Origin: a virus | Reading direction: 5' to 3' (one strand) | Length of the DNA stretch: 64,000 bases | Virus record (IMG/VR): IMGVR_UViG_3300046690_000339 | Location: 1 to 64,000 of that record | Shown here: positions 1 to 64,000 of the stretch, in pieces | Numbering within the stretch: position 1 is the first letter of the stretch | How the letters are laid out: each line of letters begins with the position of its first letter | Notes under the pieces: generated by a model | What the model was told of the DNA's origin: nothing | What the model saw: the letters and a program-made list of their open reading frames with translations, nothing else | The model's database searches: none | Translations under genes and position numbers: made by a program

Positions 1-69
1 AGTCGTCTTACCCGTAACCTTGTTTTTCGCTCAGGGTCCCCCGATTTACTAGCGACGATTTCCTTACGC

Positions 70-285
70 CTACTCCTGTACTAGCACCCAACTGGAGGTT
101 GCTCGAGCCGGACAAAACTGGGTGGTGGAATGGTGGGCGATGAATGATTCTCCGCACTTCTCGCATGACTTGGCCTTCCGGAAAGGTCCACGTTTCGCAT
201 CTCGGGATTTTGTTCGACAGCGCGCGTTGCAATACTTCCGCTTGTGCCCGTCGAACCCAGCCCCACAGTCCTTACATTCCTGCAT
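70..285 (-). pseudogene. Zn-finger N-terminus of an HNH-type endonuclease, apparently truncated
   Basis: CxxC...YCNARC and CEKCGESF...TQFC repeats typical of phage HNH N-termini. The pattern breaks after TQFC (about 110) and no HNH domain follows. Confidence 0.45.
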
Positions 286-286
286 A

Positions 287-550
287 TTATCGCGCTCTGC
301 GTATCCCCTGCGCACACTCCACCCCCGTTGAACTCATCTGCTTCTTGTTCTTTCCACCCGGGTGACGACCGGCACCGAGGTTGCGGCTAACCGTTCGTGG
401 TTGCATGCCGTTGAGCGCGTGTCTTCTCATGTGATCGTCCATCGATGACTCCGGAAAGATTACGGTTTTCATTATGCACGTGCTGCACACCGAGCCAGTA
501 ACTATCTGATGGCCGACACGGATCTGTCGCCGTTTGGGTCTGCTGTTCAA
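287..550 (-). CDS. hypothetical phage protein
   Basis: 87-aa ORF in the tightly packed minus-strand operon. Confidence 0.5.
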   Translation of the reverse strand: MNSRPKRRQIRVGHQIVTGSVCSTCIMKTVIFPESSMDDHMRRHALNGMQPRTVSRNLGAGRHPGGKNKKQMSSTGVECAQGIRRAR

Positions 551-569
551 CCCTGTTTGGCTCCTTCGT

Positions 570-776
570 TCATTCTGGTTTTTCTTCCTCGATCACGATT
601 CCGTCGAGATCGATCATCAGCTCCAGCGTGAGCAGGCGCGCGTGCCCGAGCTGCGAGTCGAGCCTCCAATTCACTACGCCCTTCAGCTCTAATCCGTCGA
701 GCGAGATCGAATCTCTGCGCGCGATCGCGGAGCTATGCGCAATAATCTTCACCTTGTGGAACTTAAAATTGCTCAT
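570..776 (-). CDS. hypothetical phage protein
   Basis: 68-aa ORF in operon context. Confidence 0.55.
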   Translation of the reverse strand: MSNFKFHKVKIIAHSSAIARRDSISLDGLELKGVVNWRLDSQLGHARLLTLELMIDLDGIVIEEEKPE

Positions 777-786
777 TCGAATATTC

Positions 787-1182
787 TCATTTCAAAATCC
801 TCTCGACGTCGTCGTAATCCGCAGGGTGCCAGACATAGGTCTCAGCACCAGGACAGCGGGACAGCAGATCAAACCAGTCCTGCTGGTCCTTGTCCCTGAT
901 CTTTTCGCCGTCTCTCTTGCACTCCACGAATAGGATGCGAGGAGGTCTGACGAGGACCGTATCGAGAAACCCTTTGCCGTCGCCCTCGACTGCGGTGCGA
1001 TAGATGAAGCCTTTTCCTTTGCAGAAGCGACAATCTGGATAGAGCCCGACGCGGCCCTTGCAGCGCTTGCACTTGGCGAGGGATGGGCGGAAGTGGCAAG
1101 CCTTCCAGCCAAACCACCTCCCGAGATTAATCACCTGATGCTGCCAAACTGTTTCAGCTATTACAGGTCGCCCGTTTTTCAC
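787..1182 (-). CDS. VRR-NUC domain nuclease (resolvase-like)
   Basis: ETVWQHQVI...GW...H, GFLDTVLVR...FVECKR...QQDW...VWHP motif. Start is uncertain. Confidence 0.8.
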   Translation of the reverse strand: MKNGRPVIAETVWQHQVINLGRWFGWKACHFRPSLAKCKRCKGRVGLYPDCRFCKGKGFIYRTAVEGDGKGFLDTVLVRPPRILFVECKRDGEKIRDKDQQDWFDLLSRCPGAETYVWHPADYDDVERILK

Positions 1183-1786
1183 GGAGGCAAACCTTGCAGT
1201 ACGCAACAAGATTCGTTCCTTTCCGAATGTAAGCCTCGGATCGAGGATGACCTTTTCGGCAAACACCCTGTTTATGCAAAGAGGCAAGAGGATGATCACC
1301 ACGCAGGAAATTGACGCGTTGTGGAACAGCTTCTAAATGATCTGGGTTGCAGCAAACTCTAATTTTGCAGAGATGATCCAACACCAACCCTGCGGCGACC
1401 ACGCCGTTTTTATGCTCGTAAGCAATTATGTGAGCATGGCGATGCCCGCTGCCCGTGTTTATATGACCATAACCACCCTCGGTTTTCGCACCATTCCAAA
1501 TCCAGCAGCCGTTTTTGTCGCTGGTTTTCCAATAGCTTATTATCCGCTCTCTCTCGTCAGATGTAAACGGATCAGGTTTCTGTCTTGGCATACGCGGCCA
1601 CTTCAACAATGAAAACGGATCATCGCGCGCTTTATCGAGATTGGCGACACCGAGCTGAATGCCGCCCTCCAGAATCTTTGCGCTATTGGAGACTCCGAAT
1701 AGCTGGTGAAGTCGTGTCTGTTTCTTAACACCAAAGTGTGTCTTTATTGCGTCAAGAAACTGCTGCTGTCGCTCGACGAGGTTCAT
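1154..1786 (-). CDS. chimeric ORF: unknown N-terminus + tyrosine-integrase-like fragment + HNH endonuclease
   Basis: C-terminal GCWIWNG...GYG...AH...DHLCK...CCNPDHLEAV...N is an HNH. The middle KWPRMPRQKPDPFTSDERERII resembles a phage integrase segment. Confidence 0.6.
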   Translation of the reverse strand: MNLVERQQQFLDAIKTHFGVKKQTRLHQLFGVSNSAKILEGGIQLGVANLDKARDDPFSLLKWPRMPRQKPDPFTSDERERIISYWKTSDKNGCWIWNGAKTEGGYGHINTGSGHRHAHIIAYEHKNGVVAAGLVLDHLCKIRVCCNPDHLEAVPQRVNFLRGDHPLASLHKQGVCRKGHPRSEAYIRKGTNLVAYCKVCLREKRATCNS

Positions 1787-2219
1787 TCGCCCACCTTATA
1801 GCCCTTTGCTGAAGGACATTCTTTCGCCATCAGAGGTGGCACTGCATTTCCGATTTGACGAAATGCGGGATTCATCGTGGTCCGCCGATAACCACATCAA
1901 ATGCTTCAGCCGTACGTCCCAGATCAAGCTCACGTACTAAGTCTTTCGGAGTCGTGCGCGTAATGTCACGCGGTAACGAATGCATTGGATTTCCGGCGTG
2001 GAAATTACGGCCGTGTGACGCCGCTGCACTGTCATCATTTTCAACAGCCCCGCGAATTACAAATCCCGCAGCAGCAAATCCCAATGACAAGCCGCCACAT
2101 CCCGAAAAGAGATCCAAGACGCGCGGCATTCCATCTCCTGCGAGTCGCTCGATTTTGCGGTGAATGGCTGCGATTTCCATAGTTGATTCAGGAACGTGCG
2201 TTTTCAGGTATCTCTTCAC
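1783..2219 (-). pseudogene. C5-cytosine DNA methyltransferase with internal deletion
   Basis: Motif I (VLDLFSGCGG) runs to GGP, then joins out of frame to C-terminal motif X (FRQIGNAVPPLMAK, about 1815-1865). The catalytic PCQ and the core are missing. Confidence 0.8.
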
Positions 2220-3411
2220 TCACGCGTGACCCTACAGCCCCGGTTAAGGGCAATGCGGCTTGAACCGGTACCGTTTTAGTTGCACTCTGAGCAGCCAAAA
2301 CTGGCTCAAAAACATGGGCAGCAAGATGGCGTACTACCGGAACAACGACACCATCCCCCGTTAGATGATACGCCTCATTGTAGTTCCCTGGCAGATCGTA
2401 ATCGTCGGGAAGGCCCATTAGGCGCGCGGTTTCGCGTGTTGAAATTAATCTTGATTTTACCGATCGCCCGTCCACCACAACGATAACCTGCCGACTTGAC
2501 CCACCGGCGGGAGTTCTCAGACAACCCGCAACATCATCGAAACGGACCTCCGCTCGCTGCACCTTGTCGCCGTCCTCATCATGGCGAGTTCGTTTGTAAA
2601 CGGTTCCGACCATGCGCCGGCCCATGCGCTTTGCTATTTCAACTTTCTTCAGATTGATATCGCTCATCATTGCAAGCAATTCGCGGGTTTCCGCTGCTGT
2701 ACGCCATTCAACGCTGGTTGGATTGTCTTCTATGATATCGACGAATCGGTTCTTGCGCTTCGCCGGTTCTGGAAAATTCCACCAAACCCAATTGTTCTTC
2801 ATCTTGGCGGGCAGCCGTTCGTATGCCGCTCGAAGGGCGCGAGTGTGCCATCGTTCTGATGGTTCCCCTGATAACGCGACTGGCAATTCACAGCCTTCTT
2901 TGACGCCGATGACGAAAAGCCTTGGTCGTGATTGCGGTACGAAGAGTGCGGCGTCGATTACAACTGCTCCGAACTTGTAACCTTCCTGTTGGAAGGCGGA
3001 GCAAATTGTGGTGAAGTCTTTGCCACCGTGCGATGTGATCGTTCCGCAGACGTTCTCCAATGCGATTATCGATGGGGCGCGATCTTCCTTGATGAGAGCC
3101 TTCATGAGATTCCAAAAAGGCCAGAACGTGCCGGAACGCTCGCCTTTTAGCCCAGCGCCAGCACCCGCAAGCGACAAGTCCTGGCATGGGAAAGAGGCCC
3201 AAACCATATTCGCTTTGTCAGGTAGGTCACCCAGAACCAAAGAAGTTACATCTGCTGCCTTGAGGATGCCCTTGCCCCAATTCTTTTCATATATCCGTGC
3301 TTTCTTGAAATCAAAATCGTTAGAAAAAAGGCAGCTCCACTCTTTACCAAGACCGGCACGCGCCATTCCAGCGCCCGCGAAAAATTCGTAAAATGTTAGC
3401 CCCGGTTTCAA
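2188..3411 (-). CDS. C5-cytosine DNA methyltransferase
   Basis: EFFAGAG, FPCQDLS, ENV, PQSRPR, RETARLMG and GDGVVVP motifs. Confidence 0.93.
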   Translation of the reverse strand: MKPGLTFYEFFAGAGMARAGLGKEWSCLFSNDFDFKKARIYEKNWGKGILKAADVTSLVLGDLPDKANMVWASFPCQDLSLAGAGAGLKGERSGTFWPFWNLMKALIKEDRAPSIIALENVCGTITSHGGKDFTTICSAFQQEGYKFGAVVIDAALFVPQSRPRLFVIGVKEGCELPVALSGEPSERWHTRALRAAYERLPAKMKNNWVWWNFPEPAKRKNRFVDIIEDNPTSVEWRTAAETRELLAMMSDINLKKVEIAKRMGRRMVGTVYKRTRHDEDGDKVQRAEVRFDDVAGCLRTPAGGSSRQVIVVVDGRSVKSRLISTRETARLMGLPDDYDLPGNYNEAYHLTGDGVVVPVVRHLAAHVFEPVLAAQSATKTVPVQAALPLTGAVGSRVSEEIPENARS

Positions 3412-3550
3412 GTGGTTCCCCTTTGTCGGAGTATGAGCGGAAGCTGTAGGTCACCAGTTCTGTGACGCTCAAGAAATTCACGGATGGCAACCAGCTCGGC
3501 GTCGAACACGTGGCCGCAGTCACAACTTATGCGCGTGGTTGAGATTCTCA

Positions 3551-4135
3551 TCATGCCCTCGCCGGCATCACGGCGCCGGTCACCCTGTCCATGCCCGCCG
3601 CGCTAGCTTCGATCTTGACGGGATCCTCCTCGCCTGCATAGTACATGTGAAACGTTTCGACCCCGACCGCCCTCAGCGCCTTGAGGAGCTTCTCTAGTGT
3701 CTCGACCTTGAACGCGATTTCGCCGATCTTTTCCTGCTTTTGTTCAAGATGCGACTCATACGTGAACAGATCGAGCTGTGCCGTGGGCAGGAATTTATAT
3801 CTGCCGACCGATATCGCCAGCGGCCCGTCTCCATGGGAGACCGTAATCGTGGCGGCTTCGCCGGTTAGAGCCTTCGCTTTGAGAATCTGCGCGCACATCT
3901 CAGACTCGACCGTGAACGGCTCCTTGATGTCGAATTTCTCGGCCGGGATGAGCTTTAAAAGCATGTGACCGTCGGTCGCCATCGCGGAGCTCGGCTCGAT
4001 TCTCACACAGCGGAGCTGTGTCCGCTCCTCATCCGTGCTGGCTGCTTTCCAGAGCGCGAAGATTTGCGCTGGTAGGGCTTTGAACTCCTCGACTTTCTCG
4101 GCTATTTTTTCGTCGGCTTTCTTTGTTTTAGGCAT
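3551..4135 (-). CDS. beta-clamp-like phage protein
   Basis: RTQLRCVRI...ATDGHML and a C-terminal GAVMPAR, resembling DnaN domains. Confidence 0.55.
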   Translation of the reverse strand: MPKTKKADEKIAEKVEEFKALPAQIFALWKAASTDEERTQLRCVRIEPSSAMATDGHMLLKLIPAEKFDIKEPFTVESEMCAQILKAKALTGEAATITVSHGDGPLAISVGRYKFLPTAQLDLFTYESHLEQKQEKIGEIAFKVETLEKLLKALRAVGVETFHMYYAGEEDPVKIEASAAGMDRVTGAVMPARA

Positions 4136-4388
4136 CGCTTCTCCATGCGTTTTCTCTGACTGCTTCCCTTAAAAGTTTTAGCTGTCCGATGAAGTGCTTG
4201 ATGTCGTCCATGCAGCCGACGTTAAACACAGCGTTGCCTGTCGGCAGAAAACAATACTGACGCCATGGCGGATACCAGCGGACTTCGCCCAACTTGAAAT
4301 CGCTGTGGTTATTGAGGCAGGCGAACACGGCTGTCTTTTCCTTGCGCTCAGTCTCCACGAAATGAATGAATTTGTAGCGGCTGGTCAT
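4128..4388 (-). CDS. conserved phage protein
   Basis: LGEVRWYPPWRQYCF...FNVGCMDDI motif. Confidence 0.6.
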   Translation of the reverse strand: MTSRYKFIHFVETERKEKTAVFACLNNHSDFKLGEVRWYPPWRQYCFLPTGNAVFNVGCMDDIKHFIGQLKLLREAVRENAWRSDA

Positions 4389-4641
4389 GGGTTCGTCCTT
4401 GCCATCATCGCTCGCAATTTGTCCGCGAAACTTAACCGCCGCTTGTGCTGCCCTGGCTCCAACTGATGGCCTTTTTTGGCTTTAGAGTGACGACGTTTTT
4501 TTTTCTGTTCGTTGTATGCGTAGCTCATCCTCGCTTCTTTCTAGCTGGGATTGTTCAGGCGGTCTTTCCGCCAAGTGACCGAGCGCCGATTCTGGAAACT
4601 CCCACAGGCCCAGCGAGCCACTGCAGGTAAACCTCCTTGCA

Positions 4642-6387
4642 CTACTCTAAAAAGAGCACTGATTTTGCCTTGGCCGTTCCCGGCTGCGGATAGTCGATCA
4701 GGCCGAGACTCCTCAACGATCCTAGATTGTTAAAATAACCGCCCGAGGTCGGCGATACGCCGAGCTGCTTGGCCAGCGCGTCTTTCTGTATGGCGTCCGG
4801 ATATGCGTCGATCAGCGCTTTCAAAATCCGCCATTTGGCCGCCGGCAATCTGGCGCTAAGCGATTGGTGGAGTTCAGTCGTATTCGTCGGCACACCGTCT
4901 GTGTTCGCTACGGCTCTTCCGGCATCGGTAAGCATTGCGGTCCCGCCGCTTGGATATTCGATGAGATTATCTGATCGCAATGCGCCCAAGTTGTTAAAAT
5001 AACCGCCGCTGGTAGGGCTGACACCGACCAATAGCGCGAGCTGCGTTTTATCGGCGGTGGTTACTCCGATCCCTTCCAGAAATGCGAGCCCGTTTAGAAT
5101 CTTTTGCTTGGCGGGTGGAAGTTGGCCGGCGACCGCCTCTTTAACGCGCCGTATTGATTCAGGCGAGACCATCATCGGCTTTCGGCCATTGTGCGTAATG
5201 ATCGGCCGAGATTGCGAAAGCTTGAATTCCGAGACGGCTTTGCGGATTTGCGCGACGTATTCTTTTAGATCCCTGAGATTATCGTTGGCCTCGGCTACGC
5301 CGCTCATAGCATCGCTCAGCGTGGTTTGGATCGTGCGGAATTGTTGCTCGTCTATCACCGGCACCTTGACTTCGACCGGCTCTTTGACGACTTGCGGCGC
5401 GGTGGCCGGCGTGGCTTTTAACTGCTTCTCCAGTTCGGCGATCTTTTTCCTGAGCTCGCGCGGGTCGTCGGCTTTGGCGCGCTCGATGGTCGCCGCCATC
5501 CGGAGCGTGAGTGCCTCTAAGTCAACGTCGGCAAGGTTCTTGGGTTGGACCCTCTTTTCGCCCGGTTTGGGCGTCGCGCCGCTGTCGAACGTCTCGATCG
5601 GTAGGACATGGACCCGCTTGAATATGCCCGCCGTTGTCGGCCAGCCCGGTGACCAGAACCACGCATCGCCGACCGGCAATGACGGCAAGGACTCCATCAG
5701 TGTCTTGCGCTGTTCGGGCTCGCCGTGCACCTGTATCCAGGCATCCATTGCGGCAAGATCCTGCGGCGCGATGGTGCGCAGCGCGACCAGCATTTGCGCC
5801 TGGGTCAGCACATTTTTATTGAGAACAGCGGAGCGCTGCGTTACCAAGACACAGCCGATGCCGCGCTGACCACCTCGACGGACGATGTCTTCGGCGGCGC
5901 CGAGCATGCGCTCCTCGCCCTTTTGAGGCTTCTGCGGTGCGATCGCGTCGGCCTCGTCGATCACGAGCATCATCGGCGTGCGGTAGATTTCACGCGCTTT
6001 TAGCCTGTAAAGGTTTTCGAGAAACGCGGTCATGAAGGTGGCGACCTCGTGCTTACGGAACAATGAAACATCGAGCAGGATGCTGACCTGCTCCTCGACC
6101 ACGAGTTTGGCGACAATCTCGCCGCCGCTCGATTCTAGGGGTACGTCGCCGCGCTCGCCGCCCAGGATGACGATTGGCAGTCCGGGGTTCTTGCCGTCGG
6201 CGGTGGACCGGATGCCCCATTGATCGCCTTTTGGATCCACCAAGACGACTTGCTGGCCTGATTCAAATAATTGCTCGACCAGCCTCCGCATGGCGTAGCT
6301 CTTCCCCGCGCGCCGCTTGGCCAGGATCGCGATCGTCTGCGTGACGGTGTCGACCGGGAGAGTTAGGTTTTTAGCGAGTTTCAGCAC
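4642..6387 (-). CDS. HerA/DUF87-like P-loop ATPase with two C-terminal winged-helix-like repeats
   Basis: Walker A AKRRAGKS, DPKGD, Walker B VIDEAD and TQR motif; repeated GVSPTSGGYFNNLGxLRS. Confidence 0.8.
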   Translation of the reverse strand: MLKLAKNLTLPVDTVTQTIAILAKRRAGKSYAMRRLVEQLFESGQQVVLVDPKGDQWGIRSTADGKNPGLPIVILGGERGDVPLESSGGEIVAKLVVEEQVSILLDVSLFRKHEVATFMTAFLENLYRLKAREIYRTPMMLVIDEADAIAPQKPQKGEERMLGAAEDIVRRGGQRGIGCVLVTQRSAVLNKNVLTQAQMLVALRTIAPQDLAAMDAWIQVHGEPEQRKTLMESLPSLPVGDAWFWSPGWPTTAGIFKRVHVLPIETFDSGATPKPGEKRVQPKNLADVDLEALTLRMAATIERAKADDPRELRKKIAELEKQLKATPATAPQVVKEPVEVKVPVIDEQQFRTIQTTLSDAMSGVAEANDNLRDLKEYVAQIRKAVSEFKLSQSRPIITHNGRKPMMVSPESIRRVKEAVAGQLPPAKQKILNGLAFLEGIGVTTADKTQLALLVGVSPTSGGYFNNLGALRSDNLIEYPSGGTAMLTDAGRAVANTDGVPTNTTELHQSLSARLPAAKWRILKALIDAYPDAIQKDALAKQLGVSPTSGGYFNNLGSLRSLGLIDYPQPGTAKAKSVLFLE

Positions 6388-6714
6388 TTAATCGTCGCCT
6401 TCGTTCTCCCCGTAGTCCATTGGCAGCCGCCGCTGCGGGTTGAGAATTTTATCCAACGACGGAATGTAAACGCTGATCGGCGCCGGCCTGATCTGTGCCA
6501 GAGCTGCGCGCGCTACTTGCTCGCCGCATGGCGTCATCGAATAGATCGCGCCTTGGCCGTAGAACTTTGTGAACGCCGGCTGGCCGTCACACTCCGGCAC
6601 GTCGACACGGATAAACGAGCAGCCGACGATGCTGGCCTCAGTCACTTTGCCCGCGATCTGCGTATGGCCGAAGATTTCGATGATCGCCCACGATTCGAAT
6701 TTCTCAGACTCCAT
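6388..6714 (-). CDS. conserved phage protein
   Basis: WAIIEIFGH...AG...FIRVDVP...AIYSMTP motif. Confidence 0.6.
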   Translation of the reverse strand: MESEKFESWAIIEIFGHTQIAGKVTEASIVGCSFIRVDVPECDGQPAFTKFYGQGAIYSMTPCGEQVARAALAQIRPAPISVYIPSLDKILNPQRRLPMDYGENEGDD

Positions 6715-6729
6715 TTTCTAGCCCTCCTG

Positions 6730-7308
6730 TCATTCAGCATCTCCAAACAGCGACCGGATTTTAGACGCCCTTTCCTGTATGTACTTCCGCTCCTCCTCGG
6801 GAGGCTCCGGCGGTGCCGGCGCTTCGTACCTTTCCATCTTCTCGCGGATTGTCGCCCTCAATTCCCTTTGACTCTGAGCAGCTATGTCCCAGCCCTTTCC
6901 AGGCCAGCGTTGATCGAGCTCCAGATAGGCGTCGACTGGATCGCGTTTCGACTCCAAGAACCGCAGCACGGTTCTAAGCGCGTCCTCTCCCTCGGTGATT
7001 TTTTGTGGATCGCGGGCCTCGAGCTGTTCCCCCAGCTGGGTGATCGGTTTTCTGGGCTCGGAGTCTTTCACCTTCTGCCAGAGCTTCTCCCTGCCCTCGG
7101 TAACAAAGCCGCGCATACGCTCTTTGCTGGGAAACATGCCGGGAGGCATCTTGTCGCAGGCAAGGTTCGCGGCCTCGAAGAAAATCTCGTCGTGCTCTTT
7201 CTGGAAGTCCTCCCACCAGTCAATGCGGACCTGCGGGTCGAGGTGGCCGGTCTTGCCGTGGTATTTCTCAACCCATGTAAAACACTCGTTGAATGTCTGT
7301 TCGGTCAT
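6730..7308 (-). CDS. replication-associated protein (helicase loader-like position)
   Basis: Coupled directly downstream of the initiator-like gene. Confidence 0.45.
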   Translation of the reverse strand: MTEQTFNECFTWVEKYHGKTGHLDPQVRIDWWEDFQKEHDEIFFEAANLACDKMPPGMFPSKERMRGFVTEGREKLWQKVKDSEPRKPITQLGEQLEARDPQKITEGEDALRTVLRFLESKRDPVDAYLELDQRWPGKGWDIAAQSQRELRATIREKMERYEAPAPPEPPEEERKYIQERASKIRSLFGDAE

Positions 7309-8099
7309 GGCTGCGCCTTGGCCTTCGCACGTTTAGCGTTCTCAATCGCCCTTTGCCTGATCTCGGCCCGGTTCATAATCAGAGGTGTTGCCACCGGCTC
7401 TTTGTCAGGCTCGTAGAGGTCCATCCAGCCGCTGCGCACGGCTTTTTCCACTATCTTGGTCGGGTCATGGCCTTTGTCCTGGGCATCGGACAAAAACTTG
7501 TAAATCATCTCGACTTGAAAGATCGTTAAACGCTTGCCTTCGCCCTTCCAGAACCGCTCAAGACGGTTCCACATATCCCAGCCGCAAATCTTCGCCGGAT
7601 GCTTTTCGAGTCCTAGGTCATTGTCTATGACTAGCTCCGCGCGCGCGCGAAGAGGGGGCGCGCCAGCGCACCCGATAGAAGATGAAGGGGAATGTGAAGG
7701 GGAAGGGGAAGGGGAAGCGCTGTTTTCCGCACTTTCCCGCTGATTTCCGCTGGTGTTGATTTCATTGAGTTTTGGCGTTTCGCGCCGGTTCTGCTTACCC
7801 ACATAGCTCTGATACTTGTAGAAAATTTCGGACGGAAAGAAGTAATAACCCTCCTCATCAATGCCCATCAGTCGCTCCAGAACCAGCTCGGCAAAGGCAC
7901 TCGCCATGTCGGCGCTGGTGCGGTTTTGGCGACCTGGAAAGATTAGAAGCCGCAACTCCTCAGGATCGCGTTTAGGCAGTCTGCAATCATCCCTGGCGTG
8001 CGGTACGCACCAGGTGTAGAGCAGTGCCGCGAATTCCGATACGCGGTTGAGCTTCCCCTCAATCGACAAATCAGTGCTTATTTTTCGGCAGCGTGCGAT
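7305..8099 (-). CDS. phage replication initiator / replisome organizer-like protein
   Basis: xARCRKIS...LLYTWCVPHARDDCR N-terminus and SPSPSP linker. The family-like N-terminus begins at an ATC codon (8099). Confidence 0.65.
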   Translation of the reverse strand: MARCRKISTDLSIEGKLNRVSEFAALLYTWCVPHARDDCRLPKRDPEELRLLIFPGRQNRTSADMASAFAELVLERLMGIDEEGYYFFPSEIFYKYQSYVGKQNRRETPKLNEINTSGNQRESAENSASPSPSPSHSPSSSIGCAGAPPLRARAELVIDNDLGLEKHPAKICGWDMWNRLERFWKGEGKRLTIFQVEMIYKFLSDAQDKGHDPTKIVEKAVRSGWMDLYEPDKEPVATPLIMNRAEIRQRAIENAKRAKAKAQP

Positions 8100-8101
8100 G
8101 G

Positions 8102-8293
8102 CTACGCCTTCTTCCCAAAAGTCTGCTCGAAAACCTTGATCGCATCATCGTTAGTCTCGACAACTTGAGCAGCCCTGGTACGGCGCCAGCGTTCCAAGGC
8201 TTTGAGTGCGATCAGCCCGCAGTTACGCGAGCAGTATTGATGCGCAATTTGACTGAGCGCTTCGATTAAGTCTTCGACTTGGTCCATCCTCAT
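8102..8293 (-). CDS. hypothetical protein
   Basis: ORF with GAGGAG SD. Confidence 0.5.
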   Translation of the reverse strand: MRMDQVEDLIEALSQIAHQYCSRNCGLIALKALERWRRTRAAQVVETNDDAIKVFEQTFGKKA

Positions 8294-8375
8294 CTCCTCA
8301 TAGCGGCCAGCAGTTTCCCTACTTGCAGCCCTACTGCTGCTGCGTAAAGCCGATGACCGTGGGCGTGTTGGCCGG

Positions 8376-8567
8376 TCACTCGGCGCCGCCGATCTCCTCG
8401 ATTGATTGAATCCGCACCGCCCCTTTGAGCGTTAACGCCATTTGCATGACGGCGCTTGTGCACGGAGCCCGGTATTCCCGCAGGACAACCCTTTCCTGTC
8501 TGTGCACAAGGCAGACGACTGCCACGCGCCAGAGCTTGCGCGGCGCCGGCTTACGTACTGGCATCAT
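8376..8567 (-). CDS. hypothetical protein
   Basis: ORF overlapping the end of the exonuclease gene. Confidence 0.45.
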   Translation of the reverse strand: MMPVRKPAPRKLWRVAVVCLVHRQERVVLREYRAPCTSAVMQMALTLKGAVRIQSIEEIGGAE

Positions 8568-9600
8568 AATCCGCCGAGGATTTATCGATGGCCGCCGTCT
8601 CGTCGAGCTTCTCTATCGAGAGCCCGAGATATTTCTCCGTGTGAGCCTCCACGGCCGGCTGAGCCTTCATGCGTCTTGACTTCTCGTCAGCGCAGACCAG
8701 AAAATCCCCGATGATCCATTTGTCGTTGGGCTTCATCGCGGCCTTCAGTGTCGTCTTGATCTCTTTATCGAGGTGGTCGTACTCCGTCGCAGCCGCGTCG
8801 AGCTCCGAGCGCCGACTGATCTTGTAGGAAAGCTCGGGGTCATTGACCGCTGCCATGCCTTCGCCAGAAAAGAACGGAGGCAAACAAACTCTTTTAAAAC
8901 TCCAACATTTTAAACAGACAGAGGGATCATCATGGAATGGCGGCAGTGATGACAACTCATCAGCGCCAGCCCGGATGGCCTCAATAGATTCAACCGCAGT
9001 TTCAAGTTGACGGAGTATCCTTTCCATCATTTCCCAATCCAAGGGAACTTCAATAAATTTCCACTTGCCGAGCATGTTATCGAGCCATAGAAACCCGATG
9101 GCGATGTCGTTCATGTACTGATAAACCATGATTTGCTTCACGTATTTACAAAAAAAGGGGTGAGCAAGAAGATCATCGACAGTGTCAAATCGGTCAAAAA
9201 TAGAAGGGTGCATCGTCTTCAAATCAAACGGAACCAACTGTTTCCCGATCTGGATTTTGCCATCAATCTTGCCGCGCAATAGCAAACGCCCCTTCGCGTC
9301 TTTCAATTCAAATGCGCGCTGTTGCTCTACTGGCCTGATACCAAGACTAAGCATCTTCATGTTTGCGATATTTTCTTGCTCGGTTCCGGCTTCCAATCGA
9401 GCCAGTAGATCAAGACCGAAGGCAGGCCGATCTTCCCAATGAAGTACTCCAAGTGCGGTCTCGCGAGCACAATTGGAGATGTCACTTGCTATCGGGTTAT
9501 TGCGCGGCCATTTAGCCGCCCTTAGCGAGAGTTGTTCTTCGCGCTTTTTCTGAACTTCTTCGAAGAAGGGCTCTAACATTTCCGATCCTCCATTCTCCAC
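8551..9600 (-). CDS. Cas4-like PD-(D/E)XK exonuclease
   Basis: ASDISNCAR, GKIDG...FDLKT, QxxxY and C-terminal CxxCxFxxxC. Confidence 0.8.
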   Translation of the reverse strand: MENGGSEMLEPFFEEVQKKREEQLSLRAAKWPRNNPIASDISNCARETALGVLHWEDRPAFGLDLLARLEAGTEQENIANMKMLSLGIRPVEQQRAFELKDAKGRLLLRGKIDGKIQIGKQLVPFDLKTMHPSIFDRFDTVDDLLAHPFFCKYVKQIMVYQYMNDIAIGFLWLDNMLGKWKFIEVPLDWEMMERILRQLETAVESIEAIRAGADELSSLPPFHDDPSVCLKCWSFKRVCLPPFFSGEGMAAVNDPELSYKISRRSELDAAATEYDHLDKEIKTTLKAAMKPNDKWIIGDFLVCADEKSRRMKAQPAVEAHTEKYLGLSIEKLDETAAIDKSSADYDAST

Positions 9601-10034
9601 CTACGTTGCCGTTCGATATCGCAGGTTCGACAAACGCGCTGCCCTATGGCTAGTTTCGATTTGAGCAAATTGTCATCGCTCAAGGGGTGACCAGACGGGC
9701 AATGCGTCTTTCGGGCATTGATCGCCCAAGGTGTATCAGAGCGCGACTTATTAACTTCTGGCGTTACGGGCTCCAGGTGATGTTCATCAACGCAGGGCAT
9801 CAACCGGCATTTGTGGTCGAGTTCTAATCCATCCGGGACTGGTCCATTGATTTGTTCCCATCGCCATTTGTGAGCGATGACCCTTTTCTTATTTACTTTG
9901 AATTTGCCGTAACCCCTAGAAAGAGAGCCGATCCAAATAGTGCAGCCTGTGTTAGGTTCTGGCATGCAGTAATTTTCGAATCTTTGCATTGGGGTCAGTC
10001 CGCAATGAAGTCCTCTTTTGCCCATCGTAGCCAA
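9573..10034 (-). CDS. HNH homing endonuclease
   Basis: PEPNTGC.IW.G...GYG...AH...DHKC...CV...HLEPVT...N and a KTHCPSGH zinc tail. Confidence 0.9.
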   Translation of the reverse strand: MATMGKRGLHCGLTPMQRFENYCMPEPNTGCTIWIGSLSRGYGKFKVNKKRVIAHKWRWEQINGPVPDGLELDHKCRLMPCVDEHHLEPVTPEVNKSRSDTPWAINARKTHCPSGHPLSDDNLLKSKLAIGQRVCRTCDIERQRRWRMEDRKC

Positions 10035-10036
10035 CT

Positions 10037-10222
10037 CTATTTCCCTTCGGTATCTTGTTTGCGCAGGTATGCCCTGTAATCATCAAAGGTCGCCAAGACC
10101 GATGGCTCCAAATAAATCTTGTTTCGCGGGTCGTCGGGATAACCGTTTTCGGTGGTAAGCCAAATGCCGTAGCCGTCAGACTCCGCATAAACGGAATCGC
10201 CGAGGTAAATTTTCTTAGCCAT
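10037..10222 (-). CDS. conserved small phage protein
   Basis: YLGDSVYAESDGYGIWLTTENG...IYLEP motif. Confidence 0.65.
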   Translation of the reverse strand: MAKKIYLGDSVYAESDGYGIWLTTENGYPDDPRNKIYLEPSVLATFDDYRAYLRKQDTEGK

Positions 10223-10420
10223 TCATAGCTCCGGTATAGATCCGCCTTCCTCTATGACCTGGATAGAGGCATCAAGGAGCTTGCGAAATTCTTCCCACTC
10301 TTCGTTACGAAAGGTCAGGTCGCCGCACTTGGCCAAAACCATTCCTTCCATGCCGGCATAGACCCGGACATGCGTGTGGCCACCCATGACGCGATAACGA
10401 AGCCGTGCAACTACCTTCAC
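10223..10420 (-). CDS. hypothetical protein
   Basis: GTG start overlapping the upstream TGA; GGHTHVRVYAG...CGDLTFR. Confidence 0.55.
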   Translation of the reverse strand: MKVVARLRYRVMGGHTHVRVYAGMEGMVLAKCGDLTFRNEEWEEFRKLLDASIQVIEEGGSIPEL

Positions 10421-10751
10421 GCCGCCCTCTGGTGCTTGTCCAGGTCGCACTGCTCCCGGAGCCGCCGCAGGAAATAGCCCTCGTCGAGCCCGAGCACCGC
10501 GCAGCAGTAGCTGAACGACAGCGCGCTCTTGGGCAGCCGCCCGAGGAACCAAAGCTTGGCCTCCTCCCGCGCCTCGGCCTTGTCCTGCCCTTCTTACGCG
10601 TCGTCACGATGTCCACCGCGTCGGCGAGCACGGCGCGGCAGAGCCGGCGCTCGGGCAGATCGTCCGTGCTGGTGCTCAGCGAGTCAAAGGCGCAGGGGTT
10701 ACTGCTCGGACATATTGGCGCGAGTTTGCCGCAGCCGCATTGACAGAACAT
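10417..10751 (-). pseudogene. fused and frameshifted ORF (HNH-like N-terminus + PERRLxxAVLxDA-type protein)
   Basis: MFCQCGCGKLAPI joined to PERRLCRAVLADA. One extra G at 10588-10590 would continue into EAKLWF...SFSYCCAVLGLD. Confidence 0.55.
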
Positions 10752-10763
10752 TCGCTCTTTCCT

Positions 10764-11630
10764 TTAAACCAGTTTGCCCGTTTGCCCCGGCTGCGCGGGA
10801 GGCTGCTCTTTGCCGCCTCTGTCAGCAAAAGCGCAAAACATATCGTAATCCCCGCGCTTCACCGTAGACATGACCTCGGCATCCGTGCTCGGCATTTCCG
10901 GCAAGCCGTAATGGAGCTGGATCTTCTCCAGGATAGCTTGCTCGCTAACGCTGGCGGTCTTACATTTTGCCCAAAGACGTTTCAGTTGAGGTTCCGTGAT
11001 TCCCTGATTGGACTGGTTAGGCGTGCGGCCGCTGCCGTAGTCGATTGCCTGAATCCTGTTTGGATCGAGTCCCGCCTTGATGAGCAGCTCGGGGTCCGGA
11101 TCGCGTAAGCCAGCAAGTCGGGTCACGCCGTTGGTGATCCAATTCGTGATTGCGGATTTCTGCACGTCACCATGACCGGTCTCGGGCTTCCATCCCGGCC
11201 GAGCGTTAAAGAACGGGTCGCGGCTGTCGCAATACCCGACATAATAGCCGTGGCGTCGAAGCGTCTTACTCTCCATGTAACCTTCCACCCAATAAGCATA
11301 CCCGCCGCCACCGCCGTCCAGCGGCACATTGCGCACCGTGTACTTGTCGTAACTGATGCCGAGCGGGTTCATCAGCGCTTCGGCGCCCGGTCCCTGCAGG
11401 CTGAAGCGTGGAGAGTCCTTGGTTCCGTGATTGATCCAGTGCGATTCGCGCGTCAGCCGGTAGCAGGCCGCCACCCAACGCTTGTAGATATCGATGCCCT
11501 TCTCGAATTCCTCAACGAACGCCGAGGATAAGATGCGAGGTAGGCTCGGGCCGTCTTCAATGATCTGCGGAGCTTCTGCATCAAGTATCGTCTCCCGATT
11601 CTCCGCGTTGCCTGAGCTTGGAGTTTCCAT
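10764..11630 (-). CDS. putative ssDNA-annealing recombinase
   Basis: LQGPGAEAL motif and C-terminal ITEPQLKRL; next to the exonuclease gene. Confidence 0.5.
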   Translation of the reverse strand: METPSSGNAENRETILDAEAPQIIEDGPSLPRILSSAFVEEFEKGIDIYKRWVAACYRLTRESHWINHGTKDSPRFSLQGPGAEALMNPLGISYDKYTVRNVPLDGGGGGYAYWVEGYMESKTLRRHGYYVGYCDSRDPFFNARPGWKPETGHGDVQKSAITNWITNGVTRLAGLRDPDPELLIKAGLDPNRIQAIDYGSGRTPNQSNQGITEPQLKRLWAKCKTASVSEQAILEKIQLHYGLPEMPSTDAEVMSTVKRGDYDMFCAFADRGGKEQPPAQPGQTGKLV

Positions 11631-11793
11631 TCGTGTTGTCTCCTGTTTTCTGTCTAATTGGTGAATAGCTCGTCCAGGCAATGCAGGCAGAACGGCGCGC
11701 CCTCACAAGCTCTATCCTCGTGCGCCTTTCGCTGGTCGAGTTCGATCTCTTCTTGCTCGGCGTCGTGACGCGCGCCCCAGCCGGTCGGTCACT

Positions 11794-12006
11794 TTAAAAC
11801 CCGAAAAGCGCGCGCACGGCGGCGCGATGATCCCAGGAAAACCGCACAACCCAGAAGATAAAGGAGCACCAGGCGACGGTGATCACCGCGCAGCAAAACC
11901 AGCCGACCAGAATGTCGGTGTCGATCGGTTCGAGCTTTTCGTCCTCGTTTAGCTTCGGTGCAGTCCTCGCTATCATTGCCGCCGCTTGTGCTTCGGTATA
12001 TTTCAC
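11794..12006 (-). CDS. small membrane protein
   Basis: One hydrophobic segment. Confidence 0.45.
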   Translation of the reverse strand: MKYTEAQAAAMIARTAPKLNEDEKLEPIDTDILVGWFCCAVITVAWCSFIFWVVRFSWDHRAAVRALFGF

Positions 12007-12344
12007 GGCTTGCCCGCCTTGGTGATCTCGGCGGTCATGGCTGGGCCCCATTCTCTACTCATTGGCTCGCCTAGCTCCGGCTTGCCCGCCTTATCAATCT
12101 CGGCGGCAATGGCCCTCTCAATGCCGAAATCCACTGTCTGTATCTCGATCTCATCAGCTATTTGACGCGCCCGCTCTAGCCCCCGCACAGCCATGCGCCG
12201 CGCTACGTCCCCAACTTGACATGCTGCTAACTCATCCCGCTCGGCGATTGCAGCGGCAATAATCCGCTCAAATCGACTCAGCAATTGAGACCCGCCAAAC
12301 AATAATTCACTAGCAATCCGATTTGCCGTATCTTCGCCGGTCAT
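12003..12344 (-). CDS. hypothetical protein
   Basis: ORF with GAGG SD in the early operon. Confidence 0.5.
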   Translation of the reverse strand: MTGEDTANRIASELLFGGSQLLSRFERIIAAAIAERDELAACQVGDVARRMAVRGLERARQIADEIEIQTVDFGIERAIAAEIDKAGKPELGEPMSREWGPAMTAEITKAGKP

Positions 12345-13500
12345 TTCGCCACCTCATCCTTTTTTTGCTCTGCTCTATCATGTCAGCCAGCAGTCCACGC
12401 TCTAGGATAACCATAACCACGCCCGGCCCTATCCTTTTGCAATTTCTTCAATCTATTTTCAAAATCTATCGCGCAGAGAGAACACCACATAATGCTACCC
12501 GCTGGCTCGGCATAAATCTCTTTTTTAATTAGATGCTTGGTACAAATGCCGTGTGCCTTGCACCAAATGTAATCAATCAAGTTCATTTCCGATGCCCCGA
12601 ATTACAAGCCCAACACGCACCACGGACACGGCGCAAAGGTTATCTAGGCAGACCTTGCTCATCGCCCCGCTCCTTGTCCCTGAGTTCGCGCAACCTGTTT
12701 TGAAACCAGCTAGACTGCGGCCAGTCCCACCGCTGCGCCGTAAGATGATCTCCGAGATAGAGCCCGCCATTCACCCGAGCGGTTTCAAAAATCGTCTCTA
12801 CGTCCCGCTTGGTTAGCTCGGTAGTTTTCATCCTTGATCCTTTCCACCCACAACCGGAGTAGCGCCGCCTCTCTTGCACACTCCTGACACGCCACCTCGT
12901 CAAGTTTGTCCGAACGGACTCGGTAGATGAGCGGCTTGTCTCTTTTGCATCGCGGACAAAGGTTGTCGATTTAAATCAACTCCTGTGTGATCGTCTTATC
13001 CATCGGCTTCTCCTCGATCTGGCAACGGCAGTTCATTGCCTTGCCGGTCCTGAGCCAGTAAAGCAAATTGTCTATCTTCAGTCGGAGTTCCATATTTTCC
13101 GCCCGTAGCCGCCTGTTCTCAGCGCAGAGCGGATCTATCGACTTGTCCAAAAGTTCAATGTTGCCGTTGAGCTCGCCGACTGCTTTGTTGATGTCGGTTG
13201 CGATTTTCATTAGCACGTTCTCCGCTTTGAAATTCGACCAATGACCATGTTTAAAATCAGAGCCGAAATAAATACCGTCATCAGCCGGTCGATCCTTCCT
13301 ACTCCAATCATTGCTTCCACGGCCCAACACAGCGCACCTGTCACCATCAATATGAGGATGATCGCCGCAGCCAGGATCTTCATTTCACCTCCACGGCGGC
13401 GGCCACTCCCAGCGGCCGTCGAACACGATGAAGTACACCAGCACCGCTATGATTAAGATGAGGAGCGCTTGCTCGGTCCAGTTGAAGTCTTTCATCGTAC

Positions 13501-13917
13501 TCACGGCATCTTCGCCAGCATCATCCGCGCCTGCTGTTGTTCCGCGGTTAGAACGCCGCCGTCGAAATTACTGCCCGCAATGTATTCAAGGATCGTCGGG
13601 ATAAGCCGAGTCGGGAACAGCGCGACGCAATCGCGCGCGCTTTTTAGAGGATTGCGTCTCTGGCCTTCAAACCACAACTTGACGAGTTCCTTGGACACGC
13701 GCATCCCGAATTGAAAATCCTTGCGCTGTAGTCCGCCCATCTGCGCCAGCATGATCAAAAAAGCGACGTCCGAATCGGTCGCAATCTCCTGGGGATTCTC
13801 GTCCTCTATTTCCAGCGGAACACTGCCTAGCTGTTCCGATAGTTGTCTTGGGTCCAGCACATGCTGTTTTGTGAGCGCGCTGGACGCTGTTTTCTTTTTG
13901 GTTCGAGACAACTTCAT
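13501..13917 (-). CDS. putative CII-like regulator
   Basis: Lies directly after cro; SD GAGGA. Confidence 0.4.
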   Translation of the reverse strand: MKLSRTKKKTASSALTKQHVLDPRQLSEQLGSVPLEIEDENPQEIATDSDVAFLIMLAQMGGLQRKDFQFGMRVSKELVKLWFEGQRRNPLKSARDCVALFPTRLIPTILEYIAGSNFDGGVLTAEQQQARMMLAKMP

Positions 13918-13958
13918 ATCGTCCTCGTCCCGGTGCTAACTTCTGAGCCGCTATGCTC

Positions 13959-14162
13959 TTAGGCCGCCCTTCTTCGCCCCGGCAGATCATCCACCGTGCA
14001 GTTCATCAACGCCGCGAGCTTTTCGTCCAAAGGAGCGCTCGGAGTTTTACCGTTCAGGTAGTTGGAAATCATGCCGGAAGTGACTCCCCACATCCGGCCC
14101 AATTTGTAGTAGGTGAGGTTCAATTCTTTTTTGAGTTTTCGTTTGACTTGAGGGCGCGTCAT
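13959..14162 (-). CDS. Cro-like HTH regulator
   Basis: LTYYKLGRMWGVTSGMISNYLNG HTH, AGGAGG SD, divergent from the cI remnant. Confidence 0.8.
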   Translation of the reverse strand: MTRPQVKRKLKKELNLTYYKLGRMWGVTSGMISNYLNGKTPSAPLDEKLAALMNCTVDDLPGRRRAA

Positions 14163-14232
14163 CCGTAGCCTCCTGTAAGTAAGCAAGTAAGCAATCAAGT
14201 GTTACTTGTTCTAATAACGCATAACAGAGACC

Positions 14233-14358
14233 ATGTCAACCAAGAAAAATAAAAAGATACAGGCCGAGGGGATTGGCACGCGTTTACGCGAGCTTAGGGA
14301 AAAAGAAAAAATGTCGGTCAGGGCTTTCGCGTCTGTTTACGGGGCTGTGGATTTTTGA
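14233..14358 (+). pseudogene. truncated CI-like XRE repressor
   Basis: MSTKKNKKIQAEGIGTRLRELREKEKMSVRAFASVYGAVDF*: the HTH_3 start is cut before the recognition helix. Confidence 0.7.
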
Positions 14359-14368
14359 GAAAAATCGC

Positions 14369-14671
14369 TTATCCGACCGGATTCTCGGCCGCCACTGTGA
14401 AGTCGCCCTGATCGGCATCATCGACGACACCCGCGCTCTCATAGCGCCATGTCCATGAGCCTGCCGCATCGAGCAGCAAATCGACATAGAATTTACCCGT
14501 AGATTCGCGCACCAGCTCGACATCGACTCCATAAACCAGCACGAGCGGATCATCGACATCGGGTCTCTGGTAAATAAACTTGACCAGTGTCGGGTTGGTC
14601 AATACCTTGCCGAGGTAAAACCAGTGCTGAAATCTCGGCCGCTGCCCTAAAATAAATTCTTCACAGCTCAT
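14369..14671 (-). CDS. virion-associated Ig-like (BppU-N-like) small protein
   Basis: STGKFYVD...AGSWTWRY...GDFTV. Confidence 0.6.
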   Translation of the reverse strand: MSCEEFILGQRPRFQHWFYLGKVLTNPTLVKFIYQRPDVDDPLVLVYGVDVELVRESTGKFYVDLLLDAAGSWTWRYESAGVVDDADQGDFTVAAENPVG

Positions 14672-16686
14672 GTTTGCCGCCTTTCCTTGTCAATGAATGT
14701 GATCCCGCGATGATGAAAAAAAATCCTTGTCACGCCGTGATGGTAGAGAAAAATCCTGGTGAAGCCATGCTGCGCGCCGCTAACCGGCTGCGTGCTAATA
14801 ACCTCGGGCGAATAGCCTGTTAGGGTCAGGGCAGCAGTGCCGGGCGTGATGGTGTTTTGCGGGATATCGGGCGCGTTGCCGATTAAATTCAGGGCGCCGG
14901 ACGACGGTGTCAGGATGATGCCTTGGACAACGGTTGGTGAATTCCCGTTAAACGCTAGAGTTCCGGCATCTGGGGCGAGAGATCGGGCCGCCAATATGTT
15001 CGCCGCGCTACCATTTAGCGTCAGCGCGCCAGCCAATGGCGTGATTCGGCTATCTGTGCGCGTGCTCGGCGCGATGCCGACCAGGGTGAGCGTTCCGGTA
15101 TCCGGCGTGATCGACTGCCCGCTCGTGACCGTCGGCGCGTTTCCCGTAAAACTTAGCGCGCCCGGATCCGGCGTGATGGTCTTGGCGATGTTTGGCGGGT
15201 TGCCGTTGAAGACCAGGGCACCAGTGCCAGGAATGATGACGCCCGCCGAACTGGGCTGATAGCCGGTTAAAGTTAAGACGCCCGCGGCAGGCGTAATAAA
15301 GTCATTCTCGCGCAGGGTTGGCGCAATCCCGGTCAGTGTCAGCGTGCCCGCAGCGGGCGTGATAATTGCGCCGTTTACGAGCAACGGCGCTGCACCAGCC
15401 AATGTGAGAGTCCCGACTTGTGGCGTGATTCGTATGTCTTGCCGAAGTTCCGGCGCAATGCCGTTTATGATCAAAGCCCCAGCCTGCGGTGTGACGACAA
15501 CTCCCTGAACCGCGCCGGGTATCACGCCTGACAGCGTCAATGCGCCTGCTGAAGGCGTTAAGCGGAAATCAATAATGGTTACCGGCGCAATGCCTTGGAG
15601 TGCTAGGTCGCCCGTCTGGAGCGTTATTAGAGCGGCTTCTAGTATGTCGGGAGCATACCCTTGCAGGGTGAGCATGCCCTCTTGAGGCGCAATCTGGGTT
15701 TCGCCGGGAAAGTTGGGTTGGTAGCCGGTTAGAGTCAGCGAGCCGGTACTCGGTGTTATGGATTCGCTGGCAGTTAATTCCGGCTCTATCTCGGCGAAAG
15801 TCAGTGCGCCGGTGCTCGGAATAATCGCCCGGTCATTCCGGCCTGCAATACCCGTTAGGGTCAAAGCCCCTGCGGCCGGCGTAATAGTGCTGCCCTGAAC
15901 TCCGTTTGGAGCAATACCGGATAGGGTCAACGCCCCGACTGTTGGCCTGATTAGCGTTGACTGTACCGCCGAAGGAGCGACCCCGGTCAGCGTCAGAGTA
16001 CCGACTGTCGGCGTGATGACGGTGCTTTGGACAACCGCGGGCGCGTTTCCGGAAAGGGTCAACGTGCCGACCGTAGGAGTAATCGCATCGGCGCGCGCAA
16101 GGCTAGGTGCGTTGCCGCTTATTGTCAGGGCGCCGACTGTCGGCGTGATCAGTCTGCTTTGAACCGGGCTCGGGGCGACGCCCGAAAGTGTGAGCGATCC
16201 GACGCTGGGAGTGAGACGGAAATCCGTGAGAAGGGTTGGAGCGTTACCGGTGAGCGTCAGCGTCGCAGCAGGAGGACCACGGATCAGGGTTTGAGTCGGC
16301 GCCGCTGCGATCGGGACGAATGTCATCGCCCCGACTGTTGGAGTGATCAGAATCGATTGCACCGCCGATGGTGCGACACCGGCAATCGTCAAAGTTCCAA
16401 CCGCCGGCGTAATGAATATATTTTGCCGCGTGCTAGGCGCGACACCGGCAAGAGTCAAAGCGCCGATTGTTGGCGTCAGTACCGTACTTTGAACCGGACT
16501 CGGCGCAACGCCGCTTGCGGTCAATGTACCGACCGCTGGCGTGATGAAAATATCCTGGCGGACGGTCGGCGCAACACCGCTTGCGGTCAGAGTGCCGACT
16601 GCTGGTGTAATTGTCGGCGACTCGCTGACAACCTCGGCAACTCGAACGAAGCTAAAATATTTGCTCGTTCTCTGGATAAAACTCAT
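14668..16686 (-). CDS. Thr/Pro-rich repetitive fibre protein
   Basis: About 28-30 copies of a ~22-aa repeat ITPxxGxLxLxGxAP. Confidence 0.75.
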   Translation of the reverse strand: MSFIQRTSKYFSFVRVAEVVSESPTITPAVGTLTASGVAPTVRQDIFITPAVGTLTASGVAPSPVQSTVLTPTIGALTLAGVAPSTRQNIFITPAVGTLTIAGVAPSAVQSILITPTVGAMTFVPIAAAPTQTLIRGPPAATLTLTGNAPTLLTDFRLTPSVGSLTLSGVAPSPVQSRLITPTVGALTISGNAPSLARADAITPTVGTLTLSGNAPAVVQSTVITPTVGTLTLTGVAPSAVQSTLIRPTVGALTLSGIAPNGVQGSTITPAAGALTLTGIAGRNDRAIIPSTGALTFAEIEPELTASESITPSTGSLTLTGYQPNFPGETQIAPQEGMLTLQGYAPDILEAALITLQTGDLALQGIAPVTIIDFRLTPSAGALTLSGVIPGAVQGVVVTPQAGALIINGIAPELRQDIRITPQVGTLTLAGAAPLLVNGAIITPAAGTLTLTGIAPTLRENDFITPAAGVLTLTGYQPSSAGVIIPGTGALVFNGNPPNIAKTITPDPGALSFTGNAPTVTSGQSITPDTGTLTLVGIAPSTRTDSRITPLAGALTLNGSAANILAARSLAPDAGTLAFNGNSPTVVQGIILTPSSGALNLIGNAPDIPQNTITPGTAALTLTGYSPEVISTQPVSGAQHGFTRIFLYHHGVTRIFFHHRGITFIDKERRQT

Positions 16687-17423
16687 CTGATCTTTTCCGA
16701 CATCGACATGCCGTCGCCGACTTTGATGAACATGTAATTATTGAAGGCAACTGGCTTCGGATCTTTTTGGAAACTCGCAAGAATCCCCGTCGCAACCAAG
16801 CTGCCGACGCCCGGCGTTAAAACTGTACTTATTTGCAATGCAGGGAGAAGAATCCCCGCAGCCGTTAAAGCGCCGACAAGCGGAGTTCTGGTCGCAGACT
16901 CGGCGACAATTATCGATGGGACTTGGGCATAGGTGCCGGTGAAATCAGTGCCATTATTAGTGACTCGCAGGCCAATGAGATCGCCGTGAGAAACGTCGGC
17001 ACCACGGATCTGAATGGAATATTCAACTTCAAAATTACCGCTCGCTGCTATGTCGAGTGATGCACCGCCCGCTGCGCCATCTGCTTCGTCAAAGCCGGTC
17101 AGCCCCTGGAAGGTTCCGGTCCCGCCGCTTAATTGCTGCGTTAGATCGGCGGCGTCGGCAAGATTGGGCGAAGCGGTTGCCCTGACTACGGTACTTGCGC
17201 CGGTGACGTTAGTAGATGCGCCACCGTTGAGAGTAAATTCAAGCTGAGCGACGAGATTATTGAGCGCCGTCGTCCCGGCGTTCTGCATGAGAAACCGGAC
17301 GCGAAAGTTGGTGTCGACCTGCTGCGTCCAGTTGACATTTTGCGCGGCTTTGAACGTCGCGGTCGTTTCATTGCCGTCATCGTTGCGACCGCGAAATCCG
17401 GCTTGCCCGATTGTGACTGCCAT
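16683..17423 (-). CDS. virion fibre/accessory protein
   Basis: FRGRNDDGNE...NFRVRF domain plus two copies of the 22-aa repeat. Confidence 0.6.
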   Translation of the reverse strand: MAVTIGQAGFRGRNDDGNETTATFKAAQNVNWTQQVDTNFRVRFLMQNAGTTALNNLVAQLEFTLNGGASTNVTGASTVVRATASPNLADAADLTQQLSGGTGTFQGLTGFDEADGAAGGASLDIAASGNFEVEYSIQIRGADVSHGDLIGLRVTNNGTDFTGTYAQVPSIIVAESATRTPLVGALTAAGILLPALQISTVLTPGVGSLVATGILASFQKDPKPVAFNNYMFIKVGDGMSMSEKIR

Positions 17424-17439
17424 AGACTCACGGCAAACT

Positions 17440-18003
17440 TTAGTTCAGCGCTTCGAGCGTATATTGCAGCCCGAGAATAATATTGCTCGCGCTATTGCCT
17501 CCCATTTGTGCGGTTAAAGCCAGCGCGGTGTCCGCCGTCAAATCCAGCGTCGCTATTGCTGGCGTAACCTGGCCACCGTTCGTCATCGGTGCTATCGCTG
17601 GTGCGCCAGTCGCAGAACCGATCGTCGGAGCATTCGCACCGAACATGCGCGCGACGCCGTTGCCGATGACTGTGCCGGTGGCACCATTGCTGCGAACCGT
17701 CACATAGATTTCGACATCCCAAAGTGCAGCAGTCAATGAAATGACCTGCGTGATCGTTCCCGATTTACAAATGACCGTACCAGCCACGCCGCCCCAACGA
17801 AGCTCAAAGATATTCGTGACCGTACCAGAGCCTAGCGTCGAATGACTTCCGATGGCTTTCAGTCTCAACGTTCGACCATCGGCCAAATAGTTCGCCGGGA
17901 TCGTGATGTTCGGAAAAATAATCGTTTCGCTCGTGCTGGTATTGATCGACGCGCCGCTTGCCGTAGCCCAAGCGAGAAGTTCGTTCCAGTATTGTCTCGA
18001 CAT
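17440..18003 (-). CDS. putative virion structural protein
   Basis: Beta-rich, Gly/Thr-rich ORF in the fibre cluster. Confidence 0.55.
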   Translation of the reverse strand: MSRQYWNELLAWATASGASINTSTSETIIFPNITIPANYLADGRTLRLKAIGSHSTLGSGTVTNIFELRWGGVAGTVICKSGTITQVISLTAALWDVEIYVTVRSNGATGTVIGNGVARMFGANAPTIGSATGAPAIAPMTNGGQVTPAIATLDLTADTALALTAQMGGNSASNIILGLQYTLEALN

Positions 18004-18012
18004 TTTTTCTCC

Positions 18013-18675
18013 TTATCTTGCTAGACCGGGAGCGAAGATACGCGGCCGGATTATGCGTTGAATATTTTTGCCTGAAGGCAATGGTGGATCAGCAGCCGCG
18101 CTTCCCCCAACAAAGTTATCGCCAATCTGACTGATGTTAGTCATCACGCCAGGTCGCCCAGTAGTGAGCGGTGAAACGGAATCGACATAGGACTGCCCGG
18201 TGAGCACGCTGTTCTTGAAGCCGGTCAGCGTCGGCGGGTTGCCGATGCACTCCAACTCGACTGTGTCGTTTGGCGCCCAAACGATGGCTCCCGTCACTTG
18301 CACGCTCTCCACACCGTTTTTGCAGTGCCCTAATTGAGTAGTCCTTGACGCCGACCCGGATGTGCCCGCAGTTTCCATCACGCGATAAAAATAATAATCC
18401 CTGTTACCGTCGACATCGCCTGAGGCACGGCAAATGACTCCCAGCATCACATCGAGACTGCCGGTGGCATTGATGGTAATTATCTGAGCCACAGCGTATT
18501 GATCAGGAAAGGCATCGAAGTCGGTCCCTGACCAGCGAGCAGGATTACCACTGGTGATAGAGTGGACGGACGTAAAATGGCTACCCGTTACCGAAAAAGT
18601 CGCGCTACCTGGTACCAATCCTGTCCAGTTCCCAGCCGAATCGAAACCGTCTGTTATTATTGTGATGCGCGACAA
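18013..18675 (-). CDS. putative lectin-like virion protein
   Basis: DQYA...GVICRA...GRPGV, ConA-like pattern. Confidence 0.5.
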   Translation of the reverse strand: MSRITIITDGFDSAGNWTGLVPGSATFSVTGSHFTSVHSITSGNPARWSGTDFDAFPDQYAVAQIITINATGSLDVMLGVICRASGDVDGNRDYYFYRVMETAGTSGSASRTTQLGHCKNGVESVQVTGAIVWAPNDTVELECIGNPPTLTGFKNSVLTGQSYVDSVSPLTTGRPGVMTNISQIGDNFVGGSAAADPPLPSGKNIQRIIRPRIFAPGLAR

Positions 18676-19749
18676 TTAAAACCACTTCCTTTCGTCGCTC
18701 GAACTTAGTTCTCCAGTTTTAAATCTATCAAACGCAAAAATTGAAGAGCCCGAACCGCCTACAGGTAGAGCAGGCGCGGCCGATTCATCGGCGCCAAGAT
18801 CCCAAGAGTTATCGACGGGTCTAGTTGTGCCGTCGATATCATCTGAAAAGGCGATATTAGCGTCTGCACTCAAATCAACACCGTTATTCCGAACGCCTGA
18901 GTCGTCTGTGCTGTGAATATGAAGATCGCCGTTAGTTTCATCAACATAGAGCGGATGACGGTTGACAAAGACGTTGGAACCCGGTGCCGATGCGTCGTCA
19001 GAAAGATTATTACTGCTTCCGGTCGTGGTAGCGCCTGGAAGGAGGTATGCTGCTGAATTGACGTCAGGATTCGCCCCTCTGTCACCTATGTTGTTTTTGA
19101 AAACCATCGTCGGTGTCGCGCTCAGCTCGACGGTATAGCAGGCAGCGAACGGGCCAAAAATTCGGCCCACCACGGTATTGTTGTACAGATAATGCGTGCC
19201 GCTACTGCCGGCGAACATCGTGTTCCAGTCGTCCGTCAAGGTTCCGTCAGAGCCTGACATGCAGTTCCAAATCTTAACTCCGCTGGTGCTGTTGAAGGTT
19301 CGACAAAATGCCCGGTCGTTGGTAAACGTGCTTAAATAAATTTTACTGAGTCTGATATCAGATGATCCACCGCAGTCGATATGAAAGCCGCGATCGCCAT
19401 AGAACGGACCGGCTTCCGAAACCAACGCGATACCCTCCATGCGCACATTGTCTTCGCGAATATCACCGCCATGTCCAAAGCCACTAATGACTAGCTGATA
19501 CCCTGTACCGCGAGTTGCTGTGTGCTGTTGCCCAACCGCCACATAAGCGCGAATGTAGCGAGTCGCGTCGGTCGTCCAACCATCCCAAAGAACTCCATCA
19601 CCGACTGGCACATCCCGAAACGCATAACATTCCGCCTGTTTGATCTTGTCGGCAGTAACGAGATTCACCTGTTCCGCCGCTTCATAAGCCGTAAGCGAAG
19701 AGTAATCGCCACCGGCCGACTTCACTGTTTTCGTTTCAGTCGTTGGCAT
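18676..19749 (-). CDS. beta-helix-like virion protein
   Basis: GDYSSL N-terminus, YNNTV, and DIDGTTRP...WDLGADE C-terminal motif. Confidence 0.6.
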   Translation of the reverse strand: MPTTETKTVKSAGGDYSSLTAYEAAEQVNLVTADKIKQAECYAFRDVPVGDGVLWDGWTTDATRYIRAYVAVGQQHTATRGTGYQLVISGFGHGGDIREDNVRMEGIALVSEAGPFYGDRGFHIDCGGSSDIRLSKIYLSTFTNDRAFCRTFNSTSGVKIWNCMSGSDGTLTDDWNTMFAGSSGTHYLYNNTVVGRIFGPFAACYTVELSATPTMVFKNNIGDRGANPDVNSAAYLLPGATTTGSSNNLSDDASAPGSNVFVNRHPLYVDETNGDLHIHSTDDSGVRNNGVDLSADANIAFSDDIDGTTRPVDNSWDLGADESAAPALPVGGSGSSIFAFDRFKTGELSSSDERKWF

Positions 19750-19750
19750 A

Positions 19751-20179
19751 TTACGCCGCCAAAATCAGACTGCGTCGGCCACCCATTTGTTTTTTATCGA
19801 GCATGGCGTTGATGAATTCAGACCAAACAAGATTGACGATCTCGCCGCGATAGAGCGCCAGCCGTTTCTGCGGCGAGACTAGTTCCGCGCTGAATTGCCA
19901 GCGTCGTCGCGTTAGCGTGTTCGATTTGAGCTTGTGCGCGTTGTCTCCGCGCAGCCAGATATAATCCTGCGCGTACTCTGCATAGCAGAATTGGCGCATT
20001 TGTAATCGCTCGATGCCCGGCACGCGCACGCGCCAGAATGTAGGGATAGTTTCGAGCCTGCCCCACGTCCAGCCGTCGCGCATGACCACGACTGGATCGC
20101 CGCGCTTATAACAGCCACGGCGATCCTTTATCGGGTCGGGGTGTGACGCTGAAATCGCTTTGATGAGAAGTTCGGCCAA
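19751..20179 (-). CDS. conserved phage protein
   Basis: MAELLIKA...YKRGDPVVV.DGWTWG.E motif. Confidence 0.6.
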   Translation of the reverse strand: MAELLIKAISASHPDPIKDRRGCYKRGDPVVVMRDGWTWGRLETIPTFWRVRVPGIERLQMRQFCYAEYAQDYIWLRGDNAHKLKSNTLTRRRWQFSAELVSPQKRLALYRGEIVNLVWSEFINAMLDKKQMGGRRSLILAA

Positions 20180-20180
20180 T

Positions 20181-21038
20181 TTAATTTTTAAAACAGGAGC
20201 ACGTCGGGCAATGCTGTTGCTCGTGAACTCGCGCTCCCGGTGGTTGTTGCTTTACCCATAACTCTAAATTCTCTGGTCTATTATCACTTCGGATTCCGTT
20301 CCTGTGATGTACTTGCTCCTGCGGCAGCAAATAGCGTCCAAGTTGTTTTTCCATGATTAGGCGATGCTCGAAGACGTAATTTTTGCCAATTGTATTTTTC
20401 CTCGATGGATGGTCCGGGCACCACGTTAAAATATATCCACGGCGATCAGGCCTACTGCCGCCCTTCCAACTTTTGCTTTTAGAGCCTTTGTATCGTCCAG
20501 GATTTAATGCGTTTACAGCCTTCAATCCACAACTCCTAGAGCAATGCAATTGCTTGCGCGAATGGAATACATTGGCAAGAAATCTTTTGCTACAGATAGC
20601 GCATTTCTTAATTGATGCGCGTGAACGTTTATGAGGTTTTGTCCCTCCAGCCAAATACCACCATTGCCCTTTGTCGTCTTGCGAGTATCGCGGGTTATCC
20701 GAATTGATGAGCTTTTCAAATTTTCCTTGTTTAGTCGTGCTTGGCTTGCTTGCGTGCATCTCAGTAGCCGCGCAAACATGAGAACAAAATTTAGTCGTCG
20801 GTTTATGCGGAAAAAATTCTCTACCGCAGCCAACGCAATTAACTGTCTCATGTTCACCGTAAACGCTCTTTCGCTTACATTGCTCAGAGCAGAATTGGAT
20901 TTTCCGCCAGTTAATAAACTTCGCGTTACAAAATTCGCAGCGAAATACTTTACCGCGAATTCGACGACCATCGCTGAATGTATGCCACCAGTCACCGTCT
21001 TCATCTTGTGCAAACTCAACTGTTTTCGATCCGCGCAT
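20181..21038 (-). CDS. HNH homing endonuclease with multiple Zn fingers
   Basis: WKGG...GY...EHRLIME..LGR.L...E.VHHRNG..DNRPENLEL; GGAGG SD before ATG 21038. Confidence 0.9.
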   Translation of the reverse strand: MRGSKTVEFAQDEDGDWWHTFSDGRRIRGKVFRCEFCNAKFINWRKIQFCSEQCKRKSVYGEHETVNCVGCGREFFPHKPTTKFCSHVCAATEMHASKPSTTKQGKFEKLINSDNPRYSQDDKGQWWYLAGGTKPHKRSRASIKKCAICSKRFLANVFHSRKQLHCSRSCGLKAVNALNPGRYKGSKSKSWKGGSRPDRRGYILTWCPDHPSRKNTIGKNYVFEHRLIMEKQLGRYLLPQEQVHHRNGIRSDNRPENLELWVKQQPPGARVHEQQHCPTCSCFKN

Positions 21039-21106
21039 GGGAGCACCTCCGGCTAAAAGATGCTCCCACGAATATCTCTTTACTAATGCTAAGTCAAACA
21101 GTTTAC

Positions 21107-21601
21107 CTATGCAAGTGTAAACACGCCCGTTGCAGCCGGTAATATCGTCAGAGTGTTCGGGCTCGTGATGGTAAACGCCGCGGTCGATAGCGTGCAGAAA
21201 CAAAGCACCTTGCCCGCGCCCGCGCCCGACGATGTCCGAATCAGTGCATACTTGATGTTAGTCAAGCTCGCGCCGCTCGCCGTGAAGACAAGCCCGACTG
21301 TGGAGTAAGTAAATTTTAGTTGCTTAGTAGAAGCGCCGGTTGTCCACGTGCCAGTAGCGGGTAGCAGGTTGCGGCCGCCTGCAACGTATCCGCCTGTTGC
21401 GCTGATATCGCCGGGAACGGAGGCGAACGTGGAGATCCCGCCGATCGAGACTTTGAGGATGGCAGCCGATGCCGATGCGCGATGCAGCGACATTTTAAAG
21501 ACGCCAACGCCGAGCGTGATGCCGCCCGAGGTCATCGCGGCGCCGCCGGTGCCGATTATTTTCTTTGCCTTGGTATAAATTTTCCATGTTCCAGCAGCCA
21601 T
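21107..21601 (-). CDS. conserved virion/fibre-module protein
   Basis: W.IY..AK...GGYVAGG...TLTI...GVFTLA motif. Confidence 0.65.
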   Translation of the reverse strand: MAAGTWKIYTKAKKIIGTGGAAMTSGGITLGVGVFKMSLHRASASAAILKVSIGGISTFASVPGDISATGGYVAGGRNLLPATGTWTTGASTKQLKFTYSTVGLVFTASGASLTNIKYALIRTSSGAGAGKVLCFCTLSTAAFTITSPNTLTILPAATGVFTLA

Positions 21602-21604
21602 TGT

Positions 21605-21643
21605 GAAACTCCTTTTCCGATTTGCACCGGGTTAAGGAGCTTC
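21605..21643 (-). promoter_or_regulatory. hairpin sequestering the SD of the 21601 gene
   Basis: GAAGCTCCTT pairs with AAGGAGTTTC; inner stem closed by a GCAA tetraloop. Confidence 0.6.
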
Positions 21644-21671
21644 ATGGCGATGCCGAACTGCTCGTTAATAT

Positions 21672-21869
21672 TCATCTGCGTCTGATTATCTGATGGATTA
21701 CGGACTCATCTTGTTTTTCGAACTCGTCGGATGGCTTAGTTCTAGTCACCCCGCCTATCTCCATCTTCGTCACGCCGTTCTGATAGCATTCCAACTCGAT
21801 AACCACCTTGCCCGTCGGCGGCGCTACGAACTTGCGGATGGTTTCGTGAACCCAATTGGGTAAGTTCAT
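21672..21869 (-). CDS. small DUF2292-like protein
   Basis: TGKVVIELECYQNGVTKME pattern. Confidence 0.5.
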   Translation of the reverse strand: MNLPNWVHETIRKFVAPPTGKVVIELECYQNGVTKMEIGGVTRTKPSDEFEKQDESVIHQIIRRR

Positions 21870-23389
21870 TAGTCCAGCTTGATCTCTTGTATCTCAGCCT
21901 GCGCCGCCCCGACCTGCAAAATATGGCTCAACAATCCATCGCCCTTCACATCAAGCTCGATCTCATCGCCAAGATACTTGATCAGGTCTAAAAATTCATG
22001 CGCCTGCGATATCATCCAAGTATGACAATGAAACAACCGCCCACCCGGATCGACTATCACTGGCAACACTAACTCTGCGTCGTTTTCTTTCTGCTCATAG
22101 GCGTGGTGAACATATTGCAAATCATAAGCCGGCTGGCCGGCCAGCTTGCCATTTCTGTACTGTCGAACTTCGGCTTTATATTCCGGCGACTCGTATTCTT
22201 GCAGGCACGAATCGCACCCGTATAGAATAAACTTCCTATAGCCAAGCATGCGCATTAAAGGAATCGCCCTGAGCAATACCGTCGAGCCACCGGGAATCGA
22301 CCACCAACGGAGCGGGTAGGCTTCCTGCAATATGTCCTGAATCATTTCCGCCGTGGTGTGCCAGATGAAGGTCCGCTCCTTCGGCAGATGCTCAAACACC
22401 GAAGGGTCGCACTGCGAGGAAATGAGATATTTGCAGCCATCCACAATAGGGTCGACAAACCGCGCATTAAACGCCCGCGCATCAACGACGATCTGCGCCG
22501 AAGGGGTGATGCCGTGACGCACTGCCCAGTTATATGCTCCGTTGAGCGTGAGCAATTTCACCCCGTCGGCGCGATTCTTTTTGATTTCGTCTTCAAACGC
22601 CGCCATGGATGGGCCGCCGCCCAAAATCATGCACTCAAAATCATTGCCCTCGTGAGGCTGGCATGGCGTCCAGCCCTGCGCGCAATTGTGCCGGACATTG
22701 GCGCGTATCTGTTCCTGCTCGGTATTCAAGACGCCATGCTCGACGATCGCTTTGCCGTCTTGCCATGCGGTGACATAGAACTGGGCCGACCCATTGTCCT
22801 GTTGTGACCAATGGATAACACAGTCGCGCGCCTCAAACTGTTCCTTCCACCAGTCGAAGGGATGTACCGACAGGTGCAGGGTTTCACCGATCATGCCGCC
22901 GCAGGAATCATCAAACATAGCGATTGAAAACCAGACGTGCTGCGCGGCTTTTAGAATATTGTCAAGCACGACGCCGACCTTGTCGGGCGGGATATGTTCC
23001 ATGACATCCGTGCAGAAACCAAACTCGGCTGTTACCGGAATAGTTTTTTCTAAGTCCGCTTTGATGAAATACAATTTCGGGTCTGGACCATCGACTATTT
23101 CTTTAACGGCTGGATCAAGGCAATTCCGCACAAAGTCGATCATCGTCACTTGCAAACCAGCCTGCGCGAGCTTGGCGCCGCCGCGGCCCGTACCGCAACC
23201 GAAGTCGATCACCTTCGCCCCTTGGGCCGGCTTGGCGGTCAACATGAAGATGGTGGCAAAAAACTCGCCCGGCGCCATTGCGCGATATTCCGCCCGCTCC
23301 CACATGCGGCCATACTTCTGCGCCTCGGGATTGCCCGGCGTGACCTTCACTTCTGGCGCGTAGCCTTGCCACAGTTCGTTGGTCGTCAT
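21869..23389 (-). CDS. SAM methyltransferase fused to a DUF115/Maf-like (MptE-like) domain
   Basis: DFGCGTG and DVMEHIP, then ILGGGPS...LNGA...VVDAR...GGSTV...GCDS. Confidence 0.8.
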   Translation of the reverse strand: MTTNELWQGYAPEVKVTPGNPEAQKYGRMWERAEYRAMAPGEFFATIFMLTAKPAQGAKVIDFGCGTGRGGAKLAQAGLQVTMIDFVRNCLDPAVKEIVDGPDPKLYFIKADLEKTIPVTAEFGFCTDVMEHIPPDKVGVVLDNILKAAQHVWFSIAMFDDSCGGMIGETLHLSVHPFDWWKEQFEARDCVIHWSQQDNGSAQFYVTAWQDGKAIVEHGVLNTEQEQIRANVRHNCAQGWTPCQPHEGNDFECMILGGGPSMAAFEDEIKKNRADGVKLLTLNGAYNWAVRHGITPSAQIVVDARAFNARFVDPIVDGCKYLISSQCDPSVFEHLPKERTFIWHTTAEMIQDILQEAYPLRWWSIPGGSTVLLRAIPLMRMLGYRKFILYGCDSCLQEYESPEYKAEVRQYRNGKLAGQPAYDLQYVHHAYEQKENDAELVLPVIVDPGGRLFHCHTWMISQAHEFLDLIKYLGDEIELDVKGDGLLSHILQVGAAQAEIQEIKLD

Positions 23390-23399
23390 GTTTCCTCTG

Positions 23400-24029
23400 T
23401 CAATTCGGATCAGGCAAAGAATTCGGATTGACCGGCTGTAACTTTTCCATGTCGCTGAATCGCGGCATGAGGCCAACCATTGAACGTGAAACGGCTTTGA
23501 CGGCAGCGTTAGTTTTTGAAAGCAATACCGCGCCCTGCGGCGTAACACGATCGGTCGGTATGTGATAAATCCGCTTCGACGTAATGGCGATCAGGTACTC
23601 GCCCTCGGCGTCCAATATTAAAGCCCCGCCTTCGGCGAAGGCATTTGCGCGAGCGTCCGGTTTAATTATCCCTAAAACTTGTAAAAGAAAATTCACGCCG
23701 GCTGCCAATCCAGTAATGATACCGGAGCCTGCGCCCGCAGCACCCGCAGCAACAGCACCCGTACTCAAAGCCGCAACAGTAATCGCGCCGCTCGTGGCTA
23801 GGACTTCCGTGTTCATGGATCTCACGCCCCACTTATCCAGCACGGTGTGTGCATAGCGCATGATTCCCAAATCCGAAAGGCTGGTCTTTGCCAGCGGATC
23901 GACGGCTCCGCCTTTGGGCTCAAGCTGGTCCATGATCGAGGGCGTCTGCATCGAAGCGCAGCCGGCCATGCTCAAGAGAATCGCCAGCGCCAAGGCGACC
24001 GCATAGGCGATGAAGCTTGCCTGTTTCAT
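23400..24029 (-). CDS. lipoprotein
   Basis: Signal peptide with MAGC lipobox. Confidence 0.6.
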   Translation of the reverse strand: MKQASFIAYAVALALAILLSMAGCASMQTPSIMDQLEPKGGAVDPLAKTSLSDLGIMRYAHTVLDKWGVRSMNTEVLATSGAITVAALSTGAVAAGAAGAGSGIITGLAAGVNFLLQVLGIIKPDARANAFAEGGALILDAEGEYLIAITSKRIYHIPTDRVTPQGAVLLSKTNAAVKAVSRSMVGLMPRFSDMEKLQPVNPNSLPDPN

Positions 24030-24221
24030 TTAGCCCTCACTTGGCGGCAATAATATCCTCGTAAACCTTATAAATGATTTCAGATTCGGTCATGCAATTT
24101 CCAAATGTAGCGCAGGATAAGACACGAGAGCAGGAGCAACAAAATAATAAGCCAGTTGTCGAGTACGACATTCAATGCGCTGACGACGAAGATTACAAAC
24201 AAGTACCATAGGTCTTTCATG

Positions 24222-24461
24222 TCATCCGTTTGGCGGCGGTTCACCCTTGAGCTTCGCCGATGATTCCGGCGTTTGCTTTAAAGCCTGTTGGATAGTACGC
24301 GCCGCCGATACGAGGCCGCCGACTGCTGCGAGCAACCACACCGGATTGCTAGGCATCGTCACTTCTTTAGTCGCGACCATAGCCGTTGTAAGACCGGTCC
24401 CGCCTGTAATGACGGCGTCAGTTAGGGCACTGATGAGAAGAATAATCCATTCGATCTTCAT
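24222..24461 (-). CDS. holin-like membrane protein
   Basis: Two hydrophobic segments and a charged C-terminus. Confidence 0.45.
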   Translation of the reverse strand: MKIEWIILLISALTDAVITGGTGLTTAMVATKEVTMPSNPVWLLAAVGGLVSAARTIQQALKQTPESSAKLKGEPPPNG

Positions 24462-24464
24462 GGA

Positions 24465-24665
24465 TTAGACCTTCCACCAATTATCGAATCGGCCCTGCAA
24501 TGCGCCGATGATTGCCAACAGACCGAGAATCACGAACACGACTTTCAAAATATCAATAGGCACGCTTAGGCCGAGCATCGCTAAAACCCAGATGACTACG
24601 TAATAGGCCAGCACCACGAACGCGAGAGCCAACAGCACTTGGAGCACCCGAATAAATAAACTCAT
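24465..24665 (-). CDS. small membrane protein
   Basis: Two TM helices. Confidence 0.55.
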   Translation of the reverse strand: MSLFIRVLQVLLALAFVVLAYYVVIWVLAMLGLSVPIDILKVVFVILGLLAIIGALQGRFDNWWKV

Positions 24666-24994
24666 GAGTTCTCCTTGTTATCTTTGTCTCTTTCCTCTTC
24701 CGCTATTTCCGCTCTAGCCAATCCCCTGCCTTCCACTAAAGCAAGTTTGCGGGTAGTATCGACTAAGGCGTCTTTGATAGAATTTGTGTTTTTTTCCAAA
24801 TCGCGAAAACTGTCGGCTAAATCATTAAACTTAAAAGCTACAACGACTGTCGTAAGCGTCATCAAAACCATTGCGCCAAGGATTATCATTGAGACAATAA
24901 AGGCTTGGTAAGCTGATTGAGCCGCGCTATTCGCCGCTACGGCTGCACTAATAATCGCTTCAGGATTAGCTAGAGATTGAACTAAAATATTCAT
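24662..24994 (-). CDS. membrane protein with coiled coil
   Basis: TM segment followed by LEKNTNSIKDALV. Confidence 0.55.
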   Translation of the reverse strand: MNILVQSLANPEAIISAAVAANSAAQSAYQAFIVSMIILGAMVLMTLTTVVVAFKFNDLADSFRDLEKNTNSIKDALVDTTRKLALVEGRGLARAEIAEEERDKDNKENS

Positions 24995-25293
24995 CTTACC
25001 GGCCTCGCATTCTCATAGAGAAATTTCGGCACGCAGCTATAAAGATCGACGGGCATCTTGCTCCAATCCAACGGCTCGCCTTTAGGCAGCGTATAGATAA
25101 ACAAGTTGAGCTTTATCATACACACGATCTGATCGTGTTCGTCGCTGCGCTTTGAATGCTCCCAAAACGTCAATCCTGCCTCGGCTAATATAGTGATAAA
25201 CAAAAACGTAATAAGCGCGTCTCTGCCAATGAGCTTGAAACCGAATAGACCGGTTTTAAATTCTGCGCTATTTTGTGCGTCTCCATTCGCCAT
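24991..25293 (-). CDS. membrane protein, paralog A
   Basis: WEH..R..EH...C..KLNLF..TLPKG...W...P...SC.PK shared with the neighbouring gene. Confidence 0.6.
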   Translation of the reverse strand: MANGDAQNSAEFKTGLFGFKLIGRDALITFLFITILAEAGLTFWEHSKRSDEHDQIVCMIKLNLFIYTLPKGEPLDWSKMPVDLYSCVPKFLYENARPVR

Positions 25294-25337
25294 TTATCCT
25301 ACTAAAAAAAGCCACCACTATTTAAAGCTGACGTTTT

Positions 25338-25655
25338 TCAACGAATACTTTTTCGCTCATCAATGAAATTCTTCGGCATACAAGACCAATATTCCTGCGG
25401 AATATCCTGCCAACCGATTGCTTGACCCTTCGGCAATGTTTGGGAAAAGAGATTTAATTTACTGGTGCAGATTACCGCATCCATCTTTATTCTAACCGAT
25501 TCATTTTCTACCCGAATTAACGATTCAAGCGCTCGGTGCTCTTCTTTGCGGTTGGCATGTTCCCAGATTCCCATTACTGTAAGCGCGCTTATAACGACCA
25601 CGATAAACACTGTTCCGGCTGCGCTCCAAATATCCGTTGTGTTCGCCAATACCAA
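25338..25655 (-). CDS. membrane protein, paralog B
   Basis: Same motif as 24991..25293. Confidence 0.6.
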   Translation of the reverse strand: MVLANTTDIWSAAGTVFIVVVISALTVMGIWEHANRKEEHRALESLIRVENESVRIKMDAVICTSKLNLFSQTLPKGQAIGWQDIPQEYWSCMPKNFIDERKSIR

Positions 25656-25965
25656 CGTTCACGTCCTCGACAGCAACATTTCGAGCTGACTCTTTTTCCG
25701 GTTCAAGGCGGCAATTTGTTCCTTGGTCGCCTTCAGTTCCGCCTGTAGTTTCTTCCGTTCCTTCGCCGTCATGCTGCACGGTCCACTTGATCGCGTTCCA
25801 AGCCTCTCAGGATTGCCCGCCGCTCGAAATCCTCGATCCATTTCAGCCGGATCATGATCCACTTGATTCTCTCCTCGGCATATTCAAGCCGGATTGCCAG
25901 CGATGTTTTCTCATGCGGTATCGGTCCAGTAGCGGCCTCCATCAAGGCGTCTATATCGAAATGAT

Positions 25966-26274
25966 TCACCTTAGCTTTAACCCGCCCGGCGCATTCGGCG
26001 CCTTGGCGCTATTCGGTCCCGATACATACTCACAAGCCCCAATGTCCGGCGCTGCTCCCGACCATTCCTGGCATCCGCTTGGATCAGGCCCCGGCGCCGG
26101 GCAATGAAAGCCGGCGATCCATGCACCCTTGTCCATCAGCGTGTCACCGGGTTTCGGCAGCAAGTCCGCCGTCACGCATTCCACAGGACCAACCCATACA
26201 TAAACCCCATCGGTCCACATGTTGGTCGATCCTGGCAGAAGCGTAACGGCGGCGGCTAGCATCAGTCCGATCAC
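25966..26274 (-). CDS. small secreted protein
   Basis: Hydrophobic N-terminus, APDIGACEY, and a C-terminal PNAPGGLKLR. Confidence 0.5.
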   Translation of the reverse strand: MIGLMLAAAVTLLPGSTNMWTDGVYVWVGPVECVTADLLPKPGDTLMDKGAWIAGFHCPAPGPDPSGCQEWSGAAPDIGACEYVSGPNSAKAPNAPGGLKLR

Positions 26275-26492
26275 GGCACATTCGCTGCCAAGGCGTCGGC
26301 GACCGCCTGATCATTCGAGTTCACACTGTTGAACACGCCGTCAATTGCCGCTTGCTGAGCAGGGGTTAATTGACCAACCTTAGAAAGCGCGTCCACTAAC
26401 GCGGCTTTCAAGGTCGTAGTAAGCGCGACAAGCGAGCCGGTGTCGGTCGTTTCCTTTGAAACAGCCGCGACAACATCATCAATTGTAGCCAT
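26271..26492 (-). CDS. small helical phage protein
   Basis: AGGAGG SD; MATIDDVVAAV...ALAANVP. Confidence 0.55.
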   Translation of the reverse strand: MATIDDVVAAVSKETTDTGSLVALTTTLKAALVDALSKVGQLTPAQQAAIDGVFNSVNSNDQAVADALAANVP

Positions 26493-26711
26493 AATTTGTT
26501 TCCTCCTTTCGCCGACACCGAGCCGGCTATTTATTATTTTTGAGCGCTTCGTCCACCTTGGGGTCATTTTCCTGAAGCGCAGCAAACATGAAATCCAGTT
26601 TCGATTGATCCTCCGGACTCACATGGGTTTTGCCGAATAGATCCAATACAAATTTCGCAAAGCGCATAAATTCATCGACGGTCAATCTGCCCGGCTCCTG
26701 CGGATGGTCCA

Positions 26712-27152
26712 TTAGCATTTCCTCTCAAATTCCATGGCAGCCTTAAACAGTTCGGCTTTCACTTCAGGCCGCCAAACATAAGGCGCGCCGATATAGTTGG
26801 CACGCATAGCGGCGCGAGCTTTCGCTCCGACCCGCTGCCATATTTTTCTTATCAAGTCCCGATTGACGATTTCCCCTTCGATGGATTTTGTGATGTGCTC
26901 GTATTCGCGCGGTTCGACTAGAATCGGTTTGTCGTGTTTACTCTTGCGATGCTCAGTTTTACCAAACTCCAAATATTTCCAAGCCTGCCGAACTGCGTCG
27001 ATTGGATCTTTACCCCGCCATTCCGCAAATAGTGCTTCCTGCATAAAGTCGCTAAACGTCTCTCGATAATCGCTTTGCGTTCGACTCGCCCATTTCTTTG
27101 CCCACTTACGAATAAATGTCATCTGCTCCGCAGTCACTGCGGATAAACCCAA
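26712..27152 (-). CDS. sigma-70 region 2-like protein
   Basis: IRKWAKKW...FSDFMQEALFAEW resembles sigma region 2. Confidence 0.4.
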   Translation of the reverse strand: MGLSAVTAEQMTFIRKWAKKWASRTQSDYRETFSDFMQEALFAEWRGKDPIDAVRQAWKYLEFGKTEHRKSKHDKPILVEPREYEHITKSIEGEIVNRDLIRKIWQRVGAKARAAMRANYIGAPYVWRPEVKAELFKAAMEFERKC

Positions 27153-27490
27153 TTTCCATCGATCTTGAATACCGTTTCGTTGCTGGCATCGCCGAGCGGA
27201 TCGACAGAATCGCTATCATTGGCGCCCATCGCGATGCAATAATAAATACCGTTTACCCGCGGCACGACCTGCCAGACGTATAAGGAAGTCGACGTGCTGG
27301 TCGTCTTTGCAAAGCGCGTGTATTGTCCGGGCGCGGTTCCACAGGAGAGCTGAAAATATTTCGTCCAGCTATCCGGCACCCACTGCCAGTAAAACCGCGC
27401 CTGGTTATAATTGCGCGGCTCTGCCTCGACGAATGATGCCAGCAGGGCAACGAGCAGAACGGTAAAACCGAAAAACCGCACCTGCTTCAT
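27134..27490 (-). CDS. secreted FN3-like protein
   Basis: Signal peptide; CGTAPGQY...GIYYC...SNE. Confidence 0.6.
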   Translation of the reverse strand: MKQVRFFGFTVLLVALLASFVEAEPRNYNQARFYWQWVPDSWTKYFQLSCGTAPGQYTRFAKTTSTSTSLYVWQVVPRVNGIYYCIAMGANDSDSVDPLGDASNETVFKIDGNWVYPQ

Positions 27491-27894
27491 CTGACGATCA
27501 AATTAGTCGGCGCGTTAGACGGCAGCGGCGGGATAACCGGCGTCGTCCAGCATGCTTGAGGACTCGGCGCGCTAGGCGCGGCGGTATTGACCGCCAGCAC
27601 GTCCCAGCAATGGGCGACGTTTCCTGCATCCGTAAAAACATTCTGAAAAGTTACGACCGGTACATTGACCGTACCGATCTGGGTTTTTGCCCCGGCACCA
27701 TCCGCACGTCGGATCGAATAACTAGCCGGCGCGTCATGGGTGGCATCGGCTACTGAAGCCGTCCAATCCAATGTCGCCGTACAGTTTTGGCTTGTAGCAC
27801 TAACGCGCGTGCAGGTCTTTTGCGCCTCGGCATTGGACACCATCCATAAAAAGGCGATGACGAATCCGACAAGAGGCAACCAAGCTTTTGTCAT
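27487..27894 (-). CDS. secreted FN3-like protein
   Basis: Signal peptide; LDWTAS...Y.I.R...C.DVLAVN...SAPS. Confidence 0.6.
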   Translation of the reverse strand: MTKAWLPLVGFVIAFLWMVSNAEAQKTCTRVSATSQNCTATLDWTASVADATHDAPASYSIRRADGAGAKTQIGTVNVPVVTFQNVFTDAGNVAHCWDVLAVNTAAPSAPSPQACWTTPVIPPLPSNAPTNLIVR

Positions 27895-27920
27895 ATATTT
27901 CCTTTCTCTGCGTAAACAAT

Positions 27921-27959
27921 AAAAAAGGCCGGGAAGCTATTACGCTCCACCGGCCTCTT
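27921..27959 (-). terminator. intrinsic terminator
   Basis: AGGCCGG...CCGGCCT stem followed by a U-tract. Confidence 0.75.
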
Positions 27960-27998
27960 GGACCTGAAAGACTTAAACCGAACGGCCTCTATGGGCCT

Positions 27999-28226
27999 TT
28001 AGTTCTTACGGGGTTGGTCGTCTATCGGTGTTGCCTCCACGGTAAACACCACCATAAATTTGCAGCGGCACCGGATCTCGCCCACCAACACGCCCTTAAA
28101 CCACAGCCTGTCGCATTTCGGACATCTGACTTCGGGCAGGCCATCACCCCCGCTTATACAGGAAACCGCCTGGCTTTGCACATCTATCTTTCGCCTCGGA
28201 TTTTCTACCATGACCCCTTGTTCCAT
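27999..28226 (-). CDS. Mu Com-like zinc-ribbon regulator
   Basis: EVRCPKCDRLWFKG...EIRCRCK. Confidence 0.65.
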   Translation of the reverse strand: MEQGVMVENPRRKIDVQSQAVSCISGGDGLPEVRCPKCDRLWFKGVLVGEIRCRCKFMVVFTVEATPIDDQPRKN

Positions 28227-28347
28227 GCAGTTTTGCTCCTTAAAATCTTAACAGGCCTGGGCGGGTGGGATAGACAAGGGCCTCATATCGCGGGAATTGC
28301 GCCCGGATTACTGATTTGGCTCGTTCTATCCGCCCGCTTCTCACTCG

Positions 28348-28752
28348 TCAGCTTGCGCTGACTACTCTCACATTGGTGCCGTCACAGTAAAGAATCTTAG
28401 TATCGCCATTCGCCAGCGCGATCCCGGTGCCGGCTGCGGTTTTGACGGTCGCATTAAAACCGCCCGTTGCTTCATGTTTGAAGATATAAAGCTTCACGTT
28501 ATCCGGCACGATGATATTTCGCGCGCCGGTCATGGCACCGGATAGCACGAAGAAAACATTGCGCAGCGCCTTGTAAAGATTGGAGGCGGTATCCTGATCG
28601 CTGCCGGTTGTCAGATCGATATCGGCCACCGTGACGGTGATCAGGCCGAGCCCGCTGATCGCCGCTATCGCCTGCGCCAGCCCGGTGTTCGCCTGAATGT
28701 AATTCAGATTCGTGTTTTGGCTGACTTCCTGAGTATCTAAATTGTTCGCCAT
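28348..28752 (-). CDS. tail fibre-associated protein
   Basis: GAMTGARNIIVP...LYCDGTNV motif. Confidence 0.6.
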   Translation of the reverse strand: MANNLDTQEVSQNTNLNYIQANTGLAQAIAAISGLGLITVTVADIDLTTGSDQDTASNLYKALRNVFFVLSGAMTGARNIIVPDNVKLYIFKHEATGGFNATVKTAAGTGIALANGDTKILYCDGTNVRVVSAS

Positions 28753-28762
28753 CTTAATCCTT

Positions 28763-29017
28763 TTAGGTGACTACATAGACATGACAGGTATCATTTGAGC
28801 CCGGCACAAAATTGCGCGTGACTACGATCCGCGCCATTTGAGTAAGATCCAGACGAGCAGGCGGCCGCGTAACAGTCACCCTGGCCATCTGTGTCGCTGT
28901 CACCGGGACATTTGCCCGAGTGACGGCAATACGCGCTAACTGAGTTGCATCAACCGGCGAGGATGGATCGGTCGTGACTGCGACCCGCGGCTGTTGCGTT
29001 GTTACAATGTTGGGCAT
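28763..29017 (-). CDS. small repeat protein
   Basis: Three to four copies of TQ(L/M)AR(I/V)xVTR. Confidence 0.55.
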   Translation of the reverse strand: MPNIVTTQQPRVAVTTDPSSPVDATQLARIAVTRANVPVTATQMARVTVTRPPARLDLTQMARIVVTRNFVPGSNDTCHVYVVT

Positions 29018-29019
29018 CT

Positions 29020-30078
29020 TTAGCTGGTCTTTTCTATGCCGATCTCAGCGCCATTTAATTCGGTTGCCGTAAAGGCCGCGCTAGTCGCCGGGCTCACCAT
29101 CATCAAATCCTGAAAGTAAGCATACGACCCGGCGCTCGGCGCCTGATCCGCGCCCGGTGTGTATTCGGTCGCGCCAATCTTGACGTTGGTCTTAAAGGTC
29201 GCCGCGCCCGCCGTAGATTTTTTCGCGTAGGGCATCATACCTGCAGCAACAACTTCCTCGGTCGTCGGAATCGTCGCATAAGTGAGCAGGATTTTATCGC
29301 CGACGTTCACCAGCTCCGCATAAGTTGTGTCATTATCAGGCGGTGCCTCATCGGTTGCTTGCCTACTGTCGGCCGCACCAGTCGCCACGCCATCATCAAC
29401 CGAGCCCGTACCAGTCGGAAGATCTTCGCGCACCCGGCAGTCACCTAAAAACGCCGCATCATTCGTCACCATATCGTCAAACTTCACTGTAGTCGCCGGC
29501 ACTTGATTAGCAAGATTGGTTATCATAGTGGCGCCGATCGTGATCTCCGTCACAGTACCTGCGCCGCCGTTTTTGGTATCCTGACCGGTCAGGCTCAAGA
29601 TCGACGCGCCATTGACCAGAATATCGATCGTTCCGGTGGAATCGTCGATCACTGCTTTCATTTCGACGTGATAGAAAACATTTACAGAGGCAACAAAGCT
29701 GCCGGTCCCGAGCGCTGTTCCCGCGCGCGTGACTCTTAACGTGCCGTCCGGGAACAATCGGACATCAATGTGAACCGTACCAGACTCGCGCAGTTCCAAA
29801 AGAATGAAAGCTTGGCTGGCCACCGGTAAAACATTCGTAGAGAAAGCGAACGATTGATAGATCGTCGATAGGGCGGCCGGCAGTGTCTTGACCGCCTTGG
29901 CTCCTGCGTTTGAGCTGTTCGTATTGTTCGGAATTAGTGCCAACAGCCCTTGCGTCGAGTTGCGCCCGCCCGCGCCGATCGTGATCGTAGACGTACCGGT
30001 GATCGACGTCGAAGTAAAATAATGCAGCACGGTCGTATCGACCTCAAAGCCCATTGCCATGCCGTTCGGGATCGTCAT
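29020..30078 (-). CDS. tail fibre / LamG-like virion protein
   Basis: FYHVEMK...VNG...FDD...FLGD...DEAPPD. Confidence 0.6.
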   Translation of the reverse strand: MTIPNGMAMGFEVDTTVLHYFTSTSITGTSTITIGAGGRNSTQGLLALIPNNTNSSNAGAKAVKTLPAALSTIYQSFAFSTNVLPVASQAFILLELRESGTVHIDVRLFPDGTLRVTRAGTALGTGSFVASVNVFYHVEMKAVIDDSTGTIDILVNGASILSLTGQDTKNGGAGTVTEITIGATMITNLANQVPATTVKFDDMVTNDAAFLGDCRVREDLPTGTGSVDDGVATGAADSRQATDEAPPDNDTTYAELVNVGDKILLTYATIPTTEEVVAAGMMPYAKKSTAGAATFKTNVKIGATEYTPGADQAPSAGSYAYFQDLMMVSPATSAAFTATELNGAEIGIEKTS

Positions 30079-30570
30079 TTACGTTCTCCTGCCAAAGATC
30101 GAAAAGCCGAAGACCGCGAGCGTCGGATCGGGCGAAGCTGGATTGTGTACGGTGATATAATCGGTCCCACCGATAAAGCTCGTATCGCCGGGAAAGCTGA
30201 AGCTCGGCACCGTTGCGGCAGCGCCGACATTCATAGTGCCAAACTCAACGCCATTTTTTTTAATCGAGAAAGTCGTCGAGCCCGTAGCAGCGAACAACGC
30301 CTTGCCCGCGCTACGATTCCCCGCTGATGGAATAGTTATATCCTCAGTCGGGACGCCGATCGCTATCACTGCGTTTGCTACCTGCGGCTCCAGCATCATG
30401 CCGCCGAGCACATAAATCCATTTATCGATCAGATCGCCGCCGCTCTGCATAAAGTCATCGACGGTCATCTTCTTGCTGCCGGATGCGCCTAGAGACGGTC
30501 GCACGACATAGACAAGATCGCCGGTGACTAGCGTCGTGATTGCGGTTCTTCCTGTTAATGGTCCAGCCAT
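30079..30570 (-). CDS. tail-associated protein
   Basis: Follows the central fibre gene; ATGSTTFSIKKNG...PDPTLA. Confidence 0.55.
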   Translation of the reverse strand: MAGPLTGRTAITTLVTGDLVYVVRPSLGASGSKKMTVDDFMQSGGDLIDKWIYVLGGMMLEPQVANAVIAIGVPTEDITIPSAGNRSAGKALFAATGSTTFSIKKNGVEFGTMNVGAAATVPSFSFPGDTSFIGGTDYITVHNPASPDPTLAVFGFSIFGRRT

Positions 30571-30573
30571 AAT

Positions 30574-31776
30574 CTATTGCTCAAATTGCATCGCTGCGCC
30601 GTCCTCAAACTCGATCACGTTGCCGTCTTGGAATAGCATCTCGAAGGCGCCGAAATCGGCGGCGCCCGACGGATTGATGATCGCGTGCCCAGGATAGCCG
30701 CGCCCGACTTCGGCGCTGATTTGGTAAATGTTGATATGTAAGTTGGTGCCCTTTAGCCCACCGAAATCGGTTGTCTGATCCGCATCGTTATACGTGAAGG
30801 CTTCGGTCGTCGAGGTCAGCGTGCGAAGCACTGCGCTTTCATCATCCTCCAAGATATCCAGTTCGTAACTTTCCGCCGTCTCGGCAAGAGGCGGATCGTA
30901 AAAGTCCCGACCGTTGCGTCCTTGTAAACGGCTGCGCCGCTTGAAAGTAATCTGGACGTCATCCCCGATATCGGCCAAGCCACGAATGTCCACTGGAGCC
31001 CATGGCTTCAACGATATGCCGGTGTCGGTAAACGTGGTCGCTTGCGCACCGGTTATGTCCATGCCAGACGATACGGCTTTGAATTGCCGCGGCTGGCTAA
31101 TCACGGCCAGCGCATCGTTGATGCGGAAGGTAATCGCCTGGCGTAAAAGAATCGCCCGCTCATTCAGCAAGTGCGTTGCCATCGCCCACTCGGTTCCCTT
31201 ATAGCCGCGCACCATGGGACCGTCCAAGCTCCAGCGCGTCGCCGATAGCTGGCTGACATTCTGAGACAGCACGATTTCATCGCCGATCAAGTAAGCCACT
31301 TCGCCTTTCAGCATCTCTTCCAATGACATGCTTTCCAGCGTGCCGCCGATCAATTCGATCTCAAGCGTGTTGGCATAATCCAGCGTATTGATTTCGCCGG
31401 CCGGCAGCACTTCCTTGGCGAAACCGATCGGCGACGCTTGATCAACCGTTTTCACCTGCTGAAAATCCGCGGTATCATCGTCACTTTGCCAGAGGCTCGC
31501 CGCGCCCCAGGTCGCCAACGCGCCGCGCATGGCGACATAAAAGCCCGCGCCATCATCGGCATCGCGCAGCGTCGGGATATCCATTAAGCGCAGGATCGTC
31601 GAGCCCGGAACATTGACCGTCTGGTTCGGGAAGTTCGCCCGGACCGCTGTGACCGGATCGCCGAGCGCCTGACTGAAATAAATGGCGGGATCTTCCCGGT
31701 AGATTTTTACCGTGATCAATCCCTCGGCGGCCAGCGTCGCCTCGGCAATTCTTGCGGTGATATCTCGGGTTGCCAT
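30574..31776 (-). CDS. GTA-like central tail/host-specificity protein, C-terminal half
   Basis: LMDIPTLRDADD..GFYVA, IGDEI, RGYKGTE, RRSR and PLAE..ESYELDI motifs. Confidence 0.8.
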   Translation of the reverse strand: MATRDITARIAEATLAAEGLITVKIYREDPAIYFSQALGDPVTAVRANFPNQTVNVPGSTILRLMDIPTLRDADDGAGFYVAMRGALATWGAASLWQSDDDTADFQQVKTVDQASPIGFAKEVLPAGEINTLDYANTLEIELIGGTLESMSLEEMLKGEVAYLIGDEIVLSQNVSQLSATRWSLDGPMVRGYKGTEWAMATHLLNERAILLRQAITFRINDALAVISQPRQFKAVSSGMDITGAQATTFTDTGISLKPWAPVDIRGLADIGDDVQITFKRRSRLQGRNGRDFYDPPLAETAESYELDILEDDESAVLRTLTSTTEAFTYNDADQTTDFGGLKGTNLHINIYQISAEVGRGYPGHAIINPSGAADFGAFEMLFQDGNVIEFEDGAAMQFEQ

Positions 31777-31783
31777 TTAAGCC
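31774..31783. repeat. 10-bp direct repeat copy 1 (GGCTTAAATG on the minus strand)
   Basis: catttaagcc, identical to 34123-34132. Confidence 0.75.
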
Positions 31784-34125
31784 ATTGCCCCTAACAGCGG
31801 CGCATCGTCATAACAACGCCGATTTCCCAGCTCACAATACTTCCGCTCCAAGTCCATCCCGATGCCGCGCCGGTTCATCTTGTCAGCGACTAGCGCCGTC
31901 GTCCCTGAACCGCTGAACGGGTCAAGAATGATCGCGCCGGGCTTCGATACCAGCTTGATGAGATACTCGATCAGGTCTTGAGGCTTGACGGTCGGATGAT
32001 TGTTGCCCTCGCCACGGTCGGCCTTGTCGGCCTTGGCGGTATAGTGAAATCTATTTGCTGAGTCCGCTTCCCCACGAACCGTATTGAATAGCGTGATGTT
32101 GAATGTGGCAGGCTCTACAGACCCATTTGATTTCCAGCGGCTTATTGTAATCGTCGTGATGTCGGTCCGCCTTTGGGTTGCCGCAATTTTCACAAGGCAA
32201 CCGTTCGGGAAAGGCTTTTCTTGCTGCAGCTCGGGCGAGACATTTTTTTCTAAACTCAGAATTGCTGTGATAAGCGACTCGCAAAGTTTTCTTAACTCTC
32301 TCGGCGTTGCGCTCATAAAATGGTGCGTTGAATCGCTTAATCCAAGTCGTCCTTGGCTGGCCAAAATTGCTGCATGACTTAGAGCAGAAGCGACGTGATC
32401 GCTTGACAGGAAAGAAAGGTCGTCGGCAGTATTCGCAAGGTCTTGATTCCATGCTATTATTATAGCCTTGGCGTTGCAAAAAAGCGACTCAATTTCATTC
32501 AAAGAAACAGTTTTAAAAAACCGTGACGCGCCGCCGGTGTCGCCATACCAGTCAATCGGGTCTGCCCCTCTACTCTCTGCACCATAAACATTGCCTTGAT
32601 GACCAGACGTTGTTTTGGCGCGACTAACTGTTTTACCGCTGGTCAATTCCCCGCTCTGCTCATCGAGCAGCGCCGCCGCTTCTTCGTCGAGGATTAGGTT
32701 GGCGGGCCAACGACCGACGTTGCTGTGATGATTCGCTTTTGTCGGATCGTAGTTATCGCCAAGGCCGGTTTGAGACGGTCGCCCATTCGCGCCGCATTTA
32801 TAATCGCCATCGAGGTTGATTCGACACCCGTCGATATTCAGCGCCCCGGTACCGTATCGCTGCACGTTTTCGGCTACAGTGCCGATGATCGGCTTGCGGG
32901 CGACGATGATCGGCTGGAACTTAGGCCGTAATCCCAGCCCTATTTCTTCCGGGTGTAAGCGCTGCGCCTCGTCGATAGCATCGCCTAGAACAGAAAGCTC
33001 TTGGATGGCGTTGATGCTCGTGACGACGGCGTTCAAATATCTTGCCGCAGGCAAGGCATTTAACTGTAACCCAGGCGCTTGCAACTCTGCCTTTATGATG
33101 ATGCTTGGAGTGAGCGCCGATAAGCATAACTTCAAGATTTTTAGGTCGATTGTCGGATTTGTTTTCGATTCCCTCTCGCTTGTGGTGGACGTGCTCATTT
33201 CGTCGAAGTGGGCGACCAAGGCGCTGCGCCATGACGACACGATGCTCAAGCTCGTATTTATCGCCGACACGCACAGCGACGTATCCGTCTTTGCGCGTAA
33301 ATCGTCCCAAATATTCTTTGGCTGCTCGACATCCCATCGAGCAAAAGCGAGCGCCGCGTCGTGCTCTGCTTGGCTTAACTTGAAATGTTGTTCCGCAATT
33401 CTCGCAGGTAATATCGACCATAGTTGCGCCTCCAATTTCAATAGGTTCGCAACTATTATACTCCGTTCCGTTGATTCTGGAAATGGTTTTTGTGCTACTA
33501 TGATATTTTCCCATGCGGGTTTAAGCGCCGTGCCCCAGCCTTGCCACTCTTTTGCGGCGTCGGTAGATGGTGCAGTGAGTTTTTCTATTCCATAACCAAA
33601 GATAGCAGTATTGTTTCGATTAGCTTCAGCTGCGGCCATCGTGACGCCGTTTCGTTTTGCCGCCTGAACATCTCCCCTAACTTTTTCTCCAACAATCTCC
33701 CGCTCCGCTCCTGCCGCCTTATCAATCGCCTTACTCACGTCCAACGATTTCGGAAATCCGCTGCCGTAGAGCCACATGATGCAATCACGAATCTCAAAGC
33801 CTGCGTCCTCGATTGCGCAGGTCAGCCGGTGAAACGTCCGCGTGCCGCCGAAGGCGAGCAGGTAAGCGCCGGGCTTGAGCACGCGGAGGGCTTCGAGCCA
33901 GTATTCAACTCCCGGCACAACGGCGTCCCATTTTTGGCCCATGAATCCGCCGCCAGTTGTTACACGCGAGCGACCTGCAGGAGATTTCAGATTCAACGAA
34001 GCCGCGCCGCTTCCGCCTTTTTTGTTTTGAGTAAGTCCGTAAGGCGGATCGGTGATGATGGCGTCCACCGAATTATCCTTCAGCGGTACTTGTCTTGCGT
34101 CGGCGTTGAGAATTTTCCAGCTCAT
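31777..34125 (-). CDS. N6/N4 DNA methyltransferase (beta class) with two in-frame insertions
   Basis: TDPPY, WLYGSGFPKS, GRWPAN, HPTVKP and LDPFSGSGTT. 782 aa; 427 aa without the inserts. Confidence 0.93.
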   Translation of the reverse strand: MSWKILNADARQVPLKDNSVDAIITDPPYGLTQNKKGGSGAASLNLKSPAGRSRVTTGGGFMGQKWDAVVPGVEYWLEALRVLKPGAYLLAFGGTRTFHRLTCAIEDAGFEIRDCIMWLYGSGFPKSLDVSKAIDKAAGAEREIVGEKVRGDVQAAKRNGVTMAAAEANRNNTAIFGYGIEKLTAPSTDAAKEWQGWGTALKPAWENIIVAQKPFPESTERSIIVANLLKLEAQLWSILPARIAEQHFKLSQAEHDAALAFARWDVEQPKNIWDDLRAKTDTSLCVSAINTSLSIVSSWRSALVAHFDEMSTSTTSERESKTNPTIDLKILKLCLSALTPSIIIKAELQAPGLQLNALPAARYLNAVVTSINAIQELSVLGDAIDEAQRLHPEEIGLGLRPKFQPIIVARKPIIGTVAENVQRYGTGALNIDGCRINLDGDYKCGANGRPSQTGLGDNYDPTKANHHSNVGRWPANLILDEEAAALLDEQSGELTSGKTVSRAKTTSGHQGNVYGAESRGADPIDWYGDTGGASRFFKTVSLNEIESLFCNAKAIIIAWNQDLANTADDLSFLSSDHVASALSHAAILASQGRLGLSDSTHHFMSATPRELRKLCESLITAILSLEKNVSPELQQEKPFPNGCLVKIAATQRRTDITTITISRWKSNGSVEPATFNITLFNTVRGEADSANRFHYTAKADKADRGEGNNHPTVKPQDLIEYLIKLVSKPGAIILDPFSGSGTTALVADKMNRRGIGMDLERKYCELGNRRCYDDAPLLGAMA
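32051..32452 (-). CDS. hidden HNH endonuclease 2 (-1 frame inside the methylase)
   Basis: CEYC...FCSKSC, PCENCG...HHDDYNKPLEIKWVCRACH...H; TATAAT 6 nt before the ATG. Confidence 0.85.
   Translation of the reverse strand: MESRPCEYCRRPFFPVKRSRRFCSKSCSNFGQPRTTWIKRFNAPFYERNAERVKKTLRVAYHSNSEFRKKCLARAAARKAFPERLPCENCGNPKADRHHDDYNKPLEIKWVCRACHIQHHAIQYGSWGSGLSK
32921..33421 (-). CDS. hidden HNH endonuclease 1 (-1 frame inside the methylase)
   Basis: CENCG...FCSMGC, DGY, EHRVVM...LGRPL...VHH...DNRPKNL...H..HH; GGAGG SD and TATAAT upstream. Confidence 0.88.
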   Translation of the reverse strand: MVDITCENCGTTFQVKPSRARRGARFCSMGCRAAKEYLGRFTRKDGYVAVRVGDKYELEHRVVMAQRLGRPLRRNEHVHHKREGIENKSDNRPKNLEVMLIGAHSKHHHKGRVASAWVTVKCLACGKIFERRRHEHQRHPRAFCSRRCYRRGAALTPGRNRAGITA

Positions 34126-34132
34126 TTAAGCC
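34123..34132. repeat. 10-bp direct repeat copy 2
   Basis: catttaagcc, identical to 31774-31783. Confidence 0.75.
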
Positions 34133-36429
34133 GCTACCCTCAAGTTCACCGGATCAGCCGCATCCAGCGCCACATATTTTCTAGGCAGCATCAGCACGCG
34201 CGGATCGCGTTCGAGCCAGTGCGTCGCGCTTAAAACCTCGGCAATCTGTTTCGCCTTGGTCGATGTCATCACAATAGCAAGATCTACCGTAACCACGTTT
34301 TTCGATTCGCTGTTTAATCGACCTGACGAAACAACGTGACCGGTTTGATAGCTCGCATCCTGATCTTTAAACCGTACGTGGACAATGACAGGGAGTTCGC
34401 TTTCCTGCGAGCGCGTGATTTCCTGCACCGGCGGAAGAGCGGCGTTCAAGTCGAGCCGCGCCGCACAATCCCCCTGCAGTATCGTCGCCACGGCATTATG
34501 TCCGCGCTTGCGGAAGTAAAGCATGTTGTCGCTTTCCGGCCCGTCATAGTAGGCATAGCGCTGGAGCGGTAGCGTGGCGTCGCGGCCTGTCATCTGCTGA
34601 TCGAGGGTGAAGCCGCGCACGCAATCGGTAAGCTCGGTGACGTTGAATTCGTTTTCTTCCATACCGCAAGCGATGCAGATATCACGCTGGATTTTCCACA
34701 GCGGACAGCACAGACCCTCGGCACCCGGTGCCCAGGCATGAACGGTGAAGTCATAAAATCCCCAAGTGCCAAAATTCCCGGTGTACCAAATTCCATTTCG
34801 GACAAAGAGCGTACCGTCGAGGCCCGAGTTGACATGAGGAGTCGCCGATTGACCAAGAAAAGTTATTTCGCCATCGTTCCAATCCCAAAAGAGCGCCGAG
34901 CCGAAAGTCTGTCCGGTATTGCCAAAAAGTCTTATTCGGGTATCGCTCTCGACGAAAAAATTTCGGACTTTATTCGTGCCAAGATCGTAACTTTGCACAA
35001 GCGACATATCTTCGGGGTCGAACTTATAAAGCATCGCGTGCGCGAGAATATTTCCGAATGCGTCAAAATTGACTCCGCGCAAGGCCCACAAAAAGTCATC
35101 GCCCATATTGATGCTGCTAAGACCGCCATGATCCGTCCAAAAGCTGTCGGCGATCTTACCGATCAATGCACCGCCATCCGCGTTGAATCGCTCGATCAGT
35201 GAAAATTTTCCTCCTGTCGGGACCCGACGCATCAAATAAAGATCGGTTCCCTTCTTCGCAAAGAAATCATAAGGCGGCTGCGGCGGCCCGATTGTTGTGA
35301 TAATTTTTCCTGCACGCACGAGCCAAGCTTTGCCGTCACTCGCGAAGAGCGCAGCCGGTTCGTCGCTGACTCCAGTCGCCATCACGCCGCCCAATTCGCT
35401 TGGGCTCGAATTGTCTGTAAAGACTGCCGGCGGTCGTTCTTCTTCGATGTATGATCCATCCGATAGCAGGCGAAACGCGCGAATGAAATACTCGCCTGCA
35501 TTGGGGCCGCTCGGAATGATGTCGGTATAGACTTGGCTCCCATGACCGACCATCATCAGAATTTCGCCGTTAGGATCGACATAGGACCAACTGCCGAAGC
35601 TACCGCTTGCGCCGCCCTCATCGGTCATCTGCCAGTAGCCTTTTTCCTGATAATTTTCATCGCCGTCCGTGTAGCACTCAAAAGAAAGATTCGGGATAGT
35701 CCCGTACTCCGTCGTCTCGAAATCTTGAAAGACGGCCAAGAATTGATTTCTATACGCCGTGGTATTACCGACGCCCTCGAAGGCTTCGATTAGCGCGGGC
35801 GGCAGCTGTTCTTCGTTGCCATCATAAAAAGTAACCGAGCCGGCGTTTCTGCCTTCGAGATTCTGCCCGGTGCCAATTAGGCTTTGCAGACTGGCATCCA
35901 TGCTGTGATCATAAATTAATTTTGGCCCGGCCCAGATTCGGATCACGCCACGGCAGTTCGACGCGCCATTTATCGCCACGGCAAAGTCGGCAAAGTACGT
36001 AAACGTTTCACCCGACGACCCACCTTTGCCCTTACCGCCGACGGTGTGCTTAAATGTGCGAATGCCACGACCGCCATGGCCGTCCGAGCCGATCCAGATC
36101 AAATTTCCTGCCATGCGATCGACGCCCCAGAATCGTTTGATCGGCGAGCCGAATGCGGCCGATTGAATGTGTGCGTCTTTCAGGCGCGGTCCGGTTACGC
36201 TTTGGTTTGCGCCTTGGAATATTGAAAACAGAGTTGAACTTATTGACCACGCCAGTTGCGCACTGGTGAGAATCGAGCTTACCGACCACGTTGCGGCGGC
36301 GGCAGTAGCGCCGGCCGCAACCTCGGCAGCAACCGCGCTCGCCGCCGCCACTCCGGTCGTCGCAGCTGCGCCGCCAGCGCCAATCTCGGCGGCGGAGCCG
36401 ACTGCCGCCATTATTGTAACAAAACTCAT
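34126..36429 (-). CDS. GTA-like central tail/host-specificity protein, N-terminal part
   Basis: GPRL...FG.PI...G..RMAGNLIW, RIWA, AYR, IPNLSFE, QESELP...YQ and LDAADPV. Confidence 0.85.
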   Translation of the reverse strand: MSFVTIMAAVGSAAEIGAGGAAATTGVAAASAVAAEVAAGATAAAATWSVSSILTSAQLAWSISSTLFSIFQGANQSVTGPRLKDAHIQSAAFGSPIKRFWGVDRMAGNLIWIGSDGHGGRGIRTFKHTVGGKGKGGSSGETFTYFADFAVAINGASNCRGVIRIWAGPKLIYDHSMDASLQSLIGTGQNLEGRNAGSVTFYDGNEEQLPPALIEAFEGVGNTTAYRNQFLAVFQDFETTEYGTIPNLSFECYTDGDENYQEKGYWQMTDEGGASGSFGSWSYVDPNGEILMMVGHGSQVYTDIIPSGPNAGEYFIRAFRLLSDGSYIEEERPPAVFTDNSSPSELGGVMATGVSDEPAALFASDGKAWLVRAGKIITTIGPPQPPYDFFAKKGTDLYLMRRVPTGGKFSLIERFNADGGALIGKIADSFWTDHGGLSSINMGDDFLWALRGVNFDAFGNILAHAMLYKFDPEDMSLVQSYDLGTNKVRNFFVESDTRIRLFGNTGQTFGSALFWDWNDGEITFLGQSATPHVNSGLDGTLFVRNGIWYTGNFGTWGFYDFTVHAWAPGAEGLCCPLWKIQRDICIACGMEENEFNVTELTDCVRGFTLDQQMTGRDATLPLQRYAYYDGPESDNMLYFRKRGHNAVATILQGDCAARLDLNAALPPVQEITRSQESELPVIVHVRFKDQDASYQTGHVVSSGRLNSESKNVVTVDLAIVMTSTKAKQIAEVLSATHWLERDPRVLMLPRKYVALDAADPVNLRVAA

Positions 36430-36995
36430 TATTTGCCCTCGGTGATCATTGCGGTGAAATCCTCGATAGCGCGTCGAAGCTCAAGATCGGCGGCCGTCGA
36501 GAGCAATCCAATCTCTTCATAGTTCTCGGCGATTAATTCATCTTCGATCTCGTCAATGTGAGATTCGTCGCCAAATTTAGTTAGATGGACGGTAAGCCAA
36601 AGCGTATCTTCGAGCGCCATGCCAACGCGCTTGGTTCCTGCTTCTGCAATAAAAACATCGCCCGCCTCATAAGCTATTTTGCCCGCCTCGGTAAAAGTTG
36701 CTCCCTTGCCTTTGAGCACAACTGTCATTGTCGCATGTCGATGGATCTTCCCGAACGTGACCGAGCCTTTAGGAATAACCACCTTTCGACCATAGACGCA
36801 GCATCTATACTCTTCATGGATCGGCGTGAAGTAATGCGTTAGGATCGCTTGGTCGGCGATATCTGTGAGTTGACCATCCTCAATCGCTTGCGCGATATTC
36901 TTTTCGCTCTCCAAAATAATCTGGCGCATCTCGATGCGCTCTCGCGAATTGATCGCAGGTCGAAAATTTTCAATGACTGGAAGATGCTTACTCAT
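36429..36995 (-). CDS. cupin-like phage protein
   Basis: HYF...Y.R...IPKG...GKIHRH...GTKR...EDT.W.TVH. Confidence 0.7.
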   Translation of the reverse strand: MSKHLPVIENFRPAINSRERIEMRQIILESEKNIAQAIEDGQLTDIADQAILTHYFTPIHEEYRCCVYGRKVVIPKGSVTFGKIHRHATMTVVLKGKGATFTEAGKIAYEAGDVFIAEAGTKRVGMALEDTLWLTVHLTKFGDESHIDEIEDELIAENYEEIGLLSTAADLELRRAIEDFTAMITEGK

Positions 36996-37416
36996 CTTCG
37001 AGTCCTTTATATCGATAGATTGCTACGATTCGGGTTTCTAGCATTGACTCGATCGGCGCTTCTTCGACATCCCGGTAATTCACCGCCTGAATCAGCGTAT
37101 TGCGAAACGTCAATATTCCAAGGTGCTGCGCATGATCGACCGAACGCATCCACGGAATATCACCAGGTAGGCGCTCATCTTTCGGCACGCGCAGAAACAA
37201 CCGATCAAGCGCGCCTTTCATCTTGATCGGGTCCGGCTGGCGCCCGTAGCCTTTGATGTCTGCCGAGCCGTCGTGCGGCAAGCATCCGCAGGTCAAGCCG
37301 ACGCCGAGTACTATGCCGGCGCAATCGACGCCGACAGATTTCAAACGACCCTGGTGTGCCCAAGGAGTTCCCTTCCAGGTCATTGCTTCGGCGACTATTT
37401 CATTGCGCGTCGGCAT
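36988..37416 (-). CDS. NlpC/P60 tail-tip peptidase
   Basis: W.GTPW.HQGR...GVDCAG...PGD...HLGI. Confidence 0.92.
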   Translation of the reverse strand: MPTRNEIVAEAMTWKGTPWAHQGRLKSVGVDCAGIVLGVGLTCGCLPHDGSADIKGYGRQPDPIKMKGALDRLFLRVPKDERLPGDIPWMRSVDHAQHLGILTFRNTLIQAVNYRDVEEAPIESMLETRIVAIYRYKGLEDE

Positions 37417-37894
37417 TGATCATCTTGCTTATCGTCTTAATCCAAACAGCATCAGGTCGACGCAGTAGCCGACGATGTTCTTCGCTGACCGGCGTTCCTT
37501 CCCAATTGAGGCCGACCGAGGTCAATGTCCTTCCATTCTTCCATTCCTGCAAACTTAAAAACGTCCCGCCATTAGGCACGTCGCCGACGCGGTGCCAATC
37601 ATCCGGCCCGACGTGATACTGCGCGCTCCAATTGGCTTTGCCGTTTGAAAGGTCTTTTCCATTGACGATCAAAGGGACATGGTCGGACATGCAGTATTCA
37701 ATGCTGTCCACATCGGGATGCCTGTGGTCACGCGGGAATCCGAGGTTAGGGCGGATCATAAAAAGCTCGGCCTGAAATTGGCCCAAGCGAAACAAGATTT
37801 GTGAAAGCACTGAGCCATAATCGTAAAACTCCAAAGCGCGCAAATCGCCCAGCGGTTGGGCAATAAATAGTGGTACAAAACTCTCAAATTTCAT
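37400..37894 (-). CDS. cupin-like protein
   Basis: HRHPDVDSIE...WH...GGTFLS.Q.W. Confidence 0.65.
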   Translation of the reverse strand: MKFESFVPLFIAQPLGDLRALEFYDYGSVLSQILFRLGQFQAELFMIRPNLGFPRDHRHPDVDSIEYCMSDHVPLIVNGKDLSNGKANWSAQYHVGPDDWHRVGDVPNGGTFLSLQEWKNGRTLTSVGLNWEGTPVSEEHRRLLRRPDAVWIKTISKMINADAQ

Positions 37895-40725
37895 TGCGGC
37901 CTATCCGGCGTAAGTAAGGCAACATCCGTTCCGGGCGTCTCATCCTCTGCCCTCCGGTTATAAATATTTCTAAACTTAAATTTACACATCGCCTTTGAAA
38001 GATCGCAGCCCGCGCTGGCGACATACTCATCGCCCAGCTCAATATCGAACGGCATGCGCTCGAACAATTCAAATTGCCCAGGCCCGGCCAGAATATTGCC
38101 GTCCACCGTCGCATCGGCGATCACGCTGCCAACCGTGATCTCGGTCTGATCGGTCCCGATGTTATAGAAAACAGCGACGACATTGTATTCGGTATCATTC
38201 CCGGTGGATCCCGCGACCGCCAGGCGCTGGCCCACAATAAAATTCGCCGATACATCGCCATCAAGCATAAACTTAAAAGCGCCTTGATTGACTGCGACGA
38301 CCGGATACTGAGCCAGGGTAAATTCCTTTATCTCCTGCGTTATGCCGACGTTCAAACCCGTCAGGAAAGTAAGCAACCCGTTGGTAAAAAATCCGCTTGC
38401 CAGAGCATTCGGCGCAGCAACCGTACCGCCTGCGCGGTCATCCGGTATCGTCTCGGCAACGGCGATCCTTGTCCGCCCAGATACCAGCGATGAAACCGTG
38501 ACGGTATATGTCGCATCGTTGGCAATCGATTCCGTCACGGCAAAGGTCGTACCTGGCAAAAAGACGCGGGTTAAGTCGCCGCCCTCAATCTCAAAATAGT
38601 TGCCGCTGACACTGGCAGCAACTATCGCGAATAAAGCAATCTGCGTATTGATGCCGATCCCGGTCGTCGGCGGTTCATAGCGCCCGCTGTCTTGAAAGAA
38701 TCTTCTATTGATCGCGCCGGTAACCGAGCCGAATACTTCCAGCGCGAGGATTGCCCGCCAGGTTACGCTGCCATCGGTTGTCGTCGCGCCGACTGCCAGA
38801 TTCCAAGCGGGCTCGGTCTGCGGCGCAGGATATATTGCCGAAGTTCCAGCTATCGTGCATTCAAAATGCCGACCGTTGTAAATATTCGGTTTGACCACCG
38901 AACCGATCGCCGCGTCGTTTGGCGGTCGCACCGTATAAGCAGTCTCGCTACGCCAAAAAGGCGGATCGATCCTCACCTTGCAGCCGAACCGCTGCTTCTT
39001 GTAATCATGCGCACCAGTACCATCGCCGACATCATCGCCCACGCGCGCGCGGCAGAGCTTGCTGATCAGGTCGCCGAAAGTCTGTTGCAGAAAATATTGC
39101 TTCCCGCGCGTCTCAGCTTCAAAGGTGCCGCGCTTAGATTTGATTTGCCCGATGCCGCCAGAGCTTGGCAGAAAATATTTGCCCATCGACAGGTCTTCAT
39201 AATTGACCAAAAAAAGCTCATCGCGCGCGTTGTCGAAGCGACCGATCTCGATATCTTCGTCAGTTAAAACCCCCTTGATCAAAAAGCCGAGTTGGTTCGC
39301 AATCGCTTTGTTAGCCATGATGCCGACGAGCTCGCTGTTGTCCACGGACAGATCGGCGCCGCCCTTGATTGACCGTGGCGCATAGCCGGCAGCGGCGCGA
39401 TAGGTCAAACCGCCAGCAAATTGCCTGACTGTGCTTTGGATGGAAATCGACCCGTTGATATTGTAAGCAATCACGACGACGAGCGTCTGTCCTGGTGGAA
39501 GCGGCACTGAACCGGTCGGCGGCAAGCCAGTACCGACACCGGGTATATCGACCGTGTCGCCATCGCTGCCATAATCGATCGTGCCTCCACCTCCTGGCGG
39601 CAGCGGATTCGGCGTGACTACTACGACTGGAGTCGGCAGATCCTCGCCGCCGAATTCAAGCGCTCCCGCGTCAGGAGAAGAACCGGTATAGGCAACCCCA
39701 TCAACGATCACGCCGAAATCGATCGCTGGAGATCCGAGCGTTAAATGGAAGTCGTCGCTACCGGGACTTAAAAAAAAAGGGTCGGTCATCAGATTGTGGT
39801 CTTCAATAGTGCCTGTTCCGCCATCCACGATCACATCCGTAGTGTTCTGGTAGAAAATATTGTTGCGGTAAGTAAGGTTCGATCCTTCAATCGAGATGCC
39901 ACCGACGTTTTGGACAATCGTATTGTTGTAGACTTTATTGTCGTTACGGCGAATCACAAACCCGAAATAGCAATCACGGACGATGTTGCCGTAAGCTATG
40001 TTGTTGTTTCCAGAAAATAAAATACCGGCTTCGTTAGCGGCAAACCCTTCGTCGTAAACCCTGCAACTTCTTACTACATAATTGTTTGCCTCAGCCGGGT
40101 TGCCGTTATCGTAGATGTGAACCCCATAGCCCACATTGGTATGGATATCACAATTATCGACTAGGCCGTCATTCCCGCCCAGATACAGACCGTGACAAAA
40201 CCCGATGGTTGGCCCCAAAGCTTTACCGTTATCGTGAATGTGGCAAGCTATATATTCATTATGATGCGTAAGCTGCGACTCCAGAACTCCCGAGCCTTGC
40301 GCATTCTTTAGCTCGCAGCCTCTTAACCTGATATGATGACTGGTGGTTGAAAGTGTCGGGTTATTTGGTCCGGTAATCTTCACGCACTCCAGCTCTGCAC
40401 CACTCGTCCCGTCTATAACGAGCCCGTTGATTTCTATGTAATGCTGCGATGCTCCGTTGACCTGTTGGAAATGCAAAACCCGATCGCCTGAAGAGGGCTG
40501 TAGCGTTACAGCTTCGCCGTTGTAGTTAGAAACTAAAGTGAAATCGCTCCAGCTTGTCCCCGAAGGGAGGCTGTCAAGGATGCTTTCGACATACACGCCC
40601 GTCCGGATGTACAACGTATCGCCACCGCTCAGCAATCCGATACCGGCAGCAATCGTCAGCTTTGGCTGAGCGAGGCTGCCTGGATTGCCATCGTTGCCCG
40701 TCTTAGCGACGTAATAAATAGCCAT
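37891..40725 (-). CDS. right-handed beta-helix domain fused to the C-terminal part of a DUF2163/BR0599 baseplate hub
   Basis: YYVAKTGND.NPGS...GDTLYIR.G.Y beta-helix, then LTYRAAAG...LSVDNSEL...CRARVGD...GCD...C...F.N..N. Confidence 0.85.
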   Translation of the reverse strand: MAIYYVAKTGNDGNPGSLAQPKLTIAAGIGLLSGGDTLYIRTGVYVESILDSLPSGTSWSDFTLVSNYNGEAVTLQPSSGDRVLHFQQVNGASQHYIEINGLVIDGTSGAELECVKITGPNNPTLSTTSHHIRLRGCELKNAQGSGVLESQLTHHNEYIACHIHDNGKALGPTIGFCHGLYLGGNDGLVDNCDIHTNVGYGVHIYDNGNPAEANNYVVRSCRVYDEGFAANEAGILFSGNNNIAYGNIVRDCYFGFVIRRNDNKVYNNTIVQNVGGISIEGSNLTYRNNIFYQNTTDVIVDGGTGTIEDHNLMTDPFFLSPGSDDFHLTLGSPAIDFGVIVDGVAYTGSSPDAGALEFGGEDLPTPVVVVTPNPLPPGGGGTIDYGSDGDTVDIPGVGTGLPPTGSVPLPPGQTLVVVIAYNINGSISIQSTVRQFAGGLTYRAAAGYAPRSIKGGADLSVDNSELVGIMANKAIANQLGFLIKGVLTDEDIEIGRFDNARDELFLVNYEDLSMGKYFLPSSGGIGQIKSKRGTFEAETRGKQYFLQQTFGDLISKLCRARVGDDVGDGTGAHDYKKQRFGCKVRIDPPFWRSETAYTVRPPNDAAIGSVVKPNIYNGRHFECTIAGTSAIYPAPQTEPAWNLAVGATTTDGSVTWRAILALEVFGSVTGAINRRFFQDSGRYEPPTTGIGINTQIALFAIVAASVSGNYFEIEGGDLTRVFLPGTTFAVTESIANDATYTVTVSSLVSGRTRIAVAETIPDDRAGGTVAAPNALASGFFTNGLLTFLTGLNVGITQEIKEFTLAQYPVVAVNQGAFKFMLDGDVSANFIVGQRLAVAGSTGNDTEYNVVAVFYNIGTDQTEITVGSVIADATVDGNILAGPGQFELFERMPFDIELGDEYVASAGCDLSKAMCKFKFRNIYNRRAEDETPGTDVALLTPDRPQ

Positions 40726-41087
40726 TAGAGACCTATCTCCAGATTGCGATTGAAGTTAGTAAACCCGATCACACGCCTTGCCTCGCCTTTTCCTTGGTAA
40801 AAATTAAAGCTCGTCGAGTCTTCATTGATCTGAAAAAAGTAGTCACTGACCTTGAGGATCGGAAATTCTCTAAAGTTCAATTCCGTCATGCCTCGCACAT
40901 TCATTATTTTGACGACATCGCCGTCGACGTAGCCGTGCGGCCATAGCGTTTGGATCAAACAAGGATCGCTGTTGTAAATTCTGAGAATCCGCGGCTGATG
41001 CTTGACCAGAATCAATTTGACACACATTGCTAAGGACGTACGCTCTTGCCTGACATGCCGCACCATCGCTTCACTGCTCGATTTCAT
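40725..41087 (-). CDS. N-terminal fragment of the DUF2163 hub with an FCCH-like insert
   Basis: MKS.S.AM..H...TSLAMC...IGFTNFNRNL, with HG..DGD.V.I..V.GMTELN inside. Confidence 0.7.
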   Translation of the reverse strand: MKSSSEAMVRHVRQERTSLAMCVKLILVKHQPRILRIYNSDPCLIQTLWPHGYVDGDVVKIMNVRGMTELNFREFPILKVSDYFFQINEDSTSFNFYQGKGEARRVIGFTNFNRNLEIGL

Positions 41088-42244
41088 AAGTCATCCACCA
41101 CTCGCAACTCGATCACCGGCAGCTCAACGCCCGCCGCTTCCCACGCGACAAACGTCATCGGAATAGAATCGGTATCGAAGCGCACCGGGCAATCAAACTC
41201 GAATCCCGCGGTCACGCGCTCAGCTACGGTGAAAGTCCCGCCGCCTGAATAGGTCGTATAGAGCACCGAATTTTTATTGATGCGAAAGGTAGTAGGCGAT
41301 GGCGTCTCGACTACAATTGCTTCTACGGTGTTAAGTTGCGTCATGCCACCGATAGAAGCGAACACGCCGACATCGCCTGGCACCAGATTGTGAGCGCCGG
41401 ATGTCGTCACCAAAGCACGGACGTGCTTGCTGATCGCCGTGATAGAAAGGATCGACGAGACGGATTGGCGCTGAGTGTTGATTGTGCCGCCCGAAGTAAA
41501 CGCGGTGAAGCCGGTGGAATTGATATCGACGGTGATATGCGTCGAATCGCCGACCGCTGTCACCTTGCCGCGCAGGCCGCGAATCTGTGTAGTGCCGCCG
41601 ACCGTCATGGAGAAATGGACCGAGTCATTGATTGAAAGGCCATGCGCGGCACTGGTTTCCACGATCGTAGTCGCGCCCAGCGTCAGGCCGGTGATTGTCT
41701 TTTGAACATTCGCGCCGAGTGTCACGCGCCCGATTGTTTCGTGACCTTCGAGCGCCTGCGTTTCTGGCACATAGGACAGATTCCAGCCGCTGCTCGGGAT
41801 CTCCACGCCTTGGATCGCAATCGAGACCGTCCCAATGACCGGCTTGGCGATGAACCGGCGCGTCGCGAGGAAGCCTACATAATACGTTTTCATCAACTGG
41901 AACTGATCCGTGGTCGTCGTATTAATACTGATCACCTGATCGAAAGCCGAGGTCGTATTGCGAACGAAATGCGCAGTGCGGCGAACGCTCTGGTAATCAT
42001 TCCAATCGCGATAGCGAAACCCGTGCGTGCGACCCTTAACCGCGCTGAAGAAGTCGAGCACCGTTGTAACCTTATCGAGTTCGCGGACTCCGTAGCCGAT
42101 ATTCCACGTGCCGCGCGATTGATCCCAATATTGATTGCGTTGCTCGAAGCCGCTTTCGAGGATAGCAACATCGGTGTTGAAGCCAGGTCCACCCGGCTTG
42201 TTGAAGCCGATGTCCGTCGGAAATCTCACGCTTTCCAAAAACAT
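41084..42244 (-). CDS. DUF2460 distal tail protein with two FCCH-like inserts
   Basis: RFPTDI...GGP.F.T...SG.EQRN..W, FRYRDW.D and AGFEFDCPVRFDTD. Confidence 0.9.
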   Translation of the reverse strand: MFLESVRFPTDIGFNKPGGPGFNTDVAILESGFEQRNQYWDQSRGTWNIGYGVRELDKVTTVLDFFSAVKGRTHGFRYRDWNDYQSVRRTAHFVRNTTSAFDQVISINTTTTDQFQLMKTYYVGFLATRRFIAKPVIGTVSIAIQGVEIPSSGWNLSYVPETQALEGHETIGRVTLGANVQKTITGLTLGATTIVETSAAHGLSINDSVHFSMTVGGTTQIRGLRGKVTAVGDSTHITVDINSTGFTAFTSGGTINTQRQSVSSILSITAISKHVRALVTTSGAHNLVPGDVGVFASIGGMTQLNTVEAIVVETPSPTTFRINKNSVLYTTYSGGGTFTVAERVTAGFEFDCPVRFDTDSIPMTFVAWEAAGVELPVIELRVVDDL

Positions 42245-45200
42245 CAGCGGTTCCTCTTGCCAGATTCCATGGCGGCGGCTAGTTGAGCGCTGGCCTGGCC
42301 GACCGATTGACGGTTTTGAAATTGCGGGTTGTTGAAAATCGCGACGTTGGCGGACGGCCCGTTGTTAATTCCGCGTGAGCCTCCCGGCAACATTAGCGAT
42401 GCTTGCGGAATTGTTCCCGCTTGAAAGGTCGTCGATGATGGCGCGTCCGTCCTGCCCGACGACCATTGGGGAATGGAACCGATATCGTTGGAATCGATCA
42501 GGCCGCCTGTGCTGAACTCGCGAATCATCCCGCCGAAATGAAATCGCGGCGTCACCGTGGCCTCGGCGCGGTTCAGCTTTTGGAGCTTGTCCGCACCGAT
42601 TGTCATCGCCGTTTTTTTGTTGATGACGAACTCGCCATCCTCGGCGATAATCATGCGCTCGCCGGGCTTTAAGTCCGTGCCCTTCACGCCTCCGTGCGAC
42701 ATTTGTCCGCCACTGTGGAATCGTGGGAGATTTTGCGATGAAGCAAGAGAAACGGAGCGAGTAAAAGTTGGCGAATGACCAATGATGCCGCCGCGGTGAT
42801 ATCCTAGCGCGAGCAGACCGCCGCCGACGGCTTGTGCCCCTGTATCGGCCGCCGCGCCGCCACTGCTAAAAAGAGAACCAAGAAGAGGAATGCTACTCGC
42901 CAGATTGCTTCCATTAGAACCAACGCTATTGGCAGCCCCAGCCGCTTCGATCGCCGTGATAGCGACAGCCTGCAATGCGGCTATGCTCGCTTCCGTCGCC
43001 GCGCCAAGCGTAGTGATTGTCGTTTCTGCAACACCGAGACCGGCCTGAATCCCGGTCATCGATTCCGTCGATACTGCCTGAATACTCGTCTGTGTAGTTA
43101 GCCCGGTAGTTTGTATCGCCGCCGACGCTTCGGTCGCGACGGTTTGAATTGCTATTATCGCCGGCTGAGTCTGGCTAGCTGCACCGGCAATCTGTCCGGC
43201 TGCACCTGGAATACCTACGCTCTGCCCTGCCGGTATTGCGCCGGGAATGGGCAGCTTGAGAAACCCGCCGAATAGATCGTTGGTCTGTTTCTTGATCCAC
43301 TCTTCAAACGGCTTCGTTATCAGTGCGTCGGTGATGGCCCGGTTGATGTTGCTGGCAAGCCTTTTCGCTACGTCCTTGATCTTGGCGCCGTCGGCCAGAT
43401 CGGTCAGCGCGTCAATAGCGGATCTGCCGATATCCTGAAATGCTTGAGCAAAATGCTCGGCGGCTTTGGCGTCTTCGAGCTGGGCTTTTACTACTTCAAT
43501 TTCTGGACTGAGAGGCTTGAAGCCTTCCGCCCTGAGACGTTTGAGAGCTTCGGTTAGCGCGTTGATGCTTTCGCTCGGCAGATCAATCGCACCGCCGAGG
43601 ATTTCGGCGTCCGCTCTGATATCTTCGAGATTCTTTTGCAGGTTCGAAAATATGTCGGCGACTTTGAGGTTTCGTAGTTGCTCAGCTAGTTGTTTCGCTT
43701 CTTCAACTGAGGATTTTAAACCGCCTGAAGCCATCTGTGCTAAATGACTTTGAACGACTTGCACGCGCGCACCGGAGAGATCGAAAGTCCGTCCTAACAA
43801 CGCCGCCTGGACGTTTGCGATTTCCAGTTCACGGTCGACATCCTCAAAGGGTTTGGCGAGTTGTTTTTGATCAAGCTGGGCGCTGAGCTTATTGACTAAG
43901 TCGTGCGCTTCGGGAGTTTTATCAGCGCCTCTATCAACCTTCAGTGCGTTTGCAAGTTGAGTTTTTAAGGATTCAATCTTCGCTGCGGATTCGTCGAATG
44001 AGTTGGCAAAAACTTTATTAACAGCATCGGCGGTGCGTTCGGCAGATTCAAAATCAATAAGAACCTGCTCCTTGATTGTCTTTAACTTTGAAGTATCGAG
44101 CTGCGGTTCAATTTCTAGCTTTGCGTTTATAGCTAAATTTTTGACTACTGGGCTGGTAAACTTATCGGCAATTATTTTATCAAGCGCGTCACTTGCCTTT
44201 TGTAATGCATCCGTGTTGATACCAGAGATATTTGTCGAAATGTCCCCAGGTTTATTTTTTATTTCGGCGAGATTTTGTTCGCTCTCTAAAGTATTCTTAA
44301 TCTGCGGAATCTCAGCTTCCGCAAGAGCCTTGTGTAATTCTCGTTGCTCTTTAGCAGCTTTGCGCGCAGCATCGCCCATATTGCCGAGCTTCGCGTTAGC
44401 GATTTCGTAAGACAGCGCAAGGTCATCGGCAGATGCTTTGCCTTCGACCATCGTGGCGATTTGTATTTTTAGAGCTTGATTTCCCTTGGTGAGTTGATCG
44501 GCGAATTGTGCTTGCTGAAGTTCAAGACTTACCTTTTTAAATTTTTCTAACTGTGCAACAAATTCCGCATTGGCCGTAGTGAGATCAATCAATCCGGCTT
44601 TGGTCACAAGCGCGGCGGCTGCGTTGGCGATCTGCGCTTCCTTGCTCGCCGTAAGCCCAAGCACCTGCGAGCGTAAACTTTCGATTGTCTCATCAAGAGA
44701 TTTTTTGAATTGGATTTGATTGTCGGTTTCTTGTGGACCGACACTAAGTTTGGCTATTTCACTGGGCGTGCCGAATGTCGCCTTGGACAAATCGATAGGT
44801 CTTGCACTGATTGGTGCGGGGAAATTTCGGAATGTCGTTGATTGCTTCGCGGCTTCAAGCTCCGCTTGCGGTGACGCTGGAACTTCTGATGCCGCCTTGT
44901 TCTGCGCAATCAGTGCCGCCACATCTTCGCGAGTAGGCCCGAACGCAGGTAATTTCTCTCGCAGCTTATCTATTTTATCAATAACAAGATCAACGGCCTT
45001 GCCGATTTTTACAAAAAGGTCGAAAACCTCTAAAATTCGGACAGCCGCAAGAGCTTCCAGACTTATCTTGGCTCTATCAAAGGCCGCCGTTACGCTGTTA
45101 ATCGCTGCGATCTGCTCACTAGTGACGAGCGGCTTTTCTGCTTGAATACCCTCTATTCCACCGCGTTTCTCGATCCCAGCAAATGCCGCCGCCAATTGTG

Positions 45201-46071
45201 GACCGCCACGCGCTAGCAGGTTACGCGTTACTTGAACTCGCGTTGCCTGATCGGCGATACTTGCTAACCCCTTTGATAGCTTTCCAATCAAGCCTTCCGG
45301 ATCGTCGGCGAACTTTAGGAGTTCATTGGCAGTGAGGCCAATTTTATGAAGCGCCTCGACAGTTGCGGGCGACCCTTCAATGACTGCTTTCTGAAACTGA
45401 TTGACGCTTCTAGCAAAGTCCTCGATTGAACTGCCGGTGTCGTTGGCGATTGGCTTTAACTTGAGAAGTGTTTCGCCGGTAAAGCCAGTCTGATCGGCTA
45501 GGTTATTTAATGCACCGGTTGCGTTGAATGCTTCCTTAATAAAACCGACGGCAAAGCCGACGCTAAAGACAAGGCCGACAGACTTGGCGACGGCAAGCAG
45601 ACTGCCCATCGAGGACGTTAAACCGCTTGCGCTCGTGGCACTTTCGGCTAATGAACTGTTAACATTTTTGGAGCCTGCCCTGACGCTGTCCTCGAAGTCT
45701 TTGAACGCGGCGCGGCTGGCAGTTAAGGCGTCTTGACGGATTTTCTCGAACCGAGCGAATTCCGCCGCATCGCTCTTGACGCCAGTGGTAGCACTAGGAG
45801 CACGCGGAGCCGCGCCCGCGAGATTCGCAGCGGCTAAAGTGGATATGTTTTTAAAGCCACCCGGCGCAACCGTATTGACGGCTGCCGCTGTCGCCGCTTG
45901 ATCGGCGCGAAACTTTCGCGAGGCGGCATCGATTGAAGCGAAACTTTCAATCCCAGCGGCGCCGATGTTGGCAAAGCTCGTCTTGAAATCATTTTCAAGA
46001 GTCTTGATGTCGTTTTGTATCGTCGCGATATTCGCTTCGATGACAATAGTTTGTTTAATCTCGTCAGCCAT
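42244..46071 (-). CDS. tape measure protein
   Basis: 1275 aa, Ala-rich and helical, with C-terminal (Y/F)HxGG motifs; expected position. Confidence 0.9.
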   Translation of the reverse strand: MADEIKQTIVIEANIATIQNDIKTLENDFKTSFANIGAAGIESFASIDAASRKFRADQAATAAAVNTVAPGGFKNISTLAAANLAGAAPRAPSATTGVKSDAAEFARFEKIRQDALTASRAAFKDFEDSVRAGSKNVNSSLAESATSASGLTSSMGSLLAVAKSVGLVFSVGFAVGFIKEAFNATGALNNLADQTGFTGETLLKLKPIANDTGSSIEDFARSVNQFQKAVIEGSPATVEALHKIGLTANELLKFADDPEGLIGKLSKGLASIADQATRVQVTRNLLARGGPQLAAAFAGIEKRGGIEGIQAEKPLVTSEQIAAINSVTAAFDRAKISLEALAAVRILEVFDLFVKIGKAVDLVIDKIDKLREKLPAFGPTREDVAALIAQNKAASEVPASPQAELEAAKQSTTFRNFPAPISARPIDLSKATFGTPSEIAKLSVGPQETDNQIQFKKSLDETIESLRSQVLGLTASKEAQIANAAAALVTKAGLIDLTTANAEFVAQLEKFKKVSLELQQAQFADQLTKGNQALKIQIATMVEGKASADDLALSYEIANAKLGNMGDAARKAAKEQRELHKALAEAEIPQIKNTLESEQNLAEIKNKPGDISTNISGINTDALQKASDALDKIIADKFTSPVVKNLAINAKLEIEPQLDTSKLKTIKEQVLIDFESAERTADAVNKVFANSFDESAAKIESLKTQLANALKVDRGADKTPEAHDLVNKLSAQLDQKQLAKPFEDVDRELEIANVQAALLGRTFDLSGARVQVVQSHLAQMASGGLKSSVEEAKQLAEQLRNLKVADIFSNLQKNLEDIRADAEILGGAIDLPSESINALTEALKRLRAEGFKPLSPEIEVVKAQLEDAKAAEHFAQAFQDIGRSAIDALTDLADGAKIKDVAKRLASNINRAITDALITKPFEEWIKKQTNDLFGGFLKLPIPGAIPAGQSVGIPGAAGQIAGAASQTQPAIIAIQTVATEASAAIQTTGLTTQTSIQAVSTESMTGIQAGLGVAETTITTLGAATEASIAALQAVAITAIEAAGAANSVGSNGSNLASSIPLLGSLFSSGGAAADTGAQAVGGGLLALGYHRGGIIGHSPTFTRSVSLASSQNLPRFHSGGQMSHGGVKGTDLKPGERMIIAEDGEFVINKKTAMTIGADKLQKLNRAEATVTPRFHFGGMIREFSTGGLIDSNDIGSIPQWSSGRTDAPSSTTFQAGTIPQASLMLPGGSRGINNGPSANVAIFNNPQFQNRQSVGQASAQLAAAMESGKRNR

Positions 46072-46450
46072 TATCGATCATCTCAGCTCGACTAACTTTG
46101 CGCCGGCCTTTGGGAGCGCGTTGTTTGTGTTGCGAGAGGATGCCGACGAAAAACATATCGATTTCGGCGGCTGTCGCTTCGCGCACGTGAGGGTCTTCGT
46201 CACCTGATGATTTGAGCCCAGGAAAGATATCGGCTGCGGTGAATGGATTGTGATGCCGCTTGGTGTCGCGATAGACGTTATAGGTCGCCGCAGCGATGGT
46301 GCCGGCGCAAAGAAATTCTCGCTCGGTTTTTTCTCGATGGCGCTTGGCGAGAGCATGAAACTCCGTGAAGGTCAGGTTCCAGAAACGTGCCTCACTTAGC
46401 CCGAGCTCGACTACTGCAAAGGTCCAGAGGTCGAGCCAGGGCGTAGGGCC
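46064..46450 (-). CDS. tail assembly chaperone gpT portion (reached by -1 frameshift)
   Basis: The -1 frame after the slippery site reads WLDLWTFAVVELGLSEARFWNLTFTEF... to a TGA overlapping the TMP start. Confidence 0.8.
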   Translation of the reverse strand, partial: GPTPWLDLWTFAVVELGLSEARFWNLTFTEFHALAKRHREKTEREFLCAGTIAAATYNVYRDTKRHHNPFTAADIFPGLKSSGDEDPHVREATAAEIDMFFVGILSQHKQRAPKGRRKVSRAEMIDNG

Positions 46451-46839
46451 AAAGGGCGTTCATCAGTCGCTCCGTTTGTCTTAGCCTGATCGGCCTTGGT
46501 GGTAGCCGTCAAATAGTAATCCCAGATCAATGTCAGGATCTTGGAGCGCGTGAGCGGCGAGACTTCGATCAGGTCGGGTACGTCATCAATGGCCAGGTTC
46601 GGCTCTTCGTCGGTCAGTCCGGCCCACAACAAGACCATCAGCAAATCAAGCGGAAAACTCCCATTGTCATTAAGCGAAGTCTTGGCGCCCTGAATGATCA
46701 AAAAATCAATGGAGGCAAACTGGCCAATTTCGGCGCCGCGCCGTCGGTTGATTTCCCGCTCGGCGCGCATCAAGGCTTTTAGGTTGAGCTTGAATTTCCG
46801 TTTACGATCTAATTCGATTTCGATCGGTTCATATAGCAT
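46411..46839 (-). CDS. tail assembly chaperone gpG
   Basis: IELDRKR...LLWAGL; between the tube and TMP genes. Confidence 0.8.
   Translation of the reverse strand: MLYEPIEIELDRKRKFKLNLKALMRAEREINRRRGAEIGQFASIDFLIIQGAKTSLNDNGSFPLDLLMVLLWAGLTDEEPNLAIDDVPDLIEVSPLTRSKILTLIWDYYLTATTKADQAKTNGATDERPLALRPGSTSGPLQ
46450..46456 (-). promoter_or_regulatory. programmed -1 frameshift slippery site C CCT TTG
   Basis: XXXYYYZ heptamer in the correct phase near the end of gpG. Confidence 0.75.
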
Positions 46840-46890
46840 TTAAACATCTCCGAGCTGATTGCGCCCTGTTAATCTGAGCCTGAATTTTGC

Positions 46891-47325
46891 TTACGACATC
46901 TCGATCGCTGATGGCAGACCGGTTACCTTGATACTCCAGTTGAGAAATACCAGCGCCGAGAAATCCAGCGGCAAATCGAATTTGGATACACGGCCCTCAT
47001 ATTCCCAACCATCAGTTAGTTCAGGCGCCAACAATGTCCGCCAGAGCAATTTCGTCTGATCGATGAAGTCCTGATAAAGCTGTTTGTGCATGGCAATATT
47101 AGTGCTGTAAGCCAACACTAGCGTTAAATCATCGCCTTGCTTGATCGTCGGCACATTCTCTTCAAAGCTGCCCGGCGAGTCGTGATTGGTTCCATCGGCG
47201 TAGACTTGCGTCGCCGAAGGCGCAGGAATGATTCGCATCTGCGGCACGGCCTCGAAAACTAAAGTGTCCGGGTTGCGGCGATAGAGCTGCGAACCTTTGG
47301 CATAAGTGAGTTGACTTGCGGGCAT
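46891..47325 (-). CDS. major tail tube protein
   Basis: D.TNHDSPG.F.E..P..K...IKVTG.P. Confidence 0.85.
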   Translation of the reverse strand: MPASQLTYAKGSQLYRRNPDTLVFEAVPQMRIIPAPSATQVYADGTNHDSPGSFEENVPTIKQGDDLTLVLAYSTNIAMHKQLYQDFIDQTKLLWRTLLAPELTDGWEYEGRVSKFDLPLDFSALVFLNWSIKVTGLPSAIEMS

Positions 47326-47351
47326 TGGGTAGTCCTCCTATGGATTACGAT

Positions 47352-47804
47352 TCAGGAATTAAAAGCGCTCACGCTTGGATCTTTTTCCTCTGTTGCGTAG
47401 GTGATAACAAAATTAATATCTGCCCCGGCACGGGGGTAATGTTCGTCGAGAAAGAGCCATTTAGTCCCGATCTTAACCGTATCGGCAGCGAATCCTCCGC
47501 GCTTGGTGTCCACGAGCAGGGCCTTATGCACGTCTCCGATAATTGCACCAAGCGTTTTACGAGATCTTTCTGCTCCTTCGTCAACGACCACCCGGACGGC
47601 GACGCGAAGTTTTTCGAGATAGGCATCATCGTTGGGGCCATGCGTCATGTTTTCAGTGACTTCCTCGTCTGGAATCACACCGACCGCAGGCCGAGAGACC
47701 TTGTAAAGCTCGAAGGTTCCCTGCGCTATCGTCACTATCGATTCGACTTGAGACAACGTCTCTTCGATATCGTCCAGAATGAGATCCTGAATTGTGTCGG
47801 CCAT
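47352..47804 (-). CDS. tail terminator protein
   Basis: Position; ALLVD..RGG.A.D...I.Y...DP. Confidence 0.65.
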   Translation of the reverse strand: MADTIQDLILDDIEETLSQVESIVTIAQGTFELYKVSRPAVGVIPDEEVTENMTHGPNDDAYLEKLRVAVRVVVDEGAERSRKTLGAIIGDVHKALLVDTKRGGFAADTVKIGTKWLFLDEHYPRAGADINFVITYATEEKDPSVSAFNS

Positions 47805-47807
47805 TAT

Positions 47808-48368
47808 TCATCCGGTCACAAAGCGAAACGCGCGCGCGACTTCCAGCGGTACTTTCTCGCGCAGGTATTCTATGATCTTGCCCTTGATTTTTTTCCGTGA
47901 GAAAACCAGCGCAACAGACGGGCCGAATAATTCTTGGATCGGCAGGCGCGACTTGCTGCTGCGCTTGAAAACTCCGATGTGGCCGCTTCTCACTCGCGCA
48001 ATGAACGATCCTGGAATTAGCTTCGACTGCGTTCCGTATCTGACGCCGCCCTCGGGCCTGCGCTTGGTCACGCTTTTAGGTTTCGGCTTCATCTCGTAAA
48101 TCGGAATGCGGTCTTTCTTCGATGAAAACGCTGTCAAGCGCGCCTGCGGTTTCGCGCCTGTCGCCTTGGTGAGCGTGATGTTTCGCCGAATCGTCTTTTG
48201 CGAGCTGGCCCCGATATCGGCCTGGACCTCGCGCACGGCCAATGTAAATGCGCCCGCAGCGGGTTTGTTGATGCCAGCGGCGGCCAAGCTTGGATAGCGT
48301 TTGACCTTCTGGTCGAGCTTGCGCGCCAGGCCGGCGGCGTCGGTGGTGACTCGTAAGGTGTTGGCCAT
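47808..48368 (-). CDS. lambda gpZ-like minor tail protein
   Basis: FIA...SGH.GVF.R...RLPI.ELFGPSV. Confidence 0.8.
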   Translation of the reverse strand: MANTLRVTTDAAGLARKLDQKVKRYPSLAAAGINKPAAGAFTLAVREVQADIGASSQKTIRRNITLTKATGAKPQARLTAFSSKKDRIPIYEMKPKPKSVTKRRPEGGVRYGTQSKLIPGSFIARVRSGHIGVFKRSSKSRLPIQELFGPSVALVFSRKKIKGKIIEYLREKVPLEVARAFRFVTG

Positions 48369-49117
48369 TAGGCCGCCTCTTTCGCGTGATAGTTCTCGAC
48401 GACCCAGGGAGATTCGTATGTCGTTTTCTTCTCGATGATGGCCCACGGTTTGACGCCGCCGTAAAAAAACACGATGCGCGCCTGCTCCGGTAAGCGCCGT
48501 TTATGCTCGGCCCGAATGCTCGGCCAGCCATAGACGCCGTCGTCCTGACTCCAGCCCTTCTCGTCGGGGCCCAGCACATGACGGATCCACGCCTGGTCGG
48601 TGCCCATGTAGGAGCTCGCCGCGCGTACGCTCGGGTTGCCGTAAAACTCTTTCCATACCTGCTTTCTCGCGCCGGCGGACATCATCCACATCGAGCCCTG
48701 GTAGCAGTTGACCAGGTCGAACGGGATCGCCTGAACATGACGGCGATAAATCAGGAAATCTTCCGGCCGGTCGAAAAGGCTGTCGAGGTTTTGCAAAACG
48801 ACACAGTCGAGATCGATGCTGACAAAGCGTGGACCGAAAAACTCCGCAGCCTCCTCGCTGAAGGCTTTGAGCCGGACGTAACAATGAGCCCTGCCGCGAC
48901 CCCATCTCTCGTTTCTCACCGTGCGCCAGTCGTCCCACAGCGGGATGGGAGTGATTAAAGGATCATAGGTGGCGTCGGGCTGATCGGTGGCCAGGACAAA
49001 ACGGTGCGGCAAAGTCAGGTTCCGATGAATCATGCGCGCCCAGGTGTTAACATGATCCGCCGTGTACGTGACTTTGCCGTTGTCCTGCTTCCAGAGCCAG
49101 CCGACTATGGTCAACAT
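48368..49117 (-). CDS. glycosyltransferase-like protein (GT-A, DxD)
   Basis: HVN...RNL..PHRFV..TD, SIDLDCVV, DQAWI; paralog of 58849..59556. Confidence 0.75.
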   Translation of the reverse strand: MLTIVGWLWKQDNGKVTYTADHVNTWARMIHRNLTLPHRFVLATDQPDATYDPLITPIPLWDDWRTVRNERWGRGRAHCYVRLKAFSEEAAEFFGPRFVSIDLDCVVLQNLDSLFDRPEDFLIYRRHVQAIPFDLVNCYQGSMWMMSAGARKQVWKEFYGNPSVRAASSYMGTDQAWIRHVLGPDEKGWSQDDGVYGWPSIRAEHKRRLPEQARIVFFYGGVKPWAIIEKKTTYESPWVVENYHAKEAA

Positions 49118-49131
49118 GAATCTCGCCAATC

Positions 49132-50160
49132 TTACGAAGCGTTATCCAGTCCGACCTTGATGACTGCGTTCGGCCGCTTGTTGATCGGCAGAGGATTGCT
49201 CTGAGCCTCGAACTGGACACCCTTGTCGAAATCCATCAACTTCTGTTTGCTGTAGTAGGGCAGCCCGATCGTGTTGACGGTCTCGACGTAGTTGGCCGGC
49301 GCAAAATAGGTCTTCCACATCTCGGGAACACCAATCGGGAAAACGAAGGCTTCGTCGGCTTCGATATAATTCGTGCCGTTGACGTTGCCGCGGTACTCTT
49401 CCCATACGATGTTGCCGATGCGAACCGCGCCGTAGCGCAAGTCATCTTCGCGGAAGAAACGAGCGTCTTGCCAGTTGAGGTAATATTGCGCGACTTTCGC
49501 GTGACCGAGCAGGGCATCGATGAACTCTGATCCCGCAAATCCATGAATCGCCTGATAGGTGAAAGCGCCGAGAGCCGACTCGATCTTGCGGATGATCTGA
49601 CGACACTGTCCGACCACGTCCGTTCCAGCAGTGCTGAGCTCCATGTCATGAGTTTGCTGCGTGACATTGAGCTGGGTGAAAAGATCGTAGAGCGTGGTAA
49701 CGTTGCCGGACTTGTCGATCTGCAAAATCAGCCCCTTCAGCGCGCCGATCTTCATCCACTCGATCGTCACATCGAGCTTGTCTTTCATGCGCTGGAGTTC
49801 GCGGTTGACCTTGGCGTCGATCGCGTCGCGCTCCGTCTCCGAGCCAAAGGCGCGGATGCCCTGGACTTCGTCGGCCATGACGGCGCCTTGTTGGGGCAAA
49901 TGCGGGACGGCCAAGTTCCGCAGCACCCGCTTGTCATCGACAACGACTGATGCGGGCGCATTGCGCGCAACGGTCGGAACGAGCGATAACGAGCCGCTGA
50001 CCTCTTCGATATCAACACTCAAGGTGTCGATGCCCTGCTCCTCGAAAAGACCCATCTCGGAGAGGCGCATGGGTTTGTGCGGGAGTTTGTTGATGGTGTC
50101 GGTGAGCGACGTCAGGCTGTAGCCATCCGCCTTAAATACATCGAGCATATTACCGGGCAT
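49132..50160 (-). CDS. major capsid protein (lambda gpE family)
   Basis: SLT..IN.LP, VQGIRAFG, TIEW...GALKG, FAPA...ETVNT.G.PYY and QSNPL. Confidence 0.93.
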   Translation of the reverse strand: MPGNMLDVFKADGYSLTSLTDTINKLPHKPMRLSEMGLFEEQGIDTLSVDIEEVSGSLSLVPTVARNAPASVVVDDKRVLRNLAVPHLPQQGAVMADEVQGIRAFGSETERDAIDAKVNRELQRMKDKLDVTIEWMKIGALKGLILQIDKSGNVTTLYDLFTQLNVTQQTHDMELSTAGTDVVGQCRQIIRKIESALGAFTYQAIHGFAGSEFIDALLGHAKVAQYYLNWQDARFFREDDLRYGAVRIGNIVWEEYRGNVNGTNYIEADEAFVFPIGVPEMWKTYFAPANYVETVNTIGLPYYSKQKLMDFDKGVQFEAQSNPLPINKRPNAVIKVGLDNAS

Positions 50161-50207
50161 GGGTTTTTCTCCTTTGTTCGTTCAGCGCTTGGAGCCGCTG
50201 GTTTTTG

Positions 50208-50573
50208 TTAGTCGCGGACAATAATTCCGAGCGCCAAGAGATCCGCCCGTCCGGCAGTAATCGCTGTGCCGTCGCTGCTGCCCCAATCGAGCATTGCGGC
50301 CTTGACGACGCAGTCGCGGACAATCACCGCAGCCTTCTTATCGCCGCCGCTGGCGTCGCAGTCGTCAAAGAGAATTCCGGCAGCCGCTTGCGTGCCGTCG
50401 CTGGCGCCGTTGTCGTAAACCGCATATTTCCCGCCAGAAGTGATTTTGCCGAGTACCTTGCAGGCCGTGAGGTTCTGCCCGCTGACGACGGTCACTTCCT
50501 CGCGCGAGCGATCGTAATTCGCCTCGCTCAGAATAAATTCGCCGCTATGTTTGCCTTCAGTTTTCGCCGCCAT
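50208..50573 (-). CDS. head decoration protein (gpD-like)
   Basis: EFILSEA...SRE...VLGKIT...DGTQ.AAGIL...LGIIVR. Confidence 0.9.
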   Translation of the reverse strand: MAAKTEGKHSGEFILSEANYDRSREEVTVVSGQNLTACKVLGKITSGGKYAVYDNGASDGTQAAAGILFDDCDASGGDKKAAVIVRDCVVKAAMLDWGSSDGTAITAGRADLLALGIIVRD

Positions 50574-50600
50574 GTTTTGTCCTCCTGAGTTTTGGAACGT

Positions 50601-51704
50601 TTATTTTTGCTGTTTTCGGCGCAGCGCGTAGATCTCTGCCGCGGTTGATGTCGGCTTCGTTTTCTCCGTGCGCCGCTCGGCTTCAGGCGCAAGCTTGTTA
50701 TCGATCTCCGGCCCCTGGCGCGCGATCAGAACGTCGAAAAGATCGTCGGCGACTTCTTTCACCGACATGCCGGCTTTGATGTAGTTATTCGCCCGGTCCG
50801 GAAGTCTGGCGGCAAGGCAGCGCGCGCGAATCTTGGTGGCGTCGGCGAGCTTCGATTTGACCTCGTCCGCGCTCAGCCCACGGTCGAGGAACGACGCGGC
50901 GGCTTCCGGCACGCCGGCATCTGTGCATGCAGCGAGAATATCGCGGGCGCGTTTCTCGCCCGCCTTCTGAGCGTTCTCTACATTTTTGGCGCTTTGATGG
51001 GCAGCTTCTGCTTCTTCGGCGGCAATCTCCTCGGCGGTTTTCGCCGGTGCCGCTGGCTCTGGCTCGGTGACTGGTGCCGGTTTCGGGTCGGGTTCCGGTG
51101 TTTCGGCAAAAGGCTTGAGAGCAGTGGGAAGGTTTTTGAAAGTCGCAAGGTTCGCATTTGCCGCCATCTTCACCGAGTCGGTGACTTCATCGGCCAGGCC
51201 CGCATCGAGCGCTTCCTGAGCGCTGAACCAAGTGTCCTCGTTCATCCATTTTTTGACTTCTTTTTCGCTTTTGCCGGTTTTGACCATGTAGGTCGATTGC
51301 AGGGCACCGGCGATCTTCTGCAGCTCGTCGGCCACGCTGATCATGTCTTCGGCGTCGCCGATGACGATGGCGAGCGGGTCGTGAATAAACATAAACGTGT
51401 TGGCCGGCATGATGACTTTGTCGCCGGCCATGGCGATGATCGAAGCGATTGAAGCGGCGATGCCATAGACCTCGACCGTGACGTTGGCGGGGTGGCGCTT
51501 GAGCGCGTTGTAAATGGCGATGCCGTCGAAGACCTCGCCGCCGTTTGAATTGATCCGCACGCGGATGTTTTGAATATTGTCGCCAAGTGCTTTCAGATCG
51601 CCGATAAAATCCCTGGCGCTGATGCCCCAATAACCGATGATGTCGAAGATATCGATGAGCGCTTCGTTCTCGTTCTGAGCTCTGATGGAATACCAAGTTT
51701 TCAT
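50601..51704 (-). CDS. ClpP-type head maturation protease with scaffold
   Basis: INSNGG.VFDG.AIYN, AASIAS.IAMAGD, IHDP and TWFSA.EA. Confidence 0.93.
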   Translation of the reverse strand: MKTWYSIRAQNENEALIDIFDIIGYWGISARDFIGDLKALGDNIQNIRVRINSNGGEVFDGIAIYNALKRHPANVTVEVYGIAASIASIIAMAGDKVIMPANTFMFIHDPLAIVIGDAEDMISVADELQKIAGALQSTYMVKTGKSEKEVKKWMNEDTWFSAQEALDAGLADEVTDSVKMAANANLATFKNLPTALKPFAETPEPDPKPAPVTEPEPAAPAKTAEEIAAEEAEAAHQSAKNVENAQKAGEKRARDILAACTDAGVPEAAASFLDRGLSADEVKSKLADATKIRARCLAARLPDRANNYIKAGMSVKEVADDLFDVLIARQGPEIDNKLAPEAERRTEKTKPTSTAAEIYALRRKQQK

Positions 51705-51723
51705 TTTTCACCTCGTAGAAACG

Positions 51724-51765
51724 AAAAAAGCCGCCCGACTCCCCGAAGGAAGTGGGCGGCTTTTT
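51724..51765. terminator. bidirectional intrinsic terminator
   Basis: A6-GCCGCCC...GGGCGGC-T5. Confidence 0.8.
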
Positions 51766-51813
51766 AGCGCCAAGCCGGCGGCGCGGTTATGAAATCAGTT
51801 GATCGTTCTTAAA

Positions 51814-52011
51814 TTAATCGCTCTCAGTCGTCAAGTCTGTTTTTCCGTGCCCCTCATAGAGCACTTTCACCGGTTCGCCGTTTTTCGCACCCAGGATGAC
51901 CTCGAAGTGGATCTTGGTGAGCGTGCGGTCGATCTCCAGCACCTTATCGCGGCGCGCAAGCTCGCGAATTATGACCTCGCTGATCCTTGTCGCTCGCGGT
52001 AGCATCAGCAC
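51814..52011 (-). CDS. small hypothetical protein upstream of the terminator
   Basis: 65-aa coupled ORF. Confidence 0.55.
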   Translation of the reverse strand: MLMLPRATRISEVIIRELARRDKVLEIDRTLTKIHFEVILGAKNGEPVKVLYEGHGKTDLTTESD

Positions 52012-52423
52012 TTCCCTGCTTCTTTGACCGTTTCCAAATCGACTACAGTGTCCATGATCTCGGCCATGCGCGGCAAGCCAACCTTTAACAATTCAAAAAA
52101 GATGTGAGCGCGATTGTAAAACTCAACGCCGTCAAAGCCGTAATTAGCCAGTGGAAGTGGATCGGGAATTAAGATGACTTGATCCACGCTATCGCCCTAT
52201 TGTGTTTCCTTGTTTGTCTCTAACGTGCCAGCCTCTAGACACTTTTTCGATTTTCATTCCGCACAGAGTGGTATCTGGCGCTATATGATGGCTAAACTTA
52301 AAGCCAATTCCTCTGATGCACTCATCGAGATCGGCTTCGCTGGCCACTAATGTTAGGTCCGGCTTCTCCGCGTAAAGTTTCATAAACTCGTGACTCGCCC
52401 AAAGAAGATCGCCCAATTTCATC

Positions 52424-54001
52424 CTAGTAGCCCGCCCCAGCCTGACTAGGGTCGGCATTTGGATCAGCATTCGGGTCGGCATTTGGATCCGCCTGCGGCG
52501 GCTTGCTTGCCGATGATCCAAAGTCTGAAACCAGGCCCAACTCGCGGTCGCGCTTCAAATCTTCCTGACGCTCCAAATCGATTTCTCTCACATCCTCGCC
52601 GTCTTCGCTCTTGATCCTCTTTCGGCTGGTGAGTCCGGCCTTGAGCGCCTGCACGTCGGCTTCCACGTCCTGCAGCGCATGGAGATATGGCCAGCCTTCC
52701 GGATGGCACGCGACTTTCTGATAATCCTGCGGCGCAACGCCGACCGGTTCCGGAAGCGCTCCGGATAAAATCGCTATATCAATAAAGTCCTTCCAGATCG
52801 GAAGGCAGACTTGCGGGATCGTCAATTGCCAGCGGTCCTGCTCGACGGAGCGATGATACTCGGCCAAAACAACGCGCAGCGTGCGGTCGTTCAGCTTGGA
52901 AAAATCGCCGCTGATGAATTCATAGGGCACGTCCTGGCCGGCGCCGATGCCGAGGAGCTGCTGGCGAACGAAATCGGCATAGCCGCCGCCACTACTATCG
53001 CCCTCGAAGAGCTTCACATCCTCGCCCGGCAGTGTCGTGAAAAACTGTCCGGCCTGAATGTCGGTCACAGGGATGCCGTTGAAATCCTTGTTGATCGGTT
53101 CGCCCGTCAGTGGGTCGAAAAGATCGTCGACGTCGGGCGTGTAAGTGGGGCGCGTGATCGCACCGGTGAAAGCCGAGCGGTTTTTCTTCCTGACGAGCTC
53201 GGCGTCATCATACTCATCGAAGTCCTTCGCCTTGATGAGCGCCTGGACGATCGCCGGCACGCCGCGGATCTGACCGGGCCGCAGCGGCGCGTAGTGATGA
53301 ATCACCGACTCTGCAGGTATGGCTATAAGCTCCAGGTCGCGGAATTGCCCCAAAAAGAAATCGCCCGGGTGACTCCGATACATCCAATAGGCGCGGCGCT
53401 TGCCGATAGGGTCGAACTCGATGCCGGCGCGGACCGTCCGCCCGCCGGCAATGAACGAGTTTTGATCGTGCGGGCAAAGCTCCGGTTCGATCAGTTGGTA
53501 TTGCAGCGGGACCGGCAGACCGTCAGAGGAACGGCGCAGTCTGCGGCGAATGAAGATCTCCCCTGCCGCGCGGCGGGTGCGGACGATCTGGCTCAGCATG
53601 CCACTAAAATCGAACATCCCGTCGGCGTCGAAATATTGCGATTGGCGCTCCCATAACTTGTCGGCCATCTTGCGCCACTCTTCATCAGGTGCTGCGGATT
53701 TGAAAGTAATCCCACAGCCGATTTCATTGGCGACCCAGGAATTGACGCCCCTGGTGATCCAGGGATTGTTGCGGATCAAATCACGGCTGCGGTTTCTCAG
53801 CTGAGTCAGATCGCGGAGGATGGCCTGATTAGGACCGATCGCGCCGGGAAGCCAGCCAGCGAGGCGCCGGCCCATGGCACCGGCTTCGTATTGATTGCGG
53901 ACTGATAGGCGCGAGGATGTTTTGGCGGTGCCGGTTTTTTTGGGCTTTGGTTTGCCGCGCTTGGCTTTGTTGCGCGGACGCGGTTTGCCTCTGGCGTTCA
54001 T
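52424..54001 (-). CDS. portal protein, lambda family
   Basis: YEAG...R, LRNRSRDL.RNN, GIEFD..G...AYW, RPGQ.RGVP and SGDFS..N. Confidence 0.95.
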   Translation of the reverse strand: MNARGKPRPRNKAKRGKPKPKKTGTAKTSSRLSVRNQYEAGAMGRRLAGWLPGAIGPNQAILRDLTQLRNRSRDLIRNNPWITRGVNSWVANEIGCGITFKSAAPDEEWRKMADKLWERQSQYFDADGMFDFSGMLSQIVRTRRAAGEIFIRRRLRRSSDGLPVPLQYQLIEPELCPHDQNSFIAGGRTVRAGIEFDPIGKRRAYWMYRSHPGDFFLGQFRDLELIAIPAESVIHHYAPLRPGQIRGVPAIVQALIKAKDFDEYDDAELVRKKNRSAFTGAITRPTYTPDVDDLFDPLTGEPINKDFNGIPVTDIQAGQFFTTLPGEDVKLFEGDSSGGGYADFVRQQLLGIGAGQDVPYEFISGDFSKLNDRTLRVVLAEYHRSVEQDRWQLTIPQVCLPIWKDFIDIAILSGALPEPVGVAPQDYQKVACHPEGWPYLHALQDVEADVQALKAGLTSRKRIKSEDGEDVREIDLERQEDLKRDRELGLVSDFGSSASKPPQADPNADPNADPNADPSQAGAGY

Positions 54002-54258
54002 AATCCCTTGCAATACCTCGACCGAATAATCATCCGCCGGTGGCCGGTGACCTGCGCCAGTTCGTCTTGAAGCTCTTTTAAGCGCGCCTGGAGATCTTTA
54101 TAGGATGGACGCACGCCTTGCTCGCTGCGATCACCCTGGATACCCATGACTAAAGCGTTGCGGAGTCCGACGCTACCTTCCTTCGTCGACTCCATTTCTT
54201 TCAGCGCGCAACGAATGCGCTCGATATCAGCGTTGATTTCTGCGGCAGTGCGAGCCAT
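53998..54258 (-). CDS. gpW-like head-tail joining protein
   Basis: GDRS...SYKDL..L...; directly upstream of the portal gene. Confidence 0.55.
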   Translation of the reverse strand: MARTAAEINADIERIRCALKEMESTKEGSVGLRNALVMGIQGDRSEQGVRPSYKDLQARLKELQDELAQVTGHRRMIIRSRYCKGL

Positions 54259-54334
54259 TTCTGCGATACGCTAAATTAAATTGCGCAGTCGCGCAACTGC
54301 AAAGCACAACTAATTGGGGTTTGATGGGTCGGCG

Positions 54335-55012
54335 CTAGAGAGAGGCTCTGGTTGGTCGTTTCGCCAGCAACAGCCTCAATAGATACCCGCCGGCGCTGCC
54401 GATATCGACCGCGTGAATCCCGCGACTCGCCAGCCGGTTCGCAAGACAGGTCGCCGTCGGTCCACAGCACAACAGCGCCACCTCGGGCTTGGACCTGACG
54501 ATTTCGTCCTCGAGCCGGTCAATCTCGGCGTAGGCCTCGCGGCTCGGACATGGAATCTTTTTCATTCTTTTGGCCGAGAGCCTGACAGCCTTCACGATTT
54601 TGTTTTCCGGTTCCGAAAGCACGGCTACGCGCTTGTCTTTCCAGATCGACTCGACTTTCGCGGCAAACTTGCCGACGTTGATCCATGGAGCGGAGTCCGG
54701 CCTGGTGATAAATGCGCTGTGATAGCACACATCGTTGGGCCGCAGAATCTTAGCGAATCTTTCGGCGTGACGCATCCAGTTGTCATACTTCGGCCCCGCC
54801 GGAGACATCGTCGGGATACCGACCAGGCAATTCACGTCGGGATCTTGCAAAACCTTTAACAGTTCTGAGCCGAGCTCCGCGCAGCCCGGCTCGCGCATAT
54901 AGCCGCCGCCGTCCATCAGCTTCAGCTCGCCGTCACCGAAGCGGGCGAGCGACTTGCCGCTCAACACGGCGTTGATGGTTTTGAATTCGCCTATGACTTG
55001 GGGATAGGTCAT
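54335..55012 (-). CDS. GT-D fold (DUF1792-like) glycosyltransferase
   Basis: SLARFGDGE, FITRPD and GPTAT.LA..L...AVDIG. Confidence 0.85.
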   Translation of the reverse strand: MTYPQVIGEFKTINAVLSGKSLARFGDGELKLMDGGGYMREPGCAELGSELLKVLQDPDVNCLVGIPTMSPAGPKYDNWMRHAERFAKILRPNDVCYHSAFITRPDSAPWINVGKFAAKVESIWKDKRVAVLSEPENKIVKAVRLSAKRMKKIPCPSREAYAEIDRLEDEIVRSKPEVALLCCGPTATCLANRLASRGIHAVDIGSAGGYLLRLLLAKRPTRASL

Positions 55013-55044
55013 AGATTAAACAGATGACACCAACATCGTGCTCA

Positions 55045-55848
55045 TCATAATTCCCTCGTCCAAGGAAACCGCAACGGGTTTTTCGGCTTCGGATTGCCTT
55101 TTTCCATCACCGCCAGGCGCCGCTTTTTATATTCCATCTTGTCGCGCGGCAGTGACCAATCGCTGGCGTCTTTGATCACGTCGCGGGTATAGACCTCCAA
55201 GCGGATCGGCGCCGGCAGTAGCAGCGGCGCACCATGCAGCGCCTCCAGCCGATGCAGGAAAGCGTTGCCGCCGCCGATGGCGCCGGAAAAATCTTCGTTG
55301 TAGCCACCGACCTTATTCAAATAAACGTCGCGGCGTACCAGATAAGAATCGACGTGCGGGTGAATCTCGCCATATTCCTGCTCGTCGGAGATCTTGTCTT
55401 TCTTGCGCGTCTCGTCGGCGCGGCCGACGCGCCAGCGCGGAAAGCGATACCAGTGCTTAGGATCCGGCGTGAAGTTCAGCAACTCGGCTGCTACGTCGGC
55501 GGGTAAAATATGATCGACATCTACAGGTAAAATCCATTCGGTTGTCGCGACGTGAGCGCCGAGATTTCTCGCGCCGCCGCGGTTCCAGGGAATATCCTTC
55601 TCGATGCGGTATAGGTTGAGCGGTGCTTCGCGGAGAAACGGAATCGGGTATCGGTTTGGTTCGGCAAGATGACGCCGTCCGAATGCGCGCTCGGTGATAA
55701 TCGGTAATGCTGCCTCGGGGCTGCCATCGTCGACGCAGATCACCTTGATGCCCTCGGGATAGTGGTTCCACTCTTCGACCTGGCGCTCTAACATAGAAAT
55801 ATTGCGGTAGAACGGCACTATCAACGTCACTTCATTTAGCGCATTCAA
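55045..55848 (-). CDS. GT2/GT7-like glycosyltransferase
   Basis: LIVPFY, VDDGS, WNRGGARNLG, DVDH and GGYNEDF. Start is uncertain. Confidence 0.85.
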   Translation of the reverse strand: MNALNEVTLIVPFYRNISMLERQVEEWNHYPEGIKVICVDDGSPEAALPIITERAFGRRHLAEPNRYPIPFLREAPLNLYRIEKDIPWNRGGARNLGAHVATTEWILPVDVDHILPADVAAELLNFTPDPKHWYRFPRWRVGRADETRKKDKISDEQEYGEIHPHVDSYLVRRDVYLNKVGGYNEDFSGAIGGGNAFLHRLEALHGAPLLLPAPIRLEVYTRDVIKDASDWSLPRDKMEYKKRRLAVMEKGNPKPKNPLRFPWTREL

Positions 55849-56449
55849 AGACGATATCCTCTCCGACTCGTTCGACCGGGCGATAATCCAATGGTGCAAG
55901 AAGGGACTCCAAATCTCCATATTTATAACCTAAACGGTGCGCTTTTTTGTTCTCTTCTAGCACGAGCAGCGGCCTGTATTTACCAAGAGTCGCCTGCGCT
56001 CCCTTGAGCGCCGGAATTTCGTAACCCTCAAGATCCAGAAAGATCGCGTCGCAATACTCGAGCGCGAGATCGTCAATCCGGAGCATTGGTATCGGCCCGG
56101 CTGTCTCATCGATCTGGTGACCGCCGCTGTTCTTGCCCCGTATGAGCGCGGCCCCACGGTGATTTGTGCCGAGTGCGGCGCGCATCGCATAGACATTCGG
56201 CAGCGCTGCATTTATCGCAAGACAGGCGAAGTTCTCCCAATCGGGCTCGAAAGTGTAAACGTGTTCAAAATCCTCGGCCAATTTCTTCGGGTAAATGCCG
56301 ATATGGCCGCCCGCCTGGATCGCAACGCGCCGCTTGCGCACGCGATTAACGTGTCGATCGAGTTCGAGCGATCGATGAAGATACACCGACGGACCGGAAA
56401 GCGTAGGCGGACACCACCAACCATCTACTTGTTGCGTTCCCTCGATCAA
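55832..56449 (-). CDS. FkbM family methyltransferase
   Basis: QAGGHIG, FEP, IDDL and LDLEGYE..ALKGA. Confidence 0.9.
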   Translation of the reverse strand: MIEGTQQVDGWWCPPTLSGPSVYLHRSLELDRHVNRVRKRRVAIQAGGHIGIYPKKLAEDFEHVYTFEPDWENFACLAINAALPNVYAMRAALGTNHRGAALIRGKNSGGHQIDETAGPIPMLRIDDLALEYCDAIFLDLEGYEIPALKGAQATLGKYRPLLVLEENKKAHRLGYKYGDLESLLAPLDYRPVERVGEDIVFECAK

Positions 56450-56639
56450 ATTTTTCGCTCCACGCGTCTCGCCAGGATGATTTCAGCGTGAAAAGTGACA
56501 CTTCTAAGCATTAGAATTGGTTGGAAAGACTTCAAAAGCGGTATGTTGATATGCCTTTTTTCCAAAATCTCGCCACGCTCAACCACGCTCGTTTACGAGC
56601 TGGTCGATTTTTCTTCAAAAGCTCGCGTCCGCAAGTCTT

Positions 56640-57251
56640 TCATGCCTCCACAGCCCGTAGCCAGTTTTTTATCCTGTCCTCATGCGTAGGCCCGCGCATC
56701 ACATCTTTCGAGAATGCCACGCGCGGAAATCCAAACGGCTCAAGCCTGGTTCTCAGTTCCGCCTCGCGGTGCTTTTGACTCGCGATCTTACGCACGTCAA
56801 AATCGATCATGACAAACCAAACTTTTGCGAACTCGTTGGAGTCCAAAAGATCGTCAAGAATGTCACACTCAGCGCCTTCACAATTGAGCTTGAGATAAAC
56901 GATATCGCGGTGATCGACGTTTTTCTGAAACCAATCGGTTGCGCGGACAAACTGACACAGTTCGGAAGCATCCGACCGGGCTTTGTCCTTGTGCCAAACG
57001 CTTCCGCCCAGCCTACCGGGCTCGTGTATTATCCATTCGCAGCTTCGATTCCATAGTCCGAAGTGCTCGATTCTCACCAAGACCGTTGGGGGAAAGACGG
57101 CGCGTAAGTCGGCGATCTCCTGTAAATACGGCCAGCATAATTCTACCGGCTCAAAGCAAACGATCTCATCGAAGCGAAAGATCGGGTCGAGAGCCGCTGC
57201 CAGGCTTTGGCCGGTGTTGGCGCCGACGTCCAGGAATATGCGGCGGGTCAT
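56640..57251 (-). CDS. FkbM-like methyltransferase
   Basis: DVGANTG, FEP and KLNCEGAE. Confidence 0.85.
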   Translation of the reverse strand: MTRRIFLDVGANTGQSLAAALDPIFRFDEIVCFEPVELCWPYLQEIADLRAVFPPTVLVRIEHFGLWNRSCEWIIHEPGRLGGSVWHKDKARSDASELCQFVRATDWFQKNVDHRDIVYLKLNCEGAECDILDDLLDSNEFAKVWFVMIDFDVRKIASQKHREAELRTRLEPFGFPRVAFSKDVMRGPTHEDRIKNWLRAVEA

Positions 57252-57453
57252 TGACCCTCCAGCTTAAAGTCATTCGGCTTGAATTCGTCCGGCACGTCCG
57301 CCCAATCGATGATTCCTTTTTTAACCGCGCAGATGGCCAGCTCCTTGACGGAGTGATCGCTTAACTGACCATGCCCATCAACGGTACAAAGACGACCTTG
57401 GCCAAGCGCATACCAGTCCCAAAACTTTTGCGGGAACCTTTTTTCTTCCATTT

Positions 57454-58146
57454 CTACGCCTTCACCATTTGCAGAATACGCTGCCTTCCCGGCCACGGAA
57501 TTTCTGTGAGCGAGTAGCCTAGATCGCTCGCGACTCTTGCGTAAAACGAAAGTGGATGCTTGAACTGTTTCAGCCCGGTCCGAGTGTTGTCAGGCAGGTC
57601 TGTAGGAACATAGCTGAAATAGAAGTTACGGCTGCGCGGCGCGATATCTGCGATGGTCTCGGAGACGATAGCGGACGGAAGATGAATAAAAACCGAAAAC
57701 GCCCATGCGTAATCAAAGCACGGCCAAGTCGGCCAAATCTGCGCGTCAAAAGAATCCACGAAAACAGGACCCTTGAGCGCCCAGGCTTCTGTCACCGATA
57801 GAGTACGGCAGTGCGCCAGCGCTTCGGCAGAAATATCGATACCGGTATAATTGCCCGCGTTGAGACAGGGAACAATCGCGCGCGCCAAGCGGCCAGTACC
57901 GCAGCCGAAGTCGAGCAATCGATCCTCCGGACGTAGTCCCTGCGCGATCAAGAAATCCCGCTGAACTGCACCGTAAAACTCCCAATCCCCACCGATGGCT
58001 TGCTGCGGATCGGCTTTCACGCGGGCGTCGGTGTGCTTGCCGTAGGCGGTGAGAAAGTCGTTCTCGCGGTAGAGTTCGACGATATCAGGGTCGCGGCTCG
58101 ACTTGTCCGTGAGCCGAGCGATTTCATCCTGGGTAATCCGGTCCAT
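57454..58146 (-). CDS. class I SAM-dependent methyltransferase
   Basis: LDFGCGTGR, YTGIDIS and SVFIHL. Confidence 0.88.
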   Translation of the reverse strand: MDRITQDEIARLTDKSSRDPDIVELYRENDFLTAYGKHTDARVKADPQQAIGGDWEFYGAVQRDFLIAQGLRPEDRLLDFGCGTGRLARAIVPCLNAGNYTGIDISAEALAHCRTLSVTEAWALKGPVFVDSFDAQIWPTWPCFDYAWAFSVFIHLPSAIVSETIADIAPRSRNFYFSYVPTDLPDNTRTGLKQFKHPLSFYARVASDLGYSLTEIPWPGRQRILQMVKA

Positions 58147-58655
58147 TAATCTCCGTGCGCCTTGCGCATGTGGTTGTCGCGCGAGCTCGGCGTCGGAAAC
58201 GTCAGCACGCAGTCATCGTCGGTGCACTCGAACTTATAGCCGGTGCCGCCGCTTCTGTGCTTGATCCGGTTGTGAGCGTCAAGTCCGCGATGATTGAGGA
58301 ACGGCTTCTGATGCTCCTCACAATAATAGTCGCCGCGAGCGCTACTCTTTCGCGCTATGCCGTGCTTATTCAGCCTGTGATTGTTGAGATGACCAAGGAC
58401 GGCATAAGAGGTCTCGCACCCGGGATGATCGCATCTGAACTTCAAGCGAGGGAGATCGACGGGCAGGTCTTCGGGCAGCTTCTCGACCAACGGCAAACGC
58501 GCGTGGTCGGTATCATCGGACAGATCGCCAATGAAGGCACGCGGCATATCCGTGAACCTGGCTTTCAGCGTCACGTTCTCGCCAGCCGGAAACTTAAAGC
58601 CCTCGTGGAAAAGCTCGTCCAGGTCTGAGGTTTCTAGTTCGATAATGTGCCGCAT
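58146..58655 (-). CDS. triple C2H2 zinc-finger protein
   Basis: CDHPGC..HRLNKH; CEEH..HNRIKH; CTDDDC..HMRKAH. Confidence 0.7.
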   Translation of the reverse strand: MRHIIELETSDLDELFHEGFKFPAGENVTLKARFTDMPRAFIGDLSDDTDHARLPLVEKLPEDLPVDLPRLKFRCDHPGCETSYAVLGHLNNHRLNKHGIARKSSARGDYYCEEHQKPFLNHRGLDAHNRIKHRSGGTGYKFECTDDDCVLTFPTPSSRDNHMRKAHGD

Positions 58656-58848
58656 CTGTCACCTTTTAGAATTCTGCTACGGCCATATAATCCCCGCAAT
58701 CTCCCACGATGTTTTTATCGAAAGCCGGCCCTCCCCCCATTCACGCCACACGATGCCGAGAAACAGCCATAGGCGTTTTAGATATATTTGCCAGCGGGGA
58801 TAATGCTTCATTCTTTCACCTCACCATGTAGAGCGTTTATCATACGCT

Positions 58849-59556
58849 CTACAATTTCCAATGCTCTTTTAGCCATGGATACTTTTTCTTCTGTTCTTTG
58901 CTCCAGGGAGGATATGCGCCGCTAGTAAACACCATGCAGGCGGCCGGCGCCTGGCGCGATCGCGCCGGTGTCCAGTTGATCTTCATCAAACCGTCGTCGT
59001 TGCTCCACTTGCCTGGCGGTGGATACATCTTGAAGCTCATCCAGCCCTGATCGGAGCCACGATTGCCCGCTGCGGCGGCCTGGGTCGGCGATACGAGCGG
59101 ATCGAAGTCTTCCCATATATAAGGATGGGTCCCGGTCCGGAGCAGATAGACACCGCCGGCGATCTTGCCCCAACCGAAGCGCTTGTCGCACCAGCCGACG
59201 AAATCCTCGTCGCGGTCGACCAGCGGCCTAATGTCGCCGAGGATGACACAATCGATATCGAGCGACAAAATCCGCTCACCCAACACGACTGCTTCACGTG
59301 AAAAACTCCATAACCGACAGTAACAGCTTGGAAATCTCTCGCCGTGCGGGCTCTTGATGTCGTCGAAGCGCACCGGCATCGGCATAGCCTCGATGCGCGG
59401 ATCGAGATCTTTAGCGTCGTCGGTAATGCAGATGAAGCGAAACTCGCGCGGATACCAGCGGGCAACCATGGCGTAGAGCACGTTGACGTGTTTGGCACGA
59501 AACTTTCGCCGGCTGCTGTTCGGGTCGCGCCATTTCCAGGTGACGAAGGAAATCAT
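58849..59556 (-). CDS. glycosyltransferase-like protein (GT-A, DxD)
   Basis: VTWKW, HVN.L..MV.R, FICITDD, SLDIDCVI and SDQGW. Confidence 0.78.
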   Translation of the reverse strand: MISFVTWKWRDPNSSRRKFRAKHVNVLYAMVARWYPREFRFICITDDAKDLDPRIEAMPMPVRFDDIKSPHGERFPSCYCRLWSFSREAVVLGERILSLDIDCVILGDIRPLVDRDEDFVGWCDKRFGWGKIAGGVYLLRTGTHPYIWEDFDPLVSPTQAAAAGNRGSDQGWMSFKMYPPPGKWSNDDGLMKINWTPARSRQAPAACMVFTSGAYPPWSKEQKKKYPWLKEHWKL

Positions 59557-59861
59557 TCAAGGGAGTGCGGCCTGGGCCGATGACTGGGTAGGTGGCCGGT
59601 CACTCGGCGCCGCACGAATGGCAAATTTCCAGAACGAGCATTCTCTAACGTATGAAGGGACAACTGGAATCCCTTCATATCCTGCACGCCCTGAGCCTTT
59701 GCAGGTCGGGCAAACATCGGGGCGGAGCTGCATTGGGGGTTCCGGACTCATTGGAAATCTAAATTGATAGCCTTCGCCACAGCAGGCTTTGCAATCTTCG
59801 ATCATCGCGTTTCCCTCGGCGTAATTTGTCTGGCCGCTCGCCGGCTCAGCGCGTTTATAGC

Positions 59862-60053
59862 TCACCGCTCCTGGCTCTCGATCTGCTTCAGCGCGAGCTC
59901 AATCGCCTTGGATATTTTGGTTTGGCCGGTCTCCCAGCGAATAATGCTCAGCCTCTGCACCCCAATGCGCTTGGCGAGCTCCTCCTGAGTGAAACCGAGC
60001 CGCTCGCGGCGTCTTTTCATATCTTCGCCAGTCATGGTTTCTCTGTGTACCAT
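59862..60053 (-). CDS. XRE-family HTH regulator
   Basis: RERLGFTQEELAKRIGV....I.RWETG. Confidence 0.88.
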   Translation of the reverse strand: MVHRETMTGEDMKRRRERLGFTQEELAKRIGVQRLSIIRWETGQTKISKAIELALKQIESQER

Positions 60054-60075
60054 AATAATACACCGTAGCGCAAGC

Positions 60076-60990
60076 CTAATCGAGCAAACTCAGCGCCTGT
60101 TGGGTAGCCTTGGCCCGGTTGAGAGCTTCGCGGATACGGCGCAGATGCGCCATGATGATGTCCAGGCGTTGGGCCCTGAGTTCGGTATCGCCGTCGAGGA
60201 CCGACGACAGCACGGCGACCTCGTCGCTCTTGAAGCTCCGGATGACAAGCGACTCCACGCGCGCCATCAATTCGTCATACTTCGAGGTGATCTCGCGCCG
60301 GTGCTTTTGCTCGTCAGTGTTGCCGGTGTCAAAGAGCTGTGTCTGCTGCTCGTTCTGCGCCATGGCGTCGACCAGCAGCCACCAATGATTGAGATTCATC
60401 GAGCCGGCCTTCTTGAAAGCGAGCATCTGGTTCTGGTGATTGATCTTCGTCAGGTGCAGCGCCTGGGCCGGGCTAATGGCGCCGTGCACCACGCCCTCGC
60501 GCATGGCGGCGCTCAGCTTCTGGAGCTTTAACCTGTCGCGCACGAAGGTCCAGGGTTTGCCGATGATCTTGGCGACCTCGGCCTCGTCGATGCCACCGCG
60601 GGTTTTCTGGAGCTCGGCCAGGGCGTCGCTCTCCTCGATCACGTTTAAATCCTTGCGATGCAAATTCTCGATGATAGATAAGGTCCGGATGCGCAACGGG
60701 TCGCCATCGTCATTTACGAGCGACTTGATGGTGCCCAGGCCGGCCAGTAGATGAGCCCGCCAGCGCCGCTCGCCCGCGACAATCATCCATCGCGCGCCGT
60801 TGGGCCGGATCGTGATCGGCTGCATCAGCCCGTCTTTCTTGATCGACTCGGCGAGCTCCTCGAGGTCGCGGTGCGTGAATTGCCGTCGTGGTTGACCTGG
60901 GTCCGCGTCGATATCGGCGACGGGAATTTCTATGACGCTGGTTTTCATCCGGCGCATTCTATGATCTTCGATCTCAATCACCTTGCTCAT
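60076..60990 (-). CDS. ParB/Spo0J-like protein
   Basis: QPRRQF, ELAESI...GLMQPI, VAGERRWRA and ENLHRKDL. Confidence 0.9.
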   Translation of the reverse strand: MSKVIEIEDHRMRRMKTSVIEIPVADIDADPGQPRRQFTHRDLEELAESIKKDGLMQPITIRPNGARWMIVAGERRWRAHLLAGLGTIKSLVNDDGDPLRIRTLSIIENLHRKDLNVIEESDALAELQKTRGGIDEAEVAKIIGKPWTFVRDRLKLQKLSAAMREGVVHGAISPAQALHLTKINHQNQMLAFKKAGSMNLNHWWLLVDAMAQNEQQTQLFDTGNTDEQKHRREITSKYDELMARVESLVIRSFKSDEVAVLSSVLDGDTELRAQRLDIIMAHLRRIREALNRAKATQQALSLLD

Positions 60991-61152
60991 CTGTTCTCCT
61001 CGGCTTGATGATGAGTTGATTATCGAATTGCTGGTTCTCGAATTGCTCGCAGCGCGCGCAGCCTACGGCATCAAAGAAAACCACCCACTCCCGCTGGAAG
61101 TAATCAGCATTTGCTTGCGCTTGTTGCTTTGCGCTTTCGAAGTCTCTGCAAA

Positions 61153-61420
61153 TCATCGCGCACCTCCCTCTGCGTCCGAGATGTGTATCGCCAATTCCTG
61201 CAGGTCGTCCCAAACTTCTTTGAGCTTGTAAACGCGGACGGTGTACTCTTGGACCGCCGTGTTGATTGCGTCGGGGCCTTGCGGATAGTAGTCGCGCCCG
61301 TTGGGTGACGCGGCTTCGAGCGCCTTCAGGGCCTCGTAAACCTTGTGACCAGCTTCCAGTACCTGTTCGAGCAATTGATCGCGGCCTGTGCCATTTCGGT
61401 GAATGGTTGGCTTGATCATG
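61153..61420 (-). CDS. conserved phage protein
   Basis: PTIHRNGT...PNGRDYYPQG motif. Confidence 0.6.
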
Positions 61421-62040
61421 ATCGGCCTCGTTTCGCCCGTTCGATTTCGGTCAACACTTCTGTTTTCTTGGGTGTGATGCAGGGCCATGGATCGCCGAGC
61501 GATACCCACTGGCCGCACAAGCGGACCGACACCCAGGTATAGGTGAGACTGCCATAGCGCCGGCGCACCAAGCTGATCTCGTCGCCGGTCTTGAGTGTTT
61601 GGACTGTCATGGCGGAAATCCCATCACGACCATCATCAAGCCAAGGAATATGGCGATGATGATGAGTAGGGCGACCTTCAAAATCGTTTTCATCATCAGC
61701 TCTCTACCACTCCAGCAGCGCGCAAACCGCGCCGCCGAGGATGATGATTGCAAACGCCACGTATCCAGCAGCCGCAAGAATAAGTCCCGACTGCAACTGG
61801 ATGCCGATTAAATTTAACGCTGTTTCCATGATTTTCTCCTTGTCTGTATTGAATTGATACCAATGCGGATAAAAAAATATCGACCTATTTCTCGCACGCC
61901 TTTTTGCAGTCGCCGCAGAGCGGTTCCCAAAGTGCGAACTCATCTGGTTTGCTTTGCGGATAGCTCAGTGCGAGCACAACGCCGCATTTACAAGTTTTTA
62001 AGCCGAGCGCTTTGGATTCGTTGTTTGTTTTCATATTCTT

Positions 62041-62069
62041 AATGTAACATTTTGATACGTAGATGTCAA
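62041..62069 (-). promoter_or_regulatory. sigma70-type promoter, probably leaderless
   Basis: TTGACA-17 bp-TACATT with an extended TG; ATG 6 nt downstream opens a 49-aa ORF (61885..62034). Confidence 0.7.
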
Positions 62070-62085
62070 GAGGAAAGATTATTTT

Positions 62086-62283
62086 TCAGCCTTCTCTTTT
62101 GCTCGCCGCCCGTTGATTCCAGTATCGCTCTGCATTTCCGGCGCTCTTAAACCACGGTCCTTGTGCGCCACAGGATCTACACCTTACAAAGTGAGCCCAT
62201 GCGTCAGGCTCACCGTCTTGGCATCCATCGCGGAGTGATTTGGCTAGCATTCCTTGACCCGCACAGAATGGGCATGGCTTCAT
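62086..62283 (-). CDS. Lar-family restriction alleviation-like protein
   Basis: KPCPFC...VRCRSCGAQGP...A...WNQR. Confidence 0.7.
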   Translation of the reverse strand: MKPCPFCAGQGMLAKSLRDGCQDGEPDAWAHFVRCRSCGAQGPWFKSAGNAERYWNQRAASKREG

Positions 62284-62495
62284 TTCTCTACTCCTTTTCC
62301 TTTGCGCTCATCGTGGCCCGAGCAATCCACACCGGATGCAACTCAACGATGACTTGGTTCGTGATCGATCCGTCGTCATGCTTCACCATCCGATCGACCG
62401 TGACGAGCAAGCGTCCCTGGTCGAGTATCTTTTCCACCTGTGCGCTCCCATAAGGCAGCACATTAACTTTTTCTCCGCGTCTCGGTTGAATCATG

Positions 62496-63265
62496 TTAGC
62501 TCCTCTCCTGTCCCGGCAACTCATCGCCGCCGGCCGCTTGGTTGAGTTTCTTCACCAGATCGAGCCTTAAAAACTTGATGTGCGCGTGGCCGTTGCCGTA
62601 GCACTTGATCTCGAAATAGTCGTCGCTCCAGGACTCGCCTGTACGCTTGTCTTTCATGCCTGTGTTGAACCTGGTCCTGAAATCGTGCGGGTATTTCTGG
62701 ACGCCCTTGCCGTCGAGCAGGGAAAACACGTTGCCCAGGGAATTGAAGTTAGCGTCGTGGTAGTAATCGATCTCGAAGCCGCCGCTATAAGTCGGTCGTA
62801 CGCCGGAAACGATGACGCGCGGGCCGATCTTCCATCTCTGGTTTGTTTTGAGAGCGCCCGTACCCAGGCGCTATGTGGTCGTAGCCAGTCAAAGACCTCT
62901 TTTATCGACTCGTCGAGAAGACCCTTGACCCTGCCGGCCAGCCCCTGCAAGGTGCCCATGATGTTGTCGGCGGTCAGCGGCGGCAGCTCGTTTTTCTGGA
63001 TCTGCTCCTCCATCTCCTTGCGCCGTTTCTCCGTCATGTAGTGCTTGAGACCGGTCTGGTCCAGGATGTATTTCCAGGCGTTGCGGGTGAGGTGATCATA
63101 AACTTCTTTCTCGGATCGCTCCTCGAACACCGAGTCGCCGTAGTTGTGGGAGCTTGGAAGGATGTTGTGATAATAGCCGCCCTTATCACCGAGCGTCGCC
63201 TGGAGCCGCGCCTTTGCACCGCGCAGCGTCTCAAAGGCTTGCTTGATTTCGAGCTTCTTCTGGCC
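62496..63265 (-). pseudogene. DUF4942-like protein, 5'-truncated, with a single-base frameshift
   Basis: EVFDWLRP...KTN...IG.RVI and YFEIKCYGNGHAHIKF.R.DLV..LN. The frame breaks at the G run 62863-62865. Confidence 0.7.
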
Positions 63266-63589
63266 TACTATTTTGTCGAACGTCATGCCAGTCCTGAACA
63301 AAAACGTGAAATTATCGATGCATATATTCTTGGAAAAGATTTAACGCAATGGTATCCGCTTTTGATAATGCATGACAGCAGGCCAACCCAGGCGATCGAC
63401 CAAGCCTGCAACAACATCTCCAGTCCACCGGCCAAATCCCGCAATCCATGTCAATCAAAACCTCAATATATAGTGGCCATGCTGCACCTCGTGAGCTTCG
63501 GTGCTAGAAAAGTTTGACTTAACGCCGCTTTTTGACTTAATTTGTTCTCTGTGGGGGCTGCTGAACGACGTCACAAAAAAATCGACCTG

Positions 63590-63866
63590 GATATCTTCAA
63601 AGGCCAGCGCCAGTTCGGTGTCGATTGGCCGGGTATCAGCGATTACACGGCTTAGCACGCTTTGATCTCTGCCCACTACTACCGCGAAAACTTGTCATTT
63701 GCTCTGTCAAGCATAAAGTTCAGTTTAATGAATAAATATGCGAATTTTGCATTTTGGCATTGACAAAGCCTTTCCGGCCAAATATAAGAAACAAGCATGG
63801 CGCTCTTAGAACAAACACCTGTGCAATTCGTTAGGGAATTGATGGAAAAGCGCGGCTGGAACCAAG
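63590..63866. pseudogene. HigA-like XRE antitoxin split across both strands
   Basis: Plus strand 63797-63866 reads MALLEQTPVQFVRELMEKRGWNQ. Minus strand from 63694 reads QVFAVVVGRDQSVLSRVIADTRPIDTELALAFEDI. Confidence 0.6.
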
Positions 63867-64000
63867 CTGCTCGTTGACGTTGGCACCGCCTGCGGGAAGT
63901 ATCACCATGAGCATGTGCGCAATCTGAATACCCGCCGCGTCCAGGCCGATGAAATTTGGTCTTTCGTCTATGCGAAGGCGAAGAATGTACCGGAAGAAAA
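63861..64000 (+). mobile_element. internal fragment of an IS1-family DDE transposase
   Basis: TKLLVDVGTACGKYHHEHVRNLNTRRVQADEIWSFVYAKAKNV. Confidence 0.75.

Follow-up and report, generated by a model that had tools for sequence, protein, structure and literature searches.

The window analyzed here, a 64-kb stretch of viral DNA, carries a tail-tip protein gene in two pieces with a DNA methyltransferase (methylase) gene lying exactly between them, and we consider it very probable that an ancestral two-piece tail-tip gene, followed by a later insertion of the methylase at the joint, is the best explanation of the arrangement as a whole. In this history, the tail-tip protein would be encoded as two translationally coupled genes, the split going back to the ancestor of a clade of uncultivated siphophages. 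At a later time, and only in the lineage of the window, a whole orphan methyltransferase ORF would have entered the exact stop-start joint, carrying two out-of-frame homing-type HNH genes that it already had or later gained, and leaving a TAA-ATG coupling on both sides together with a 10-bp direct repeat. Illegitimate recombination guided by microhomology, and not transposition, is the most likely route of the insertion. The methylase may then have come to be co-expressed late with the tail genes, where its presumed role would be to modify progeny DNA against host restriction.

Two tail-tip genes and the site of the break

The N-part, the methylase, and the C-part lie contiguously with zero gaps (Table 1), and at both joints a TAA stop is followed directly by ATG, with 0 bases between. 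Coordinates and stop-start joints agree here with the preliminary description, in which the methylase abutted both tail ORFs. The N-part ends in LDAADPVNLRVAA immediately before its stop codon, and the C-part begins with MATRDITARI.

Table 1. Positions in the window of the predicted tail-tip genes, the methylase, its hidden HNH genes, and the repeat copies
Feature	Position	Strand	Matches
N-part of predicted two-piece megatron / gpJ-like tail-tip protein, P0001, 767 aa	34126..36429	-	PF13550, phrog_4271, RcGTA g15
GGCTTAAATG, left copy (last Ala codon and TAA of N-part, ATG of methylase)	34123..34132	-	
Orphan beta-class N6/N4 DNA methyltransferase, probably inserted, P0002, 782 aa	31777..34125	-	PF01555, phrog_67
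Predicted hidden HNH endonuclease 1, ShiLan-type, methylase insert 1, -1 frame	32921..33421; longest ORF to 33514	-	
Predicted hidden HNH endonuclease 2, methylase insert 2, -1 frame	32051..32452; longest ORF to 32479	-	
GGCTTAAATG, right copy (last Ala codon and TAA of methylase, ATG of C-part)	31774..31783	-	
C-part of predicted two-piece tail-tip protein, P0003, 400 aa	30574..31776	-	PF23666, phrog_4271, RcGTA g15

Most of a gp27-like central hub domain lies in the N-part, behind an N-terminal penetration/adhesin-like region and a peripheral region; the C-part continues with the two final beta-strands of that domain, followed by a linker and an FN3-like fibre-binding region. PF13550 (Phage-tail_3) matches P0001 at residues 610-763 (E 3.4e-20, above the curated cut-off), running from profile position 1 and stopping at position 148 of 164, and PF23666 (Rcc01698_C) matches P0003 at residues 117-206 (E 6e-16). 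On the 1309 positions of phrog_4271, P0001 covers 8-209 and P0003 covers 943-1307; on RcGTA g15, the N-part matches residues 19-201 and 755-940, and the C-part matches 960-1295. The alignment of P0001 with gp86 of Microcystis phage Mwe-JY26 reaches gp86 residue 775, six residues short of the end of P0001, and gp86 residue 788 is aligned with residue 9 of P0003. Set against one homolog at a time, the two ORFs are colinear end to end with these single-chain megatron / gpJ-like proteins, in line with the earlier view that they are halves of a GTA-type central protein.

The domain order, N-terminal adhesin-like, peripheral, gp27-like central hub, and FN3-like fibre-binding, is shared with the RcGTA g15 “megatron” (Rcc01698; PDB 6TBA/6TEH), the roseophage R4C megatron (8GTC), lambda gpJ, and T5 pb3. 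The typical neighbourhood is shared as well, in which tape measure, distal tail, hub, and NlpC/P60 peptidase genes precede the megatron: the upstream genes of the window carry the hub domains PF09931 and PF09356, the upstream NlpC/P60 match being weak (E 0.0014, below the Pfam cut-off), and the tail-tip module is syntenic with those of Mwe-JY26 and R9Y2. However, g15, the R4C megatron, gpJ, and pb3 are single chains, whereas the window and all members found of a small clade use two ORFs for the protein, and the central domain continues for ~40 residues past the break.

In an alignment of 47 fused homologs, the break falls at a hairpin turn, where this clade has ~4 extra residues. In an AF2 model of the read-through of the closest relative, L015 (pLDDT 84.9), the break is flanked by strands 220-227 and 230-243. 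Residues 23-269 of the model superpose across the break on the RcGTA g15 central domain (Z 22.8, rmsd 2.3 A), which comprises residues 745-984 (PMC7296036), and the superposition ends at residue 984 of the g15 chain; residues 23 to ~265 also superpose on the hubs of lambda gpJ, Mu gp44, and VgrG. The break is therefore predicted to fall within a gp27/VgrG-like hub domain, at a beta-hairpin turn, with the last ~40 residues (two strands) contributed by the C-part. Because the C-part would supply these residues, the single-chain read-through model and homology suggest that the two polypeptides assemble non-covalently through strand complementation. Both halves are functional, as they show purifying selection relative to L015 (dN/dS 0.109 for the N-part and 0.095 for the C-part).

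The joint in relatives of the window

If an insertion had split the tail gene, relatives free of the insert would be expected to have it unsplit. This is not what was found. Every relative found (50-89% identity) is split at the same residue and lacks the methylase; at L005, L006/L017, L007, L015, L016, L018, and L019, the N-part and C-part genes meet at a methylase-free joint. Fifteen C-part homologs of ~400 aa (52-89% identity), the closest in Logan/ENA being P0006 and P0008 (89%; 86-89% with P0007 counted in), all begin with M-x-x-R in the same alignment column. Scanning IMG/VR with the single protein P0003 gave no match, whereas alignment-based scans did. The joints of the relatives are TAATG, TGATG, ATGA, TAAATG, an 80-nt spacer, or a 204-nt spacer, and because they differ, the relative frame of the two tail genes varies (0, -1, +1). 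In L015 (85% identity) the empty site reads GCGGCTTAAATGGCAACC, with a single copy of the 10-mer, and the two flanks of the window abut on it base for base. The window and this closest empty-site relative are still separated by a dS of about 0.9-1.3, so on the sampled tree the insertion is not recent.

Because the methylase-free relatives are already split at the same residue, the methylase did not cause the split, and sits between two pre-existing genes. The preliminary description had presented the methylase as interrupting one tail gene, in a three-level nest; this does not hold, as all methylase-free relatives found already have two genes, and it is the reservation made in that description, that the split may be older than the insertion, which the comparison bears out. 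An insertion into a formerly intact tail gene is, in our estimate, extremely improbable. Most homologs are indeed single-chain, and a break inside a domain is what a random insertion would give, but methylase-free relatives down to 50% identity all have two genes, with an identical break residue and varied joints and frames, and removing the cassette from the window leaves TAA-ATG, as in L015. The converse, a methylase ancestral to the joint and lost from the relatives by deletion between the direct repeats, is very unlikely. Recombination between the 10-bp repeats would yield the exact L015 sequence; however, the methylase is missing from 7/7 distinct relative loci, including deep branches at 52-62% identity, the joints TAATG, TGATG, and ATGA are not all derivable from one deletion, and a search of three relatives' whole records, one of which is 100% complete and none of which is L015 or L017, gave no methylase homolog.

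Beyond this clade, a split at this point is rare among homologs. Among the best 150 representatives of 7213 homologs, only two clusters (at least 50% identity) begin at the break point; the others are fragments or fused proteins with lengths of about 1000-1400 aa. In some short homologs, among them P0196 and P0177, the start seems to lie close to the break, but these were rejected as further splits since they look like 5'-truncated fragments. Relatives carry other inserts at the same joint, namely a hairpin of 80 nt and a 204-nt stretch containing a small ORF, and because different inserts occupy it, the tail-tip joint looks like an insertion hot spot in these loci.

It is also extremely unlikely that the tail halves are rejoined by recoding, RNA splicing, or protein trans-splicing, with the methylase region behaving like an intron or intein. 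The break is mid-domain and the joints of the window are in frame, as rejoining would have it. Against this, an Rfam search for introns and ribozymes across 29000-38000 (E up to 1) returned none, and an intron was rejected as unsupported; a split intein was rejected as well, as the tail ORFs meet within ~1 residue on the fused homolog gp86 and leave no space for intein halves. Programmed frameshifting or readthrough was rejected because frame and spacer differ among relatives, where spacers of 80-204 nt occur and the stops are both TAA and TGA.

Genes in pieces through homing-endonuclease gene insertion are known from nrdA-mobE-nrdA of Aeromonas phage Aeh1 and from T4 genes 39/60 with mobA, and there the inserted gene is thought to be the cause of the split. 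The likeness lies in an essential phage protein encoded in two ORFs, with a selfish or mobile gene between them and a presumed non-covalent assembly. Here, however, the split is present without the insert in all relatives found, and the insert is a methylase rather than a free-standing endonuclease.

The methylase, its hidden HNH genes, and the repeat

The methylase matches PF01555 (E 6.8e-31) and phrog_67 (E 3e-63) and is 40% identical to the methylase of Cr-LKS3; the nearest methylase elsewhere is 50% identical (closest P0039 and P0066), so there is no close copy. It is an acquired orphan gene, missing from the three relatives' records searched, and its family is reportedly often moved by horizontal transfer (PMC9957025). 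The insert is the bare ORF, start codon to stop codon, and has not one non-coding base on either side. An accessory gene between conserved genes and lacking in relatives, at a joint used repeatedly by different inserts, is reminiscent of phage morons. The cassette differs from these in being exactly one ORF, with rebuilt stop-start coupling, a 10-bp flanking repeat, and no non-coding DNA of its own, and a consensus scan of its borders found neither the promoter nor the terminator that a moron would carry.

The preliminary description had placed two HNH genes inside the methylase, and both are recovered as -1 frame ORFs with HNH or endonuclease PHROG matches, across which the methylase frame stays open (a stop-free 782-aa ORF). 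HNH1 (P0004) matches phrog_20891 HNH (E 1.5e-16) and is similar to DNA within the methylase gene gp65 of Mycobacterium phage ShiLan (48.5% identity, E 2e-30) and within the Cr-LKS3 methylase (55%), where an intact counterpart ORF is present. HNH2, with the motif CxxC...HH...CxxCH, matches phrog_2340 endonuclease (E 8.8e-10); its relatives in the phage collection are free-standing phage endonucleases only, and its insert is missing from the Cr-LKS3 methylase. Hidden HNH genes of the ShiLan-domain type have been described from the DNA methylases of actinophages (Gosselin et al. 2023, PMC9957025; Arsenault et al. 2025, PMC11855218). The methylase family is the same here, and so is the design, an in-frame, stop-free insertion encoding in the -1 frame an HNH that is homologous to the ShiLan copy. 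The differences are that the lineage is not an actinophage one, that a second, unrelated hidden HNH is present in the same gene, and that the methylase sits in the tail operon and not in an early/replication module.

As described earlier, GGCTTAAATG stands at both junctions. The 64 kb hold exactly two copies, one per joint, against 0.15 expected, a number reached in 1/100 shuffles; the copies are spaced 2349 nt apart, which is the length of the methylase ORF, and the similarity extends imperfectly to 17 nt (14/17 bases match). Native methylases of the family end in GGAA, GSAA, or DVA before the stop, often overlapping the next start. Because of this native A(A)-stop ending, the right-hand GGCTTAA may have come in with the cassette, and the 10-bp repeat may be a microhomology. 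Note here that an exact 10-bp repeat exceeds the typical length of chance microhomology, which is a point against this origin. A further near-repeat, of 13 nt, links the methylase start to a position close to its end, and is estimated to be no more than chance would give.

Another possibility, which we regard as rather unlikely, is that the methylase cassette acts as an element, or travels on one, whose staggered cuts duplicate ~10 bp of the target site, and which favours stop-start joints and rebuilds the coupling on both sides. The direct repeat is exact, with one copy at the empty site, the inserted length is exactly that of the ORF, and in-register repeats occur at both ORF boundaries elsewhere in the methylase family (L027 ATGACCCA, L047 GCATGAC); 5/34 methylase loci share at least 7 nt compared with 2.8% of cross-locus pairs, an enrichment that is uncontrolled for within-genome joint motifs. 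However, the cassette holds only methylase and HNH domains, with no transposase domain or integrase and no terminal inverted repeats at its ends, and a transposon was rejected on the absence of transposase and inverted repeats; duplications are not produced by HNH homing, and with the native Ala-stop C-terminus 7/10 bases may be the cassette's. Of the target-site duplication suggested in the preliminary description, the 10-bp repeat stands, with its single copy at the L015 empty site, while the duplication itself is not established. A still broader proposal, that methylase-plus-HNH cassettes form a class of ORF-sized mobile elements that target stop-start joints, duplicate ~10 bp, and rebuild coupling, with the hairpin-turn joint as a preferred cargo slot, we hold to be decidedly doubtful.

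The identity of the two 10-mers could also be a coincidence followed by selection for TAAATG coupling and a Shine-Dalgarno-like AGGG before each start, which we find unlikely. A stop, a start, and a ribosome-binding site are required at both joints, the 11 nt further upstream agree only in part, and both protein families commonly end in Ala-stop. On the other side, the probability that the match would extend from TAAATG to include GGCT is about 0.4-1%, the window has only four TAAATG stop-start gene joints on its coding strand, with unrelated bases preceding the two that do not border the methylase, and in a cross-locus control of 34 methylase loci, start and stop regions share a string of at least 10 nt in only 1/1122 pairs.

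Implications for tail tips and gene acquisition

How such accessory genes move is still debated, and the window and its relative form a clean natural pair of filled and empty sites in which a phage has acquired an orphan methylase, with joints that are readable base by base. The methylase also takes the published ShiLan hidden-HNH design outside the actinophages, and shows a single gene housing two different HNHs. For the tail tip itself, our analysis indicates that a gpJ-type protein tolerates two-piece coding, broken inside a conserved hub fold, under purifying selection. Such coding suggests that the distal fibre-binding module is built as a plug-in, which is relevant to tail assembly and to host-range engineering in laboratory phages.

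Two tail genes and the place of their break

The window covers the first 64 kb of an IMG/VR virus record that is 79.9 kb long and rated complete by CheckV. Nearly all of the window's genes lie on the minus strand. As the preliminary description had it, the N-part (P0001), the methylase (P0002) and the C-part (P0003) follow one another with no spacer bases at either joint, and a check of coordinates and ORF ends found exactly two copies of the 10-mer GGCTTAAATG in the 64 kb (0.15 expected), one per joint. The copies are 2349 nt apart, which is the length of the middle ORF, and the similarity between the joints runs on imperfectly to 17 nt.

Features in the window and at one related locus
Feature	Coordinates	Strand	Properties
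N-part P0001	34126-36429	-	767 aa, ends ...LRVAA*
Methylase P0002	31777-34125	-	782 aa
C-part P0003	30574-31776	-	400 aa, starts MATRDITARI
P0005, second hidden HNH	32051-32479	-	phrog_2340, E 8.8e-10; different HNH from P0004
188-aa protein between peptidase and N-part	36429-36995	-	short tail fibre / adhesin PHROGs, E 2e-23; Cupin_2 weak
944-aa hub protein	37891-41087	-	N-terminal right-handed beta-helix PF13229, then PF09931 438-565, PF09356 882-934
Small ORF in the L019 insert (L019 coordinates)	840-1049	-	69 aa, opposite strand, hydrophobic stretch

Between them the outer ORFs make up a megatron / gpJ-type tail-tip protein, one half each. Pfam Phage-tail_3 breaks off in P0001 at profile position 148 of 164, Rcc01698_C is present in P0003, and on PHROG 4271 (1309 positions) the best stretch of P0001 covers positions 8-209 and P0003 covers 943-1307. 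On RcGTA g15 (PDB 6TBA/6TEH), P0001 covers residues 755-940 and P0003 residues 960-1295. The preliminary description, which read the two ORFs as one gene in two parts, is borne out by their end-to-end alignment on a single chain, the 1163-aa gp86 of Microcystis phage Mwe-JY26: P0001 reaches residue 775, six short of its own end, and residue 788 pairs with P0003 residue 9, so that the two ends come to within about one residue of each other. Upstream of P0001 lie a tape-measure-sized ORF, a hub with Gp84_N and BR0599 domains, a peptidase (weak NlpC/P60 match) and a small fibre-like protein, which is the usual GTA-like tail-tip order. The 188-aa ORF keeps its position in all relatives, and a 120-aa ORF sits directly upstream of the 944-aa hub gene. 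AT skew is strongly negative (-0.20 to -0.25) at 4001-6000, 43001-45000 and 50001-52000, against -0.14 across the methylase and, for the most part, about -0.1 to 0 in the other tail genes.

The preliminary description also implied that the methylase had split the tail gene, with the reservation that the split may be the older event. The implied claim fails and the reservation holds, as the methylase-free relatives (L005-L007, L015-L019) already have two genes with the same start methionine; the split is independent of the methylase. Among 5.8 billion proteins searched there were 15 full-length homologs of the C-part (396-404 aa, 52-89% identity), all sharing the start methionine, with M1 and R4 invariant. 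In the relatives' DNA (IMG/VR and JGI metagenomes) the gene order is the same, with no methylase at the joint, which reads GCGGCATAATGGCAAC with a 1-nt overlap in L005 and L016, TGATG in L018 and ATGA in L007, and holds a spacer of 80 nt in L006 and L017 and of 204 nt in L019. Every locus has an N-part ending in two alanines and a stop (VAA* in nearly all) and a C-part starting M(A/T)TR. A conserved frameshift or readthrough fusing the two parts is excluded, because the loci do not agree in the relative frame of N-part and C-part. Both are working genes, given dN/dS values between the window and L015 of 0.109 (N-part) and 0.095 (C-part). The arrangement is rare: among the 150 best representatives of 7213 C-part homologs found by exhaustive HMMER search, only two clusters (at least 50% identity) start at the break point, the others being fused proteins, roughly 1000-1400 aa long, or pieces of these.

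Alignment with 47 fused homologs, which read ...EPTDVVTVxx-xxATYxVRI... at the break, places the stop-start in a turn between two strands, with about four extra residues in the split clade. We modeled L015:6317-8197 with its TAA read through as Q, from an alignment including these 47 homologs (mean pLDDT 84.9). The break falls at residue 228, between strands 220-227 and 230-243, followed by a further strand (249-255) and a low-confidence linker near 271-280. Residues 23-269 superpose on the central domain of RcGTA g15 (Z 22.8, rmsd 2.3 Å, 232 residues aligned), ending at g15 chain residue 984, and residues 23 to about 265 also superpose on the lambda gpJ, Mu gp44 and VgrG hubs. In g15 the central domain spans 745-984, and the fibre-binding domain, 985-1304, is attached through a linker of 20 residues (Bardy et al., PMC7296036). 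By these limits and the superposition, the C-part adds roughly the final 40 residues of the hub fold, followed by the linker and an FN3-like fibre-binding module. Based on homology and the single-chain model, we infer that strand complementation holds the two parts together.

The methylase cassette and its route into the joint

P0002 is a beta-class N6/N4 DNA methyltransferase (PF01555, E 6.8e-31). Its start, MSWKILNADAR..., agrees with the native N-termini of homologs, and its end, ...APLLGAMA*, resembles the usual endings of the family, ...PLFGGAA* or ...GSAA*. The comparison with methylase-free relatives that the preliminary description proposed yields, in L015, the empty site, where the 10-mer stands once: the joint of this closest relative (85% amino-acid identity) reads GGTGGCGGCTTAAATGGCAACCCGAGA, and the window's two flanks align on it at every position, without a base lost or added. 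No P0002 homolog was found in the three relatives' records searched, one of them 100% complete, and the nearest full-length homolog in a large protein database is only 50% identical. Gosselin et al. (PMC9957025) describe the family's distribution as patchy and its transfer between phages as frequent. Given seven distinct loci that lack the methylase and have differing joints, a single insertion on the window's branch is more parsimonious than repeated loss.

The insert runs exactly from ATG to TAA. The left repeat copy combines GGCTTAA from the N-part with the methylase's ATG, and the right copy GGCTTAA at the methylase's end with the C-part's ATG. We found no terminal inverted repeats or transposase domain at the cassette, no promoter or terminator at its borders, and no intron-like RNA around it. 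A chance match between the joints is unlikely: agreement at GGCT on top of TAAATG would arise with a probability of about 0.4-1%, the bases upstream of the window's other two TAAATG joints are unrelated, and 1 of 1122 pairs in a cross-locus control shared at least 10 nt. The preliminary description likened the repeat to a target-site duplication; the copy at each joint and the one at the empty site stand, but we place microhomology-guided insertion ahead of a true duplication. Since the methylase family natively ends in Ala-stop, the right-hand GGCTTAA may be the cassette's own, in which case the repeat would be microhomology used in illegitimate recombination and not an enzymatic duplication. 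In a rough survey, 5 of 34 methylase-family loci shared at least 7 nt in register at both ORF borders, against 2.8% in the cross-locus control, which leaves within-genome motif similarity in; this hints at a general joint-to-joint route for the family. Examples are ATGACCCA in L027:336-1503 and GCATGAC in L047:3845-6573; the methylase homolog at the latter appears as two overlapping ORFs.

The joint also looks like an insertion hot spot. The L006 and L017 spacers (L006:8919-9000, L017:6919-7000) consist of CTGAGT / ACTCAG repeats, and the long, imperfect hairpin that they form (-39.7 kcal/mol, z -2.3) may be a miniature element or have a regulatory role. The insert at L019:836-1039 carries an ORF that has no Pfam or PHROG match and looks like a small membrane protein.

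HNH genes hidden in the methylase

P0002 holds two stop-free insertions (about residues 216-405 and 540-685), whose -1 frame encodes P0004 and P0005. Both match HNH / endonuclease PHROGs (P0004 at E 1.5e-16), so the innermost level of the nest proposed in the preliminary description is real, though of a kind already described. P0004 shares 48.5% identity (E 2e-30) with DNA in gp65, the methylase gene of Mycobacterium phage ShiLan, and 55% with an intact ORF in an alternative frame of the methylase of Cylindrospermopsis phage Cr-LKS3, which has the first insertion without the second. P0004 is the ShiLan hidden-HNH element described by Arsenault, Gosselin and Gogarten (PMC11855218). Relatives of P0005 in the phage collection are free-standing endonucleases only, covering its C-terminal quarter to third, with no counterpart hidden inside a methylase. 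P0005 may represent a separate lineage that took up the ShiLan-like design.

Standing and consequences

We describe a conserved two-gene megatron, broken inside the hub domain, and, in the window and L015, a clean pair of filled and empty sites for a methylase cassette of ORF size with ShiLan-type passengers; together these are a variant of kinds already known. The methylase now presumably belongs to the late tail operon, where it is coupled to the stop of the N-part. Its synthesis would accompany that of the tail proteins, and it could modify the DNA of progeny before this is packaged. The C-part may have its ribosome-binding site in an AGGGG run that lies 12 nt ahead of the ATG. The probable cost is that a 2.35-kb ORF now interrupts the 1:1 coupling of the two tail halves.

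Follow-up and report, generated by a model that had tools for sequence, protein, structure and literature searches.

The beta-class DNA methyltransferase gene in the 64,000-nucleotide stretch of viral DNA analysed here (the window) is interrupted by an in-frame block that, judged by its sequence, is a further member of an already published kind of element, the ShiLan-domain family. The block is very probably a mobile HNH cassette, located in a strand motif of the methylase, that is read through unspliced by its host gene and whose family has spread by homing.

A nuclease gene inside a methylase insertion

The methylase gene, in which the DPPY (residue 26) and FSGSG (residue 737) motifs are intact, contains two in-frame insertions. 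Insertion 1 separates ALKPAWE (33528-33508) from PIIVARKP (32913-32890), and the boundaries that the first-pass annotation had assigned to it are correct to the nucleotide (Table 1). The methylase frame (frame 0) has zero stops over exactly 594 nt, as had been claimed, the -1 frame is also open throughout the insertion, and 16 stops interrupt the third frame. Alignment with insertion-free homologs, a check that the same annotation had proposed, revealed a precise empty site: in P0001 (379 aa, 78% identical exteins) and P0002 (377 aa, 77%), GWGTALKPAWE is followed directly by PIIVARKPIIGTVAENVQ, and the insertion-free genes P0004 and P0008 have a precise gap at the same position. This genome carries two such cassettes within one methylase gene, plus a free-standing HNH gene.

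Table 1. Coordinates of the methylase gene, insertion 1 and the features within and beside it
Feature	Position	Strand	Details
Beta-class N6/N4 DNA methyltransferase (host gene)	31777..34125	-	782 aa; PF01555, E 6.8e-31
Insertion 1 (ShiLan-type element)	32914..33507	-	594 nt = 198 methylase-frame codons, N207-Q404
5' strand mimic NIIVAQKP (copy of native PIIVARKP)	33484..33507	-	First 8 element codons, outside the HNH ORF
Putative sigma-70-like promoter within the element	33455..33483	-	TTTCCA-17-TATAAT; 10/12, best site in the region
Shine-Dalgarno sequence GGAGG	33429..33433	-	7 nt upstream of the HNH ATG
Predicted HNH homing-type endonuclease gene, -1 frame	32921..33421	-	166 aa + TAA; ATG 33421, TAA 32923-32921
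Element 3' end, host-frame GLRPKFQ (mimic of ALKPAWE)	32914..32934	-	Overlaps the HNH C-terminus and stop codon
Native PIIVARKP, the 8 codons that open the methylase segment past the insertion	32890..32913	-	Conservation equal in insertion-bearing and empty genes

The -1 frame encodes the complete zinc-finger HNH protein claimed earlier, composed of a zinc ribbon (C6, C9, C27, C31), an HNH (His-Me finger) beta-beta-alpha-metal core with HH/N/N/H residues, and a second zinc ribbon (C122, C125, C144, C148). The core residues H79, H80, N91, N95 and H104 do not vary among 38 aligned sequences, and every Cys and His/Asn column that is invariant in the family alignments is present in the window's copy. 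The product matched PHROG HNH families (E 7e-16), fell below the cut-off for Pfam HNH_3 (18.7 vs 24.8 bits), and was folded by AF2 with a pLDDT of 89. Searching PDB sequences with the HNH profile yielded nothing at E<=0.1; Foldseek matched the core weakly (E 0.024) to I-HmuI, and re-alignment of the two gave Z 6.7 and an rmsd of 2.9 over 69 residues. These data suggest that the gene encodes a homing-type, I-HmuI-like endonuclease flanked by two zinc ribbons, with a predicted cleavage activity and a predicted target. A nuclease gene hidden in this way in methylases of this type is missed by gene callers.

Selection on the two reading frames

Openness of the host frame is a property of the family. 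Among IMG/VR loci of the same HNH clade, the host frame contains no stops in 57 of 57, and the third frame contains 2-25. The corresponding frame of free-standing HNH relatives (n=7) contains 2-9. In 53 HNH genes, an NTA codon is never followed by a purine-initial codon, an NTG codon is never followed by an A-initial codon, and Met never precedes I, M, T, N or K. When synonymous codons were shuffled, a mean of 1.5 stops appeared, and the fraction of shuffles per gene with zero stops was only ~0.2. The stop-free host frame therefore exceeds chance, and stop-forming dicodons are actively avoided.

The two frames differ in the selection acting on them. Over the HNH codon positions 1, 2 and 3, differences per site were 0.055, 0.020 and 0.123, the wobble position being fastest, and in the host-frame peptide the second codon position evolves fastest. 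Naive NG86 estimates of dN/dS over the overlap, which are biased for overlapping frames because the frames are not independent, were 0.18-0.23 for the HNH frame and 0.93-1.17 for the methylase frame. This computation in both frames had been suggested as a check on the "dual coding" claimed by the first-pass annotation, and that claim holds with one refinement: both frames are open, but the situation is asymmetric, with purifying selection on the HNH frame (~0.2) and a neutral-like methylase frame (~1). The contrast indicates that the host frame is merely kept open, its first 8 codons excepted. The host-frame product of the insertion matched no Pfam or PHROG family, and its AF2 pLDDT was mostly <50, with low-confidence helices; the catalytic EHVHH of the HNH, for instance, is read as STSTT in the host frame. 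In some copies the HNH gene is broken and the host frame is still intact. Our comparative set thus provides a frame-specific selection test that is absent from the original ShiLan papers, and it points to an element in which the HNH frame is the selected one and the host frame is kept stop-free through a simple dicodon rule.

These observations bear on whether the block is removed before the methylase folds. One alternative is that it is a degenerate, group I-like self-splicing intron bearing an ORF, so that its open frame is incidental. HNH genes often travel in introns (that of I-HmuI does so), and the block begins at its 5' end with sequence similar to the 3' exon, a feature that the ShiLan authors considered a possible sign of an intron (PMC11855218). 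However, an Rfam search of both strands of 31500-34400 gave 0 matches at E<=1, and thus no group I or group II ribozyme core; only 86 + 7 nt (93 nt) lie outside the ORF, insufficient for such a core; and in leader codons 9-28, promoter and Shine-Dalgarno sequence aside, the three codon positions drift equally fast. The open, in-phase host frame in all 57 loci, with its avoidance of stop dicodons, would moreover be needless if the block were spliced out. We therefore regard an intron as very unlikely. Removal by protein splicing, as an unconventional intein, deserves even less credence. The block does share the intein lifestyle, being in frame, within a conserved motif and equipped with a homing endonuclease, and ShiLan gp65 itself has an additional, real intein elsewhere in the protein. 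Yet the first-pass annotation was right that intein termini are lacking: we found N207 first, Q404 last and P405 at +1, rather than C, S or A at position 1 and a terminal N or Q followed by C, S or T. All three residues vary across the family, the domain search found no Hint or intein domain, the AF2 model offers low-confidence helices only, and the position-specific rates and dN/dS of ~1 in the host frame cannot be reconciled with a working splicing domain.

The first 8 codons of the element, which encode a mimic of the interrupted strand, behave differently from the rest of the host frame. At methylase-frame positions 1, 2 and 3, differences per site in these codons were 0.17, 0.15 and 0.55, arguing for purifying selection in the host frame, and the A, K and P residues of the mimic hardly vary. 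In the AF2 model of the methylase, which is poor overall (mean pLDDT 61), A204-Q212 form a strand (pLDDT 75-85), and the core sheet contains the mimic and not the native segment. A Foldseek search with the whole methylase model matched beta-class MTases (CcrM, M.BceJIV, MboIIA and others) and was uninformative as to which strand copy is used, and a PDB sequence search with the N-terminal part of the methylase did not reach the interrupted motif. Family-wide, amino-acid identity between mimic and native strand is 0.558 within loci and 0.466 between loci. We rejected two possible origins of the mimic, duplication of the target site with every insertion and recent gene conversion: there is no excess of third-position identity (0.299 vs 0.294), and the mimic diverges along with the element, not with the exon. 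Relaxation of the native strand in the presence of a mimic was not supported (entropy 0.87 in occupied and 0.67 in empty genes, with similar controls), so the AF2 suggestion that the mimic replaces the native strand stands alone. The mimic, whose codons are under this host-frame selection, probably helps the methylase to fold. A more specific reading, in which the element combines a self-sufficient gene cassette (promoter, Shine-Dalgarno sequence and ORF) with a selected 8-residue patch for half of a strand that repairs the methylase fold at the protein level, is one that we offer tentatively and lean somewhat against. If it is true, such a patch would be a third route, beside introns and inteins, to a harmless homing element.

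Expression and mobility of the element

The element appears to carry its own expression signals. The -10 box of the promoter-like sequence ends 33 nt upstream of the HNH ATG, and of 41 distinct leaders, 20 have an exact TATAAT there, third-codon positions included, as do most members of the subclade with 86-nt leaders. The claimed GGAGG is present at the spacing given in Table 1; across the family, GGAGG lies <=16 nt from the start in 23 of the 41 leaders, mostly with 7-nt spacing, and 30 of the 41 have a Shine-Dalgarno core of >=4 nt. By sequence comparison, both signals are conserved in the window's subclade. We infer that the hidden HNH is made from signals inside the element, namely a sigma-70-like promoter (whose use is putative), GGAGG and ATG, which would indicate a conventional route of expression instead of leaderless initiation.

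The HNH could alternatively be made as a fusion with the N-terminal part of the methylase, by programmed -1 frameshifting rather than internal initiation, and in the window the -1 frame can indeed be read without a stop from an ATG (33514) that precedes the junction. In most relatives, however, the HNH frame is open for just 155-184 codons, less than the length of the insertion, and it is therefore closed before the junction. A GGAGG conserved at a fixed 7-nt spacing upstream of ATG or GTG also argues against a fusion, an explanation that we reject as exceedingly improbable in favour of internal initiation.

Comparison of loci points to mobility. Elements that are <15% divergent are found in exons that are 25-50% divergent; in one such pair of loci (L027 and L028), the HNH genes are 0.6% divergent and the exons 17-24 codons away are 46% divergent. 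On both sides of the element, exon divergence rises with distance from the junction. Near-identical elements in highly divergent methylases, together with this gradient, constitute a homing signature. For the window's own copy, the best relative in genome contigs, IMG/VR and metagenome contigs has 63-64% amino-acid identity, and no near-identical copy was found in those three collections. The homing proposed by the first-pass annotation is thus supported at the level of the family, by the divergence gradient and the empty sites in close relatives.

It is also conceivable that the HNH has been domesticated and no longer homes, being kept for the benefit of the phage as a partner of the methylase, such as a nuclease, restriction-like or aimed at competitors, with a target that the methylase protects. 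An HNH paired with a methylase resembles the logic of a restriction-modification pair, and the conserved promoter and Shine-Dalgarno sequence, the purifying selection on the HNH, and the presence in this genome of two cassettes in one methylase gene and of a free-standing HNH would all fit. Patchy distribution with precise empty sites in close relatives, near-identical cassettes in very different methylases with co-conversion-like gradients, and decayed HNH copies in intact hosts do not. Because the empty sites, divergence gradients and decayed HNH genes are marks of a selfish homing cycle, we consider domestication unlikely, if somewhat less so than splicing.

Our preferred reading is therefore that of a homing cassette that would stay in place, removed by neither RNA nor protein splicing. 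The cassette is a whole number of codons long and is written in codons and dipeptides that create no stop in the host frame, such that ribosomes translating the methylase could read through ~198 additional residues. This added stretch, for the most part the HNH gene's shadow in another frame, would be tolerated as an excursion from the fold, with the first 8 codons duplicating the half of the strand that is interrupted (xxxxAxKP), which probably aids folding. The predicted endonuclease would cut empty alleles, and repair would copy the cassette in along with short flanking tracts.

Comparison with known systems

The ShiLan domain was described in mycobacteriophage ShiLan gp65 and its relatives (Gosselin et al. 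2023, PMC9957025; Arsenault et al. 2025, PMC11855218). The first-pass annotation had named it as a parallel, and our data show actual homology at the same site (48% HNH identity), beyond analogy. The window's HNH matched 16 phage records at 96-97% coverage. Fifteen of these come from mycobacteriophages (11 different phages, one of them ShiLan) and show 47.7-50.3% identity, with E values down to 4e-32; the match to the ShiLan HNH itself has 48.3% identity and an E value of 6e-31. The matched HNHs all lie under genes annotated as DNA methylase or methyltransferase, except that one record says hypothetical. In a four-way alignment that includes ShiLan gp65 and the methylase of Cylindrospermopsis phage Cr-LKS3 the insertion point is identical, and 47 further loci have the insertion at the same site, ALKPxxE / PxxVARKP of methylases of the ShiLan gp65/Dorothy gp75 type.

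Insertion 1 and the ShiLan element share the methylase family, the stop-free host frame, the zinc ribbon/HNH/zinc ribbon layout of a homologous HNH in the alternate frame, a start whose first ~8-11 residues mimic those past the site, an HNH stop within the last few bases, the lack of intron or intein signs, and (at the family level) a patchy, mobile distribution. They differ in size (198 codons here, 202 in ShiLan) and in the HNH stop, which is TAA 7 nt before the end here and TAAC at the end in ShiLan; family-wide, this stop ends 1-19 nt short of the insertion end. The carrier here is a 79.9-kb uncultured phage, probably with an alphaproteobacterial host, whose tail protein is like those of Alphaproteobacteria phages, whereas ShiLan is an actinophage. 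The expression signals described also differ. The ShiLan HNH was proposed to start at a GTG 18 bp into the insertion, with no RBS, by leaderless initiation (PMC11855218); the element described here has a clear sigma-70-type promoter sequence and GGAGG-7-ATG. ShiLan itself has GGAGGA just upstream of an in-frame GTG.

The closest copy in a cultured phage is in Cr-LKS3 (OM373202, g59, annotated only as DNA methylase), at the same site and with 55.9% HNH identity. Its leader, too, is 86 nt long and has TATAAT and GGAGG where the window's element has them; the copy differs in belonging to a cyanophage, in having a 192-codon insertion and in residing in a methylase without a second insertion. The Pacc40 gp60 insertion (Arsenault et al. 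2025, PMC11855218) also has an out-of-frame HNH-like ORF in an open methylase frame, but the methylase family, site and nuclease family are different, and neither HNH of the window matched Pacc40 at E<=1e-5. I-HmuI (PDB 1U3E), the best structural match to the core (23% identity, with the HH...N...N...H motif), rides a self-splicing group I intron of Bacillus phage SPO1 and has different DNA-binding modules, whereas the element described here has no ribozyme and two zinc ribbons flanking the core. The ShiLan element is thus not a peculiarity of actinophages: the same methylase motif hosts one homologous cassette family not only in mycobacteriophages but also in a cyanophage, in the probably alphaproteobacterial phage analysed here and in dozens of phages that are uncultured.

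Two insertions in one methylase gene

The methylase gene belongs to a 79.9-kb IMG/VR virus that CheckV rates complete. Its product, with DPPY at residue 26 and FSGSG at residue 737, aligns at 78% and 77% identity with two insertion-free relatives, P0001 (379 aa) and P0002 (377 aa), in which GWGTALKPAWE is followed directly by PIIVARKPIIGTVAENVQ. This alignment places insertion 1 exactly where the first-pass annotation had drawn it. The gene adjoins tail-protein ORFs (30574-31776 and 34126-36429) with no intergenic base on either side, and an identical 10-mer, GGCTTAAATG (stop TAA plus ATG), lies at both borders (~31773-31782 and 34122-34131, minus strand); the whole methylase gene may itself be an inserted cassette. 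The tail protein is similar to its counterparts in phages of Caulobacter, Rhodobacter and Sphingobium, suggesting that the host is probably an alphaproteobacterium.

Features of the methylase gene and its insertions
Feature	Position	Strand	Basis or remark
Methylase ORF, beta-class N6/N4 DNA methyltransferase, 782 aa	31777..34125	-	PF01555, E 6.8e-31
Insertion 1, 198 extra residues (N207-Q404)	32914..33507	-	Alignment with P0001/P0002
Promoter-like site, TTTCCA-17-TATAAT	33483..33455	-	Best-ranked in gene by consensus scan
GGAGG before HNH ATG, 7-nt spacer	33433-33429	-	Sequence
Hidden HNH ORF, 166 aa	ATG 33421, TAA 32923-32921	-	-1 frame of insertion 1
Insertion 2, 157 codons, in frame, between GGASRFF and YTAKA	32044..32514	-	Same methylase gene
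Hidden HNH of insertion 2, -1 frame, EndoVII/PacI-like	32051-32479	-	

Within insertion 1, the methylase (host) frame and the -1 frame, one base upstream, are both open from end to end, and the third frame contains 16 stops. The -1 frame does hold the complete zinc-finger HNH gene, preceded by a Shine-Dalgarno (SD) sequence, that had been read there: the layout is a zinc ribbon (CxxC...CxxxC), a core (HH...DN...NL...H) and a second zinc ribbon, and the product matched several PHROG HNH families (best E 7e-16). The host-frame translation matched no Pfam or PHROG family. The AlphaFold model of the hidden HNH has a mean pLDDT of 89, and structure alignment of this predicted model matched its core to I-HmuI (Z 6.7, rmsd 2.9 Å, 69 residues; next entry 3.6); in the methylase model, pLDDT is below 50 for most of residues 242-402. 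At 20181-21203 (minus strand) lies the gene for a 340-aa HNH endonuclease that stands alone and contains several CxxC zinc-ribbon repeats; its core shares 54% identity with residues 52-100 of the HNH hidden in insertion 1.

The HNH of insertion 2 is unrelated to that of insertion 1, and the last residues of insertion 2, SANRFH, mimic the interrupted ASRFF. Its HNH has one overprinted relative in IMG/VR, at the same site in L071 (67% identical); the next, in L072 (42%), is free-standing, with three stops in the corresponding frame. Beside its insertion-2-type element, the L071 methylase has another in-frame insertion, rich in CxxC, between GFPKGQDV and GWNVALKP.

One-sided selection and an open host frame

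In codon alignments of close pairs, the overlap accumulated 0.055, 0.020 and 0.123 differences per site at HNH codon positions 1, 2 and 3, an order unchanged at all divergence levels; change is thus fastest at the HNH wobble position, the second position of methylase codons. Nei-Gojobori dN/dS, the two-frame check that the annotation had proposed, was 0.18-0.23 in the HNH frame versus 0.93-1.17 in the methylase frame, estimates that are naive for overlapping frames, though the contrast is large. These data support amino-acid selection on the HNH frame and not on the methylase frame, and the AlphaFold models agree. Where host-frame peptides are conserved, they shadow HNH motifs: STSTT (33195-33181) is one base off EHVHH (33196-33182), and TDTSLCVS is one base off DGYVAVRV.

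A host-frame dN/dS near 1 would be incompatible with the peptide acting as a working splicing domain. The termini of insertion 1 (N...Q|P, variable across the family) lack intein residues, as had been observed, and no Hint domain was found; all of this argues against an intein. An intron is disfavored by an Rfam search of both strands of 31500-34400, which returned no match at E<=1, and by the small part of insertion 1, only 93 nt, that the HNH ORF does not take up. On computational evidence, insertion 1 would be neither.

A pattern scan of IMG/VR yielded 64 loci, 57 with an HNH at least 41% identical to that of the window and 7 more distant. In 57 of 57, reading one base downstream of the HNH frame meets no stop over the whole HNH, and this frame is part of an ORF of 357-1110 codons; the third frame has 2-25 stops. 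All seven more distant HNH genes are free-standing, with 2-9 stops in the corresponding frame. Both flanking motifs occur at the same site in 47 loci. Among 53 intact HNH genes, an NTA codon is never followed by an A- or G-initial codon, nor NTG by an A-initial codon, nor Met by I, M, T, N or K; each of these three combinations would put a stop in the host frame. When synonymous codons were permuted within each gene, 1.5 stops arose on average, and only about one-fifth of trials were free of stops.

The leader and its strand mimic

Two parts can be told apart in the 86-nt leader that precedes the HNH ATG. Codons 1-8 (NIIVAQKP, the strand mimic) are a copy of the native PIIVARKP and show a host-frame coding pattern (0.17, 0.15 and 0.55 differences per site at positions 1, 2 and 3); codons 9-28 differ to the same extent at each codon position. 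Across 26 distinct leaders, the latter stretch holds three DNA motifs at fixed positions: a -35-like hexamer (TTGACA or TTGACT in several loci, TTTCCA in the window); TATAAT 16-17 nt later, a perfect match in 20 of 41 distinct leaders, with conservation extending to third positions of the host frame; and TTGGAGG 7 nt ahead of the start codon.

The interrupted motif is mimicked at both element ends (left junction ALKPAWE-NIIVAQKP, right junction GLRPKFQ-PIIVARKP). Amino-acid identity between mimic and native strand is 0.558 within the same host versus 0.466 across hosts, and 0 of 2000 permutations reached the within-host value. A fresh target-site duplication is ruled out as its origin, since third positions show no excess identity to the mimic's own host (0.299 vs 0.294) and the mimic moves together with the element. 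In the AF2 model, A204-Q212 (AWE of exon 1, the methylase segment before the insertion, plus the mimic) forms a strand (pLDDT 75-85) and native residues 405-412 are low-confidence coil; conservation of the native segment is not lower in occupied genes than in empty ones.

Mobility and relation to the ShiLan domain

Between loci whose elements are <15% divergent in nucleotide sequence, the last 25 codons of exon 1 differ by 27, 24 and 44% at positions 1, 2 and 3, and the first 30 codons of exon 2, beyond the insertion, by 27, 18 and 54%. Divergence rises farther from the junction: L027 and L028 have HNH genes 0.6% different, with exon 1 differing by 8%, 25% and 46% in successive 8-codon windows. 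This gradient is the picture expected of homing with short co-conversion tracts. Five loci (L014, L035, L036, L043 and L044) have one internal stop each in the HNH frame, with the host frame open, and are probably decaying endonucleases late in a homing cycle. Such a cycle would also fit three loci in which an HNH of this clade, again overprinted, occupies another methylase site.

In those three (L054, L059 and L063), the element lies between GFPK.. and G(W/F)N..LKP and the strand mimic is absent, which looks like an ectopic move with the host frame still kept open.

The proposal of a homing element is thus supported at family level, given near-identical elements, divergent exons and the junction gradient; for the window's own copy, no relative >64% identical was found in genome contigs, IMG/VR or metagenome contigs. 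These data extend the mobility conclusion of the ShiLan authors to a much wider set.

By tblastn against phage genomes, the HNH matched inside methylase genes of ShiLan, Bipolar, Pollywog, Filuzino, Mantra, Starcevich and other mycobacteriophages (47.7-50.3% identity, 96-97% coverage, E down to 4e-32) and of Cylindrospermopsis phage Cr-LKS3 (56%, coverage 96-97%). A four-way alignment showed an identical insertion point in all element carriers compared, and the Nala gp101 methylase without the insertion. The parallel drawn with the ShiLan domain was therefore correct. Gene g59 (L001:1501-3351) of the cultured cyanophage Cr-LKS3 bears no annotation beyond 'DNA methylase'; inside it, at L001:2022-2510, is a ShiLan-type HNH gene that has not been annotated and whose promoter and SD are arranged as in the window element. 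In ShiLan (L002:2491-2503), an in-frame GTG immediately before the first HNH CxxC is preceded, at a distance of 3-4 nt, by GGAGGA, so the published idea of leaderless initiation without a ribosome-binding site may need revisiting.

Overall, the original observation is confirmed and its interpretation supported; the interest lies in added mechanistic detail, namely the stop-avoidance rule, one-sided selection, conserved promoter and SD, and selected strand mimic. The window element is a further member of the published ShiLan family, a kind of element already known (Gosselin et al. 2023, PMC9957025; Arsenault et al. 2025, PMC11855218), with which it shares in-frame placement, two zinc fingers in the hidden HNH, an insertion start resembling the sequence beyond the site, an HNH stop within the last few bases, and the absence of intron or intein signs.

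What the first reader, a model, noticed from the sequence alone, without database searches (positions are those of the whole stretch)
32044..32514. A second, unrelated hidden-HNH insertion in the same methylase
Seen: a 471-bp (157-aa) in-frame block between GGASRFF and YTAKA. Its -1 frame encodes a different HNH type (HHDDYNKPLEIKWVCRACH). Removing both inserts leaves a 427-aa methylase. Inference: two HNH lineages independently reached the same design (same frame, stop codon inside the rebuilt motif). That points to a general class of elements rather than a one-off.
Basis: partly seen in the sequence, partly recalled or inferred. Interest (0 to 1): 0.85.

Follow-up and report, generated by a model that had tools for sequence, protein, structure and literature searches.

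The report
Second hidden nuclease gene inside methylase
A phage DNA-methylase gene carries a selfish DNA-cutting (HNH) gene in a shifted reading frame while the methylase frame stays stop-free across it; this splicing-free way of living inside a gene was first published in 2025, so this is a well-supported new lineage and site of a known kind.

Summary
Window 32044-32514 (minus strand) is a 471-bp, stop-free block in a 782-aa N6_N4 DNA methylase, between GGASRFF and YTAKA. Its -1 frame encodes a 133-aa HNH-type nuclease.

Nine other loci have the same nested layout at the same site, from viromes, metagenomes, a Paraburkholderia genome and two MAGs. Both frames are open in all ten. None of 125 free-standing relatives of this nuclease has a stop-free frame at that offset.

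The nuclease frame is under purifying selection (pN/pS 0.40). The methylase frame through the insert evolves like non-coding sequence (1.15), apart from avoiding stops. Empty-site alleles are common. Occupied and empty methylases are mixed on the host-gene tree, with at least 5 gains or losses. Alleles with zero, one or two inserts all exist.

The design itself is not new. It matches the "ShiLan domain / hidden HNH" of Arsenault, Gosselin and Gogarten (2025, PMC11855218). Insert 1 of this same gene is a ShiLan homologue. Insert 2 is a third, unrelated nuclease lineage at a new site, outside actinophages.

This scan had already found the same kind in at least 8 other genomes. Expression, methylase activity and homing remain inferred.

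The parts
31777..34125 (-). Host gene: beta-class N6/N4 DNA methylase, 782 aa, read straight through two insertions. Motif IV (DPPY) is at aa 26-29; HPTVKP and motif I (DPFSGSGTT) lie downstream of insert 2.
   Evidence: closest solved relative is CcrM 6pbd (tested with empty homologue L083)
32044..32514 (-). Insert 2 (the finding): 471 bp = methylase residues 538-694, stop-free in the host frame. The exact borders can slide by a few codons because the RF motif is repeated at both ends.
   Evidence: low GC; host-frame model pLDDT <50
32051..32452 (-). Hidden HNH-type (beta-beta-alpha-Me) nuclease gene HNH2 in the -1 frame: 133 aa from the conserved ATG at 32452, with stop TAG at 32051-32053. 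An upstream TTG at 32479 is an alternative start.
   Evidence: AF2 pLDDT 84.7; pN/pS 0.40
32459..32487 (-). Promoter-like element inside host codons: -35-like TCGCTT (32487-32482), a 17-nt spacer, and -10 TATAAT (32464-32459). The ATG follows 6 nt downstream, which is leaderless geometry. AAGG at 32468-32471 is a possible weak SD.
   Evidence: the same geometry, TTG(A/C)TT-17-TAT(A/C)(A/T)T-6-ATG, in L003, L099 and L188. The simple promoter scan did not flag it. Function is inferred.
32515..32535 (-). Native upstream half of the target motif, GGASRFF (residues 531-537).
32044..32055 (-). Element-borne degenerate copy of the motif, N-R-F-H, directly before native YTAKA. It contains the HNH stop codon. 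The R plus a hydrophobic residue are kept in all 10 of 10 copies, although most of it lies outside the HNH ORF.
32914..33507 (-). Insert 1 (context): 198-aa in-frame block at a different site (ALKPAWE|PIIVARKP). It hides the HNH_3-type gene 32921..33514 and is a homologue of the published ShiLan hidden HNH.
   Evidence: 48.5% identity to the phage ShiLan gp65 region and 55% to Cylindrospermopsis phage Cr-LKS3 methylase

Best explanation
Insert 2 is a mobile homing-endonuclease element of the 'hidden HNH' kind.

A gene for a small free-standing-type HNH (His-Me finger) nuclease has inserted into the DNA that encodes the conserved RFF|Y.AK motif of a phage DNA methylase. There is no intron or intein. 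Instead, the element is kept free of stop codons in the host reading frame. Ribosomes therefore read straight through it and make a methylase with a roughly 150-aa unstructured loop. The methylase is still joined to its essential C-terminal AdoMet-binding part.

The element carries a degenerate copy of the interrupted motif (x-R-F-x before Y) at its 3' end. This copy probably helps the methylase fold and also destroys the nuclease's own target site.

The nuclease is made separately from the -1 frame. It starts either from an internal promoter that would give a leaderless mRNA (window, L003, L099, L188) or from an internal Shine-Dalgarno site (other copies). The nuclease would cut empty methylase alleles during co-infection or in prophages, and repair would then copy the element in.

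Shown: the anatomy, the dual open frames, selection on the nuclease frame, selection against stops in the host frame, and the patchy distribution. Inferred: expression, methylase activity, cleavage specificity and homing.
For: (1) Same site and same layout in 10 loci with DNA: the window, L003, L099-L102, L188, L191 (Paraburkholderia phenazinium), L192 (Ramlibacter MAG) and L193 (Gemmatimonas MAG). Six more proteins, P0002-P0007, carry the insert.

(2) The searches used the nuclease as query, so they were blind to the host frame; L188 came from a methylase-query scan. Every close relative found this way (46% identity or more) was nested in a methylase with an open host frame. None of 125 free-standing family members has an open frame at that offset.

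(3) Median pN/pS is 0.40 in the HNH frame, 1.15 in the methylase frame and 1.25 in the third frame. The most variable codon position is position 3 of the HNH frame.

(4) The AF2 model of HNH2 is confident (pLDDT 84.7) with a beta-beta-alpha element. The host-frame reading of the insert has pLDDT <50, while the methylase core reaches 70-87.

(5) The distance from RFF to HPTxKP is bimodal: 14-93 aa in 80 methylases and 158 aa or more in 18.

(6) On the host-gene tree the insert needs 10 changes, at least 5 forced by supported branches. One example is the 100* clade of L188 (occupied), L189 (empty) and P0006 (occupied).

(7) There is no Rfam hit in 31000-35000. There are no intein termini: the first insert residue is K/A/F/Y, the last is H/K/I/R/F/A/M, and the +1 residue is Tyr.

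(8) Start signals are conserved.

(9) The layout matches the published ShiLan and Pacc40 elements.
Against: No expression, protein or cleavage data exist for any copy. Pfam does not recognise HNH2. Its structural matches to solved HNH nucleases are weak: Foldseek E 0.097 and VIA Z 3.7 or less. The nuclease assignment therefore rests on the motif, PHROG 2340 and annotated phage homologues.

The methylase model is poor across the whole variable middle region, so 'surface loop' is not shown. Patchiness on a tree with long branches could owe more to repeated loss than to gain.

For the window copy alone, an open host frame is only mildly unlikely (2.5-5%). The -35 element of the window copy is weak and the promoter scan missed it.
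Confidence: 0.75

Rival explanations
1. The insert is removed by an unrecognised splicing process, either a new kind of intron or an intein-like protein element, and the open host frame serves that process.
For: The open frame is what an intein needs. The flanks carry repeated motif copies, which were once discussed as intron-like for ShiLan. New ribozyme classes would escape Rfam.
Against: The host-frame peptide evolves like a non-coding frame (pN/pS 1.15 against 1.25), which does not fit an autocatalytic protein domain. There is no Cys/Ser/Thr at position 1, no His-Asn at the end, and Tyr at +1. The host-frame model has pLDDT <50. An intron has no need for a stop-free frame, yet all 10 copies have one. 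Only about 70 nt of the 471 lie outside the HNH ORF, which leaves little room for a ribozyme.
Confidence: 0.07
2. The host frame is kept open not for methylase function but to keep ribosomes on the mRNA. That would avoid Rho-dependent polarity and permit translational coupling to the downstream gene. The methylase itself may be crippled.
For: In the window the methylase stop overlaps the start region of the next gene (GGCTTAAATG), so coupling is plausible. The methylase is dispensable in related actinophages according to PMC11855218.
Against: All occupied alleles keep the catalytic and AdoMet motifs on both sides of the insert: DPPY, HPTVKP and DPFxGSG. The element-borne R-F before Y is conserved in the host frame outside the HNH ORF. 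Genomic contexts differ among loci.
Confidence: 0.08
3. The nuclease is a functional partner of the methylase rather than a selfish homing enzyme. The pair would be a nested restriction-modification or host-DNA-degrading module.
For: Some phage homologues are annotated as PacI-like restriction endonucleases. Nesting guarantees that the two genes are inherited together.
Against: Most methylases of the family lack the nuclease. Unrelated nucleases occupy other conserved motifs of the same gene. Insertion exactly in a conserved motif, together with a recoded motif copy, is a hallmark of homing. The family's other members are free-standing in unrelated contexts.
Confidence: 0.06
4. Chance or artefact: the methylase is a pseudogene and the open frame is accidental, or comes from bias in gene calling.
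For: For a single copy, openness has a 2.5-5% chance (23% with the HNH's own codon usage). Protein databases list only called long ORFs.
Against: The comparison is 10 of 10 against 0 of 125, and most of the nested copies came from searches that were blind to the host frame. The copies have diverged to 46-67% identity without acquiring a stop in the host frame.
Confidence: 0.02

Closest known systems
ShiLan domain / hidden out-of-frame HNH in mycobacteriophage DNA methylase (Gosselin et al. 2023, PMC9957025; Arsenault, Gosselin and Gogarten 2025, PMC11855218)
   Same: Same host gene family (N6_N4 methylase; ShiLan-type phages are hits of this methylase). Both are in-frame, stop-free insertions at a conserved motif. 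Both have the HNH in the third (-1) frame, with its stop codon in the last few nucleotides of the insert. Both carry a repeated copy of the flanking motif, have no intron or intein signature, give a low-confidence host-frame model, and are patchily distributed. Insert 1 of this same gene is a true homologue.
   Different: Insert 2 has an unrelated nuclease: HHDDYNKP-type, 133 aa, with no HNH_3 match. It sits at a different site (RFF|Y rather than KPAWE|PI). Its carriers are the window phage, whose tail protein resembles those of alphaproteobacterial phages, and Betaproteobacteria and Gemmatimonadota genomes, not actinophages. It has ATG starts with promoter-like or SD signals rather than a GTG start with no RBS.
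Pacc40 gp60 hidden HNH (same 2025 paper)
   Same: It is a second lineage with the same design in a methylase, and it has free-standing relatives.
   Different: Its nuclease is AP2/HNH_3-like (L179 3866..4345) and is not alignable with HNH2. The host is a divergent helicase-methylase fusion, and the site differs.
Free-standing phage homing endonucleases that split host genes (knowledge from memory: T4 mobA/gene 60-39; Aeromonas phage Aeh1 mobE in nrdA)
   Same: The nuclease gene has no intron or intein and sits inside a conserved host gene.
   Different: Those elements cut the host gene into two polypeptides. Here the host frame runs through as one polypeptide that overlaps the nuclease gene.
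Inteins with out-of-frame or antisense homing endonucleases (bioRxiv 10.1101/2025.01.02.630785; 10.64898/2026.09.14.751524)
   Same: The endonuclease is encoded in another frame or strand within an in-frame insertion.
   Different: Those insertions have Hint splicing domains. This one has none.

Membership tests
Hidden out-of-frame HNH insertion element (ShiLan-type, PMC11855218) | Insertion interrupts a conserved motif of a host gene, relative to uninterrupted homologues | tested here: met
   GGASRFF|...|YTAKA in the window against GGASRFFYTAKAS in L083 and L091. The spacing is bimodal.
Hidden out-of-frame HNH insertion element (ShiLan-type, PMC11855218) | No stop codon in the host frame across the insert | tested here: met
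   0 stops in all 10 nested copies; 0 of 125 free-standing relatives are open.
Hidden out-of-frame HNH insertion element (ShiLan-type, PMC11855218) | A complete nuclease ORF in an alternative frame that fills most of the insert | tested here: met
   402 of 471 nt; the ORF is open in all 10 copies; pN/pS 0.40.
Hidden out-of-frame HNH insertion element (ShiLan-type, PMC11855218) | No self-splicing intron or intein features | tested here: met
   No Rfam match; no intein terminal residues; the host-frame peptide evolves neutrally.
Hidden out-of-frame HNH insertion element (ShiLan-type, PMC11855218) | Disjunct distribution among related host genes | tested here: met
   10 changes on the extein tree, at least 5 forced by supported branches.
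Hidden out-of-frame HNH insertion element (ShiLan-type, PMC11855218) | Sequence homology of the nuclease to the ShiLan or Pacc40 nuclease | tested here: not met
   HNH2 against HNH1 (the ShiLan homologue) gives E 0.055. The Pacc40 ORF is of another type. Insert 2 shares the design, not the lineage.
Hidden out-of-frame HNH insertion element (ShiLan-type, PMC11855218) | Nuclease expressed, and homing into empty alleles | not testable with these tools
No experiment exists for any member.
HNH / His-Me finger nucleases | beta-beta-alpha-metal core with a catalytic His and Cys-pair zinc sites | tested here: inconclusive
   The motif is CxxC...HHDDYNKP...CxxCH. The model has strands at 95-99 and 108-112 and a helix at 113-124. 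PHROG 2340 matches at 8.6e-10, and phage homologues are annotated as endonucleases. However, there is no Pfam HNH hit and only weak structural matches.
Intein | Cys/Ser at position 1, His-Asn at the C-terminus, Cys/Ser/Thr at +1, and a conserved Hint domain in the host frame | tested here: not met
   K...H|Y in the window, with other non-nucleophiles in the relatives. pLDDT is <50 and pN/pS is 1.15.
Group I/II intron carrying a homing endonuclease ORF | A recognisable ribozyme core flanking the ORF | tested here: inconclusive
   No Rfam match at E<=1. Only about 70 nt lie outside the ORF. An unknown ribozyme cannot be excluded by computation.

The most novel reading that the evidence does not exclude
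Hidden nuclease genes may be a broad splicing-free strategy rather than a methylase curiosity.

Under this reading, any homing nuclease lineage can settle in a conserved motif on two conditions: its DNA is purged of stops in the host frame, and it brings a recoded copy of the broken motif. That copy would both repair the host protein and immunise the target site.

The RFF|Y site would then be a hot spot that has taken up several unrelated cargos. The nuclease could lie in the -1 frame, the +1 frame or the antisense strand. Short RFF-x(8-50)-RFx-Y stretches in other methylases would be scars left by lost elements.
Probability: 0.35. Interest if true: 0.65.

Novelty: new member of a known kind. 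Interest (0 to 1): 0.45.

Why it matters
Homing endonucleases are thought to need an intron or intein to live inside essential or conserved genes. The 2025 ShiLan paper proposed a third way, which is to be read through. It rested on a few actinophage examples and had no test for selection.

This locus adds three things. It adds an unrelated nuclease lineage at a new site, found in proteobacterial and other genomes. It adds a second hidden nuclease in the same gene. It also gives quantitative evidence that selection removes stop codons from the host frame while leaving the encoded loop otherwise free to drift.

This makes the idea testable in tractable hosts such as Paraburkholderia. It also warns annotators that long 'methylase' ORFs can hide whole genes.

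Tried and rejected
- Intron: Rfam at E<=1 over 31000-35000 found nothing.
- Intein: the terminal residues and the evolutionary rates do not fit.
- Frameshift fusion of the methylase N-terminus to the HNH at the TTTTTTAAAA run: rejected, because the HNH frame has stops between the 5' junction and its start (the open frame is only 145 aa).
- Homology of HNH2 to the Pacc40 hidden HNH: none.
- Sequence search of the HNH2 family profile against PDB: only a spurious S27ae zinc-ribbon hit.
- Foldseek and VIA-align against PDB: HNH nucleases rank among the top rows, but all are weak.
- Pfam on 21 family members: no HNH family was recovered.
- AF2 of the whole 782-aa protein: too poor in the variable middle to place the insertion on the surface.
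DNA for P0002-P0007 and for the other site-C inserts (P0125, P0140, P0148, P0105) could therefore not be read.
- The search for related loci with P0148 found nothing.
- The comparison of fourfold-site identity, nested (0.46) against free (0.33), is confounded by divergence and was not used.
Full report
WHAT IS THERE

The window is part of a 79.9-kb IMG/VR virus record. Its tail proteins resemble those of Caulobacter, Rhodobacter and Sphingobium phages. On the minus strand, 31777..34125 is one 782-aa ORF with Pfam N6_N4_Mtase (6.8e-31). Motif IV (DPPY) lies near the N-terminus. HPTVKP and motif I (DPFSGSGTT) lie near the C-terminus.

Two further same-strand ORFs lie wholly inside it, both at frame offset 2 (the -1 frame):
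- 32921..33514, HNH_3-like with zinc ribbons (insert 1).
- 32051..32479 (insert 2, the finding).

The block 32044..32514 is 471 bp. It has no stop in the methylase frame, 13 stops in the +1 frame and 4-9 in the three reverse frames; the HNH frame has 3, all outside its ORF. Its GC is 0.46-0.49, against 0.56-0.60 in the flanks.

THE HIDDEN GENE

The -1 frame encodes a basic 133-aa protein starting at the ATG at 32452. That start is conserved in relatives. The protein has two Cys pairs and the motif HHDDYNKPLEIKWVCRACH.

Evidence on its identity:
- It hits phrog_2340 'endonuclease' at 8.6e-10.
- It matches phage proteins annotated as endonuclease, endonuclease VII or PacI-like.
- Pfam does not recognise it.
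- An AlphaFold model built with 21 homologues is confident (pLDDT 84.7) and ends in a strand-strand-helix unit.
- Solved HNH nucleases top the structure searches, but only weakly.

I therefore call it an HNH-type (His-Me finger) nuclease with moderate confidence. It shows no significant similarity to the nuclease of insert 1 or to the Pacc40 hidden nuclease.

IS THE OPEN HOST FRAME MORE THAN CHANCE?

For this copy alone the case is mild. Keeping the nuclease protein fixed and resampling synonymous codons leaves the host frame open in 2.5% of trials (uniform usage) to 5.4% (methylase codon usage). The comparative evidence is decisive.

Searches with the nuclease as query cannot see the host frame. 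Such searches in viral, metagenome and genome collections found every close relative (46-67% identity) nested in a methylase at the same RFF|Y site: L003, L099, L100, L101, L102, L191 (Paraburkholderia phenazinium LMG 2247) and L192 (Ramlibacter MAG). A shorter, diverged copy is in L193 (Gemmatimonas MAG). L188 has the same layout and came from a scan with the methylase P0125 as query. Both frames are open in all 10.

Among 125 distinct free-standing members of the same nuclease family, none has a stop-free frame at that offset over the comparable 130 codons. The median is 5 stops, or 4.3 per 100 codons.

A protein search with the host-frame peptide found six more methylases that carry the insert, P0002-P0007.

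WHICH FRAME IS THE GENE?

Across the seven best-aligned nested copies, the median pN/pS values are:
- nuclease frame: 0.40
- methylase frame: 1.15
- third frame: 1.25

The third codon position of the nuclease frame is the most variable.

So the nuclease is a protein under purifying selection. The methylase-frame peptide drifts like non-coding sequence, except that it never acquires a stop. Its conserved patches, such as TITISRWKS, are simply the shifted reading of HHDDYNKPLEIRW.

That rules out an intein-like or otherwise functional domain in the host frame. It agrees with the low-confidence model of that stretch (pLDDT <50, against 70-87 for the methylase core).

JUNCTIONS

In all copies the insert follows (S/A)RFF. 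It ends with a degenerate copy of that motif, x-R-(F/L/I/V)-x, directly before the native Y.AK. Examples are SANRFH|Y in the window, SASRFK|Y in L003 and GSRFM|Y in L191.

The nuclease stop codon (TAG or TAA) lies 3-12 nt before the junction, inside this copy. Most of the copy lies outside the nuclease ORF. Its conservation must therefore be a host-frame or target-site constraint. In L102, L191, L192 and L193 the 5' end of the insert also mimics the downstream flank (FQAK, YC, FVSK).

Insert 1 behaves the same way. Its stop TAA sits in the P-K of the rebuilt LRPKFQPIIVARKP, downstream of the native LKPAWENIIVAQKP. The published ShiLan element shows the same repeated-flank feature.

I infer that the recoded copy does two jobs: it helps the methylase fold, and it destroys the nuclease's recognition site.

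EXPRESSION SIGNALS (INFERRED)

The window, L003, L099 and L188 share this arrangement within host codons: TTG(A/C)TT (TCGCTT in the window), 17 nt, TAT(A/C)(A/T)T, 6 nt, then ATG. A transcript from it would start at or next to the ATG, giving a leaderless mRNA.

L100, L101, L102, L191-L193 and a second ATG in L003 instead have AGGA/GGAG-type ribosome-binding sites. The simple promoter scan did not flag the window copy, because its -35 is weak.

MOBILITY

Among 98 methylases that could be scored, the distance from RFF to HPTxKP is 14-93 aa in 80 and 158 aa or more in 18. Thirteen of the 18 carry insert 2.

I built a tree of 75 methylases with the insert and linker removed. The insert-2 label needs 10 changes, at least 5 of them forced by well-supported branches. 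L188 (occupied), L189 (empty) and P0006 (occupied) form a 100* clade. The window sits in a 96* clade with five empty alleles.

All occupancy states occur:
- none
- site A only (L095/L096)
- site B only (P0022, P0041)
- site C only (many)
- A+C (L003)
- B+C (the window)

This is the pattern expected for homing plus loss. The direction of the events and actual homing are not shown.

COMPARISON WITH WHAT IS KNOWN

The design was described as the 'ShiLan domain' in 2023 (PMC9957025). In 2025 it was recognised as a hidden out-of-frame HNH, and a second lineage in phage Pacc40 was added (PMC11855218).

Shared features are the methylase host, the stop-free host frame, the nuclease in the third frame, the stop codon in the last nucleotides of the insert, the repeated flank, the absence of an intron or intein, a poorly predicted host-frame loop, and a disjunct distribution.

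Insert 1 of this window is a true ShiLan homologue: 48.5% identity to the ShiLan gp65 region and 55% to a cyanophage methylase.

Insert 2 is new in four respects:
- Lineage: an HHDDYNKP-type nuclease, for which no nested copy was found in 50,697 GenBank phage records.
- Site: RFF|Y.
- Host range: the window phage's tail protein resembles those of alphaproteobacterial phages, and other copies lie in Betaproteobacteria and Gemmatimonadota genomes.
- Start signals.

Out-of-frame and antisense nucleases are also reported inside inteins. This scan has already logged the same kind in at least 8 other genomes. Hence my verdict is a new member of a known kind.

WHAT REMAINS OPEN

These points are untested: whether the 782-aa protein is made and active, whether HNH2 is expressed and cuts the empty site, and whether the element homes.

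Noticed in passing
L185:713-2896 (+), with L185:1563-2234 (-): A 727-aa methylase has a low-GC in-frame insertion that hides a bona fide HNH_3 gene (Pfam 1.2e-13) on the opposite strand. The host frame has 0 stops across it, against 10 and 16 in the other plus frames. The chance of this under synonymous resampling is 0.0003-0.007. It is an antisense version of the hidden-nuclease design with no intein.
   Followed up: partly
P0125, P0140, P0148, P0105 (proteins; no DNA available): Four other methylase representatives carry inserts of about 150-170 aa exactly at RFF|Y. Their sequences are unrelated to insert 2 and are rich in S/T/A/P/G, as expected for shifted-frame read-through. They may hide further cargo lineages at the same hot spot.
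   Followed up: partly
P0079, P0015, P0082, P0132, P0151, P0094; L185 (SRFFQTFPPEVPRFVFQSK): These have short stretches of the form RFF-x(4-50)-(R)Fx-Y.AK at the same site. They may be scars of lost elements that kept both motif copies, or they may be natural linkers.
   Followed up: no
L003:2986-3513 (+) and L095:2893-3459 (+): Another hidden HNH_3 gene lies at a third site, after GFPK(S/G), this time in the +1 frame of the methylase. L095/L096 carry it alone, with site C empty. L003 carries it together with insert 2.
   Followed up: partly
L094:1896-4262 (+): A related methylase carries a classical intein (CVPLG...VTGN|T) directly before GFPKS. The same gene family therefore hosts both inteins and hidden nucleases at neighbouring motifs.
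   Followed up: no
window 31777-31786 and 34125-34134: The methylase gene is bounded on both sides by the same 10 bp, GGCTTAAATG (a stop TAA followed by an ATG). It may itself be an inserted cassette.
   Followed up: partly
P0012, P0016, P0021, P0047, P0068, P0069 (proteins): Many methylases of this family repeat the middle module (EPIVxARKP ... GRWPAN ... SRFF) two to four times in tandem, with SRFF-K as the joint between modules.
   Followed up: no
L004:3998-4585 (+) and L004:4525-5874 (+): The closest free-standing relative of HNH2 (42% identity, with an extra C-terminal tail) sits directly upstream of, and overlapping, a ParB_N-DUF4417 gene.
   Followed up: partly
L102:1044-1493 (+); L193:1167-1517: The L102 copy has CRSHH in place of CRxCH and S in place of the conserved W, so it may be decaying. 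The L193 copy is a shortened version of about 105 aa (HHPNYADLL...) in a 117-aa insert. In both, the host frame is still open.
   Followed up: no
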